Source: a virus
Virus record (IMG/VR): IMGVR_UViG_3300029593_000013
Strand: one strand, 5' to 3'
DNA: 44,487 nucleotides
Shown here: in pieces, positions 1 to 44,487 of the stretch
How the letters are laid out: the number at the start of each line of letters is the position of its first letter
How positions within the stretch are numbered: position 1 is the stretch's first letter
Position numbers and translations under genes: made by a program
Notes under the pieces: generated by a model
What the model was told of the DNA's origin: nothing
What the model saw: only the letters and a program-made list of their open reading frames with translations
Databases searched by the model: none

Positions 1-7026: not shown

Positions 7027-7113
7027 CATATCAAAAACGCAAACGGGAGACAACCCATAAAAACGGAAAACATGGCGGAGGGAACCGCCTGACCAAACGC
7101 AGGAGGAGAAAAC

Positions 7114-7692
7114 ATGAAAATCGACACGTCCAAAATTGAAGGTTACGCAGAAATGACCCCTGAGCAGAAGCTGGCCGCTTTGGAGGGCTTCGAGTATGAG
7201 GACCACGCAGCCGAACTGGAAAAGCAGAAGGCGGCGGTGTCCAAGGCAAATTCCGATGCCGCAGAGTGGAAGCGGAAGCACAACGCCCTTCTCACCGATG
7301 AGCAGCGGAAGCAGCAGGAGCAGGCTGACAAGCTGGAATCCATGGAAAAGGAGCTGGCTGGGCTTCGCAAGGAGAAGACCGTTTCCGAGTACAAGGCAAA
7401 GCTGGTGGCCCAGGGCTATGATGAAGCCCTTGCGAATGAAACCGCTGCGGCCATGGAATCCGGCGATATGACCACGGTTTTCACCAACAACCAGAAGTTT
7501 TTGACGGACTACGCCAAGCGTGTTGTCGCCGAAAAGCTGAAGGGGACCCCCAGAGGCGCAGACGGCGGGACCGGTGGTGTCGGCATGGATTACTCCAAGA
7601 AAATCACAGAGGCCCAGGGCAGCGGTGATTATGCTGCCGCTGCGTATTACACCCGCCTCAAGGCAGAGGCAGAAGCATCCAATAACAAGTAA
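7114..7692 (+). CDS. capsid scaffolding protein
   Basis: 192 aa, charged, coiled-coil-like and Ala/Glu/Lys-rich. It lies immediately upstream of the major capsid gene. Confidence 0.75.
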   Translation: MKIDTSKIEGYAEMTPEQKLAALEGFEYEDHAAELEKQKAAVSKANSDAAEWKRKHNALLTDEQRKQQEQADKLESMEKELAGLRKEKTVSEYKAKLVAQGYDEALANETAAAMESGDMTTVFTNNQKFLTDYAKRVVAEKLKGTPRGADGGTGGVGMDYSKKITEAQGSGDYAAAAYYTRLKAEAEASNNK

Positions 7693-7709
7693 AGGAGACT
7701 GATAAACCT

Positions 7710-8729
7710 ATGGCAATTGCAACCAGTTTCGGCGTACTGAACTACTCCGGGATGTTGTTCAACAAGGGCAACACCCGCTGCCCGCTGAGTTCCATCATCG
7801 GCGGCAGAGCAAAGACGACCAATCACGTTGAGTTTGTGACCGGTCAGGAGTACACCACCGCAGGCGGTGAACAGCCCGCCATTTCCGAAACAGCATCTCT
7901 GACAGCCCCTGAGGCGACCGTTGTCACCCGGACCCAGAAGACCAACGTCACCCAGATTTTCCATGAATCTGTTGGCGTGTCCTATGCCAAACAGTCCAAC
8001 ATGGGCACCCTGAGCGGTATTAACATCGCCAACCAGCAGGAAAACCCCATGAACGAACTGGATTTCCAGGTGGCGGCAAAGATGCAGAAGGTGAACCGGG
8101 ACATTGAGTTTACCTTTGTGCAGGGCACCTACAACAAGGCCACCACCGATGCCACCGTCAACAAGACCCGTGGCCTGACCGAGGCCATCGAGAGCAACGT
8201 CGTTGCTATGGCCAGCAAGCCTCTTGGCCTGTGGAACATCGCTGACGGCGTGAAGAAGGTCTATGAGGCAAACGCTCCGCAGGACGGCCTCGTTCTGTGG
8301 TGCGATGCTACCACCATGTTCCAGATCAACGCCGACGCTGTGCAGAACGGCCTGACCGTTATCCCTGCCGCCCGTGAGATCAACGGCATCAAACTGTCCA
8401 GCGTTGTGACCCCTCTGGGCGTTGTCTACCTGTATCTGGGCGAGTTCCTGCCCAAGGGTACGGCTCTGCTGCTGAACCTGGACGTTATCTCCCCGGTGTA
8501 TCAGCCGGTCCCTGGAAAGGGCAACTTCTTCCTGGAGCAGCTGGCAAAGACCGGCGCAGGTGAGCAGTACCAGTTGTTCGGCCAGATTGGCCTGGACCAC
8601 GGCCCCGAATGGTATCATGCCAAGTTCACCGGCATTGCCCAGACCTTCACGGCTCCCACATACAGCCGGAGCGTGTATATCGCCAACGACGCAAAGAACC
8701 CCGTGAATACCAAGGCCGTAACCGGCTAA
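7710..8729 (+). CDS. major capsid protein
   Basis: 339 aa, placed after the scaffold gene. Strong antisense shadow ORF, as expected for a highly expressed GC-rich gene. Confidence 0.85.
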   Translation: MAIATSFGVLNYSGMLFNKGNTRCPLSSIIGGRAKTTNHVEFVTGQEYTTAGGEQPAISETASLTAPEATVVTRTQKTNVTQIFHESVGVSYAKQSNMGTLSGINIANQQENPMNELDFQVAAKMQKVNRDIEFTFVQGTYNKATTDATVNKTRGLTEAIESNVVAMASKPLGLWNIADGVKKVYEANAPQDGLVLWCDATTMFQINADAVQNGLTVIPAAREINGIKLSSVVTPLGVVYLYLGEFLPKGTALLLNLDVISPVYQPVPGKGNFFLEQLAKTGAGEQYQLFGQIGLDHGPEWYHAKFTGIAQTFTAPTYSRSVYIANDAKNPVNTKAVTG

Positions 8730-8749
8730 ATTGAAAGGAGGCGGAAATC

Positions 8750-9073
8750 ATGCCGGAAGAAGAAAAAATCTCCATGGTGAAAGCCATGGCGGGTGAATCG
8801 GATACCGCCGTGGTTTCCGCCTACCTTGCTTTGGCCGGTCACAAAATCTGCCGCAAGGCATATCCGTTTGACCCGACGCAGAACATTGTCCCGGACCAGT
8901 ACGCCATGACACAGGTGGAAATCGCTGTTTACCTGCTGAACAAGCGGGGAGCGGAAGGGGAATCCGCCCACTCCGAGAATGGCGTTTCCCGGACATATGA
9001 GAACGGAGATGTTCCAGCCTCTATGCTTCGGGGGATTGTGCCGACGGTCGGTGTGTTTGAGGCAACAACATGA
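8750..9073 (+). CDS. head-tail connector (gp6/gp15-like) protein
   Basis: 107 aa, AAAGGAGG RBS. Assigned from its position after the capsid gene and from sequence resembling the Phage_connect_1 type. Confidence 0.7.
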   Translation: MPEEEKISMVKAMAGESDTAVVSAYLALAGHKICRKAYPFDPTQNIVPDQYAMTQVEIAVYLLNKRGAEGESAHSENGVSRTYENGDVPASMLRGIVPTVGVFEATT

Positions 9074-9447
9074 AAATCATGGAACGCAACAAGCGGCCAC
9101 TCTGGTATCTGCTGTATGACCACAAGGCCCCTGCGGTAGACGCAGAGGGGAATGAGACGGGTGAAGAAATCATCGTTTACAAGCCTGCTGTGGTGCTCAG
9201 GGCGAATGTTTCCCCCGCATCCGGGGCCTCTCAGGTGGAGCAGTTCGGAAACCTCGCCGGGTATGATAAGGTCATCGTAACGGACGATATGTCCTGCCCA
9301 ATTGACGAGAATACCGTTCTGTTCGTGGACAAAGAGCCGGAATACCGGGAAGCGGACGGAAAGCCCCTGTACGATTATATCGTCAAACGGGTGGCGAAGT
9401 CCCTGAACATCATTGCCTATGCCGTGACGAAGGTGAGCGTGTCGTGA
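9070..9447 (+). CDS. head closure / head-tail adaptor protein
   Basis: ATGA start/stop overlap with the upstream gene. Assigned by synteny. Confidence 0.6.
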   Translation: MKIMERNKRPLWYLLYDHKAPAVDAEGNETGEEIIVYKPAVVLRANVSPASGASQVEQFGNLAGYDKVIVTDDMSCPIDENTVLFVDKEPEYREADGKPLYDYIVKRVAKSLNIIAYAVTKVSVS

Positions 9448-9938
9448 GCCGAAAGAAAATCGTCGTTCCGCTGTCCGAATCCGGCATCCAGAAGATTCAG
9501 GATGAATTGATGTTTTACCGGAAATGGCAGGAGGAAAAGGCACGGGAATTGGCGGAGCGCCTGGCCGCTCTTGGCGCAACGGTGGCTTCTATTCGATTTT
9601 CCAGAGCCGTCTACACCGGAAAAAAGGACGTACATGTAACCGTAGAGGAGCTGCCGAACGGTTACAAGGTGAAAGCGGATGGTGAATCCGTTCTGTTCAT
9701 TGAGTTTGGGTCCGGCGTGACATACGGCTACGGCCACCCGGAGGCAGGGGAGTTCGGCATGGGGCCTGGTACATATCCTGACGGGAAAGGCCATTGGGAT
9801 GACCCGAAAGGATGGTATCTCCCCAAAAGTGCTGGTGGCGGGCATACCTTCGGTAATCCACCGGCCATGCCCATGTATGAGGCGAGAAAAGCCATTGAAC
9901 AGGAGCTGCCGAGAATCGTCAAGGAGGTATTTAGATGA
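9444..9938 (+). CDS. neck / tail-completion protein (HK97 gp10-position)
   Basis: GTG start overlapping the upstream stop. Assigned by synteny. Confidence 0.55.
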   Translation: MSRKKIVVPLSESGIQKIQDELMFYRKWQEEKARELAERLAALGATVASIRFSRAVYTGKKDVHVTVEELPNGYKVKADGESVLFIEFGSGVTYGYGHPEAGEFGMGPGTYPDGKGHWDDPKGWYLPKSAGGGHTFGNPPAMPMYEARKAIEQELPRIVKEVFR

Positions 9939-10336
9939 TTGACATTGAGAATCAGATATATACCCCCATTGCGGCGGCGCTTCGGGAGAAGTTCCCTGGG
10001 ATTTCCGTAAGCGGCGAGTATGTGAAGGCCCCTCCAAAGTTCCCGTATGTTAGTATTGTCGAACAGGACAATTACACGACGGCCAGCCGGTTGGACAGCA
10101 GCGACCGGGAACGGTATGCGACGATCCTGTACGAAGTGAACGTCTATTCGGACAAGGCCGGCGCAAAAAAATCTACCTGTCGGGAAATCCTTCGCTGCAT
10201 TGACGAAATGCTTTACCGGAAGAATTTCACCAGAATTTCCATGAACCCAGTTCCGAACATGGAAAATGCCACAATTTACCGACTGAATGCACGGTATCGA
10301 GCAGAAACTGACGGGGAAACAACATTTAGACGTTGA
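9935..10336 (+). CDS. tail completion / tail terminator-position protein
   Basis: ATGA overlap with the upstream gene. Assigned by synteny directly upstream of the tail tube gene. Confidence 0.55.
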   Translation: MIDIENQIYTPIAAALREKFPGISVSGEYVKAPPKFPYVSIVEQDNYTTASRLDSSDRERYATILYEVNVYSDKAGAKKSTCREILRCIDEMLYRKNFTRISMNPVPNMENATIYRLNARYRAETDGETTFRR

Positions 10337-10374
10337 ATAACGCAAAACATTCCGCAAGGGCGGAATGAAAGCCG

Positions 10375-10410
10375 ATGGGCTGTTTCGTAAAGAAACGGCC
10401 CATTTTATTT
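10375..10410 (+). terminator. rho-independent terminator, preceded by a second hairpin at 10348-10367
   Basis: Stem atgggctgtttc / gaaacggcccat followed by tttattt. It shares the 15-mer AGCCGATGGGCTGTT with the terminator at 6009. Confidence 0.7.
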
Positions 10411-10462
10411 TACAAGAAAGGATTGATGACTTATCGCTATCTCTACTTATCGCGTTTTCCTC

Positions 10463-10867
10463 ATGAAGAAGAAGGACGTAGGAACCGATTATGAAAAGCT
10501 CATCGACATCAAGGAGTTTCCCGATCTTGGCGGTGATCCTGAGATGCTTGAGACAACCACCCTGTCCGACAAGATGCAGACCTACATCGCCGGTATCCAG
10601 TCCCTGGATGCGCTTTCCTTTACGGCGAACTACACCCTGGCGGACTACAAGAAGCTGCTGGCCTTGGAAGGCAAGACAACCAGTTTCGCTGTCTGGTTCG
10701 GCGGCACCGGCGAGGCGGACACCCTGACCCCCACCGGTTCTGATGGCAAGTTCAAGTTCGACGGGCAGCTGACCGCCTATCCCACCGGCGGCGGCGTGAA
10801 TGAGGTCGTTGACCTGAACATTTCCATTGCCCCGTCCACACCCATCACTTTGGATGCTACGGAGTAA
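10463..10867 (+). CDS. major tail (tube) protein
   Basis: 134 aa, assigned from its position before the chaperone pair. There is no obvious SD, and no alternative in-frame start exists upstream because a TGA lies at 10427. Confidence 0.7.
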   Translation: MKKKDVGTDYEKLIDIKEFPDLGGDPEMLETTTLSDKMQTYIAGIQSLDALSFTANYTLADYKKLLALEGKTTSFAVWFGGTGEADTLTPTGSDGKFKFDGQLTAYPTGGGVNEVVDLNISIAPSTPITLDATE

Positions 10868-10904
10868 ACACACGGCGAAATGCCGAATTTAGGAGGTTTT
10901 AGCG

Positions 10905-11237
10905 ATGGCTAAAAGAATCAGAATCCCCAGCGGGGACAAAAAGTATGTGCTGGAGTACACCCGAAAGACTGCATCCGTGATGGAGCGCAGCGGCTTCAAT
11001 CTGGACGAGCTGACTGACAAGCCGAACACCATGATTCCCATGCTGTTCCGGGGCGCTTTCCTGGCGAACCACAAGGACACAAAGGAAAGCACCATCGAAA
11101 AGATTTACGATGGGCTGACCCGTAAGACGGCGCTTATCAATGAACTCATTGATATGTACCGGGCTACCAGTGAGACGCTGCTTGACGATACTCCCCTTGA
11201 AGACGAGGGAAACCCCGACTGGGAGACGGAGGAGTAA
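10905..11237 (+). CDS. tail assembly chaperone (gpG-like)
   Basis: 110 aa with an acidic C-terminus, placed between the tube and tape-measure genes. RBS AGGAGG. Confidence 0.8.
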   Translation: MAKRIRIPSGDKKYVLEYTRKTASVMERSGFNLDELTDKPNTMIPMLFRGAFLANHKDTKESTIEKIYDGLTRKTALINELIDMYRATSETLLDDTPLEDEGNPDWETEE

Positions 11238-11698
11238 GCAATCTGCTTCCCGAAAATGAAGGGGGTGGGGATTCCCCCACTCCCTTTTTCGCTTACACAC
11301 GGGCCTTTGAAAAGGCATTCCCTTATTACCTCGCAATCGGCATGACCTATGAACAGTTCTGGGAACAGGATGTTGATTTGGTCAAGTATTACCGGCAGGC
11401 GTGGAAATTGAAGCAGGAGGCCAAGAATCAGGACCTCTGGCTTATGGGCGCTTACGTTTACGAAGCGATTCTGAATGCGTCCCCGGTTCTCCACGATTTT
11501 GTGAAAAAGGGAACAAAACCGATTCCGTACCGGGATGCCCCGTACCCGATCTATAAAAAGCCGGAGGAAGAAAAGCCGAAAGCAATTGAGCGGGCAGAAC
11601 GGAAATCGGACAAGAAAGCACAGACAATGATGGAGATTTTTATGGTCTCCTTCAACAGGCGTTTTGAAAAGAAGGGCGGTGAAGAAAACGGCAGATAA
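10905..11698 (+). CDS. tail assembly chaperone frameshift product (gpGT-like fusion, -1 shift at 11213)
   Basis: ORF 11342..11698 lies in the -1 frame relative to 10905..11237. That frame is open upstream of its ATG and encodes sensible sequence (..FFAYTRAFEKAFPYYLAIGMTYEQFW..). Confidence 0.6.
11207..11213 (+). promoter_or_regulatory. -1 programmed ribosomal frameshift slippery heptamer G_GGA_AAC
   Basis: The zero-frame codons are gaG GGA AAC. The -1 frame is open from 11201 to 11698. Confidence 0.7.
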
Positions 11699-11705
11699 CG
11701 TAGAA

Positions 11706-14700
11706 ATGCAGGGCATTGAGTTCCAGATTATTAACGACAGTGACGAGGCAGCGAAGGGCCTTGAACGGCTTGAACGTGCGCTGTCGAATCTGAAAATCAA
11801 TGTAAAAGAAGGCGCTTCTTCTCTCTCCCAAATTGGAAACGGCATTTCAAAGCTGCGACAGTCCCTGAAAGACATCGACCCGACCGGGATTGGGGACAAA
11901 CTGAAATCTCTTTCCACTGCGGTAAATAACCTAAAAATCGACCGTTCTGCTACCATTTCGTCCTCTTTGCCGAAGAACATCACGGCGCTCAACAAGGCAG
12001 CCTTGGCAGCCGACCCAGCCAAAATCACCAGCATCGGCACGTCGCTGCAAACCATTGCCGACGTCGGTAATTCGGCGAAAATCTCCGCCGCTCTCCCGAA
12101 AAACCTTGAGGATTTGAGCGTTGCGCTTTCCTATATTGACCCTTCTGCGGCCTCCATTCTGCGAGACATCGGAGACGGACTGAAACCGCTTTCTGAGTTG
12201 GGGACAGCGCACCTGACCTCCTACATCAATCAGCTGGGGAAATTCCCGAAGCTGATCGAGGACCTGGGAAAGCTGGATATTGCCAAATTTTCAGACGAGA
12301 TGCGGGACCTTGCCGAGGCCATGAAGCCGTTCGCAGACGAAATGGCGAAGGTTTCTTCCGGATTTGCGGCGTTCCCCAGCCGAATCCAGAGGCTGATTAC
12401 CACCACGGAGCAGTACAACGGGACGGTTAAAAGGGCAACGAGCAACACAAACAGCTTTGGTTCCGCCCTGAAAAAGGTTAGCATTGCCGTCATCATAAAA
12501 AAGGTTGGATCGCTCATCGGCAAAGCAATGGAAAAGGCATCCCAATATCAGGAAGTCCTGAACCTGTTTACGGTCTCCATGGGTGAATATGCTAAAGAGG
12601 CGTATGAATACGCACAGACTGTTTCGGATGCAATGGGCATTGACCCTGCCGAATGGATGGAAAATCAGGGCGTTTTCAACACCATCATCACGGGCTTCGG
12701 CGTGGCCGGTGAAAAAGCGGCCTATATGTCCAAGAACCTGACCCAGCTGAGCTATGACCTAGCCTCGTTCTACAACATCGGGTTCACGGAGGCCATGCAG
12801 AAGGTGCAGTCTGGTATCGCTGGCGAACTTGAACCGATGCGTCGCCTTGGCTACGATCTGTCCGTTGCCCGGTTGGAGCAGGAACGCTTGAACCTCGGTA
12901 TCGAGAAAAGCGTGTCTGACATGACCCAGGCGGAGAAGTCTCAGCTGCGTTATTACGCCATGATGACCCAGGTAACACAGGTACAGGGAGACATGGCCCG
13001 GACGCTGAACCAGCCTGCAAATATGCTTCGGATTTTGAGGGCCGAACTGGAACAGACTGCCCGTGCATTTGGCAATATCTTTATCCCCATTATGACCAAC
13101 ACCCTTCCGTGGCTGATCGCCGTGGCACAGGGCATCCGGGAAATTGTCGTTGAGATTGCACGGCTTTTCAACATTGAAATTGCTGAAGTCGATTGGGACA
13201 GCAGTTTTTCCACGGCAGCCGGAGCAACTGGTAAAATCGAGGACAACATGAGCGGAGCCGCAGGTGCGGCGAAAGACCTGAAACGTTACCTGGCCGGTTT
13301 TGACGAACTGAACGTTCTCCCGGATAAAACATCCGGTGGGAGCGGGGGCGGCGTTTCTGCGGGCGGTGGTGGCCTTGACATCCCGCTTTTGGGCTATGAC
13401 TTTCTTGGTGAGGAAATCAACAAGAAGGTCAGTGCAATCAAAGAAAAACTGGAACCGGTTATTTCCTGGATTAAGGATAACTTAGAGGGAATCAGAAATA
13501 CCGTCGTTGCAATTGGAGCGGCGTTTTTGGCATGGAAACTGGCCACATCAATTGTCTCCGGCGTTGGGAAAATTGCTGGTTTTTTGAAATCTCTTTCCGC
13601 ATCCGCAAGCGTTTTGTCTGGGCTTTCCGGGATTACATTTATAGCTGACTTGGCAGAATTTATGCGCTATTTCAATGATTTCTCTGCAAATGGCGCAAGT
13701 TTTTCCAACATAACCGGAATGTTCAGCGAACTTGCAGGGATGGCTGGAAGCGTTGCTGCCATGTCCGGGAACTTGAAGGTTGGCGGTGCCTTAAAGTTCA
13801 TTCAGGGTATAGGTGAACTTGTTATTGCATCCGAAAGCATCAAGGCGGACGGTTGGAATGTTGAAAATACAACTACAGCTATCCGTGGCCTCGGGAATGT
13901 CGTGATTGCAGTTGGCCTGATTCAGGGCGATTTAACAACAGTCGGAACAGGAATGGCCATGGCTGGACTGTCAACTGTAATCAGAGAAGTTGCGGATAAC
14001 TGGGAAGCAATCAAAGAAGGAGATTGGAGCGGGGTAGACAAAGTTCAGCTTGCAATCGGGGCTGTTGAAATGATTGCCGGATTTGTAACTGTGCTGATAA
14101 AGCTCAACAACATCAAGTCCAGTATCCCTGATATTACAGCTACGCAGGAAACAATGAGTTCGGTTGGAGGTGCTGCTGAGGCACTGAACACTGGGACCAG
14201 TGCGCTTACATCAAAGTTGAAAGACCTTGTTGTGAATATTGGTCTTGGTGTGGCGATAATCGCAGAGGTCTCCGCAGCGGCGATCATCTTTATTGGGGCA
14301 ATCGCCATCCTCGGATGGGAACTTGATAAGGTTCGGGAGGCATGGCAGCCGGTCATTGACAACGCCGGAACTGTTGCAATTTCCGTCGGAATCGGAACAG
14401 GAATCCTTGTAGGCGTTGGTGCAATCTGCTATGCGCTTGGCACCGTCGGAAAAGGAATTGCCCTCAATGTCGGCATCGGCACTGCAATTCTGGTTGAACT
14501 TGGCGTTGCTGCGGCAGTTTTTATCGCTGAAATTTGGGGAATTGGAAAGGGCCTTGACGAAATCGGAAAGGCATGGGAACCAGTCCTTAACAACGGCGAG
14601 AACATCGCAATATCTATAGGCATCGGCACAGGACTTTTGGTTGGTATTGGCGTAGTTACGGCGGCACTCGGTGCGGCGACAGTCGGAACGGCTGGACTTA

Positions 14701-15740
14701 TCCCCATTGCGGTTGGTCTCGGAACTGCGTTGCTCGTTGAGTTGGCGGCTGCATTTGTCCTGTTCTGCGATAGCCTTGTCAAAGTTGCAGATGAATTAAC
14801 CGATGAACTTGCACCAGCATTCGATAGATTGAACCCAAAGATTCCGGGGCTGATTGATGATACCGATGACTTTATAAAGCTCATGTCGGAGTTGGCAGGC
14901 GATATTTCCAGCTACAATGACAGCATGGCGAAAATGTCGTGGGATTCCATTGTAGATAAATTCCGGTCGTTTTTCGTGAAAAGCCCGATTAAGACGTTTG
15001 CATCCAGCGTGAAAACCATCTCGGACGATACATCCAATTTGAACAAGAAGTTGCAGAAAGCGAACGACGAACTTACAAGCGCAGTTGGCTTGCTGGGCAA
15101 TTACACGGCATTGATGGATAAAATGCGAGAATTAAGTTCCGGGAGCCAGAACATTGATTTGCCGGACGGAATTTACACAAACCTCAAAGCGGCTGGCTCC
15201 AAATTGGTAACAGGCTGGGCAGACGGGATGAAGGACAAAAAGTCCTACTTGAAAAGCACACTTTCGGATATTGCTTCAAGCGTTTTTGACAGTGATACCG
15301 CATATTCCACCGGCTATTCCTTCGGTCAGTCCCTGGCGAACGGCATCTCTCAGGCCATCAAGAACGCTACCTACCCGTCCCTGAAGGGGACCATGAGCAC
15401 ATCCGGCGGAACTGCGAGAATGTCGTTCAGCGCATACGCTTCCGGCGGTTTCCCGGACCCCGGCCAGTTTTTCCTTGCCCGTGAAAACGGTGTCCCGGAA
15501 ATGGTCGGCTCCATCGGACGCAGAACAGCCGTTGCCAACAACGACCAGATCGTTGAAGCCGTCAAAGCCGGTGTCTACGAAGCTGTTGTTGCGGCTACCG
15601 GCGGCGGGAACAACCAGAACGGCGGTCAGGCGCAGGTGGTGTCCGCCAATGTCAACGGAAAGAACCTGTTTGAGTTTGTGGTGGATTATGCCCGTGGCGA
15701 AACCGTTCGTACCGGTGCGAACCCCCTGCTGGAATTTTGA
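11706..15740 (+). CDS. tape measure protein
   Basis: About 1,345 aa with a coiled-coil N-terminal half and a Gly/Ala/Ile-rich hydrophobic repeat core. The start could instead be the TTG at 11664. Confidence 0.9.
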   Translation: MQGIEFQIINDSDEAAKGLERLERALSNLKINVKEGASSLSQIGNGISKLRQSLKDIDPTGIGDKLKSLSTAVNNLKIDRSATISSSLPKNITALNKAALAADPAKITSIGTSLQTIADVGNSAKISAALPKNLEDLSVALSYIDPSAASILRDIGDGLKPLSELGTAHLTSYINQLGKFPKLIEDLGKLDIAKFSDEMRDLAEAMKPFADEMAKVSSGFAAFPSRIQRLITTTEQYNGTVKRATSNTNSFGSALKKVSIAVIIKKVGSLIGKAMEKASQYQEVLNLFTVSMGEYAKEAYEYAQTVSDAMGIDPAEWMENQGVFNTIITGFGVAGEKAAYMSKNLTQLSYDLASFYNIGFTEAMQKVQSGIAGELEPMRRLGYDLSVARLEQERLNLGIEKSVSDMTQAEKSQLRYYAMMTQVTQVQGDMARTLNQPANMLRILRAELEQTARAFGNIFIPIMTNTLPWLIAVAQGIREIVVEIARLFNIEIAEVDWDSSFSTAAGATGKIEDNMSGAAGAAKDLKRYLAGFDELNVLPDKTSGGSGGGVSAGGGGLDIPLLGYDFLGEEINKKVSAIKEKLEPVISWIKDNLEGIRNTVVAIGAAFLAWKLATSIVSGVGKIAGFLKSLSASASVLSGLSGITFIADLAEFMRYFNDFSANGASFSNITGMFSELAGMAGSVAAMSGNLKVGGALKFIQGIGELVIASESIKADGWNVENTTTAIRGLGNVVIAVGLIQGDLTTVGTGMAMAGLSTVIREVADNWEAIKEGDWSGVDKVQLAIGAVEMIAGFVTVLIKLNNIKSSIPDITATQETMSSVGGAAEALNTGTSALTSKLKDLVVNIGLGVAIIAEVSAAAIIFIGAIAILGWELDKVREAWQPVIDNAGTVAISVGIGTGILVGVGAICYALGTVGKGIALNVGIGTAILVELGVAAAVFIAEIWGIGKGLDEIGKAWEPVLNNGENIAISIGIGTGLLVGIGVVTAALGAATVGTAGLIPIAVGLGTALLVELAAAFVLFCDSLVKVADELTDELAPAFDRLNPKIPGLIDDTDDFIKLMSELAGDISSYNDSMAKMSWDSIVDKFRSFFVKSPIKTFASSVKTISDDTSNLNKKLQKANDELTSAVGLLGNYTALMDKMRELSSGSQNIDLPDGIYTNLKAAGSKLVTGWADGMKDKKSYLKSTLSDIASSVFDSDTAYSTGYSFGQSLANGISQAIKNATYPSLKGTMSTSGGTARMSFSAYASGGFPDPGQFFLARENGVPEMVGSIGRRTAVANNDQIVEAVKAGVYEAVVAATGGGNNQNGGQAQVVSANVNGKNLFEFVVDYARGETVRTGANPLLEF

Positions 15741-15756
15741 CCGGAGGTGATGCGGA

Positions 15757-16137
15757 TTGACTATCAACAAATTTGACCCGCAGAACCGCTGGATGGTGGG
15801 CGACAAGCCCATCTACGAACCCAGCGGCGGGGTGTCCATCCAACACGAAAACATTGCCGGTTCCAGCAGCGGACGAACCGAAGACGGCGTTATCCATATC
15901 GACTGGGTGCGCCGGGACGTTCGGAAAGTCGGCCTGAAATGGAAGGCAATGACCGAGGCTGAACTGAACTATATTGTTGACCTGATGCAGGGCAAAGAAT
16001 ATCAGTTCACCTTCCTGGACCGTGGCAAAAAGTACACGATGGAGGCGTATTCCTCAAACTGCTCCTACACCATGTATTCCTACGCTCTGGGGAACACCAT
16101 CTACACCGACGTGAGCATCAACGTCATTGAAAAGTAA
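15757..16137 (+). CDS. small tail protein in the distal-tail (Dit) position
   Basis: TTG start 6 nt after GGAGGTGA. 126 aa, placed directly after the tape measure gene. Confidence 0.6.
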   Translation: MTINKFDPQNRWMVGDKPIYEPSGGVSIQHENIAGSSSGRTEDGVIHIDWVRRDVRKVGLKWKAMTEAELNYIVDLMQGKEYQFTFLDRGKKYTMEAYSSNCSYTMYSYALGNTIYTDVSINVIEK

Positions 16138-16152
16138 AAGGAGGCGGAATCA

Positions 16153-17646
16153 GTGCTGTTAAATAAGTTTGTAAGAAGCGACGGAACGGTGATTGATTCC
16201 GCCTCCATCATCTCCTGCAAGTGGACCTCCGGGGTAAACAGCTCCACGAACCTGACCGTCGGCGATACGACAGCGGATTCCGTGGATGTGCAAATCCGGA
16301 ACCCTGAAAAGGGAATTGTCACCGGGGAGGCCCTGGAATATTACAAGGTGGACGGCAATACGGAAAAAAAAGTCGGTGTGTTTTATGCCGAAGCCCCGAC
16401 CGTAGCCTCCAAAGTGTCCATCCGGTTTACCGCCTATGACAGCATCGCCAAGCTGGGCGTGGATGCGTCCCCATGGCTCATGGAGAATCAGGATAATTTC
16501 CCAATGAGCCTTCGGGCCATCGTGGATGCCGTTTGTGACCTGTCGGGAATTACAGGAAAGCCCGGAACTTTTTCACATGAAGATTTACAGGTCCCTGCCT
16601 TTTATTCTGATGGCATTACAGCCCGGCAAATCGTCTCCTGGGCCGCTCAGATTGCCGGGTGCTTCTGCCGAAGCACTTCTACCGGCGGGATTGAATTTGC
16701 CTGGTACAAAGCCACGGAGACCGTCATAAGCGATTCCAAGGCCACCGGAACGATACAGTATATGCAGGACAGCTTGTCTTGCAAGCAGTATCAGACGGAC
16801 GTTATTCAGCGGGTGCAGCTGAAACAGGCGGATGATGACGTTGGCGTTATTTACCCGGCGGATGCAGACGGGAACGTGTTTGCAATATCCGGAAACCTTA
16901 TGCTGTCCATGCTTGATACGCCCACGCTGGAAGCAATCGCCCAGGACCTCTATACGAAGGTAAAGGATATATCCTATACCCCGGCAGAATGCAAACTGTT
17001 CCCGACCTGTGCGGTGAATGCCGGGGACATTATCAAAATTAACACCGTGCAGACAGGGGAATTGACGGTTTACGTCATGTCCGTCTACACAGATTCCTCC
17101 GGGACGCAGGTTTCCAGCACCGGAGACCAGAATTATTCCGACAAAGCTGCAGTGTCCTCCGAGAAGTACCAGAACCCGCAGGGCCGGTATTACCTCCTGA
17201 AAAAGTCCATTGACGGCCTGAAAGCTACGGCAAAGGACCTGGAAGGGAATATCTCCGAGATCGAGCAGACAGCCGAAAGGATCGCTACATCCGTTGCGGA
17301 CCAGGGCAATGCAATCACACGGTTGCAGCAGACCTCCAAAGAAATCAGCGCCACCGTGACCTCCATCGTGGAGAACGGCGTGGACAAAGTGACCACCTCC
17401 TTCGGCTTGACCATCGACGAATCCTACGTCCATATCCAGCGGTCCGGCTCGGAAATGGAAAATCGGCTGGATGAAACCGGTATGTATGTCATGCGAGGCA
17501 ACGAGATTATGCTCCAGGCAAACAAGGACGGCGTGATCGGCACGGATATGACCGTGCGGAATTACCTCATCATCGGCTCTCATGCCCGGTTTGAGGACTA
17601 CACAGACGATGACGGCGCAGCAGGGACCGCCTGCTTCTACATCTGA
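16153..17646 (+). CDS. tail-associated (Tal-position) protein / minor structural protein
   Basis: GTG start after AAAGGAGG. 497 aa with a coiled-coil C-terminal third. Confidence 0.7.
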   Translation: MLLNKFVRSDGTVIDSASIISCKWTSGVNSSTNLTVGDTTADSVDVQIRNPEKGIVTGEALEYYKVDGNTEKKVGVFYAEAPTVASKVSIRFTAYDSIAKLGVDASPWLMENQDNFPMSLRAIVDAVCDLSGITGKPGTFSHEDLQVPAFYSDGITARQIVSWAAQIAGCFCRSTSTGGIEFAWYKATETVISDSKATGTIQYMQDSLSCKQYQTDVIQRVQLKQADDDVGVIYPADADGNVFAISGNLMLSMLDTPTLEAIAQDLYTKVKDISYTPAECKLFPTCAVNAGDIIKINTVQTGELTVYVMSVYTDSSGTQVSSTGDQNYSDKAAVSSEKYQNPQGRYYLLKKSIDGLKATAKDLEGNISEIEQTAERIATSVADQGNAITRLQQTSKEISATVTSIVENGVDKVTTSFGLTIDESYVHIQRSGSEMENRLDETGMYVMRGNEIMLQANKDGVIGTDMTVRNYLIIGSHARFEDYTDDDGAAGTACFYI

Positions 17647-17660
17647 GGGGAGGGTAAGAT

Positions 17661-19412
17661 ATGCCATCTTTTAACATTCCGTCCGGCGTGTCCAGCCTGT
17701 ACCTCATTGTAACCTATACCGTTGGGCAGTACGATGTTGTGGCCAATACGACCCCGGTATCTATCTCCCTGTCCCTGCACCATGCGGGGCTTTCCGTTGG
17801 AGCCGGTACGGATGACTGCTCGCTTACCATCGGAAGCGAGACCTACAAATGGACCGGCCCGGACATCTATTCCAGCGGCGGGACCGTCTCCCTGGGATCC
17901 AACAAGTTTACCGTCCCACATAATGCGGACGGCACCTGGACCGGCAAGATCGGGGCCAGTTATCGGCTGAACATCAACTACGGCGGGACGTATATTGGCA
18001 CCATTTCCGGCGACCAGACCATCACGCTGCCCACCATCCCAAGAGCATCCAAGGTGTCGGCCACGGATGCCAATATCGGCAGCGTCAGCTCCATCTACAT
18101 CGACTCCAAGAGCAGCGCCTTTTCCCACGGCCTGCTGGTAACATTCGGGAGCCTGAATTTTTACCTGGACGGCAACGGCAACCCATCCAGCAGCTACGTC
18201 ACCTTTATGCAGCGCACGGTTCCGTTCCGGCTGCCGGATAGCTTTTATGCGCAGATACCCAATTCGGCCACCGGCGAGGTGACGCTGACCCTCTGGACCC
18301 ACACGGACAAGGACCACTACTTTGACCCAGAGACCACAACGTTCACGGCGACGGCTGCGGCGGCGCTCTGTGCGCCGACTGTAAACGCTACCTGCCAGGA
18401 TGCCAACGAGAAAACCCTTGCGCTGACTGGCAACGCTGACGCTCTGGTGCGGTATGCCTCCACGGCATCCGGGAGCCTGAGCGTTGCAGCCCGGAACAGC
18501 GCCAGCATCAAGCGTATCACGGTAGCCGGTAGGGAGGTCCCGCTGAACGCCACATCCTACTCCATCACCAACGTGGAGACCAACAAGGTGACGGTCACGG
18601 CCACGGACAGCCGAGGTTACAGCACTACCCAGACCATCGAAAAGACGCTGGTCCCCTATGTCCAGCTGACCTGTAACATCCTTCGGGCAAACCGGCCCGT
18701 GCCGTCCTCCAACGAGGCGCAAATTGAGATTGCAGGGCAGTATTTCGCCGGGAACTTCGGGGCAGCGGACAACACCCTGACTCTGAAATATCAGAATCCC
18801 TCCGGGGACTGGGTGGCGGTAACGCCTACCATCGACACGAAAAAAAACACCTACACGGCGAGTATCACCGTGCCTGATCTGGACTACCGGCAGGCGTTCA
18901 GCATCCCGGTACAGGCAGAGGACAAACTGTTCACGGCAACCAATACGGCCCAGATAATGGCCGGTGTGCCGTCCTTTTACTGGACAAAAGAGTTTTTCCA
19001 GCTGAACGTCCCGCTGCGGCTGAACGGTGAAAACATCCTGAGCAAGGTCTACCCGGTAGGAAGCATCTATATGTCCCTATCCTCTACGGACCCGAAGACC
19101 CTGTTTGGCGGAACCTGGGAGCGGCTGAAAGACCGGTTTTTGCTGGCGGCTGGGGATCGTTATTCCGCCGGGGCGACCGGCGGCGAAGCCACCCACACGC
19201 TGACAAAAGACGAAATGCCCAGTCATAACCACTACGCCGCCATTAACGGCGGTACGGACAGCTACGGACAAAACCGGACAACCATCGGCAGCTTTGCCAA
19301 TAAAGCACAGGGCTACTCCGATAGTTCTACGATTTTCGCTACCGGAGGCGGGAACGCTCACAACAATATGCCGCCATATTTGGCGGTTTATATGTGGAAA
19401 CGAACGGAATAA
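17661..19412 (+). CDS. receptor-binding / tail fibre protein with a C-terminal phage-tail-collar-type domain
   Basis: C-terminus ...GGEATHTLTKDEMPSHNH...GGGNAHNNMPPYLAVYMWKRT matches the tail-collar (MdpB-like) signature. The N-terminus resembles a DUF859-type siphovirus protein. Confidence 0.8.
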   Translation: MPSFNIPSGVSSLYLIVTYTVGQYDVVANTTPVSISLSLHHAGLSVGAGTDDCSLTIGSETYKWTGPDIYSSGGTVSLGSNKFTVPHNADGTWTGKIGASYRLNINYGGTYIGTISGDQTITLPTIPRASKVSATDANIGSVSSIYIDSKSSAFSHGLLVTFGSLNFYLDGNGNPSSSYVTFMQRTVPFRLPDSFYAQIPNSATGEVTLTLWTHTDKDHYFDPETTTFTATAAAALCAPTVNATCQDANEKTLALTGNADALVRYASTASGSLSVAARNSASIKRITVAGREVPLNATSYSITNVETNKVTVTATDSRGYSTTQTIEKTLVPYVQLTCNILRANRPVPSSNEAQIEIAGQYFAGNFGAADNTLTLKYQNPSGDWVAVTPTIDTKKNTYTASITVPDLDYRQAFSIPVQAEDKLFTATNTAQIMAGVPSFYWTKEFFQLNVPLRLNGENILSKVYPVGSIYMSLSSTDPKTLFGGTWERLKDRFLLAAGDRYSAGATGGEATHTLTKDEMPSHNHYAAINGGTDSYGQNRTTIGSFANKAQGYSDSSTIFATGGGNAHNNMPPYLAVYMWKRTE

Positions 19413-19436
19413 CAAACTTTAAGGAGGTAAAACAAT

Positions 19437-20366
19437 ATGGATAGAATCTTTGGCATCGACGTATCGGATTGGCAGGGTGACATCGATTGGGCGAAGGCCA
19501 AGGCCGCAGGCGTGAAATTTGCACTGCTGAAATGTGGCTACGGCATGGACCAGACCGATCAGGACGACGCTTGCTTTGTGCGGAACGCCAGCGAGTGTGA
19601 ACGCCTGGGCATCCCCTACGGCGTGTACCTTTACAGCTACGCCAACACCATGGAGAAGGCCAAGAGTGAGGCGGCGCACGTCCTCCGGATGCTCAAGGGG
19701 CGGAAGCCCCAGTACCCGGTGTATCTGGACCTGGAAGACCAGATCACCCTCTCCGCAAGCAAGGAACAGATTCTGGCCCAGGTGAAGGCCTGGTGCGAGA
19801 TCATCGAGGCAACCGGTTACAAGGCGGGCATCTACGCAAACCTGTACTGGTGGGACACCTATCTCACCGACCCCTGGTATGATACCAAGGAGCGCTGGGT
19901 GGCCCAGTATTACAGCAAGTGCGAGTATGCCAAGGACTACGGCATTTGGCAGTACACCAGCAGGGGAAGCGTGGCCGGTGTGAACGGGAACGTTGACTGC
20001 GACTGGTGCTACAAGGACTACCTGTCCACGGAGCCGGAAGTGCCGGATAGCCAGCCGGAGGCCCCCAGCGAGACCGTCTACGTCGTGAAATACGGCGACA
20101 CCCTAAGCGGTATTGCCAATGAGTACGGCACGACCTACCAGACCCTGGCGGCTTACAACGGCATTGCAAATCCCAACCTCATCCATGTGGGAGACAAAAT
20201 CCGCATCCCCGGAACCGCCGAAGCCCCTGCAAAGTCCATCGAGGACCTGGCCCGTGAGGTCATCCGGGGCGAGTGGGGCAATGGGGACGAGCGGGAAAAG
20301 CGTCTCACTGCTGCCGGATATGACTACGATGCCGTGCAGACCAGGGTAAACACCCTGCTTGGCTGA
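19437..20366 (+). CDS. endolysin: GH25 muramidase + LysM + CW_7 (Cpl-7-like) repeat
   Basis: N-terminus [33 protein letters not shown] (GH25). [29 protein letters not shown]...GDKIRIP (LysM). [35 protein letters not shown] (CW_7). Confidence 0.9.
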
Positions 20367-20403
20367 TGTGCCCAAATTGGGCACAGGAAGAAAGGAGGCC
20401 CTT

Positions 20404-21387
20404 ATGAATATCCGTGACCATCCCTTTTTGTGGCAGTGGGACCGCAACCGGGCGCTTGCCATCAACGAGCCGGGGGCGCTCTATGCAGACTTCGACCGTC
20501 CGGGGGAAACCCCGGACAGGCGGAAAGTTGTGGACGGCATTGCCGAGATCAGCGACACCTGGCTACAAAAGGCAGGGGCGAAAAACGTCTACATCTGTAT
20601 CCAGGGCGGAACTCTTATCGGGTACACGCTGCTGGTCCTGCCCCGGCCGAAGCCGCCGGACTACGCTGCGGAGCCGGATAAGGTATGGTCCTATGATGAC
20701 TTGCAGCGGGTCCTTGAGGCAAAAATCCAGGCGGTTCAGGACGACCTGAACGCCGCCAAGGAAAAAAGTGCGGCAGACATTGCGGCGATGGATAAGGCCC
20801 TGGCGGCGCAGAAGTTGGAGACTGAGGCTGCCTACGCCTCTCTGACGGCCTCGCTGACTGCACAGACGGACCGGGTAGAGCCGCTGAAAGAAGCCGTCGA
20901 AGAAGAACTGGCGAAGAAGCCGGACACTACCCTGAGCATTGCGGGTGAGGCTGCGGATGCCAAAGCCGCCGGTGATGCCATGAACCAACTGGCCGATACC
21001 TGTAAGCTGATCGCTGACCAACTGGCCTACTCAGACCTGCGGGCCTTTGAGGATTTGACGGCCTGCGGTGTTATCACCCCGGCGGCGGACAGAAGCAACT
21101 TTACCGAGCCTGCGGCATCCACCGGCTATGCACGGGCGCAAATCGGGACCATCAACTCCAGTAAGTCCGGCCAGGTGGCTAACGACGAGATCATCTTCTG
21201 CTTTGAGGCCACAGCTGCCGTAGGCCAGCTGACCTATCTGGGCCTGTTTGATACCAAGACCGGCGGCAAGCCCTTTTTTACGGCGGAGCTGACCAGCCCC
21301 ATCTCCGTAGCCGCAAACACGGTCCCGCTCATCCGCCGGAATCAGCTAGTGGTGGCTCTGGACAAGGACGCAATCGAGGCGTATTAA
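20404..21387 (+). CDS. hypothetical protein with a central coiled coil (327 aa), possibly fibre-like
   Basis: AAAGGAGG RBS. Central Ala/Glu/Lys heptad-like region. The C-terminal domain ...YARAQIG...LGLFDTKTGGKPFFTAEL... resembles phage fibre C-terminal domains (recollection only). Confidence 0.7.
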   Translation: MNIRDHPFLWQWDRNRALAINEPGALYADFDRPGETPDRRKVVDGIAEISDTWLQKAGAKNVYICIQGGTLIGYTLLVLPRPKPPDYAAEPDKVWSYDDLQRVLEAKIQAVQDDLNAAKEKSAADIAAMDKALAAQKLETEAAYASLTASLTAQTDRVEPLKEAVEEELAKKPDTTLSIAGEAADAKAAGDAMNQLADTCKLIADQLAYSDLRAFEDLTACGVITPAADRSNFTEPAASTGYARAQIGTINSSKSGQVANDEIIFCFEATAAVGQLTYLGLFDTKTGGKPFFTAELTSPISVAANTVPLIRRNQLVVALDKDAIEAY

Positions 21388-21409
21388 AAACAAGGGAGGA
21401 CCGGGCCAA

Positions 21410-21715
21410 ATGCCTATCAAAATCGCCGAAATGGCGCTTACCGTGCTGGTGGCAATCATCGGCTCCACCGGACTGTGGAATTTTATCTCCACCCGGCGGG
21501 AAAAGCACGACGCAAAGACCAAGCTGCTTGTGGGCCTCGCTCACGACCGTATCGTCTATCTGGGCATGAAGTACATCGAGCGGGGATATATCACCCGTGA
21601 CGAGTATGAAAACCTGAACGATTACCTGTATGTGCCGTATTCCGCCGCTGGCGGCAACGGCTCCGCAAAACGTGTGATGGAGGAGGTCAAACGCCTGCCT
21701 CTGCACAATATTTAA
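21410..21715 (+). CDS. membrane protein with an N-terminal TM helix (lysis-cassette associated)
   Basis: GGGAGGA RBS. TM segment MALTVLVAIIGSTGLWNFI. Confidence 0.7.
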   Translation: MPIKIAEMALTVLVAIIGSTGLWNFISTRREKHDAKTKLLVGLAHDRIVYLGMKYIERGYITRDEYENLNDYLYVPYSAAGGNGSAKRVMEEVKRLPLHNI

Positions 21716-21745
21716 TTACAAAATCATTACAAGGAGGAAACAACT

Positions 21746-21958
21746 ATGAAACTGTCGAACCGTGTGTATGACATCCTCAAGTGGATTGCCACCATCCTGC
21801 TGCCCGGCCTGGGCACTCTGTACTTTGCCCTCTGCTCTATCTGGGGCTTCCCCTATGGGGAGCAGGTGGTAGGTACTATCACCGCCGTGGACACCTTCCT
21901 GGGCGTTCTGCTGGGTATCTCCAGCGCCACATATAACAAGGAGGTCGGCAAGGGTTAA
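21746..21958 (+). CDS. holin (Dp-1-family-like, two TM segments)
   Basis: MKLSNRVYDILKWIATILLPGLGTLYFALCSIWGFPYGEQVVGTITAVDTFLGVLLGISS. AAGGAGG RBS. Confidence 0.75.
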   Translation: MKLSNRVYDILKWIATILLPGLGTLYFALCSIWGFPYGEQVVGTITAVDTFLGVLLGISSATYNKEVGKG

Positions 21959-22195
21959 ATGGACTCCGTCCCGTGGAACCGGGTGATTTTAGAGGAATTT
22001 ATCTCCCTGGCGATCCTCACGCCGGAGGACGAAAAAATACTCCGCACCCGTGCCGCAGGATGGAGCCAAATCAGGCAGTGCCACGCCTGTAATATGTCCC
22101 TTGCTACCTTAAACCGGAGAATCCGAAAGTTGAAAAAAGAGTATGATTTCTGCAGGAAATACAGTAAACTGCTCCCGGAAAATCTGAAATTTTGA
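21959..22195 (+). CDS. small sigma-region-4/HTH-like regulator (78 aa)
   Basis: ILRTRAAGWSQIRQCHACNMSLATLNRRIRKLKKE is HTH-like. Confidence 0.6.
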   Translation: MDSVPWNRVILEEFISLAILTPEDEKILRTRAAGWSQIRQCHACNMSLATLNRRIRKLKKEYDFCRKYSKLLPENLKF

Positions 22196-22218
22196 CTTGC
22201 GGTGAGAAGAAAACGAGA

Positions 22219-22260
22219 AAAACCCGACTTGCAGACGATAATCTGCGGGCCGGGTTTTTT
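22219..22260 (+). terminator. rho-independent terminator closing the late/lysis operon
   Basis: aaaaacccgacttgcaga...tctgcgggccgggtttttt. Confidence 0.75.
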
Positions 22261-22289
22261 GCTATATTATAGCCACCAGGTGGCCACCT
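22260..22289 (+). promoter_or_regulatory. extended -10 promoter (TGcTATATT) followed by the interlocked palindromes CCACC-A-GGTGG-CCACC
   Basis: tgctatattatagccaccaggtggccacct read directly. CCACCAGGTGG (22273-83) and AGGTGGCCACCT (22278-89) overlap. Confidence 0.45.
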
Positions 22290-22317
22290 GAAAATCAATT
22301 TAAGGAGGACCGTAAAA

Positions 22318-22935
22318 ATGGTTGACGTTGAGAAGGAGTACGCAAGTAAAGGCGTGGCCGGTGCAGGCCTTGGAACAGGTATCGCCGGTTTGTCCCTCGG
22401 TGTGCTGAATGCCATGGGCGGGCTTGGAGCGCTTGCGCTTGGAAACCGCAATCCTGCCCATCCGATGCCCTACGGTGCCGTCGGTTATGCCGGTGCCGGT
22501 GTGTGCAGCGAGAATATGCCGGTGAGCCGGTATGAGCTGGACCGGGAGCAGAAACTTGCAGCCAAGGACAGCGAGATCGCCATGCTGAAGGCGAACACCT
22601 ACAATGACCAGAAGACCCTGGAGATGTACGCATACATCGACGGTCAGCTGAAGGACATCCGCAAGACGCTGTGCGATCAGGCTGTCCACAATCAGCGCAC
22701 GGAGGACAGCTTCGTCCTGGTCCGTCAGGATGTTGCATCCGTCAAGTCTGAGCTGTCCAAGGACATCAAGATTGAGGCGGAGCGCCGGTGCTGCGGGGAC
22801 AACTCTATCGTTACCTACGCAAACGCCACGTTCTACCCCAAGATGGTTGCAGACGTAACCACCGGGACCGGGACTACGGCGCAGACGCTGTACAATCCGC
22901 TGCCCAAGTGCGGCTGCGACTGCTGCGGCAATTGA
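22318..22935 (+). CDS. hypothetical membrane protein: Gly-zipper N-terminus, coiled coil, Cys-rich C-terminus
   Basis: TAAGGAGGA RBS. GVAGAGLGTGIAGLSLGVLNAMGGLGALALG at the N-terminus and ...ERRCCGD...PKCGCDCCGN at the C-terminus. Confidence 0.75.
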   Translation: MVDVEKEYASKGVAGAGLGTGIAGLSLGVLNAMGGLGALALGNRNPAHPMPYGAVGYAGAGVCSENMPVSRYELDREQKLAAKDSEIAMLKANTYNDQKTLEMYAYIDGQLKDIRKTLCDQAVHNQRTEDSFVLVRQDVASVKSELSKDIKIEAERRCCGDNSIVTYANATFYPKMVADVTTGTGTTAQTLYNPLPKCGCDCCGN

Positions 22936-23002
22936 TTCCACGGGGACAAAGGGGGCGGCAAGTGCCGCCCCTGTGCCCGATTGAACAGAGGAGGATGAGC
23001 CA

Positions 23003-23347
23003 ATGGTATCTATCGAGAATGTACAATCCGGGATAGCAAAATTTATCGACCGGGACATTGCACCAAGCCTGACCGGGTGGGACCGTGTCCTGATTGCCGG
23101 AGCAGGAGGGCTTTTATCCGCCAATCTGCCCAATATCCTTGCGCAGTATGCGGAGCATCCCGTTGTAAAGGCCCTGGGCGTGTACGACCGTGAAAACAAC
23201 GCCGTAGACATTGATGCCCTATACAATGCCGCAAAGCCGTATTTGGGGGAGCCAATCCCGCTTGAAATCCCCATGCTGAAAATCAAGATTAAAATCGGGA
23301 AAAAAGAACTGGATGCGATCTATGCCTACATAAAGGAGGGCGTTTAA
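23003..23347 (+). CDS. hypothetical protein (114 aa)
   Basis: GAGGAGGA RBS, clean ORF. Confidence 0.7.
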   Translation: MVSIENVQSGIAKFIDRDIAPSLTGWDRVLIAGAGGLLSANLPNILAQYAEHPVVKALGVYDRENNAVDIDALYNAAKPYLGEPIPLEIPMLKIKIKIGKKELDAIYAYIKEGV

Positions 23348-23350
23348 CAT

Positions 23351-23659
23351 ATGACGGAGATTAAACTGCTCATGGAGCACGTTGCGGACGAACTGAAGGA
23401 TGCCCACACCTACGCCAAGTTGGCCCTGGAATACAAAGCCAGCGATCCGGAAATGGCCGAACTGTTTTACAAACTGTCCGGCGAGGAGATGAACCACATG
23501 AACCTCCTGCACAAGGATGTCGTGCGGCACATTGAGGCGTACAAGCGGCAAAAAGGGGAGCCGCCCGAAGGGATGAAGGCCCTCTACGAATACCTCCACA
23601 AGCGGGCAATCGGCGACGCAGAAGAAGTCGGGGTCCTGCAAGGGATGTACAAAAAGTAA
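23351..23659 (+). CDS. hypothetical helical protein, ferritin-like (ExxH) appearance
   Basis: AAGGAGGG RBS. Motif SGEEMNHMNLLH. Confidence 0.65.
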   Translation: MTEIKLLMEHVADELKDAHTYAKLALEYKASDPEMAELFYKLSGEEMNHMNLLHKDVVRHIEAYKRQKGEPPEGMKALYEYLHKRAIGDAEEVGVLQGMYKK

Positions 23660-23664
23660 AGAAT

Positions 23665-23693
23665 AAGGGCCGCTCCATACGGAACGGCCCCTT
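23665..23693. terminator. bidirectional hairpin terminator between convergent genes
   Basis: aagggccgctccatacggaacggcccctt flanked by A-rich and T-rich tracts. Confidence 0.65.
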
Positions 23694-23758
23694 ACTCTTT
23701 GGTAACTACCAAAATTACTGTTTCAATCCACACGCACGGGCTGTGCGTGACGCTTTAT

Positions 23759-24115
23759 TTAACCACTGATTTGCAACTTCAAGAGGCCGACCGCCTGTTG
23801 AAGAAGCATCTTCCAGCAGAGGGGGCAAGGACGGGTCCCCATGCACCAGGATTCCACCGTCCGGATCGGAATCAGAAACCGCTCTGCGAATCCGGCCTGA
23901 GAAAGCCCGGTGAAAGAGACGATTTCCTTCATCCCCCGGTTTACGGCGGCGTAGATGTCGCTCAGCTCACGGATTCGCTCTGCCGGAATCGGAACATCCT
24001 CTCCGCCGAATCCCTTTCCCCAAATCGTGGAAGTCGCTACGTCCGACAGGTAGGAATCGACATCATGGTATTTCGCAGCCTCGGTGGCGGCAAAATTATA
24101 CTGCTCCCTGGTCAT
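23759..24115 (-). CDS. protein with a C-terminal XRE/antitoxin-type HTH (118 aa)
   Basis: C-terminus LSQAGFAERFLIPIRTVESWCMGTRPCPLCWKMLL. AGAGGA RBS. Start overlaps the upstream stop. Confidence 0.75.
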   Translation of the reverse strand: MTREQYNFAATEAAKYHDVDSYLSDVATSTIWGKGFGGEDVPIPAERIRELSDIYAAVNRGMKEIVSFTGLSQAGFAERFLIPIRTVESWCMGTRPCPLCWKMLLQQAVGLLKLQISG

Positions 24116-24423
24116 TGCTTGTCCTCTATGGAATACATCGTCTGGTGGATTGCCAAGCTCAGCTGTCCCTGCTGCTCCAAGTTTAGGGGCTTTTCAAACC
24201 ATTCTTTGACGGTCTCCTGGTCGAAAAGGCACCAGAAGTCCATCAACTCCTTGTCCAGCTTCGCCGTCACAACGCCTCGACGGTGGGCCTCGGTGGTGTA
24301 TGCTGTAATCATGTGCAAGGGCAGCGTCATCACGTTGCGGTTGTCAGCGAGGTTGTCCTTGCCGAGGGCCTTGCGAAGCAGCGCATAAATGCGTCCGCAG
24401 GCCTTGATTTGCTCAGTTGTCAT
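24112..24423 (-). CDS. hypothetical protein (103 aa), first gene of a leftward 2-gene cassette
   Basis: ATG at 24423, 8 nt after AAGGAGGG (internal start of ORF 24112..24513). Confidence 0.7.
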   Translation of the reverse strand: MTTEQIKACGRIYALLRKALGKDNLADNRNVMTLPLHMITAYTTEAHRRGVVTAKLDKELMDFWCLFDQETVKEWFEKPLNLEQQGQLSLAIHQTMYSIEDKQ

Positions 24424-24460
24424 TGTTTTTGCCCTCCTTGGCTCTTCGCTTTGTGTTGAT

Positions 24461-24489
24461 ATAATACCACACTGAGTGTGGTATGTCAA
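24461..24489 (-). promoter_or_regulatory. sigma70-type promoter (TTGACA-17 nt-TATTAT) whose spacer is a perfect 9-bp inverted repeat
   Basis: Minus strand reads TTGACAtaccacactcagtgtggTATTAT. The palindrome ATACCACAC-tga-GTGTGGTAT lies at 24464-24484. Confidence 0.7.
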
Positions 24490-24529
24490 TGGGCAAATCG
24501 CAATTTTCCACAAAAAATATTCCCCGCCG

Positions 24530-26203
24530 TTAAGGCAGGGAATATCTTTGTGTTTGCACCAGCAGGAACCCGATAAAAGTTATCGTGGGGTTCGGATGAG
24601 TTGCGTCTGGTGAACCAGAGGCCATCAAATCCGAACACATTTCTCCGCCGGAAGGGGGAGAACCGGCAGGGACCTTATAGGTTTTTTCCGGCAGTCCGGT
24701 GATATTGAATGCCGTTTTGATGGTAATTCCATCCGGGCCATCGTCCCAGACCGTAACGGAGTTTACAAGCAGGTCAAGCAGCATTGCCGTCTGATCTCCA
24801 ACGGCGGCGACCTTATCCCGGACCTTTTCCAGCCAGAATACCACCTTATCCTTTGTCAGGCGTACAGTGTTGCCTTCCTCTTTGACGAGTTCCGATTGCA
24901 AGGCTTTCGTCTGGGCTTCCAGCTCGGCAATGCGGGAGATCAGGTAGCTGGACGTTGCGCCGGATGCCTCGATTGCTGCGGTCAGGTTCCTGATCTTCGT
25001 TTCGTTTTCCTTGATTTCTTTTTGCAAGGCCGGGGCTTTTGACGTGGCTCTGTATGCCTCCTCAGACTGCTTTTCGGCCATGGTGGCGATATGGTCTATC
25101 ACTTCGTCCGTCAGCATGGCACGGGCCTGTTCTGCAACAATTCCTTCGATCCAGTCTTTTTGCAGATTCTTTTTCCGGCAGCCCTTACCACGCTTTTTAC
25201 TGTAGCAAGCGTAGTAATGATAAATCCGGCCCTGCTTGCCACGCCCGGACTCTCCGAACATATTGCTTCCACAGTGGCCACAAAAAATCTTTTGAGACAG
25301 CAGGTACGGGACCTTGGCCTTTGCTTTGGCCGGGGCTTCTGCTACCTGCTTTAATTTTTTTTGCACGGCATCAAACAGCTCCTTATCGATGATTGGCGGG
25401 ATAACATCCTCGGTGTAAACATCCCCGTACCGGCATATCCCGATATACTTTTTGTTTGCCATGATTCGGCTGAACGTGGACCCCCGGAACTCCATATTGT
25501 GCTGTGTCCGGTAGCCACGGGCGTTCAGGTCCCGCATGATGGCCGTGGCGGTCTCACCGGCGGCGTACCGCTCAAACATCTCCTTGACGATGGGCGCATA
25601 TACCGGGTCCAACTCAAGCCGCTTATTGACGGACTTATATCCCAATGGGATAACCCCGCCGGTGCTGGCCCCCTTTAGGGCCGTCTCCCGCATTCCACGC
25701 TTGACTTTTTGGGACAGTTCGGCGGAGTAGTATTCCGCCATTCCTTCCAGTAGGGATTCCAGGATAACGCCTTCTGGGTTTTTGCTGATGTTTTCCTTGG
25801 CGGATTCCACGGTGCAGCCGTTTTTCCGAAGGCGCATCCGGGCAATGGCGGCATCCTCCCGGCGGCGGGCGAAGCGATCCAGTTTCCAGACCAGGACGAT
25901 GGTCCATTCAGACCGTGCGCTGTCCGTCAGCATCTGCTGGAACGCCGGGCGCTTTTCCATGCTGGCGTGGGCCGAGATTGCCCGGTCCACATATACGGCG
26001 GCGCACCGGTAGCCCATCCTCTTGCAAAAATCAAGAAGGTCCCGAAGCTGGCCCTCAATGGATTGCTCCGTCTGCTTGTCGGATGAGTACCGCAAGTAAA
26101 AGCAGCAGACGGTCTCGCACCCGGAATCCAGGGCCTCCGGGCAGCCGTCGAATAGTGTTCTTTCCGCCGGTGTCAGGGCGGACAAATCAATCTGCATTTT
26201 CAT
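24530..26203 (-). CDS. int: large serine recombinase (phage integrase)
   Basis: 557 aa. Resolvase-type N-terminal domain (YLRYSSDKQ...SIEGQ...VWKLDRFARR), recombinase domain, and zinc ribbon CGHCGSNM...YYACYSKKRGKGC followed by a coiled coil. Confidence 0.9.
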   Translation of the reverse strand: MKMQIDLSALTPAERTLFDGCPEALDSGCETVCCFYLRYSSDKQTEQSIEGQLRDLLDFCKRMGYRCAAVYVDRAISAHASMEKRPAFQQMLTDSARSEWTIVLVWKLDRFARRREDAAIARMRLRKNGCTVESAKENISKNPEGVILESLLEGMAEYYSAELSQKVKRGMRETALKGASTGGVIPLGYKSVNKRLELDPVYAPIVKEMFERYAAGETATAIMRDLNARGYRTQHNMEFRGSTFSRIMANKKYIGICRYGDVYTEDVIPPIIDKELFDAVQKKLKQVAEAPAKAKAKVPYLLSQKIFCGHCGSNMFGESGRGKQGRIYHYYACYSKKRGKGCRKKNLQKDWIEGIVAEQARAMLTDEVIDHIATMAEKQSEEAYRATSKAPALQKEIKENETKIRNLTAAIEASGATSSYLISRIAELEAQTKALQSELVKEEGNTVRLTKDKVVFWLEKVRDKVAAVGDQTAMLLDLLVNSVTVWDDGPDGITIKTAFNITGLPEKTYKVPAGSPPSGGEMCSDLMASGSPDATHPNPTITFIGFLLVQTQRYSLP

Positions 26204-26777
26204 GTTCTTTCCTCCGAAGTCTCTTTTTAATTATTGTCTGTCCGATAAACAGGCAAATCCCGATGATTGCCAATGCCGCCAGATACACCCACATATTGAT
26301 ACCGTCGGCCCGGATAAGGCCAATCGTGGGATGCTGGGCATCCAGAACAACATAGGCCATCAGGGCCATGGCCAGGATGATGCACAGGCTTGTAAGGCCG
26401 TAAATGACCGGCTTCCGTTCCCGGATGCCTCCCTCCACCAGCTTGCTGCGCTCTTGCAATAAATCAATCTGTTTGCTGCGTTCTCGCAGCAGTTCCTCTT
26501 TGTGGGCGACCTCCGCTTGCAGAGAGCGTATTTTTTCGCCGGAGGAATCCGGCTCCTCCGGAAGGGAAATGCCCATCAGGGCATCCATGGAGAGGCCCAG
26601 AACCTCGCATATAGCGGCAAGATAAAACGCATTTGGGTTTCCGTTGCATCCGGAGGCCAGCAGTTTATTTACCGTAGACTGCGGCACATTGGCGGCATCG
26701 GCCAGCTGCTGATTGGTAAAACCGCTTATCCGCTTTGCGTCCCGGATTGTTTGCACAACATCATCATAGTCATTCAT
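26187..26777 (-). CDS. membrane-anchored XRE-family HTH protein (HTH + coiled coil + 2 C-terminal TM helices)
   Basis: The HTH is FTNQQLADAANVPQSTVNKLL and the TM segments are VIYGLTSLCIILAMALMAYVVL and MWVYLAALAIIGICLFIGQTII. The stop overlaps the integrase start by 17 nt. Confidence 0.75.
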   Translation of the reverse strand: MNDYDDVVQTIRDAKRISGFTNQQLADAANVPQSTVNKLLASGCNGNPNAFYLAAICEVLGLSMDALMGISLPEEPDSSGEKIRSLQAEVAHKEELLRERSKQIDLLQERSKLVEGGIRERKPVIYGLTSLCIILAMALMAYVVLDAQHPTIGLIRADGINMWVYLAALAIIGICLFIGQTIIKKRLRRKEHENAD

Positions 26778-26926
26778 ACAAATTCCTTTCCTTCGACAAA
26801 ATGATTGAATCAATTCGCTATGAGAAACAGTTTTCACTTTTTCGCAGTCGATTTTACCCTCCCGCTGCGGTATGCTGTCCATGCAGCCGGGTAGCGAGGG
26901 AGCGTAGAGGCTTCATCTGGCGGCAG

Positions 26927-26956
26927 GCCCGGCCATCTGTGGCACGGTGGCCGGGC
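26927..26956. repeat. GC-rich perfect 9-bp inverted repeat with a 12-nt spacer (GCCCGGCCA-n12-TGGCCGGGC)
   Basis: Read directly. It lies upstream of the repressor-integrase operon in an otherwise AT-rich spacer. Confidence 0.6.
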
Positions 26957-27046
26957 AATTATAATGTCCGCTTTATTGGACTGAACATATGATAGCATAC
27001 AGACAGTCGAACAGGCGTTCGATAAAGGACGTGACGAAAAACTACC

Positions 27047-27074
27047 TTGATAATTCCGCTGGACATGATAAAAT
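27047..27074 (+). promoter_or_regulatory. candidate promoter (TTGATA-16 nt-TAAAAT)
   Basis: ttgataattccgctggacatgataaaat. Confidence 0.4.
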
Positions 27075-27117
27075 AGAAGCGTAAATCAAACAAAAATTTG
27101 AAATAGGAGGAGTTAAT

Positions 27118-27246
27118 ATGAATACCTGTGGAAAGATCAACGAAGAAAAGTGCAGTGTGCAGCCGTTTTTGAACGGTGAACAAATCGCAGAGGTCATTCA
27201 AAAAGCCATTTGTGATAAATCCCTAACAGTTCAGTCGCAATCGTAA
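27118..27246 (+). CDS. small hypothetical protein (42 aa)
   Basis: AGGAGG RBS 7 nt upstream. Product: MNTCGKINEEKCSVQPFLNGEQIAEVIQKAICDKSLTVQSQS. Confidence 0.45.
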   Translation: MNTCGKINEEKCSVQPFLNGEQIAEVIQKAICDKSLTVQSQS

Positions 27247-27379
27247 ACGCAGCGACGCCATTTTTTGTTGAGTCCGTTGCATCGGCGGGCATCCCAGCAA
27301 CCTTTTGATTTACGTCGTCTGTTATCGCCAAAATCATATCCTTGTCCAGCAGCTTGAGGAAGTCATTAAAGTCTTTCAT
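27194..27379 (-). CDS. small hypothetical protein (61 aa)
   Basis: Internal ATG of ORF 27194..27466 preceded by AAAGGA. Product begins MKDFNDFLKLLDKDMILAITDD. It overlaps the 27118 ORF convergently by 53 nt. Confidence 0.5.
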   Translation of the reverse strand: MKDFNDFLKLLDKDMILAITDDVNQKVAGMPADATDSTKNGVAAFTIATELLGIYHKWLFE

Positions 27380-27480
27380 TTTTCGGTTCCTTTCAAAAAA
27401 GTAGTTGTGGCAAATACCTACCGCCATCATACCACAGTAAAACACCAAAAGCAACAAAAATTTCACAGGAGGGAATAAAA

Positions 27481-27606
27481 ATGTCGGAAAAGCAAAAGGA
27501 CACGGAGAAGGAAAAGTGGCTGGAGCTGCTTCAGCGAATGCTGGAAAGGGCCACGGCCCAACAGGTGAAGGACCTTTACATACTGGCCCTACACATGAAA
27601 TATTAA
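27481..27606 (+). CDS. small hypothetical protein (41 aa)
   Basis: AGGAGGG RBS. Product: MSEKQKDTEKEKWLELLQRMLERATAQQVKDLYILALHMKY. Confidence 0.5.
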   Translation: MSEKQKDTEKEKWLELLQRMLERATAQQVKDLYILALHMKY

Positions 27607-27611
27607 ATGAG

Positions 27612-27654
27612 GAACGCCCCGGAGTCTGTTGAGGAAACGGCTTCCGGGGCGTTC
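27612..27654. terminator. bidirectional terminator (perfect 12-bp stem gaacgccccgga / tccggggcgttc)
   Basis: Read directly. It lies between convergent genes. Confidence 0.75.
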
Positions 27655-27655
27655 T

Positions 27656-28033
27656 TTACTCTTTGGACAATTCCTGAGCGATTTTTTTAATGTATTCTTC
27701 CAGCTTGGGGTATGCTTCGTCCGGCAGCATGGCGAAGGCTTTCACCAGTCGGGCCTTTGCATCGTCGCTGGCCATGATGTCGCCAAAGATGGATTTCAGT
27801 TCTTCCTCCCGGTCCAGGTTCAGGCGCATTTCCCCTTCGCCGGTGCGGAGCCAGGCCTCGCTCACGCCGAAGACACGGCAAATATCCGAGATCGTGCGGT
27901 CGCTGGGTATGCTCTCACCAGATACCATACGGGAGACGTGGGGCTGAGAGACATTTATTTTTTCTGCGAAAGCCGTCTTTGTCATGCCGGATGCCTTTAC
28001 AACCGCTGCGATACGCTCATTGATGGTGCTCAT
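27656..28033 (-). CDS. cI-like XRE-family repressor (125 aa)
   Basis: MSTINERIAAVVKASGMTKTAFAEKINVSQPHVSRMVSG..., AAGGAGGTG RBS. It is divergent from the early promoter. Confidence 0.85.
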   Translation of the reverse strand: MSTINERIAAVVKASGMTKTAFAEKINVSQPHVSRMVSGESIPSDRTISDICRVFGVSEAWLRTGEGEMRLNLDREEELKSIFGDIMASDDAKARLVKAFAMLPDEAYPKLEEYIKKIAQELSKE

Positions 28034-28047
28034 CTGCATCACCTCCT

Positions 28048-28075
28048 TACATTCTGTATTATAGCACACCTCGAA
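28048..28075 (-). promoter_or_regulatory. repressor promoter (TTGACT-16 nt-TATAAT)
   Basis: Minus strand reads TTGACTttttttcgaggtgtgcTATAAT. Confidence 0.65.
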
Positions 28076-28115
28076 AAAAAGTCAAGAAAAATTATGCCTC
28101 ACGCATAAATAGGGC

Positions 28116-28157
28116 TTGACATTATGTTCGGGGCATGATAGAATATGTCCAGAACAT
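28116..28157 (+). promoter_or_regulatory. early rightward promoter (TTGACA-17 nt-TAGAAT) with overlapping operator-like repeats
   Basis: ttgacattatgttcggggcatgatagaat. ATGTTC (28124-29) lies in the spacer and the near-palindrome ATGTCC-A-GAACAT (28145-57) lies at the predicted start site. Confidence 0.7.
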
Positions 28158-28180
28158 GAGAGACACGGGAGGTGAGAACG

Positions 28181-28273
28181 GTGACGGCACTGCAAATCGT
28201 ATCGTTGGTCCTAGGCTGTCTCAGCATTGGCCTGGGTATCGCAACAATGGTGTTAAATCGTTTTCGTGAGTAA
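28181..28273 (+). CDS. 30-aa hydrophobic peptide (first ORF of the early transcript)
   Basis: GTG start after GGGAGGTGA. Product: VTALQIVSLVLGCLSIGLGIATMVLNRFRE. Confidence 0.4.
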   Translation: MTALQIVSLVLGCLSIGLGIATMVLNRFRE

Positions 28274-28287
28274 GGGAGGACAAACAA

Positions 28288-28491
28288 ATGACATGGGTGT
28301 TGATCGCACTCGCTGCAATCGCTGTGCTATGCGGCATCGGGTGGCTTAAAAACGCAATCGCCCTTCGGACGGTGCTTATGTATATGCTCAAACATAGGTA
28401 CACGCTCCCGTCCGAAGAAGAAATGACGGCGTTGTGTAAGTTGGCAATCAGAATGACGCTTGGTTTAAGGAGCGGGAACGACGATGAGTAA
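28288..28491 (+). CDS. small membrane protein (67 aa, N-terminal TM)
   Basis: AAGGGAGGA RBS. Product begins MTWVLIALAAIAVLCGIGWL. Confidence 0.65.
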   Translation: MTWVLIALAAIAVLCGIGWLKNAIALRTVLMYMLKHRYTLPSEEEMTALCKLAIRMTLGLRSGNDDE

Positions 28492-29070
28492 GGCACGGAT
28501 GATGGGAGCGTTCGCTCCCATCCAGAGGCCCCGGCCGGACCGCCGGTGGCAGCAAAAGCAAGGCCTCGGCCCCAAGTTCGGGCCGAAGCCGAAGGTCGAG
28601 AATAACAAAGCCAAAACATAAAGGGCCGGTCCCCGGCCCAAACGTAATGCAGCCTAGGCCGGTTCCAAGCCCGGAGAAATGCAGAGGACGTTGACTGCGG
28701 CGAAAAGAAAGAATCACCTGTGGTTTGGTCACAGATGATTCTCCCCCGGTTTTGTTTGCCGGAATGCGCTGCGCCGAAAGACCGGAGTTTCTGGTCCGGA
28801 AGCTACCCCTGGGCAGCCCACTTCTCCCGGCAGCAAACCAAACTTGCATCCTTGGCGCACCGTTTCACTTCGGCAGTTCCGGTTCTGCCCTTCGCCCTAA
28901 CGCATCACGCCACCTTTGTGGTCCGGTACTGGCGGAAACAAAAGTTGGTTGGATGCTATCATCCCCCATCCTCTTATTTACCCCAATGGGCAACCGGAAC
29001 TATACCACACTTTTCCGCCGCAGTCAACGCAAAAAAAACAAAAAACGGGGCTTTCCCCGAAAATTTATGG
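28492..29070 (+). ncRNA. candidate large structured non-coding RNA or leader (about 580 nt, GC-rich, hairpin-dense)
   Basis: No ORF has an RBS or a plausible translation on either strand. Many local helices are present, for example gatgggagc-gttc-gctcccatc, gggccgg-tcc-ccggccc, ggcctcggccc/gggccgaagcc and gaatcacctgtg/cacagatgattc. Confidence 0.4.
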
Positions 29071-29080
29071 AGGTGTAAAA

Positions 29081-29251
29081 ATGCCCGAAGAAGTCAAGCA
29101 AGTCGCAAAGAGCGCAGCCGAGGCCATTGGCCGAATCCCTGCCGAAAAGGTGGAAATGGCTACCCGGTTCGCCGAGACCTTCGCCGCCGGTCTTGCTACC
29201 GGCATGGCCCTGAACGAGGTCGGAAAGAAGGAGGAGGCGAACAAGGAATGA
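29081..29251 (+). CDS. small hypothetical protein (56 aa)
   Basis: GGAGGTG RBS. Product begins MPEEVKQVAKSAAEAIGRIPAEKVEMATRFAETFAAG. Confidence 0.65.
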   Translation: MPEEVKQVAKSAAEAIGRIPAEKVEMATRFAETFAAGLATGMALNEVGKKEEANKE

Positions 29252-29385
29252 CCCCAGAAGCGGAACTGACCGGAGCCATATATGCGCTCCGGAAGGCGAT
29301 TGAGGCGTTCTACAAGGACCCGCAGAATGAAGCGGATTTTCGCCGCTGGTATCAGGAAAAGTACGGAAAACCATACGAAGAATAA
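29248..29385 (+). CDS. small hypothetical protein (45 aa)
   Basis: ATGA overlap with the upstream gene. Product: MTPEAELTGAIYALRKAIEAFYKDPQNEADFRRWYQEKYGKPYEE. Confidence 0.6.
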   Translation: MTPEAELTGAIYALRKAIEAFYKDPQNEADFRRWYQEKYGKPYEE

Positions 29386-29407
29386 AGAAAAAGGAAGGAA
29401 ATGCAAA

Positions 29408-29863
29408 ATGACAAATCTTGAAAGACGTGTTCTGGCCCTGGAAAAGAAAATGGCCACGCTGACCGCCGGGACGAACGACCCCTACACGCTCCCCGAACCC
29501 AGAGAAGCTGACGAAATCATCAAGGAGATTCTGTTCCGGCTGGGCGTTCCGGCCCATCTGGACGGCTACCGGAACATGGTGGAGGCCATCAAAATCGTGA
29601 TGGATGCCCCAAACATCCCGGTACGCACACTCTATGCTGAAGTAGCGGCAAAAAGCGGGAAATCCTGCTGCATCGACCGGTCCATGCGCCATGCTATCGA
29701 GGTGGCCTGGTCCAGAGGCAATGTGGAGGAGCAGGAGCGCTACTTTGGCAATACGGTGGACCCCAAGCGGGGAATGCCCACGGTAGGCCACTTGGTCTGG
29801 ACCCTGGCCGAGGAAGTCAAGCACATCATGGAGGAGGAACAGCGGAATGCAGTACATCACTGA
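29408..29863 (+). CDS. standalone Spo0A C-terminal (DNA-binding effector) domain protein
   Basis: LGVPAHLDGYRNMVEAIKIVMD...MRHAIEVAWSRGN...FGNTVDPKRGMPTVGHLV matches the Spo0A_C signature (..RAIRHAIEVAWSRG..). There is no receiver domain. Confidence 0.8.
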   Translation: MTNLERRVLALEKKMATLTAGTNDPYTLPEPREADEIIKEILFRLGVPAHLDGYRNMVEAIKIVMDAPNIPVRTLYAEVAAKSGKSCCIDRSMRHAIEVAWSRGNVEEQERYFGNTVDPKRGMPTVGHLVWTLAEEVKHIMEEEQRNAVHH

Positions 29864-30155
29864 CCCAGACATGGAGATGATTTACGAGATCAACGCCCGG
29901 CGCAAGGCCGAGAAGGCCGAGGCCCTGCGGAAGTGTCAGGCCCGTGTGGCCCACGAGAAGGCAAAGCGGGCGTTCTGGCGGACCGTCCGCCGTGCCGCCC
30001 TGGAATGCGGAAGCTGCCTGTGCCTGGCCGGGATGATGGCCGTTTACACGGCACGGGACATGGTTTCCCCGGAGGTCTCCGGTCCTATCGCTCTGGCCTG
30101 TCTCATCGTCGGTGTGTGGCGTGGTGCCATGTACTGGCAGCAGCTTAACAAGTGA
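29847..30155 (+). CDS. hypothetical membrane protein (102 aa)
   Basis: Two hydrophobic segments in the C-terminal half. It overlaps the upstream gene end. Confidence 0.6.
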   Translation: MQYITDPDMEMIYEINARRKAEKAEALRKCQARVAHEKAKRAFWRTVRRAALECGSCLCLAGMMAVYTARDMVSPEVSGPIALACLIVGVWRGAMYWQQLNK

Positions 30156-30164
30156 GGGCGGGGC

Positions 30165-30320
30165 ATGGCGCAGAAGAACGCAAGCCCCACGAAGGAGCAG
30201 GCCAAAGCCATGAAGAAAATCGGGATGAACCCTATGTTTTGGGTGGTCATCCGTGACCTTCCCAAAAGCATGATCGTCCGTCACCGCATCACCGGTGAGG
30301 TCAAGCTGGTAGAAAAATAA
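30165..30320 (+). CDS. small DUF6906-like protein (51 aa)
   Basis: MAQKNASPTKEQAKAMKKIGMNPMFWVVIRDLPKSMIVRHRITGEVKLVEK. It is below the ORF-track cut-off. Confidence 0.55.
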   Translation: MAQKNASPTKEQAKAMKKIGMNPMFWVVIRDLPKSMIVRHRITGEVKLVEK

Positions 30321-30372
30321 AAGCCGCCTCCGGTGGACAAGACCGGAGACGGCAGCATGGGAAGAAAATGCT

Positions 30373-30663
30373 ATGGCTAATTATATCACAACAAACGCCG
30401 AAAAGCAAGAGCGTCTTGCCTACACGGCGAGATTTTTAAGGGAAAGGAACCGCATAGCGATGGAAGATAATTTTGCCCTGTGGCAGCAGCATGAACGGGA
30501 CATGGAGGAATCCCTGACCCGTCGCCCCCAGTGTGAGTGCTGCGGGCAGTACATCCAGGATGACTACACCTGGGAGATTGACGGAGTGCTGTTCTGCCCG
30601 AAGTGTGCGGCGGACAAGTTCCGCCGGGAAACGGAAGACCTGATGGGAGGCTTTGAGGGATGA
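30373..30663 (+). CDS. zinc-ribbon protein (96 aa)
   Basis: CECCGQ...CPKC. Confidence 0.65.
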   Translation: MANYITTNAEKQERLAYTARFLRERNRIAMEDNFALWQQHERDMEESLTRRPQCECCGQYIQDDYTWEIDGVLFCPKCAADKFRRETEDLMGGFEG

Positions 30664-31592
30664 TTCACAAGGTCCATGCCGCCAATGAAGAAGAGTGGCG
30701 GCAGATACGGGCAAAGTCCATCGGCGGTTCCGATGCCGCCGCCATCCTGGGGCTGAACCCTTACAAATCCGCATACGCCCTTTGGATGGAAAAGACCGGC
30801 AAGGTCATTCCGGAGGACGTTTCCGGGAAGGAGGCCGTCCGGCTGGGCAACGACCTGGAAGATTATGTGGCCAAGCGGTTTATGGAGGCCACCGGTAAGA
30901 AGGTCCGGCGGGAGAACAACACCATCTTCCGGGACGATCTGCCTTTTGCCCATGCCAATTACGACCGCCTGGTCGTTGGCGAGAAGGCCGGTCTGGAAAT
31001 CAAGACCACAAACGCCCTGCACCTGAGCAAGTTTAAGAACGGAGAGTTTCCGGCGAACTACTATTGCCAAGCGGTCCACTATCTACTAGTGTCCGGCCTG
31101 GAACGCTGGTACCTGGCAGTCCTGGTCCTCGGTGTTGATTTTAAGGTCTTTACCATCGAACGGGACGAGGACGAGATCGCCGCCCTGGAAGCCGCAGAAC
31201 GTGACTTTTGGGAGATGGTGGAGACGGACACCCCACCGGAATTAGATGGCTCTGTGTCCACGGAGGAAGCCCTGAACGCAGAGTTTCCGCAGAGCGACCC
31301 GGACGAGGAGGTTGACCTGACCAGCAACGCCGCAGACCTGGCGCTGCTGGAAGAATGCGACCGGCAGATCAAGGACCTGGAGGAACGCAAGACCGCTGCC
31401 AAGAACCGCATCATGCAGACCATGGGAACGGCAGAGCGGGGCTATTACGGTGGCTACACCGTCAGCTGGAAGTCTCAGAGCCGGGCGACCTTCGACCGGA
31501 AGAAATGGGAGAAAGACCACGGAGAAATCCCACAGAACTACTTCAAAACTTCGGAAAGCAGAACTTTCCGCTTTAGAAAGGACACAGATTAA
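30660..31592 (+). CDS. YqaJ-type (lambda Exo-like) recombination exonuclease
   Basis: EEWRQIRAKSIGGSDAAAILGLNPYKSAYALWMEKTG is typical of the YqaJ N-terminus. It is syntenic with recT. Confidence 0.85.
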   Translation: MIHKVHAANEEEWRQIRAKSIGGSDAAAILGLNPYKSAYALWMEKTGKVIPEDVSGKEAVRLGNDLEDYVAKRFMEATGKKVRRENNTIFRDDLPFAHANYDRLVVGEKAGLEIKTTNALHLSKFKNGEFPANYYCQAVHYLLVSGLERWYLAVLVLGVDFKVFTIERDEDEIAALEAAERDFWEMVETDTPPELDGSVSTEEALNAEFPQSDPDEEVDLTSNAADLALLEECDRQIKDLEERKTAAKNRIMQTMGTAERGYYGGYTVSWKSQSRATFDRKKWEKDHGEIPQNYFKTSESRTFRFRKDTD

Positions 31593-31593
31593 C

Positions 31594-32193
31594 ATGGAAA
31601 AGCATGAGATGAAAGTCAGAATCACATTTTTTGAGGAAGTCCTTGGGACGGCCTCCGCAAACCCGGACCTGCATCGGGAGTACATTGCCAGCAAAGCCCC
31701 CAATGCCGAAAGTATCGAGGAGGAGGTTGCCTCCATCGGCGTGGATGCTGCCCTTGAAAAGAGCATGACCGTTTTTCCCCGGAACGAAGACGGGAAGCCA
31801 ATCTTTTACGATTACCAAATCAAGGGATTTTTTAAGGATTCCACCGGTGCTCTGAGGAAGGTCCCCGGCACAAAGGCCAGCAAGGTGAAGGCATACAAGA
31901 AGGAAATCGACGGCCTGCTGTTCGTCAGCCCCCGGATGATTCCTATGGAGTTTTCGGCTCCCGTCGGCACTTGCACACGGCCTCTCCGTGCGCAGACGGC
32001 GCAGGGTGAGCGTGTGGCCCTTGCAACGAGCGAGACCGTCCCTGCCGGGACCTACATTGACATGACCATCACCGCACTGACAAAAGATATGCTTGACCTT
32101 GCGATAGAGTGCCTTGACTACGGCTACCTCCGTGGTATCGGGCAGTGGCGGAACTCCGGAAAGGGGCGCTTCCGCTGGGAAATCATCGGCTAA
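31594..32193 (+). CDS. hypothetical protein (199 aa) embedded in the recombination module
   Basis: Internal ATG of ORF 31450..32193, directly after the yqaJ stop. The C-terminus is Gly-rich: GIGQWRNSGKGRFRWEIIG. Confidence 0.7.
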   Translation: MEKHEMKVRITFFEEVLGTASANPDLHREYIASKAPNAESIEEEVASIGVDAALEKSMTVFPRNEDGKPIFYDYQIKGFFKDSTGALRKVPGTKASKVKAYKKEIDGLLFVSPRMIPMEFSAPVGTCTRPLRAQTAQGERVALATSETVPAGTYIDMTITALTKDMLDLAIECLDYGYLRGIGQWRNSGKGRFRWEIIG

Positions 32194-32514
32194 GGCGAGG
32201 CTAAGAAGAGAAATGTGCCGCAACGGCATTGCCCTGAAATGAGATGCAATGGCGCCGCATTGGGAAACGCAGAGATGCCTAGGAATCGCAAACCTATGAA
32301 TGGCAAAGGAAAGGCCAACAATCGCAAGGCGAAGCGAAGTAACAGCAACAGAATTGCATAGTTGAGACGTGCTTAGGAAAGGCGACGCACTGCCGGGCCG
32401 GGCATCGGAGAAGCAGCGGATTGGCGGAGCAATGATTTGAGAAGCAGTGGAACTGCACAGTTATGCCACGATCCGCAAGGCACAGTACACCAAAAAAACG
32501 AAAGGAAGTTGGAA

Positions 32515-33327
32515 ATGGAAAACACAATCCAGAATGCAGCCGCCGCAAAGGCGGTAGCAAAGAAGAAAACGCCTCAGAGCATCCAGGATTACATCCAGGT
32601 CATGGGTCCGGCTATCAAGGCCGCTCTGCCCAGCGTGATGACCCCAGAGCGGTTTACCCGCATTACCATGAGCGCCCTGAGCGCCAACCCCAGGCTGAAA
32701 GAGTGCACCCCGCAGAGTTTTCTTGGGGCGATGATGACAGCCGCTCAGCTTGGCCTGGAACCCAATACTCCCCTTGGCCAGGCCTACCTCATCCCCTTCA
32801 AAAACCACGGGCGGATGGAGTGTCAGTTCCAGCTGGGCTATAAGGGCCTCATCGATCTGGCTTACCGGTCCGGCGAGGTCTCCATCATCCAGGCCCACAC
32901 GGTCTATGATAACGATGAGTTCGTCTATGAGCTGGGCCTTGACCCCAAACTGCGCCACGTCCCCGCTAAGACCAACCGGGGCAATCCTGTTGCTTACTAT
33001 GCCATGTTCAAGACCAAGGACGGCGGCTACGGCTTCCAGGTGATGAGCATTGAGGACGTTCGCACCCACGCCCAGAAGTTTTCCAAAAGTTTCGGAAACG
33101 GCCCGTGGCAGACAAACTTCGATGAAATGGCAAAGAAAACAGTTCTGAAAAAGGTCCTGAAATATGCGCCGCTGAAATCGGATTTCGTCCGGGGCGTTAT
33201 GCAGGATGAGACCACCAAGGTGGAACTCTCCGATGATATGACCAGCATCCCCGACACCACGGATTACATTGACGTAGACAGCGAGACCGGCGAAGTCATC
33301 CCCCAGGAGGTAGCCGACAATGCTTAA
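32515..33327 (+). CDS. recT: RecT-family single-strand annealing protein
   Basis: ...MTPERFTRITMSALSANPRLKECTPQSFLGAMMTAAQLGLEP...GYKGLIDLAYRSG... Confidence 0.9.
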   Translation: MENTIQNAAAAKAVAKKKTPQSIQDYIQVMGPAIKAALPSVMTPERFTRITMSALSANPRLKECTPQSFLGAMMTAAQLGLEPNTPLGQAYLIPFKNHGRMECQFQLGYKGLIDLAYRSGEVSIIQAHTVYDNDEFVYELGLDPKLRHVPAKTNRGNPVAYYAMFKTKDGGYGFQVMSIEDVRTHAQKFSKSFGNGPWQTNFDEMAKKTVLKKVLKYAPLKSDFVRGVMQDETTKVELSDDMTSIPDTTDYIDVDSETGEVIPQEVADNA

Positions 33328-33724
33328 CGAGATCGTTGTCATGGGTCGCATGGTGCGCGACCCCGAACTTCGCCGAACCGGGAATGGGACGGCAGTGGCC
33401 AGCTTTACGCTGGCCTGTGAACGGGACGTGGCCTCCAAGGATGCCGAGAAGAAGGAAGTCGATTTTATTGACTGCGTGGCTTGGCGGGGCACCGGTGAAA
33501 GCGCAGCAAAGTATTTCACCAAGGGCCGTCTGGCCGCTGTTACCGGTCGCCTGCAATTCCGGGAATGGACCGACAAGGACGGCAAGAAACGGCGCAACGC
33601 TGAGATTTTGGTGGACCACATCTACTTCTGCGGCGACAAAAAAGATTCCGCTGAGAGCCGCCCTGAGCCTTCCGAGAGCGGATTTACGCCGATGGATGCC
33701 CCTGACGAAGGGCTTCCGTTTTGA
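33320..33724 (+). CDS. ssb: single-stranded DNA-binding protein
   Basis: OB-fold N-terminus MLNEIVVMGRMVRDPELRRTGNGTAVASFTLA and acidic tail DEGLPF. Confidence 0.9.
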   Translation: MLNEIVVMGRMVRDPELRRTGNGTAVASFTLACERDVASKDAEKKEVDFIDCVAWRGTGESAAKYFTKGRLAAVTGRLQFREWTDKDGKKRRNAEILVDHIYFCGDKKDSAESRPEPSESGFTPMDAPDEGLPF

Positions 33725-34104
33725 TGGTGGCGGCCATGCGGAGCAAATACGGGAGCCGCAAGACGATCGTTGACGGCATCTCATTTGACAGCAAAAAGGA
33801 GGCATCCCGTTACCGGGAACTCCTCCTGCTGGAAAGGGCCGGAAAAATCGGGAACCTCCGGCGGCAAGTGAAATATGTCCTCATCCCGGCACAGTATGAA
33901 AACCCCGACAGCCCGACAAAATCGGGCCGGGGTAAGTGCCTGGAACGAGAGTGCAGCTACGTTGCGGACTTTGTTTACGATGTCCCGATGGTGCCGGAGC
34001 CGATTGAGATCGTCGAGGACACCAAGGGCTTCCGAACGGAAGCGTACAAAATAAAGCGCAAAATGATGCTTTATATGCACGGAATCAGAATCAACGAAGT
34101 ATAG
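33724..34104 (+). CDS. DUF1064-family protein (putative Holliday-junction resolvase / nuclease)
   Basis: KYGSRKTIVDGISFDSKKEASRYRELLLLERAGKIGNLRRQVKY matches the DUF1064 pattern. Confidence 0.8.
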   Translation: MVAAMRSKYGSRKTIVDGISFDSKKEASRYRELLLLERAGKIGNLRRQVKYVLIPAQYENPDSPTKSGRGKCLERECSYVADFVYDVPMVPEPIEIVEDTKGFRTEAYKIKRKMMLYMHGIRINEV

Positions 34105-34109
34105 GGGGC

Positions 34110-34883
34110 ATGAGGATGCCGAGAGAAACAGTTAAAATTTTCCGGTCGTACCGGGATGCTGCCGCCGCTGTGGCGGCCAGTGACCCGGCAGACCCAGGGC
34201 GAGGAATTGAAAGTGCATATCGCTTTTTAATGGCAATTTTGGACTACGGCCTCGATGGAACGGAACCTGAACTTTCTGGGGCGGCCGCTGCTATGTGGAT
34301 GCTTACAAAGCCCAACCTTGATGCCTCAATCAAAAAGGCAGATGCAGGAGCAAAAGGCGGGAGTACACCTACCGCAGATAAGCAAACCGCAAGCAAAACG
34401 GAAGCAAACGCAAAGCAGAACGAAAGCAAACCAGAAGCAAACGGCAAGCAAACCGCAAGCAAAACGGAAGCGGAAGAAGGAAGTAGGAAGAAGGAAGTAG
34501 GAAGTAGGATAGAGGAAGAGAGTATCCCCCCTGTAAGCCCCCCCTTGGGGGCGAGATTCGACGAGTTTTGGGCCGCATATCCCCGGAAGGTTGGGAAGCA
34601 AGCCGCCTGGAAGGCGTGGAGTAAGCTCAAGCCAAGTGCCGAGCTGACGAAAGCGATTCTGGCTGCGGTGGAGTACCAGCGCAATTGCCCACAGTGGCAG
34701 AAGGACGGTGGCCAGTACATCCCGAACCCTGCCACCTGGCTGAACCAGGGTCGATGGGAGGACAGACTGCCAACGCCTGTGGATCAGCCGCAGCGGAAGA
34801 CCGGAAGGCCCACGAAGGCAGACGAGCTGAACGATTTTTACGCCATGGCAGCAAAGTGGGCAGGAGGGGGGGAGACCCCGTGA
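34110..34883 (+). CDS. putative replisome organiser / replication initiator
   Basis: C-terminal motif FDEFWAAYPRKVGKQAAWKAWSKL. A central low-complexity repeat linker is present, and the gene is followed by a loader-like gene. Confidence 0.65.
   Translation: MRMPRETVKIFRSYRDAAAAVAASDPADPGRGIESAYRFLMAILDYGLDGTEPELSGAAAAMWMLTKPNLDASIKKADAGAKGGSTPTADKQTASKTEANAKQNESKPEANGKQTASKTEAEEGSRKKEVGSRIEEESIPPVSPPLGARFDEFWAAYPRKVGKQAAWKAWSKLKPSAELTKAILAAVEYQRNCPQWQKDGGQYIPNPATWLNQGRWEDRLPTPVDQPQRKTGRPTKADELNDFYAMAAKWAGGGETP
34380..34509 (+). repeat. direct repeats inside the organiser gene: a 26-nt exact repeat x2, then the tandem 14-mer AGAAGGAAGTAGGA x2 plus a partial copy
   Basis: aagcaaaccgcaagcaaaacggaagc occurs at 34380-34405 and 34446-34471. 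The 14-mers lie at 34475-88 and 34489-502. Confidence 0.85.
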
Positions 34884-35470
34884 CGAAGCAAGAGTTTGGG
34901 CAGTTTGCAGCTGCCCTGAGGACGTACTACAGCCGGGAAAATATCCTGCCGAACGAGCAGGCCATGGAGCTTTGGTACCGGCAGCTTGGGGACATCCCCT
35001 ACACGGCAGCAGTGGCAATCCTGGATCGCTGGGTGGCCACGAACAAGTGGTCCCCGTCCATTGCCGACATCCGTGACAGCATGGCGGAGATACAAAACGG
35101 CGGCCCGGCAGATGACTGGGGTGAGGCATGGGACCAGGCGATGACCGCAATCCGCCGGTTCGGCAGCTATGACGAGGACGGAGCGCTTGCCTCACTGCCC
35201 CCGCTGACGAGGGAGACCGTCCGACGGCTTGGCTACAAATCGCTCTGCTGGAGCGAGAACCAGGTGGCGGACCGGGCAAACTTCCGGCAGGTGTATGAAA
35301 TCCTGTCCAAGCGGAAGGTGGAAACGGATAAAATCCCGCTACCCGTCAGGGAAACGCTGAAAGCCCTCACGGAGAGTTTTGTAAAGCCGGTAGATAACAA
35401 CACCCAGAAGGCGATTTCTTCCGGCAGAGAGCCGCCAGCAACGGCTCGGGGGCATAAGCTAAAGCCGTGA
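34880..35470 (+). CDS. G39P-like replicative helicase loader
   Basis: GTG start overlapping the upstream TGA. The N-terminus FGQFAAALRTYYSRENILPNEQAMELWYRQLGDIPY resembles the loader/inhibitor of G40P family. Confidence 0.6.
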   Translation: MTKQEFGQFAAALRTYYSRENILPNEQAMELWYRQLGDIPYTAAVAILDRWVATNKWSPSIADIRDSMAEIQNGGPADDWGEAWDQAMTAIRRFGSYDEDGALASLPPLTRETVRRLGYKSLCWSENQVADRANFRQVYEILSKRKVETDKIPLPVRETLKALTESFVKPVDNNTQKAISSGREPPATARGHKLKP

Positions 35471-35501
35471 TGACGAAAACAAGCAAAAGGAGAGAATGCA
35501 A

Positions 35502-35849
35502 ATGCGAAAACAATGCAGAGTCTGCCACGTTGTGACAGACCTGGACGAGACAGGCCGCTGCGCTTTTTGCACCCTGTGCTATGAGGCTGTTGAGGCCGGG
35601 ACAAGCTACGGCAAGTACGTTGCACAGAGAGACCGTATGCAGCCCGTTCAGCATCAGGAGCCTCAGCCGGAAAAATGGCCGGAGGCCATTACTGGGAACG
35701 CCACCTGCCCGGTCTGCGGTCAGCCGTTTTACCGGATAGGACACAGACGGGTCTATTGCTCTACGGCCTGCTGCAAAGCAGCGGCAAGAAAACGGTCAAG
35801 AGAGTTTTCCCGGAAAAAATACTGGGCGGGGAAGGCGGCAAAGGGATGA
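35502..35849 (+). CDS. double zinc-ribbon protein
   Basis: CRVCH..CAFC and CPVCG...YCSTAC. ATG at 35502 lies 9 nt after AGGAG (an alternative ATG is at 35496). Confidence 0.65.
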   Translation: MRKQCRVCHVVTDLDETGRCAFCTLCYEAVEAGTSYGKYVAQRDRMQPVQHQEPQPEKWPEAITGNATCPVCGQPFYRIGHRRVYCSTACCKAAARKRSREFSRKKYWAGKAAKG

Positions 35850-36745
35850 ATGATTTAGAACAAATGGCCATCGAACGCCTGAAAGCCGCCTCTGATATGT
35901 CGCTCATGGCATATGATAAGCCTTTGGTTATCTGCATTTCCGGCGGCAAAGATTCCAGCGTCATCACCGAACTTGCAGTGCGTTCCGGAATCCCTTGCGA
36001 GTTTCAGCACAACCACACCACAGCCGATGCCCCGGAAACGGTGCGATTCGTGCGAAGCGAGTTCAAACGGCTAGAGGAAAACGGCTACAAATGCACCGTA
36101 AATATGCCGGTTTACAAGGGGAAGCGTGTGTCCATGTGGACACTGATACCTCAGAAGTTCATGCCGCCAACACGGCTGGTTCGGTATTGCTGTTCTGTTC
36201 TGAAAGAAACAGGTGGGGCAGGGCGGTTTATTTGCACCGGCGTTAGATGGGCAGAATCTGTATCCAGAAAAAACAATCGTGGAATCTATGAAAAATTGGG
36301 TGCAACCAGGGATAAAAGTATCATTCTCGCAAATGACAATGACGAAAAGCGGCTGCTTTTTGAAAACTGCCGCCTGAAAGCAAAGCGGGTTGTGAATCCT
36401 ATCATTGACTGGGCAGACGGGGATGTTTACGGTTTTTTGGAAGATGCGAAAGTCCCCATGAATCCGCTCTATGCCGAGGGACAATGCCGTGTGGGCTGTA
36501 TCGGTTGCCCCATGGCTGGAAAAAAGGAGCGTGAAGCGGAGTTCTCCCGGTGGCCGAAGTACAAGCAGCTCTATCTGAACGCCTTTGAGCGGATGCTGGA
36601 GGAACGCAAGCGGCGGAACAAGGAATCGAGCTGGGAAACCGCAGATTGGACTACCGCAGAAGAAGTGTTCCGCTGGTGGATGGAGTACGATGTGCTGCCG
36701 GGACAGACCAGCATGGAGGATTATTTGGAGATGATAGACGAATGA
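35846..36745 (+). CDS. PAPS-reductase-family (PP-loop ATP pyrophosphatase) protein
   Basis: PP-loop ICISGGKDSSV. C-terminal Cys cluster CRVGCIGCP. Confidence 0.85.
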   Translation: MNDLEQMAIERLKAASDMSLMAYDKPLVICISGGKDSSVITELAVRSGIPCEFQHNHTTADAPETVRFVRSEFKRLEENGYKCTVNMPVYKGKRVSMWTLIPQKFMPPTRLVRYCCSVLKETGGAGRFICTGVRWAESVSRKNNRGIYEKLGATRDKSIILANDNDEKRLLFENCRLKAKRVVNPIIDWADGDVYGFLEDAKVPMNPLYAEGQCRVGCIGCPMAGKKEREAEFSRWPKYKQLYLNAFERMLEERKRRNKESSWETADWTTAEEVFRWWMEYDVLPGQTSMEDYLEMIDE

Positions 36746-37431
36746 AAGTTTTAATAGCCTGCGAAGAATCGCAGACCGTGTGCAAGGCGTTCCGAGAGCG
36801 TGGGCACGAAGCCTACTCATGCGACATACAGGAGCCATCCGGCGGACATCCGGAATTGCACATCCTGGGCGATGCCATAAAGGCCATTGAGGGGGGGCAG
36901 ATAACCACGATGGACGGACAGAAGCATGATGTTGGCCGGTGGGACTTGCTTATCGCTCATCCACCGTGTACATACCTGAGTAACGTAGCTACACGCAGCT
37001 TTTCCCTCCGCTGCACACCGGCGGAAAAAGTTGTGAAAAGATGGGAAGATAGAGCCAAAGGTGCCATTTTCTTTATGCGATTTTTAACTGCGAACGCAGA
37101 AAGAATCGCAATCGAAAACCCGATCGGTTTTATGAACACGGCGTACAGAAAGCCGGACCAGACGATACACCCCTATATGTTCGCCTCCGGGGCTGACGAT
37201 AGAGAAAACTATGTGACAAAAGCAACGTGTCTGTGGCTTAAAAACTTGCCGAAACTTGGGAAAAACAGTCTCCCAAAGCCAAATAATGCGGAGTTATTCG
37301 GGGTTCGACCGAATGGCAGAGCAAGAATTTGGGAGGATTCCTTTTCCAGGTCCGGGAAAGTACGAAGCAAAACATTTCCAGGCATCGCTGCTGCAATGGC
37401 AGAACAATGGGGAGGGCTTGACAATGAATAA
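36742..37431 (+). CDS. short DNA cytosine-C5 methyltransferase-like protein
   Basis: ATGA overlap with the upstream gene. Motif IV-like AHPPCTYLS and motif VI-like IAIENP. Confidence 0.65.
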   Translation: MKVLIACEESQTVCKAFRERGHEAYSCDIQEPSGGHPELHILGDAIKAIEGGQITTMDGQKHDVGRWDLLIAHPPCTYLSNVATRSFSLRCTPAEKVVKRWEDRAKGAIFFMRFLTANAERIAIENPIGFMNTAYRKPDQTIHPYMFASGADDRENYVTKATCLWLKNLPKLGKNSLPKPNNAELFGVRPNGRARIWEDSFSRSGKVRSKTFPGIAAAMAEQWGGLDNE

Positions 37432-37642
37432 CTTTACAGGCCGTCTTTACCGGAAAACGGCCCTCCGGAACGGCGACCGCCGGGCCGGAATCGGTGCAGC
37501 AGAGGACGATTACGGGGACGAGAGTTTCCCACGGGCGAGGAGTCCCCGCCCTGAATTGGCCAGAATGCCCCATGACGGCGAAAAACCGGAAGATTTGAAC
37601 GGGCCTGTGATTGTGGTACAGGCCGGAAAGGGAAGGGAATGA
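37424..37642 (+). CDS. hypothetical protein (72 aa)
   Basis: GGGGAGGG RBS. Internal ATG of ORF 37256..37642. Confidence 0.5.
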   Translation: MNNFTGRLYRKTALRNGDRRAGIGAAEDDYGDESFPRARSPRPELARMPHDGEKPEDLNGPVIVVQAGKGRE

Positions 37643-37649
37643 AATTAAA

Positions 37650-37940
37650 ATGGCAAACATTGTAGGACTGGATTTGAACATCGATCAGGATTATTTGGCG
37701 GAAGCAGTAAAACAAACCGTTATGATGGGAATTTCGGAATCCTTAAACGGGAAAAACGAAATCGTGAGCCAGATCGTAAAAATGGTTTTGTCTACGAAAG
37801 TTGATAAAAACGGGAAAATTTCTAGCTATTCCAGTGATAATAAATTTGCGTTTGAGGTCGAAGACACGGTGGCAGAGCAGCGGGGCTACAAGGTCGACCG
37901 ACTACGAAACCGGATCGAGGATGCGGAACAGGAGGACTGA
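37650..37940 (+). CDS. hypothetical protein (96 aa)
   Basis: Internal ATG (MANIVGLDL...) of ORF 37611..37940. Confidence 0.6.
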   Translation: MANIVGLDLNIDQDYLAEAVKQTVMMGISESLNGKNEIVSQIVKMVLSTKVDKNGKISSYSSDNKFAFEVEDTVAEQRGYKVDRLRNRIEDAEQED

Positions 37941-37942
37941 CA

Positions 37943-38245
37943 ATGGCTGAGGTAAACTGGATTAAAGGCACAATCGCCCCACCGGAAAGCGGAGATTATT
38001 ACATCATCCTGGAGGCAATGCGGGACAGCGACCCGCTGCCCTCCGGGGAGGTGCTTGTCCACAAGGGCGACATTGAGATCACAAACGACTGGTACGATGC
38101 AGACCGGGCAGAGTTCGATACCATCGGCAAGGATAATCCGATATGGCGGGTGCTATCCTGGGCTAATATGCTCAGGCCCTCTATTCCGGCAGACATCCGG
38201 GACCGGGTGAAGTGGTGCTTCGGGATGAGGTTAGAGCATGGCTGA
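37943..38245 (+). CDS. hypothetical protein (100 aa)
   Basis: Starts with ATGGCTGA. Clean ORF. Confidence 0.65.
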   Translation: MAEVNWIKGTIAPPESGDYYIILEAMRDSDPLPSGEVLVHKGDIEITNDWYDADRAEFDTIGKDNPIWRVLSWANMLRPSIPADIRDRVKWCFGMRLEHG

Positions 38246-38765
38246 GTATGAACGAATGACGAAGCGCGACATCGATGGACGGGCAGTGATGGACTGCAAG
38301 AAGTGCAAAGCGGATTGGATGGGTAAGTATGGTAAGCCGATGGTTGAATGCACTGCGCTGTACTGCCGCAATCGCCTCAAGGATCGCCTCGCTGCCTACG
38401 AGGATACAAGGCTGACACCGAGCGACGTACATTCCTTGTGGGGCGAATGGGATGCCATGATGTCAGTGCTGAACAGCATTGGTGGCGGCTATGAACGCCT
38501 GCGCGAGCTTGCGGAGGCCGACAAGGACGGTCGGTTGGTGGTGCTGCCGTGCAAGGTGGGCGATGTTGTGTACGGATTCCACGGGGGAAAGACCATATTG
38601 CCGATGGTGGCAAAATGGATCGAAACGAACACTGACGGTTGGTGCATTGCAGCACAATACACTCCAATGGCACCAAAGTTTTATCGGTTTTCCGATTTTG
38701 GCAAGACCGTATTCCTCACCCGCGAGGAGGCGGAGAAAGCATTGGAGGCAAGCGAAGATGGCTGA
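38238..38765 (+). CDS. hypothetical protein (175 aa)
   Basis: ATGGCTGA start/stop overlap with the upstream gene. Confidence 0.7.
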   Translation: MAEYERMTKRDIDGRAVMDCKKCKADWMGKYGKPMVECTALYCRNRLKDRLAAYEDTRLTPSDVHSLWGEWDAMMSVLNSIGGGYERLRELAEADKDGRLVVLPCKVGDVVYGFHGGKTILPMVAKWIETNTDGWCIAAQYTPMAPKFYRFSDFGKTVFLTREEAEKALEASEDG

Positions 38766-38952
38766 ACACGGGAAGTATTGTCCGATCATGGTTGCTGGGG
38801 GGAATATGTATGTCAGTCAGTGTATCGGAAAAGATTGCACTTGGTGGCTACCCTATGCAAACGACTGTGCGTTGCCTGTTGTTGCGGAAATTTTGGCTGA
38901 CAGCACAATTTGCCAGAATGCATTTGAAACGGAGAGGGCTGACAATGGCTGA
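38758..38952 (+). CDS. small Cys-rich protein (64 aa)
   Basis: ATGGCTGA overlap with the upstream gene. Product begins MAEHGKYCPIMVAGGNMYVSQCIGKDCTWW. Confidence 0.55.
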   Translation: MAEHGKYCPIMVAGGNMYVSQCIGKDCTWWLPYANDCALPVVAEILADSTICQNAFETERADNG

Positions 38953-39244
38953 TTTTATTAACCGGGAGGCGGTCCTAACGGAAATCTACCAGTATACCAG
39001 GCACTACTGGCCTACCGTCTCTTACGTTGAGTCCATAATCCAAAAGCAGCCAGCCGCCGATGTTGCCCCGGTGGTGCATGGGCGGTGGATTGAGGATCAT
39101 GATTATCTCAAATGTCCAGAGTGCGGCGTGATGGTTAAGCGGGATTTTACATTTTTCGATATTGGCGATTGGAATTATTGCCCCAACTGCGGGGCGAAGA
39201 TGGGCATGGACAGAGGTGGAGAAAATGCAAGCAAAGAAATGTGA
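38945..39244 (+). CDS. zinc-ribbon protein (99 aa)
   Basis: ATGGCTGA overlap with the upstream gene. CPECG...CPNCG. Confidence 0.6.
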   Translation: MADFINREAVLTEIYQYTRHYWPTVSYVESIIQKQPAADVAPVVHGRWIEDHDYLKCPECGVMVKRDFTFFDIGDWNYCPNCGAKMGMDRGGENASKEM

Positions 39245-39431
39245 TCGCTGTGGACGCCTATATGAGTATTATGACGGACGGAAGGCGTTTCCTAAGTCAA
39301 AATCAAATTCTTTTGAGTTGAGAGACACCGATATTGAAGGAAAATACTGGGGACGAGATCGTTTTGACCTGTGTTTTCATTGTATGAAAGAACTAGAAGC
39401 CTTTTTGTACGGAGGTGCCGACAATGGCTGA
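39225..39431 (+). CDS. zinc-ribbon protein (68 aa)
   Basis: MQAKKCDRCGRLYE...CFHCM. Confidence 0.55.
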   Translation: MQAKKCDRCGRLYEYYDGRKAFPKSKSNSFELRDTDIEGKYWGRDRFDLCFHCMKELEAFLYGGADNG

Positions 39432-39918
39432 TTTCATCGAGGTGCACCAGCAGGGCAAGCCCCGGCTGGTCAACCTGGACTGGGTGGAGGACATATGGCC
39501 AACGGAGGACGGAACGCAGATTTATTTTGCGTTTACCAGCCCTGATGCTACGTCACAGGATTTTATAACAACAGATGAAAGCTACGACAAAATCAAACGC
39601 ATTATAGCCTATCAGCGGGTAGAGAGGGGGCAAAGTGGAATGAAAGGTATTACATATTGCGGGGAGTGTGCCGATTACGACTGCAAAAAGCACCGCTGCC
39701 GGAGGGGCGCAAGCCTGGAAAGCAGACCTCAAGACAAGTTTTACGATGACTGCCCGCTTGCTGATGCCGTGCCGGTGGTACGCTGCAAGGATTGCCGGAA
39801 CAGTTACGAGGGCATTGACGGGCGGATATGTTCCTTCGGCCCTTGCGTGGACTGTGTCGTTCCGGACGATTTCTTTTGCAGCCAGGGAGAGAGGATGGAG
39901 AGCAATGCGGATCGGTGA
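39424..39918 (+). CDS. Cys-rich hypothetical protein (164 aa)
   Basis: ATGGCTGA overlap with the upstream gene. Multiple CxxC pairs in the C-terminal half. Confidence 0.65.
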   Translation: MADFIEVHQQGKPRLVNLDWVEDIWPTEDGTQIYFAFTSPDATSQDFITTDESYDKIKRIIAYQRVERGQSGMKGITYCGECADYDCKKHRCRRGASLESRPQDKFYDDCPLADAVPVVRCKDCRNSYEGIDGRICSFGPCVDCVVPDDFFCSQGERMESNADR

Positions 39919-40090
39919 CAGGGTAAGCATTATCCCCTCCTGGTCTTTCGGTAAGGCCGGTGAGGGCGGCATGAGAGAACATCCTACGGAAGAAAAAGCT
40001 ACCGTGGTATGGATTCACCCCCTGGGGAGATTCGTTGTCGTAAAGTACGACAACGGCCTCAGAGAGGCGTTCGATCCGGGGGAGATTTAA
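39905..40090 (+). CDS. small hypothetical protein (61 aa)
   Basis: Internal ATG of ORF 39668..40090. Product begins MRIGDRVSIIPSWSFGKAGEGG. Confidence 0.5.
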   Translation: MRIGDRVSIIPSWSFGKAGEGGMREHPTEEKATVVWIHPLGRFVVVKYDNGLREAFDPGEI

Positions 40091-40092
40091 CC

Positions 40093-40584
40093 ATGGGCTG
40101 GAAATACGCTGAGGACCGACGTGCATATAACAGGACCTATATGCGTGAGCGCAGAGCGTGGCTCAAAGAGCATCATATGTGTACCGAGTGCAAAGAGGTG
40201 GATGCGCTTACAATGGCCGGAGGCAAACGATGCACAGAGTGCATCGAGAAAGACCGCAGGCGCAAAGGGAAAGAAATTGTCTGGGTGGACATCCCCGAGG
40301 AAAAAGAGGCGGTCATTCCGAGAGAAGAACGGCGGGACTACGGGCTTTGTTATATTTGTGGGGACCCGGTGAGGGAGAAAGTCACAGATCGTGGCGGCAT
40401 TTGCAAAAAATGCTACGAACACAGCCGGGAGAGTTGGCGCGAAAACAACATGGCGCAAAAAGAAAGGGGGACCGGATGGTGGGGAATCCGAAAAATGGAG
40501 GTCGACAGGGCAAAACGCATTCAGGAATCAAAAGCAAACAGCGAGTCCGAGACTTTGGAGAAGTCTTCACCCCGGCGCACATAG
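40093..40584 (+). CDS. zinc-finger protein (163 aa)
   Basis: CTECK...CTEC and CYICG...CKKC. The last 109 nt overlap the next ORF out of frame. Confidence 0.6.
   Translation: MGWKYAEDRRAYNRTYMRERRAWLKEHHMCTECKEVDALTMAGGKRCTECIEKDRRRKGKEIVWVDIPEEKEAVIPREERRDYGLCYICGDPVREKVTDRGGICKKCYEHSRESWRENNMAQKERGTGWWGIRKMEVDRAKRIQESKANSESETLEKSSPRRT

Positions 40585-44487: not shown

Follow-up and report, generated by a model that had tools for sequence, protein, structure and literature searches.

Countertranscripts are a known means of phage immunity control, as in the sar RNA of P22, which is antisense to the ant leader, the c4 RNA of P1 and P7, and the OOP RNA of lambda. The lambda P_RE transcript runs antisense through cro and in the sense direction through cI. 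The type-P1 class of twister ribozymes reportedly goes back to Roth et al. 2014. In Bacillus subtilis, RNase J1 breaks down the glmS ribozyme products that bear a 5'-OH. Stems P1, P2 and P4 of twister ribozymes are essential, while P0, P3 and P5 are optional (PMC5408937), and the 3' cleavage product keeps the pseudoknots, with its 5' end buried (PMC8782182). A part for twisters in the processing of polycistronic mRNA has been proposed, and the biological role of these ribozymes in bacteria and phages is described as still unresolved (PMC6765202). FuFi-1, which Rfam lists under the type sRNA (RF02986), belongs to the few widespread bacterial RNAs with hallmarks of complex biochemical function and has no known role (Weinberg et al. 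2017, PMC5737381). Its discoverers suspected a "sophisticated biochemical function" and judged that FuFi-1 is improbable as a riboswitch (PMC5737381).

Here we describe a phage locus at which both of these RNAs meet. Positions 28492-29070 of the analysed viral DNA (44,487 nt, referred to as the window) form a composite, in which a probable small protein gene is followed by a twister ribozyme on the plus strand and then by a FuFi-1 gene on the minus strand (Table 1). A preliminary description had read this region as a GC-rich, hairpin-dense, non-coding stretch of about 580 nt that is transcribed from the early promoter, and as a candidate for one large structured RNA. The six hairpins listed there were all found in the sequence at their positions. 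Three of them (28501-22, 28528-51 and 28562-90) lie inside ORF45; the remaining three are P0 of the twister (28623-39), the minus-strand terminator of FuFi-1 (28710-42) and a minus-strand hairpin in the FuFi-1 5' extension (28953-66). Strong structure was borne out for both strands. The 579 nt fold with -230.4 kcal/mol on the plus strand (z = -5.35) and with -268.8 kcal/mol on the minus strand (z = -6.44), and on neither strand did any of 100 dinucleotide shuffles equal this value. A conserved structured RNA is indeed present in the early operon. The rise in GC content is only mild, with 0.55-0.59 against ~0.52 nearby. The supposed lack of a believable ORF holds for ~28622-29080 (~460 nt) but not for the left part, where ORF45 is probably coding. 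The doubts about the long plus-strand ORFs were justified, as these frames are not conserved among relatives with 97-98% identical DNA. Gene calls of 188, 163 and 74 aa over the module in some relatives were rejected likewise, since none are called in others of the same 97-98% identity. A blastn search of 28100-29400 against 50,697 annotated phage genomes returned no match.

Table 1. Features of the composite region and its flanks, in window coordinates
Feature	Position	Strand	Basis or remark
Repressor promoter-like site	28085-28058	-	back-to-back with the early promoter-like site
Early (lytic) promoter-like site TTGACA-17-TAGAAT with TG	28116..28144	+	11/12 consensus matches; predicted source of the sense transcript over the region
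ORF45, probable gene for a 45-aa very basic protein	28484..28621	+	overlaps stop of upstream 67-aa ORF
P0-like hairpin GGGCCGG-UCC-CCGGCCC	28623..28639	+	abuts ribozyme; on the minus strand reads as terminator-like hairpin with T tail
Twister + FuFi-1 module, 379 nt	28641..29019		missing from near-identical phages
Type-P1 twister self-cleaving ribozyme without P3 (52 nt)	28641..28692	+	RF03160 match
Twister stems	P1 28641-44/28689-92; P2 28648-51/28680-83; P4 28659-62/28671-74	+	
Twister pseudoknots	T1 28664-66/28686-88; T2 28652-53/28669-70	+	T1 UCC/GGA; T2 GC/GC
Bracket repeat, left arm (CGTTGACTGCGGCGAAAA)	28689..28706		first 4 nt are also the 3' strand of twister P1
FuFi-1 intrinsic terminator	28703..28742	-	Rfam alignment; 13-bp stem 28742-28730/28722-28710, then U-tract 28709-28703
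FuFi-1 core	28708..28914	-	Rfam (RF02986); invariant hairpin GCAGAACCGGAACUGC at 28888-28873
FuFi-1 long-range helix CCGGA 28926-28922/UCCGG 28763-28759	28759..28926	-	covariation; outside Rfam model; closes the whole core
FuFi-1 5' extension	28897..28973	-	sequence comparison; SD-like GAGGA 28973-28969, AUG 28962, candidate 21-codon ORF to UAG 28899-28897 (MIASNQLLFPPVPDHKGGVMR)
FuFi-1 promoter-like site TTGACT-17-TATAGT with TG	28999..29027	-	consensus match; predicted start ~28992-28990
Bracket repeat, right arm (TTTCCGCCGCAGTCAACG)	29012..29029		overlaps -35 box of FuFi-1 promoter
Terminator-like hairpin CGGGGAAAGCCCCG + T-run	29046..29059	-	just upstream of FuFi-1 promoter; plus strand without T tail
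RBS GGAGGUG (29069-29075) and 56-aa gene, ATG 29081	29069..29251	+	first early gene past the module

The plus-strand element aligns to the twister model RF03160 with 55.1 bits (E 3e-11 in a 1.6-kb scan), and model positions 1-68 are complete but for the P3 hairpin. This score, and the 51.4 bits obtained in relatives, fall below the Rfam gathering cut-off of 67.2 bits because the optional P3 hairpin is deleted. The conserved core (UAA, GCC, CCAAGCCCGG, AAA and GAGG) aligns to conserved model positions throughout; in pseudoknot T1, a U28664-A28688 pair replaces the consensus C-G. Among 19 homologues, 96% of the cells in the alignment are paired, as compared to 22-38% in slid controls, with 84% for P1, 99% for P2 and 100% for P4. 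Two-sided changes occur at each of the four P1 pairs and at one P2 pair. The pattern used to find these homologues fixed the core and the T1 and T2 bases, and the covariation evidence is thus confined to P1 and P2. By this comparison, the element is a compact type-P1 twister made up of P1, P2, P4, a double pseudoknot and the optional P0. A U28645-A28646 step follows directly after P1, and cleavage is expected between these two nucleotides. Compact twisters of this kind recur in similar surroundings: a hairpin of -8 kcal/mol or lower occupies the P0 position in 26 of 37 distinct contexts, and an RBS with a start codon lies at most 45 nt downstream in 25 of the 37.

FuFi-1 was recognized on the opposite strand with 76.8 bits against a gathering threshold of 59.6, covering the full model from 1 to 175 (E 1e-14 for the whole window). 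The promoter-like sequence in front of it recurs at a fixed distance of 80-86 nt from the start of the Rfam model in ~25 other FuFi-1 units, and that of copy 1 in L234 matches the consensus at 12/12 positions. FuFi-1 RNAs are described as ending in a rho-independent terminator (PMC5737381). The one in the window was not listed by a simple terminator scan and was recognized from the Rfam alignment, where it coincides with the terminal hairpin of the model (model positions ~141-175); 9 of 14 pairs in this stem have changed on both sides. The gene is complete, with its own predicted promoter and terminator, and would produce an RNA of ~288 nt (28991->28703, minus strand).

The first stem of the Rfam model (1-7 with 47-53) is poorly formed in the window copy, where three of seven pairs are non-canonical. 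In the subgroup to which this copy belongs, the core is closed by a different, long-range helix. This helix (columns 75-79/283-287) is paired to 94% across 14 units from unrelated contexts, and three of its five pairs have changed on both sides (AU/GC/CG; GC/AU; AU/UA). The extended fold, a structure derived from the same alignment on which it was scored, has 95.7% of cells paired against 40-49% in slid controls, and its count of 17 pairs with changes on both sides was reached in none of 500 shuffles (9.1 +/- 1.7). The G.U pairs of the conserved helices fall on the minus strand. A helix between SD-AGGAG and CUUUU that was proposed by RNAalifold showed no covariation in the alignment. We also considered that the conserved CUUUUG pairs with the CAAAAC loop of the invariant hairpin, and discarded this idea: the window copy and L131 have CCGGAAC loops and no matching change. 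Sequence comparison thus shows a FuFi-1 unit that is larger than the 175-nt Rfam model and includes a conserved promoter-like site, a 5' extension, the covarying long-range helix and a bracketing inverted repeat.

In the window, this bracket repeat measures 18 nt with 94% complementarity, and its arms are 305 nt apart. Many FuFi-1 loci carry conserved and covarying repeats of 13-25 nt at the ends of the unit, in short as well as in long unit types and with compensatory variants; in some of the loci examined no such repeat was seen. Between unrelated phages, homology of FuFi-1 stops exactly at this repeat. The mismatches in the bracket core are unevenly distributed, with 20 G.U pairs on the lytic strand and 2 on the FuFi strand. 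Counted by distinct kinds of mismatch, the asymmetry is 8 to 2 (p ~0.11), a figure that may be biased because one arm is also the -35 box. The minimum free energy fold of the plus strand contains the helix 28689-28706/29012-29029. The wobble pattern suggests that the helix forms in the opposite, lytic-sense RNA. If the repeat is selected on that strand, as it appears to be, the sense transcript itself matters.

The proposed sense transcription from an early promoter gained support from a strong predicted plus-strand promoter upstream of the region, and no terminator-like site was found on the plus strand within 27900-29300. The ATG of ORF45, with AGGAG in front of it, shares nucleotides with the stop codon of the preceding ORF (ATGAGTAA). 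The frame is open at equal length in the window and in three relatives (L001, L002 and L003), and it is annotated as a gene in other assemblies. Differences among relatives include an AGG->CGC exchange that keeps Arg and several substitutions at third codon positions. In L002, two mismatches without compensation weaken the hairpin at 28501-28522. ORF45 is probably coding and translationally coupled to the 67-aa ORF. For the 56-aa protein on the far side of the module, the assembly collection has identical entries in 417 blocks. The module also has a serine recombinase gene in its vicinity.

We compared FuFi-1 at more than 80 viral loci and counted neighbors over 53 of them. Crude length-based ORF calls place some genes on the wrong strand in GC-rich DNA, and the neighbor assignments rest on clustered HTH proteins and Pfam. 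In 45 of the 53 loci, a Cro/CI-type HTH gene follows FuFi-1 in the same orientation, 150-300 nt past the terminator. Pfam checks place Rha or antirepressor genes on the other side and on the opposite strand. Since FuFi-1 at these 45 loci lies just upstream of the CI-like repressor gene and is co-oriented with it, lytic transcription would cross FuFi-1 in the antisense direction. In the window and in L116, L131 and L234, a near-consensus promoter in the lytic direction must read FuFi-1 antisense.

The association with the twister is less general. The twister core seen in the window was not detected near any of ~80 other FuFi-1 loci, and no other Rfam family stood beside FuFi-1 in 17 loci scanned. 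A gapped pattern for the twister/FuFi-1 junction matched only the lineage of the window among viral contigs; a single genome match was dismissed as a chance hit, inside a coding gene and without Rfam signal. Twisters and FuFi-1 are not general neighbors, and their juxtaposition was found only in this phage lineage. Near-identical phages carry both elements, the twister only, or neither, and the module is therefore dispensable, so that any regulatory effect would be modulatory at most. In L003, L233 and L241, position 28640 is joined directly to 29020, with the P0 hairpin and an outer repeat remnant (GCAATCAACGC) still in place, whereas L239 and L245 are of the type that has kept the twister. 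The terminator-like hairpin at 29046..29059 is also kept in such "empty" relatives.

How may these elements work together? The evidence tips slightly in favor of a composite regulatory leader of the early lytic operon, in which the FuFi-1 countertranscript would damp early lytic expression or set a threshold for it and the twister would process the mRNA. Among the fallbacks offered by the preliminary description, a long regulatory leader comes closest, with the amendment that on the plus strand this leader is predicted to be processed and to have an antisense gene within it. The early transcript would contain ORF45 and then the compact twister (P0-P1-P2-P4 with its double pseudoknot). Cutting between U28645 and A28646 would leave an upstream product with the P0 hairpin and a 2',3'-cyclic phosphate at its end, and a downstream product with a 5'-OH that begins with the folded ribozyme body. 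Lytic transcription toward the early genes (29081 on) would run head-on into the FuFi-1 promoter and would include RNA fully complementary to FuFi-1. Damping could result from transcriptional interference, from sense-antisense pairing, or from both. The bracket helix in the lytic-sense RNA would loop out the antisense segment. As this helix competes with the 4-bp P1 of the twister, we propose that cleavage comes first and the helix second.

Several other explanations have to be weighed against this composite leader. FuFi-1 could act in trans, as a protein-binding, sponge, host-directed or anti-defense RNA, and the antisense site would merely be where an "RNA moron" cassette is tolerated. The core is highly conserved in sequence and structure despite unrelated phage flanks, the promoter-RNA-terminator unit is self-contained with homology limits at the bracket repeat, close relatives dispense with it, and both the sRNA class in Rfam and the complex function suspected by the discoverers (PMC5737381) would suit such a role. 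The siting is far from random, however, in both position and orientation: 45/53 loci adjoin a co-oriented repressor gene, lytic transcription invariably has to pass through the unit, and selection on the bracket repeat seems to act through the RNA of the opposite strand. We regard a trans-acting FuFi-1 as a minority prospect. The same 45/53 neighborhoods could point to a cis-acting leader whose terminator is conditional, in the manner of a riboswitch or under the control of ribosomes or a protein, so that read-through feeds the repressor gene as with lambda P_RE. A complex conserved fold does sit immediately before the terminator, translation from the conserved SD and start codon of the 5' end could be linked to folding, and L234 copy 1 is placed 350 nt upstream of its repressor gene. 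In the window, the distance to the repressor gene is 640 nt and includes two terminator-like hairpins on the minus strand (28639-28623 and 28590-28562); L116, L131 and L234 have independent repressor promoters between FuFi-1 and the gene, no alternative antiterminator pairing was found in FuFi-1, and a riboswitch had already been judged improbable (PMC5737381). Such a conditional leader is unlikely. The 5' part of FuFi-1 has been considered in yet another way, as the message for a functional micro-peptide of ~13-36 aa with the N-terminus M-T-K-L-L-x-L-P. The combination of an SD with ATG or TTG and ACCAAACUUUUGA is found again in most FuFi-1 subgroups, the SD is strong (AAGGAGGUG) and correctly spaced, and an LLxLPVP-type frame is kept in 23 of 71 upstream regions. 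The synonymous-looking changes at Pro and Val had first suggested coding. Against this, 1-nt indels shift the frame after ~8 codons in L139 and L148, the CUU-UUG codons are invariant and never vary synonymously, the covarying long-range helix explains the third-position variation, and neither length nor C-terminus is conserved. The same extension also holds the hairpin GGAUG-AUAG-CAUCC (28966-28953, minus strand). On account of the frame-breaking indels, the invariant Leu codons and the RNA helix we downgraded the mini-ORF, and a functional peptide seems quite unlikely.

The remaining explanations concern the DNA and the sense strand as such. Terminal inverted repeats of 13-27 nt exactly at the homology limits between unrelated phages, together with the presence/absence polymorphism and the nearby serine recombinase gene, might mark the ends of a mobile element (MITE-like, moved by a transposase) or of an invertible switch in the lytic operon, and inversion by a recombinase would put the FuFi-1 terminator into the lytic transcript. 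We consider this very improbable: FuFi-1 units show no target-site duplications, and dozens of related contigs contain no inverted copy. The "empty" sites retain the P0 hairpin and outer repeat remnants; as remnants of both modules persist there, these sites represent deletions rather than vacant targets. The compensatory variation of the repeat also suits pairing better than recognition by a single protein. The idea of one large sense-strand RNA over ~28492-29070, either of ROOL or GOLLD type or novel, is largely refuted, and we give it hardly any weight. In its favor are the z-score of the plus-strand fold and the probable formation of the long-range plus-strand helix 28689-28706/29012-29029. 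Yet a cmscan search against Rfam, aptly suggested in the preliminary description, detected none of ROOL, GOLLD, HEARO, OLE and raiA at gathering score in the whole window or even at E <= 1 in 28000-29600, and the left quarter is probably coding. The G.U pairs of the conserved helices fall on the minus strand, where a predicted promoter and terminator delimit a gene, and the twister and FuFi-1 halves occur separately in other phages. In place of a single ornate RNA, the region contains two separate, already described families on opposite strands. The suggestion of a replication origin fared no better, given that the region holds only short two-copy direct repeats, has neither iterons nor an AT-rich unwinding tract, and has a GC content of 0.55-0.59.

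The high conservation of sequence and fold of the FuFi-1 core amid unrelated flanks is left unexplained by a cis-antisense role alone. As a tentative and rather speculative extension, FuFi-1 units may be portable sense/antisense switch cassettes for the lysis-lysogeny decision. The minus copy would provide an intricately folded countertranscript, set head-on to the lytic leader beside the repressor gene, that possibly senses a ligand, a protein or ribosomes, and the plus copy, with its selected bracket helix and here coupled to a twister, would process or insulate the lytic mRNA. If true, FuFi-1 RNAs would acquire a function and would represent a phage immunity element of a new type. Apart from this proposal, FuFi-1 can now be placed at a defined spot in temperate phages, facing early lytic transcription and beside a CI-like repressor gene. 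The natural isogenic variants, which have the two RNAs, just the twister, or none of them, make this orphan motif testable for lysogeny control in abundant gut phages. The locus also provides a concrete in vivo context for a twister ribozyme, and it illustrates for annotation that compact twisters without P3 escape the gathering threshold of Rfam.

Comparison with the described families delineates what is particular about this locus. The twister shares with RF03160 the stems P1, P2 and P4, both pseudoknots, the UAA cleavage-site loop, the conserved nucleotides of L1 and L4, the optional P0, and an intercistronic position among phage genes (PMC6765202, PMC10085705). It differs by the missing P3, the score below cut-off (55.1 vs 67.2), the U-A pair in T1, and the double use of its P1 3' strand as a strand of the bracket helix around an antisense RNA gene. 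FuFi-1 has the full RF02986 model in common with its class, including the invariant GCAGAACC..AACUGC hairpin, the conserved GGYAAACAAA region and the 3' intrinsic terminator. It departs from the model by the poorly paired first stem (3/7 non-canonical), and goes beyond it with the promoter 85 nt upstream, the SD/AUG-containing 5' extension, the covarying helix, and the bracket repeat outside the transcript. With ROOL and GOLLD, the region shares a Firmicutes prophage setting, several hundred nt of non-coding sequence and a prediction of strong structure; in contrast to these RNAs, it is made up of a coding segment and two small elements, one on each strand, and matches neither in sequence nor in structure. 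The closest functional parallels would be sar, c4 and OOP. Like these, FuFi-1 is a small RNA with its own predicted promoter and terminator that lies opposite an early lytic or antirepressor transcript and beside a repressor gene, and the convergent promoters, recognized by consensus matches, face each other. However, sar, c4 and OOP are ~70-80 nt long, form simple hairpins and are each confined to a single phage, whereas FuFi-1, with its putative role as a countertranscript, is ~290 nt long, adopts an intricate fold and recurs in many unrelated phages.

The only match to the region at Rfam gathering thresholds is FuFi-1 (RF02986), with 76.8 bits against a threshold of 59.6. When the scan is run permissively, a type-P1 twister ribozyme also appears on the other strand (55.1 bits, gathering threshold 67.2; E 3e-11), which aligns to the model end to end and lacks the P3 hairpin alone. 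The preliminary description had compared this stretch to large RNAs such as ROOL and GOLLD, but the permissive scan of the region returned no match to ROOL, GOLLD, HEARO, OLE or raiA at E ≤ 1. The RNA-rich character of the locus is nevertheless real: the listed hairpins are present, and both strands fold far better than shuffled sequences (z = -5.35 for the plus, -6.44 for the minus strand). It was the assignment that was wrong, and we are nearly certain that the parts are a twister and a FuFi-1 unit.

Coordinates of features in the window
Feature	Position	Strand	Remark
tRNA gene	6060-6132	+	Rfam, 56.5 bits
tRNA gene	6218-6290	+	Rfam, 67.7 bits
Large serine integrase	24530-26203	-	left of region
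HTH repressor-like gene	26187-26882	-	left of region
HTH repressor-like gene (second)	27656-28069	-	left of region
Repressor promoter-like site	28085-28058	-	back-to-back with early site
Early promoter-like site	28116-28144	+	back-to-back with repressor site
Early operon ORF 1	28172-28273	+	33 aa
Early operon ORF 2	28288-28491	+	67 aa
ORF45	28484-28621	+	45 aa, probably a gene
Hairpin with T-run	28590-28562	-	GC-rich
Hairpin with T-run	28639-28623	-	GC-rich
P0-equivalent hairpin	28623-28639		abuts ribozyme
Twister, type P1	28641-28692	+	permissive Rfam scan
Bracket repeat, arms	28689-28706, 29012-29029		18-nt inverted repeat
FuFi-1 terminator	28742-28703	-	13-bp stem, U-tract
FuFi-1 (RF02986)	28914-28708	-	Rfam gathering threshold
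SD/start element	28973-28897	-	candidate coding element
FuFi-1 promoter-like site	29027-28999	-	TTGACT-17-TATAGT with TG; promoter scan
Hairpin with T-run	29059-29046	-	GC-rich
56-aa protein gene	29081 (start)		past region
Spo0A_C-domain protein	29408-29863	+	Pfam E 8.5e-24

The window comes from a temperate phage or a prophage, and its host is of Firmicutes type. Small plus-strand ORFs follow the early promoter-like site, and past the region come the 56-aa gene, the Spo0A_C-domain protein and a YqaJ exonuclease. A terminator scan between this promoter and 29300 found no plus-strand sites; all seven terminator-like sites lie on the minus strand. The back-to-back promoter-like sites, the early genes and the lack of a plus-strand terminator up to 29300 place the region in the leader or early part of the lytic operon, as had been proposed from sequence. 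The three GC-rich hairpins with T-runs on the minus strand only would be transparent to lytic transcription and would halt minus-strand transcription on either side of the FuFi-1 unit; two of them (29059-29046 and 28639-28623) are kept in relatives without the twister and FuFi-1. The N-termini of the 33-aa and 67-aa products are hydrophobic and membrane-helix-like, and the related contig L003 is without the 33-aa ORF. The Spo0A C-terminal, DNA-binding domain protein is kept in all close relatives and could provide a route to interference with host sporulation control. The window also carries two tRNA genes.

The proposal that the whole region is non-coding probably fails for its left quarter, which looks like the gene ORF45; the rest does hold structured RNA. 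ORF45 has a Shine-Dalgarno (SD) sequence, and its start overlaps the stop of the 67-aa ORF, an arrangement of translational coupling. The frame is open in the window and in the relatives L001, L002 and L003, with substitutions of a coding type that include AGG to CGC (keeping Arg) and several third-position changes. Half of the six listed hairpins fall within ORF45, and hairpin 28501-22 decays in L002 while the frame stays open. The product is very basic and Pro/Lys/Arg-rich, and matches no Pfam or PHROG family.

Twisters require stems P1, P2 and P4, with P0, P3 and P5 optional, and cleave at a U-A step adjoining P1 (PMC5408937). In the Rfam alignment the window copy has every essential stem, the conserved nucleotides of the loops and the two pseudoknots; it departs from consensus in one T1 pair, U-A instead of C-G. 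Dozens of viral contigs that are not related to one another carry this compact form too. Among 19 distinct copies 96% of cells are paired, compared with 22–38% for slid partners; in P1 every one of the four pairs changed on both sides, in P2 one did, and P4 and the pseudoknots are uninformative because the search pattern fixed them. Since 26 of 37 contexts have a hairpin at the P0 position and in 25 an RBS with a start codon follows within 45 nt, the usual role looks like that of an intercistronic processing site, as suggested in the literature without proof (PMC6765202). After cleavage the 3' product retains the pseudoknots and its 5' end is buried (PMC8782182). In six loci (L025, L048, L054, L058, L072 and L075) the twister core is circularly permuted (...GCAGAGGAC-hairpin-GUAAUGCRGC...CCGGUUCCAAGCCCGG...), apparently as type-P3/P5 forms; L075 has two copies about 820 nt apart.

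Weinberg et al., who described FuFi-1, characterised the motif as highly conserved and ending in a terminator, and they found no self-cleavage (PMC5737381). Using its invariant hairpin we gathered more than 110 viral loci, and Rfam confirmed the full-length motif in 17 of 20 tested. About 25 units share a promoter at a fixed 80–86 nt from the Rfam model start. Where phage groups differ in their flanks, the homology between them begins at precisely the -35 box (TTGACTGCGGCGG) and stops at its inverted copy (CCGCCGCAGTCAA) right after the terminator. The 5' extension pairs with the stretch directly before the conserved UAAACAAA; in the window this long-range helix joins CCGGA (28926-22) to UCCGG (28763-59), and three of its five pairs changed on both sides. 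In 14 full-length units 95.7% of cells are paired (40–49% in slid controls) with 17 two-sided pair changes (9.1 ± 1.7 in shuffles, 0/500 as high), the structure having been derived from the same alignment. Read on the FuFi-1 strand, the core helices are rich in G.U pairs, in agreement with Rfam's orientation. At the 5' end, in the window and in FuFi-1 loci that include L131, L152, L155, L191 and L224, stands a candidate coding element with a strong Shine-Dalgarno, ATG/TTG and a near-invariant ACCAAACUUUUGA(A/C)UUGCC. It recurs at variable distance from the core, and long-type units have an extra conserved domain (GGCACCAAAGCAC.UAAAACUGG...) in between.

Public assemblies record the 56-aa protein in 417 blocks, which makes this phage lineage a common one. 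Most relatives, 94–100% identical in the flanks, have both RNAs. L239 and L245 keep the twister with FuFi-1 destroyed by internal deletions; L003, L233 and L241 lack 28641-29019 entirely, and their P0 hairpin and outer repeat remnant (GCAATCAACGC) mark them as deletion derivatives. The twister–FuFi-1 junction was seen in the window's lineage only. Removing the unit arm to arm would bring the twister to within about 50 nt of the 56-aa gene's RBS, the usual twister layout, and FuFi-1 therefore seems to have been added at a twister site that was already there. L234 carries a second, divergent FuFi-1 unit (889-1104, minus strand, 80.8 bits, promoter 12/12 consensus) besides the twister-linked copy, in the canonical place beside the repressor gene and some 350 nt upstream of it; BLAST finds the same segment in L235 (1051-1177) and L237 (1319-1445), and the Rfam scan covered L234. 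In L241 (1-1466, minus strand) IS-type transposase genes (rve integrase core and an HTH ORF) replace the repressor's integrase-side neighbour.

The bracket repeat occurs in short and long unit types and varies by compensation (GCGGCG/CGCCGC to GCGGCA/TGCCGC; GCTGCC/GGCAGC); L170, L197 and L216 have quite different pairs of 16–27 nt. One arm overlaps the -35 box and the other lies 3' of the terminator. Both are thus outside the FuFi-1 transcript, which leaves DNA and the opposite, lytic-sense RNA as the only places where they can pair. Core cells of 20 distinct arm pairs comprise 273 Watson-Crick, 20 that read as G.U on the lytic strand and as A.C on the FuFi one, 2 opposite and 1 other; by distinct kind the mismatches are 8 to 2 (p about 0.11). 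This composition suggests an RNA helix in the lytic transcript, and the plus-strand MFE fold of the window forms it. CGUU (28689-92) is the 3' strand of twister P1 and also opens the left arm, and AACG stands at both 28641-44 and 29026-29, so the 18-bp helix cannot close its outer end while the 4-bp P1 is formed, or the reverse. The twister would presumably fold and cut first, and the bracket helix form later.

In 45 of 53 loci a co-oriented gene of about 110–150 aa starts 150–300 nt past the FuFi-1 terminator. By similarity these genes fall into a single cluster, to which homologues of the window's repressor also belong (E 3e-25), and they match HTH_3 or the Cro/C1 HTH family. Early genes, among them Rha and Bro-N/KilAC antirepressor, lie on the opposite side and strand. 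For the function we favour, tentatively and at somewhat less than even chances, a countertranscript. The FuFi-1 promoter would fire head-on against lytic transcription and yield an RNA fully complementary to the lytic leader, which together would damp early expression or set its threshold; the twister would separate the mRNA of the upstream small ORFs from the early mRNA that follows. The main fact that simple antisense leaves unexplained is the strong conservation of the fold, and a trans-acting RNA is one rival. Another is a conditional terminator of the P_RE type, whose read-through would supply the co-oriented repressor gene. The sharp homology limits and inverted arms speak for a third reading, a mobile or invertible DNA cassette; the compensatory changes in the repeat, which fit pairing better, speak against it. 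Finally, the transcript might encode a micro-peptide.

Both RNAs are of already-known families, so the finding adds a further member to each. The novelty lies in how the orphan FuFi-1 unit is built and where it sits, and in its being coupled, as is rare, with a twister; the locus offers a clear experimental path. Promoter scans of contigs L116, L131 and L234 each found a near-consensus promoter whose transcript must cross FuFi-1 antisense to reach the early genes, and which faces FuFi-1's own promoter (in L234 a 12/12 match). The window follows the same logic, except that additional small ORFs and the twister intervene.

Follow-up and report, generated by a model that had tools for sequence, protein, structure and literature searches.

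A standalone Spo0A effector domain encoded in the predicted early operon of a complete temperate phage genome

The phage sequence analysed here (IMG/VR record IMGVR_UViG_3300029593_000013; 44,487 nucleotides, hereafter the window) contains a small gene at 29408-29863 on the + strand whose product resembles the DNA-binding half of Spo0A. In cellular Spo0A, the receiver domain keeps the effector domain inactive until phosphorylation. This locus raises the question of whether the phage carries a Spo0A-type regulator that acts without host signals, and what such a regulator would do. An initial annotation, made from the sequence alone, described a phage-encoded standalone Spo0A DNA-binding domain with a short coiled-coil-like N-terminus, expressed early, that could act as a constitutive or dominant-negative Spo0A mimic and that indicates a spore-forming Firmicutes host. 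Truncated, effector-only spo0A homologues of human-gut phages have been published (Schwartz, Lennon and co-workers, mBio 2023, PMC10294663), and that paper presents 29 virome sequences described by alignment only.

The open reading frame shows 151 codons for 151 aa, from the ATG at 29408 to the TGA at 29861-29863, the stop codon being counted in the coordinates. A Shine-Dalgarno sequence, AAGGAAGGA, is read at 29391..29399 (+ strand), about 8-9 nt before the ATG, and gene callers choose the equivalent of this start codon in the related genomes. A longer frame of 193 aa from the ATG at 29282 was discarded: it has no ribosome-binding site, it overlaps an upstream ORF of 45 aa, and the callers prefer 29408 in relatives. 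The product matches the Pfam profile Spo0A_C (PF08769) far above chance, with an E-value of 8.5e-24 and 84 bits against a gathering cut-off of 25, and the alignment covers profile positions 1-103 of 104 and protein residues 38-136. This near-complete match bears out the proposed identity, and the peptides that had suggested it, LGVPAHLDGY, MRHAIEVAWSRGN and FGNTVDPKRGMPT, are all present in the product. The effector domain (29519..29815, + strand; residues 38-136) is a six-helix fold with a helix-turn-helix, recognised by Pfam, by sequence match to the PDB Spo0A C-domains 1fc3 and 1lq1 (E about 3e-17), by AlphaFold2 and by Foldseek. The receiver domain is indeed missing, as had been claimed: a profile search of the 151-aa protein for Response_reg (PF00072) gave no match, and the model of full-length Spo0A, TIGR02875, scores 81.8 bits, below its equivalog cut-off of 200, and matches in its C-terminal part only (model positions 136-255 of 262 on protein residues 22-137). 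The protein is thus confirmed as a Spo0A effector domain that stands alone, with no receiver attached.

The window begins and ends with the same 99 bases, as expected of a circular genome, and has 44,388 unique bases. It represents a temperate phage of siphovirus type whose circular genome is complete. By PHROG assignment, it contains on the + strand the genes encoding the large terminase (2685-4331), the portal (4425-5867), the major head protein (7710-8729), the tape measure (11664-15740) and the endolysin (19437-20366). On the - strand there are a large serine integrase (24530-26203; PHROG 95, E 1e-117), which marks the phage as temperate, an XRE-type regulator (26187-26882) and a cI-like XRE-family repressor (27656-28069; PHROG repressor/regulator families, E down to 1e-18). 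A protein identical to this integrase carries Resolvase, Recombinase and Zn_ribbon_recom domains. Downstream of the Spo0A_C gene, the + strand shows a replication and recombination module, likewise assigned by PHROG: a RecE/YqaJ exonuclease (30660-31592), RecT (32515-33327), SSB (33320-33724), a Holliday-junction resolvase (33724-34104), a replication initiator (34110-34883) and a PAPS-reductase-like protein (35675-36745). The genome also contains two tRNA genes. The terminal repeat, together with the terminase, portal, capsid, tape-measure, endolysin, serine integrase and cI-like repressor genes, establishes that the Spo0A_C gene is encoded by a phage.

Two divergent promoters of consensus type are predicted beside the cI-like repressor: a leftward one for the repressor itself (28085-28058, - strand) and a rightward early one (28116..28144, + strand) with the form TTGACA-17 nt-TAGAAT and an extended -10 TG. 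The Spo0A_C gene follows the rightward promoter on its strand at a distance of about 1.3 kb, and no + strand terminator is predicted between this promoter and 29408. The operon of the gene is probably driven from this promoter, and by its position the gene would belong to the early lytic operon; the initial claim of early expression agrees with this placement. Two small ORFs immediately upstream (29081..29385, + strand; 56 and 45 aa) are syntenic with the Spo0A_C gene in all close relatives, and the 56-aa product gave no match in a PHROG search. Downstream, an ORF of 102 aa (29847..30155, + strand) shares 17 nt with the 3' end of the Spo0A_C gene, within which its ribosome-binding site, GGAGGAGGA, also lies, an arrangement which suggests translational coupling. 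Its product is probably a membrane protein, with two hydrophobic segments recognised by eye, and a PHROG search with it found no match. The whole block of small genes (56, 45, 151, 102, 51 and 96 aa) is syntenic in every close relative examined. An association of the Spo0A_C gene with the neighbouring antisense FuFi-1 RNA was considered and dropped, this RNA being absent at 14 other Spo0A_C-encoding loci.

Five related genomes carry the Spo0A_C gene with 91-100% amino acid identity and conserved synteny. One IMG/VR contig, 44,997 bp long, encodes a 100%-identical protein. Pairwise dN/dS against the relatives is 0.1-0.3, and the gene is under purifying selection. The clusters of relatives contain about 240 member sequences, a size similar to that of the cluster of the neighbouring exonuclease; taken with the selection, this indicates that an abundant phage lineage carries the gene stably. 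Outside that lineage the best match shows 44% identity, so the gene is not a recent capture and represents an old lineage. A scan of IMG/VR found 76 loci with Spo0A_C relatives. Of these, 16 are clear standalone genes on other viral contigs; their neighbours include integrases, XRE repressors, antirepressors, Rha and ATPases of early replication, a setting like that of the window gene. The wider homologue search gave 4,197 representative clusters at E <= 0.001 and 916 at E <= 1e-10; among them are full-length regulators near 255 aa in length, many proteins of 110-215 aa that stand alone, and some with 2-4 tandem Spo0A_C domains.

The AlphaFold2 model of the 151-aa protein, built on 88 homologues, has a mean pLDDT of 86.4 and shows a helix at residues 3-20, a linker at 21-33 and six helices within 34-149. 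The only significant Foldseek matches in the PDB are 1LQ1, the Spo0A-DNA complex, and 1FC3, and superposition on these gives target-normalised TM-scores of 0.78-0.84 and an rmsd of 1.8-2.9 A. The first helix, NLERRVLALEKKMATLTA (29414..29467, + strand; pLDDT about 70-78), is amphipathic, and its hydrophobic residues L4, V8, L11, M15 and L18 follow a 4-3-4-3 spacing over about two heptads, so the coiled-coil-like N-terminus of the initial annotation reappears in the model. The flexible linker (29468..29506, + strand) has no secondary structure in the model, and its 10-residue block over residues 21-30 averages a pLDDT of 57. The motif at the start of the first helix, xLE[RK]K[VI]xAL, is found at the N-terminus, at residues 4-6, in eight of 71 non-redundant standalone homologues, which are otherwise only 35-40% identical; 0.005 occurrences are expected by shuffling, a figure that is inflated, the motif having been derived post hoc. 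Even with this caveat, the N-terminal helix is a conserved feature of one subfamily of standalone homologues. It also aligns collinearly with NLEERIKDL, the last receiver-domain helix (alpha5) of some full-length Spo0As, which would suggest an origin by 5' truncation, with the helix as an alpha5 remnant; in a shuffle test over 122 full-length Spo0As this similarity is not significant (z = 1.4). A test of heptads in the N-terminal extensions of the standalone homologues gave a weak signal, the perfect pattern being present in 15% against 8% in shuffles. Dimerisation through a helix of two heptads is speculative on this model. Constitutive dimerisation would be the most economical role for the helix, because full-length Spo0A needs phosphorylation-driven dimerisation for DNA binding (PMC3485338).

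The protein was compared with 83 homologues from outside its own lineage, with B. subtilis numbering taken from the alignment. Against this set it retains GVPAH, R214, R217, RHAIEVAWSRGN in its entirety, FG.TV and the P-T of KPT; at 24 columns conserved in at least 90% of the homologues its residue is not the consensus one. The recognition helix, equivalent to alphaD by alignment (IDRSMRHAIEVAWSR; 29672..29716, + strand; residues 89-103), reads C-C-I-D-R-S-M-R-H-A-I-E-V-A-W. The family signature at this place, SRVERAIRHAIEVAW, is 93-100% conserved in the 83 homologues; the last eight residues and R214 are identical in the phage protein and six of the first seven are changed. The equivalents of R214, R217 and H218-W224 of B. 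subtilis are kept, and the changes S210C, loss of R211, V212I, E213D, A215S and I216M are all in the front half of the helix. At the start of the last helix, KPTNSEFIA reads MPTVGHLVW, and seven positions of this motif are 95-100% conserved in the other homologues. The closest proteins with the same architecture, P0346 (NAERNIRYAIEITW) and P0350 (DVSRNVKYAIELAW), both of 153 aa, vary even more in the recognition helix. E213, R214 and R217 are reported to read bases of the 0A box (Zhao et al. 2002), and their conservation is in keeping with that role; of the three, R214 and R217 are kept in the phage protein and E213 is replaced by D. Because near-invariant residues of the recognition helix and of KPTNSEF have diverged, the protein may not bind 0A boxes as a faithful mimic would, and its recognition of the canonical 0A box is, from these residues, uncertain.

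A different pattern is found in the alphaE segment, GNVEEQERYFGNTV (29717..29758, + strand; residues 104-117 by alignment), which we take to be the equivalent of the sigma-A-activating region, residues 227-240 of B. subtilis Spo0A. This segment shows 11-12 of 14 residues identical to those of one clade of uncultured clostridial full-length Spo0As (P0352, P0479-P0485 and P0005), against 5-7 of 14 in typical Spo0As; the named relatives in this clade are MAGs labelled Lachnospiraceae. A stretch of 53 nt spanning alphaE has 85% nucleotide identity to spo0A of the MAG GCA_054270615.1, and it is the only nucleotide similarity of the gene to cellular spo0A. These comparisons suggest that the polymerase-contact surface may have been kept host-specific while the DNA-contact surface drifted or was retuned.

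The scan of 185,579 species-representative genomes found no prophage with this gene among the best 80 loci, all of which are cellular spo0A genes at 33-39% identity, and the related contigs looked up were free genomes of about 44-47 kb. A search with the terminase drew thousands of metagenomic relatives. The relatives of the terminase in cultured phages all belong to phages of Gram-positive hosts, the closest being the Clostridium innocuum phage Maintenon (45%), and the endolysin of a near-identical relative contains GH25, LysM and CW_7 domains; both support the Firmicutes part of the host claim indirectly. The nearest phage homologues of Spo0A_C come from human faecal viromes, and 12 contigs named 'Bacteriophage sp.' from this source show 30-40% identity to the window protein. 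A Firmicutes (Bacillota) gut host is likely from these sequence comparisons, and a spore-forming one is plausible. The contig of GCA_054270615.1 is second in tetranucleotide similarity to the phage among about 70 clostridial contigs compared, and this, together with alphaE, points weakly to the MAG clade labelled Lachnospiraceae.

What the protein would do in such a host can be approached from constructs of cellular Spo0A. On its own, the Spo0A DNA-binding domain can bind genuine targets with no phosphorylation, while the full-length protein needs phosphorylation-dependent dimerisation (PMC3485338). In B. subtilis, the C-terminal fragment and the Sad67 deletion are constitutively active (Grimsley 1994 and Ireton 1993, via PMC3485338 and PMC10294663), and removal of the receiver in these constructs results in phosphorylation-independent DNA binding and activity (via the same two sources). 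The phage protein would be a natural equivalent of these receiver-less constructs. Unlike them, since they keep the host DNA-binding surface, it appears to have an N-terminal helix of its own and a diverged surface. Compared with cellular Spo0A (TIGR02875; B. subtilis P06534), it shows the same effector fold, with a TM-score of 0.84 to 1LQ1, but both the receiver domain and the phospho-acceptor are missing, identity over the C-domain is 32-44%, the alphaB-alphaC loop is three residues shorter, and S210, R211, E213, K245, N248, S249, E250 and F251 are all replaced.

The reading that we prefer, at a probability of about 60%, is that the gene encodes a Spo0A-like transcription factor that works independently of the phosphorelay, is made early in lytic growth, acts on host Spo0A-type sites and overrides the dormancy decision. 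The early rightward operon would be off in the lysogen and come on when the phage infects or is induced. Because the inhibitory receiver domain is absent, the protein would bind DNA as soon as it is made, with no need for the host phosphorelay, and the amphipathic N-terminal helix would probably supply the dimerisation that normally comes from phosphorylated receiver domains. Since alphaE is conserved in the form of one cellular lineage, the protein would likely contact the host RNA polymerase, and activity as a transcription factor is likelier than mere occupation of sites. Decisions controlled by host Spo0A, namely the entry into sporulation, the stationary-phase genes and possibly the initiation of replication, would then be overridden during lytic development. 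The direction of the effect on sporulation, to promote it or to block it, cannot be called.

A protein that keeps the DNA-binding core and the key arginines could also work as a dominant-negative competitor, which sits on 0A boxes or draws host Spo0A into inactive mixed complexes, and blocks sporulation so that lytic growth can finish. Early lytic expression, as judged by position, would fit the need to stop the escape of the host into dormancy, the lowered spore yield of B. subtilis under phage sigF and sigG homologues (via PMC10294663) goes in the same direction, and an N-terminal helix resembling alpha5 of the receiver could in principle contact host Spo0A. However, that resemblance has no statistical support at z = 1.4, and alphaE is the best conserved of the variable segments with respect to the cellular clade, which is unexpected if activation has been abandoned; we hold this competitor to be unlikely, although worth keeping in view. 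Decay of a captured host spo0A, or an attP-linked 3' fragment left by integration into spo0A, would instead make the gene a non-functional remnant. The 53 nt that survive at 85% identity to cellular spo0A are in keeping with this, and other viral contigs bear 3' fragments of spo0A (201 or 286 nt) next to a tyrosine integrase. Against this, the match in the window gene spans the entire domain (profile positions 1-103 of 104); the gene carries a ribosome-binding site, a start codon and a conserved N-terminal helix of its own, lies 3.2 kb from an integrase of the serine and not the tyrosine type, and shows purifying selection and synteny in all relatives. By the marks of an attP fragment it does not belong with those fragments, and a remnant is very improbable.

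It is rather unlikely that the Spo0A fold has been re-specified and controls phage genes, in an early-to-middle switch or in the choice between lysis and lysogeny, or new host promoters, instead of the Spo0A regulon. In favour of this reading, the front half of the recognition helix and KPTNSEF have diverged in positions that are nearly invariant in cellular Spo0A, P0346 and P0350, of the same architecture, vary further in the recognition helix, the gene is within a regulatory and early module, and a nearest non-self homologue at 44% identity indicates an old lineage. This reading is weakened by the retention of R214 and R217 and by the search for operators, which found no candidate in the phage genome. 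The strict 0A box TGTCGAA is found four times against 4.75 expected, without excess, and with one mismatch it is found 129 times against 117 +/- 10 expected. The relaxed form TGNCGAA occurs 53 times, against 28.6 +/- 5.8 in dinucleotide shuffles and 32.6 +/- 4.8 in codon shuffles, but 37 of the 53 are in sense coding frames and only eight are intergenic, with no intergenic enrichment. It ranks 34th among 4096 equivalent patterns, 112 of which reach z >= 3, against a null that is clearly too narrow; by its placement and rank, the excess was judged to be coding bias and not an operator signal. An intergenic k-mer search for operators found only the promoter (GGGCTTGACA) and hairpin repeats. Self-regulation of the phage through recognisable 0A-type sites has no support in the box counts or the intergenic motifs. 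A more far-reaching proposal, which we also regard as unlikely, is a re-engineered Spo0A in which the sigma-A contact helix, specific to the host lineage, is kept and the DNA-reading residues are changed, so that the host polymerase would be recruited to new phage or host promoters; in addition or instead, the N-terminal helix would be an alpha5 relic that pairs with host Spo0A and hijacks or poisons it. Such proteins would form a distinct subfamily of mobile-element regulators, marked by xLE[RK]K[VI]xAL, with a function outside sporulation control.

With a phosphorelay-independent transcription factor as the preferred reading, the gene can be placed among the known cases. It belongs with the class of PMC10294663, being phage-encoded, with the effector domain present and the receiver domain absent, and signal-independent control of sporulation, constitutive or dominant-negative, has already been proposed for that class in the paper. 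It is therefore a well-documented new example of a published class and not a new kind. Unlike the sequences of that set, the window gene is placed in a complete temperate genome and in an early operon, and the accessible text of PMC10294663 does not mention an N-terminal helix, a diverged recognition helix and KPTNSEF, or a clade-like alphaE. We found no experimental paper on phage spo0A homologues in the literature, and a 2025 review grades phage spo0A as 'Not validated'. Phage sigF and sigG homologues, which cut the spore yield of B. subtilis when expressed ectopically (Schwartz et al. 2022, via PMC10294663), are similar in being phage copies of a sporulation transcription regulator proposed to rewire host dormancy. 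The Spo0A-like protein differs from them in family and in the step concerned, and the sigF and sigG homologues are backed by experiment. The genomes of phi29 and SPO1 carry 0A boxes, through which host Spo0A arrests lytic development (PMC12991052); there the sites belong to the phage and the protein to the host, whereas here the phage carries the protein and its genome shows no excess of consensus sites.

About half of the gut Firmicutes pass between people as spores. A phage protein able to switch the Spo0A programme on or off with no signal from the host would be a lever for phages on how these bacteria persist and are transmitted. A complete and abundant temperate genome, with a defined gene and promoter context, provides a workable candidate with which the class could first be tested for function, and the divergence of the protein from cellular Spo0A cautions against assuming that a 'phage spo0A' copies the host activity. 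The spo0A 3' fragments of other viral contigs begin mid-domain, directly by the tyrosine integrase, and are about 90% nucleotide-identical to the host gene; from these, some of the 'spo0A hits' in viromes are integration-site relics and not regulators.

In two groups of viral contigs from IMG/VR, L121-L129 and L136-L147, cellular spo0A is represented by its 3' end alone. When these contigs were set against L096-L100, the fragments measured 286 nt or 201 nt and showed 89-94% nucleotide identity to the intact spo0A of contig L098. In L137, as an example, the fragment is at 5989-6201 and is directly adjoined by an ORF (6311-7345) encoding a 344-aa protein in which a motif resembling that of tyrosine recombinases was recognised by eye. 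In L098 an equally long ORF (6470-7504) comes after the intact spo0A (5602-6360). This layout is the one expected of phages that insert into spo0A and supply the gene with a substitute 3' end. It implies that some of the "phage spo0A" matches found in viromes are relics of an integration site, and that spo0A itself serves as a prophage attachment site. A recombinase gene is found beside the cellular spo0A of the metagenome-assembled genome GCA_054270615.1 (L169, 10001-10786), which belongs to the clade whose alphaE helix, equivalent to the sigma-A-activating region of B. subtilis Spo0A, is most like that of the phage protein. Directly upstream of this gene, L169 7884-9762 contains genes encoding a serine recombinase of 391 aa and an HTH_3/Peptidase_S24 repressor, and both may be the remnant of a mobile element.

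Five proteins found in the search for Spo0A_C homologues show two to four Spo0A_C domains in tandem: P0332 (394 aa), P0333 (454 aa), P0334 (428 aa), P0335 (231 aa) and P0336 (314 aa). One of the five starts with an N-terminal receiver-like segment. This architecture would place several predicted 0A-box readers on a single chain.

In the window, three 0A-box-like heptamers (AGTCGAA, TTCGATA and TGACGAA) are clustered in 34 bp (27005-27038), in the intergenic stretch that separates the second XRE regulator gene (26187-26882, minus strand) from a small ORF on the plus strand. The cluster, whose first two members make up the inverted repeat TCGAA-N6-TTCGA, may be an operator for a repressor instead of a site for Spo0A. 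The window also contains four copies of GGGCTTGACA, two on the minus strand (170-179 and 277-286) and two on the plus strand (28112-28121 and 37414-37423), and a consensus -10 follows each of the three copies examined for one, at 28112 (TAGAAT), 170 (TATAAT) and 277 (TATAGT). GGGCTTGACA is a putative shared promoter element; its copies suggest a common set of strong predicted promoters of sigma-A type, two of which appear to drive a cluster of leftward genes that spans the genome ends.

The 460-bp non-coding gap at 28622-29080 contains a full-length match to FuFi-1 (Rfam RF02986; 28708-28914, minus strand; 76.8 bits vs a gathering score of 59.6, E 1e-14), an orphan structured RNA (PMC5737381). 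Set antisense within the rightward early operon, it precedes the Spo0A_C gene by about 500 nt and is accompanied by a predicted promoter-like site at 29027-28999 and predicted terminators at 28639-28623, all on the minus strand. FuFi-1 was absent near the Spo0A_C genes of the 14 other viral loci examined.

The early and replication region also contains a PAPS-reductase-like gene (35675-36745, plus strand; PHROG 424, E 5e-39). PMC10294663 lists yitB, of the same PAPS-reductase-like family, with the "sporulation genes" that are enriched in the phages of spore-forming hosts.
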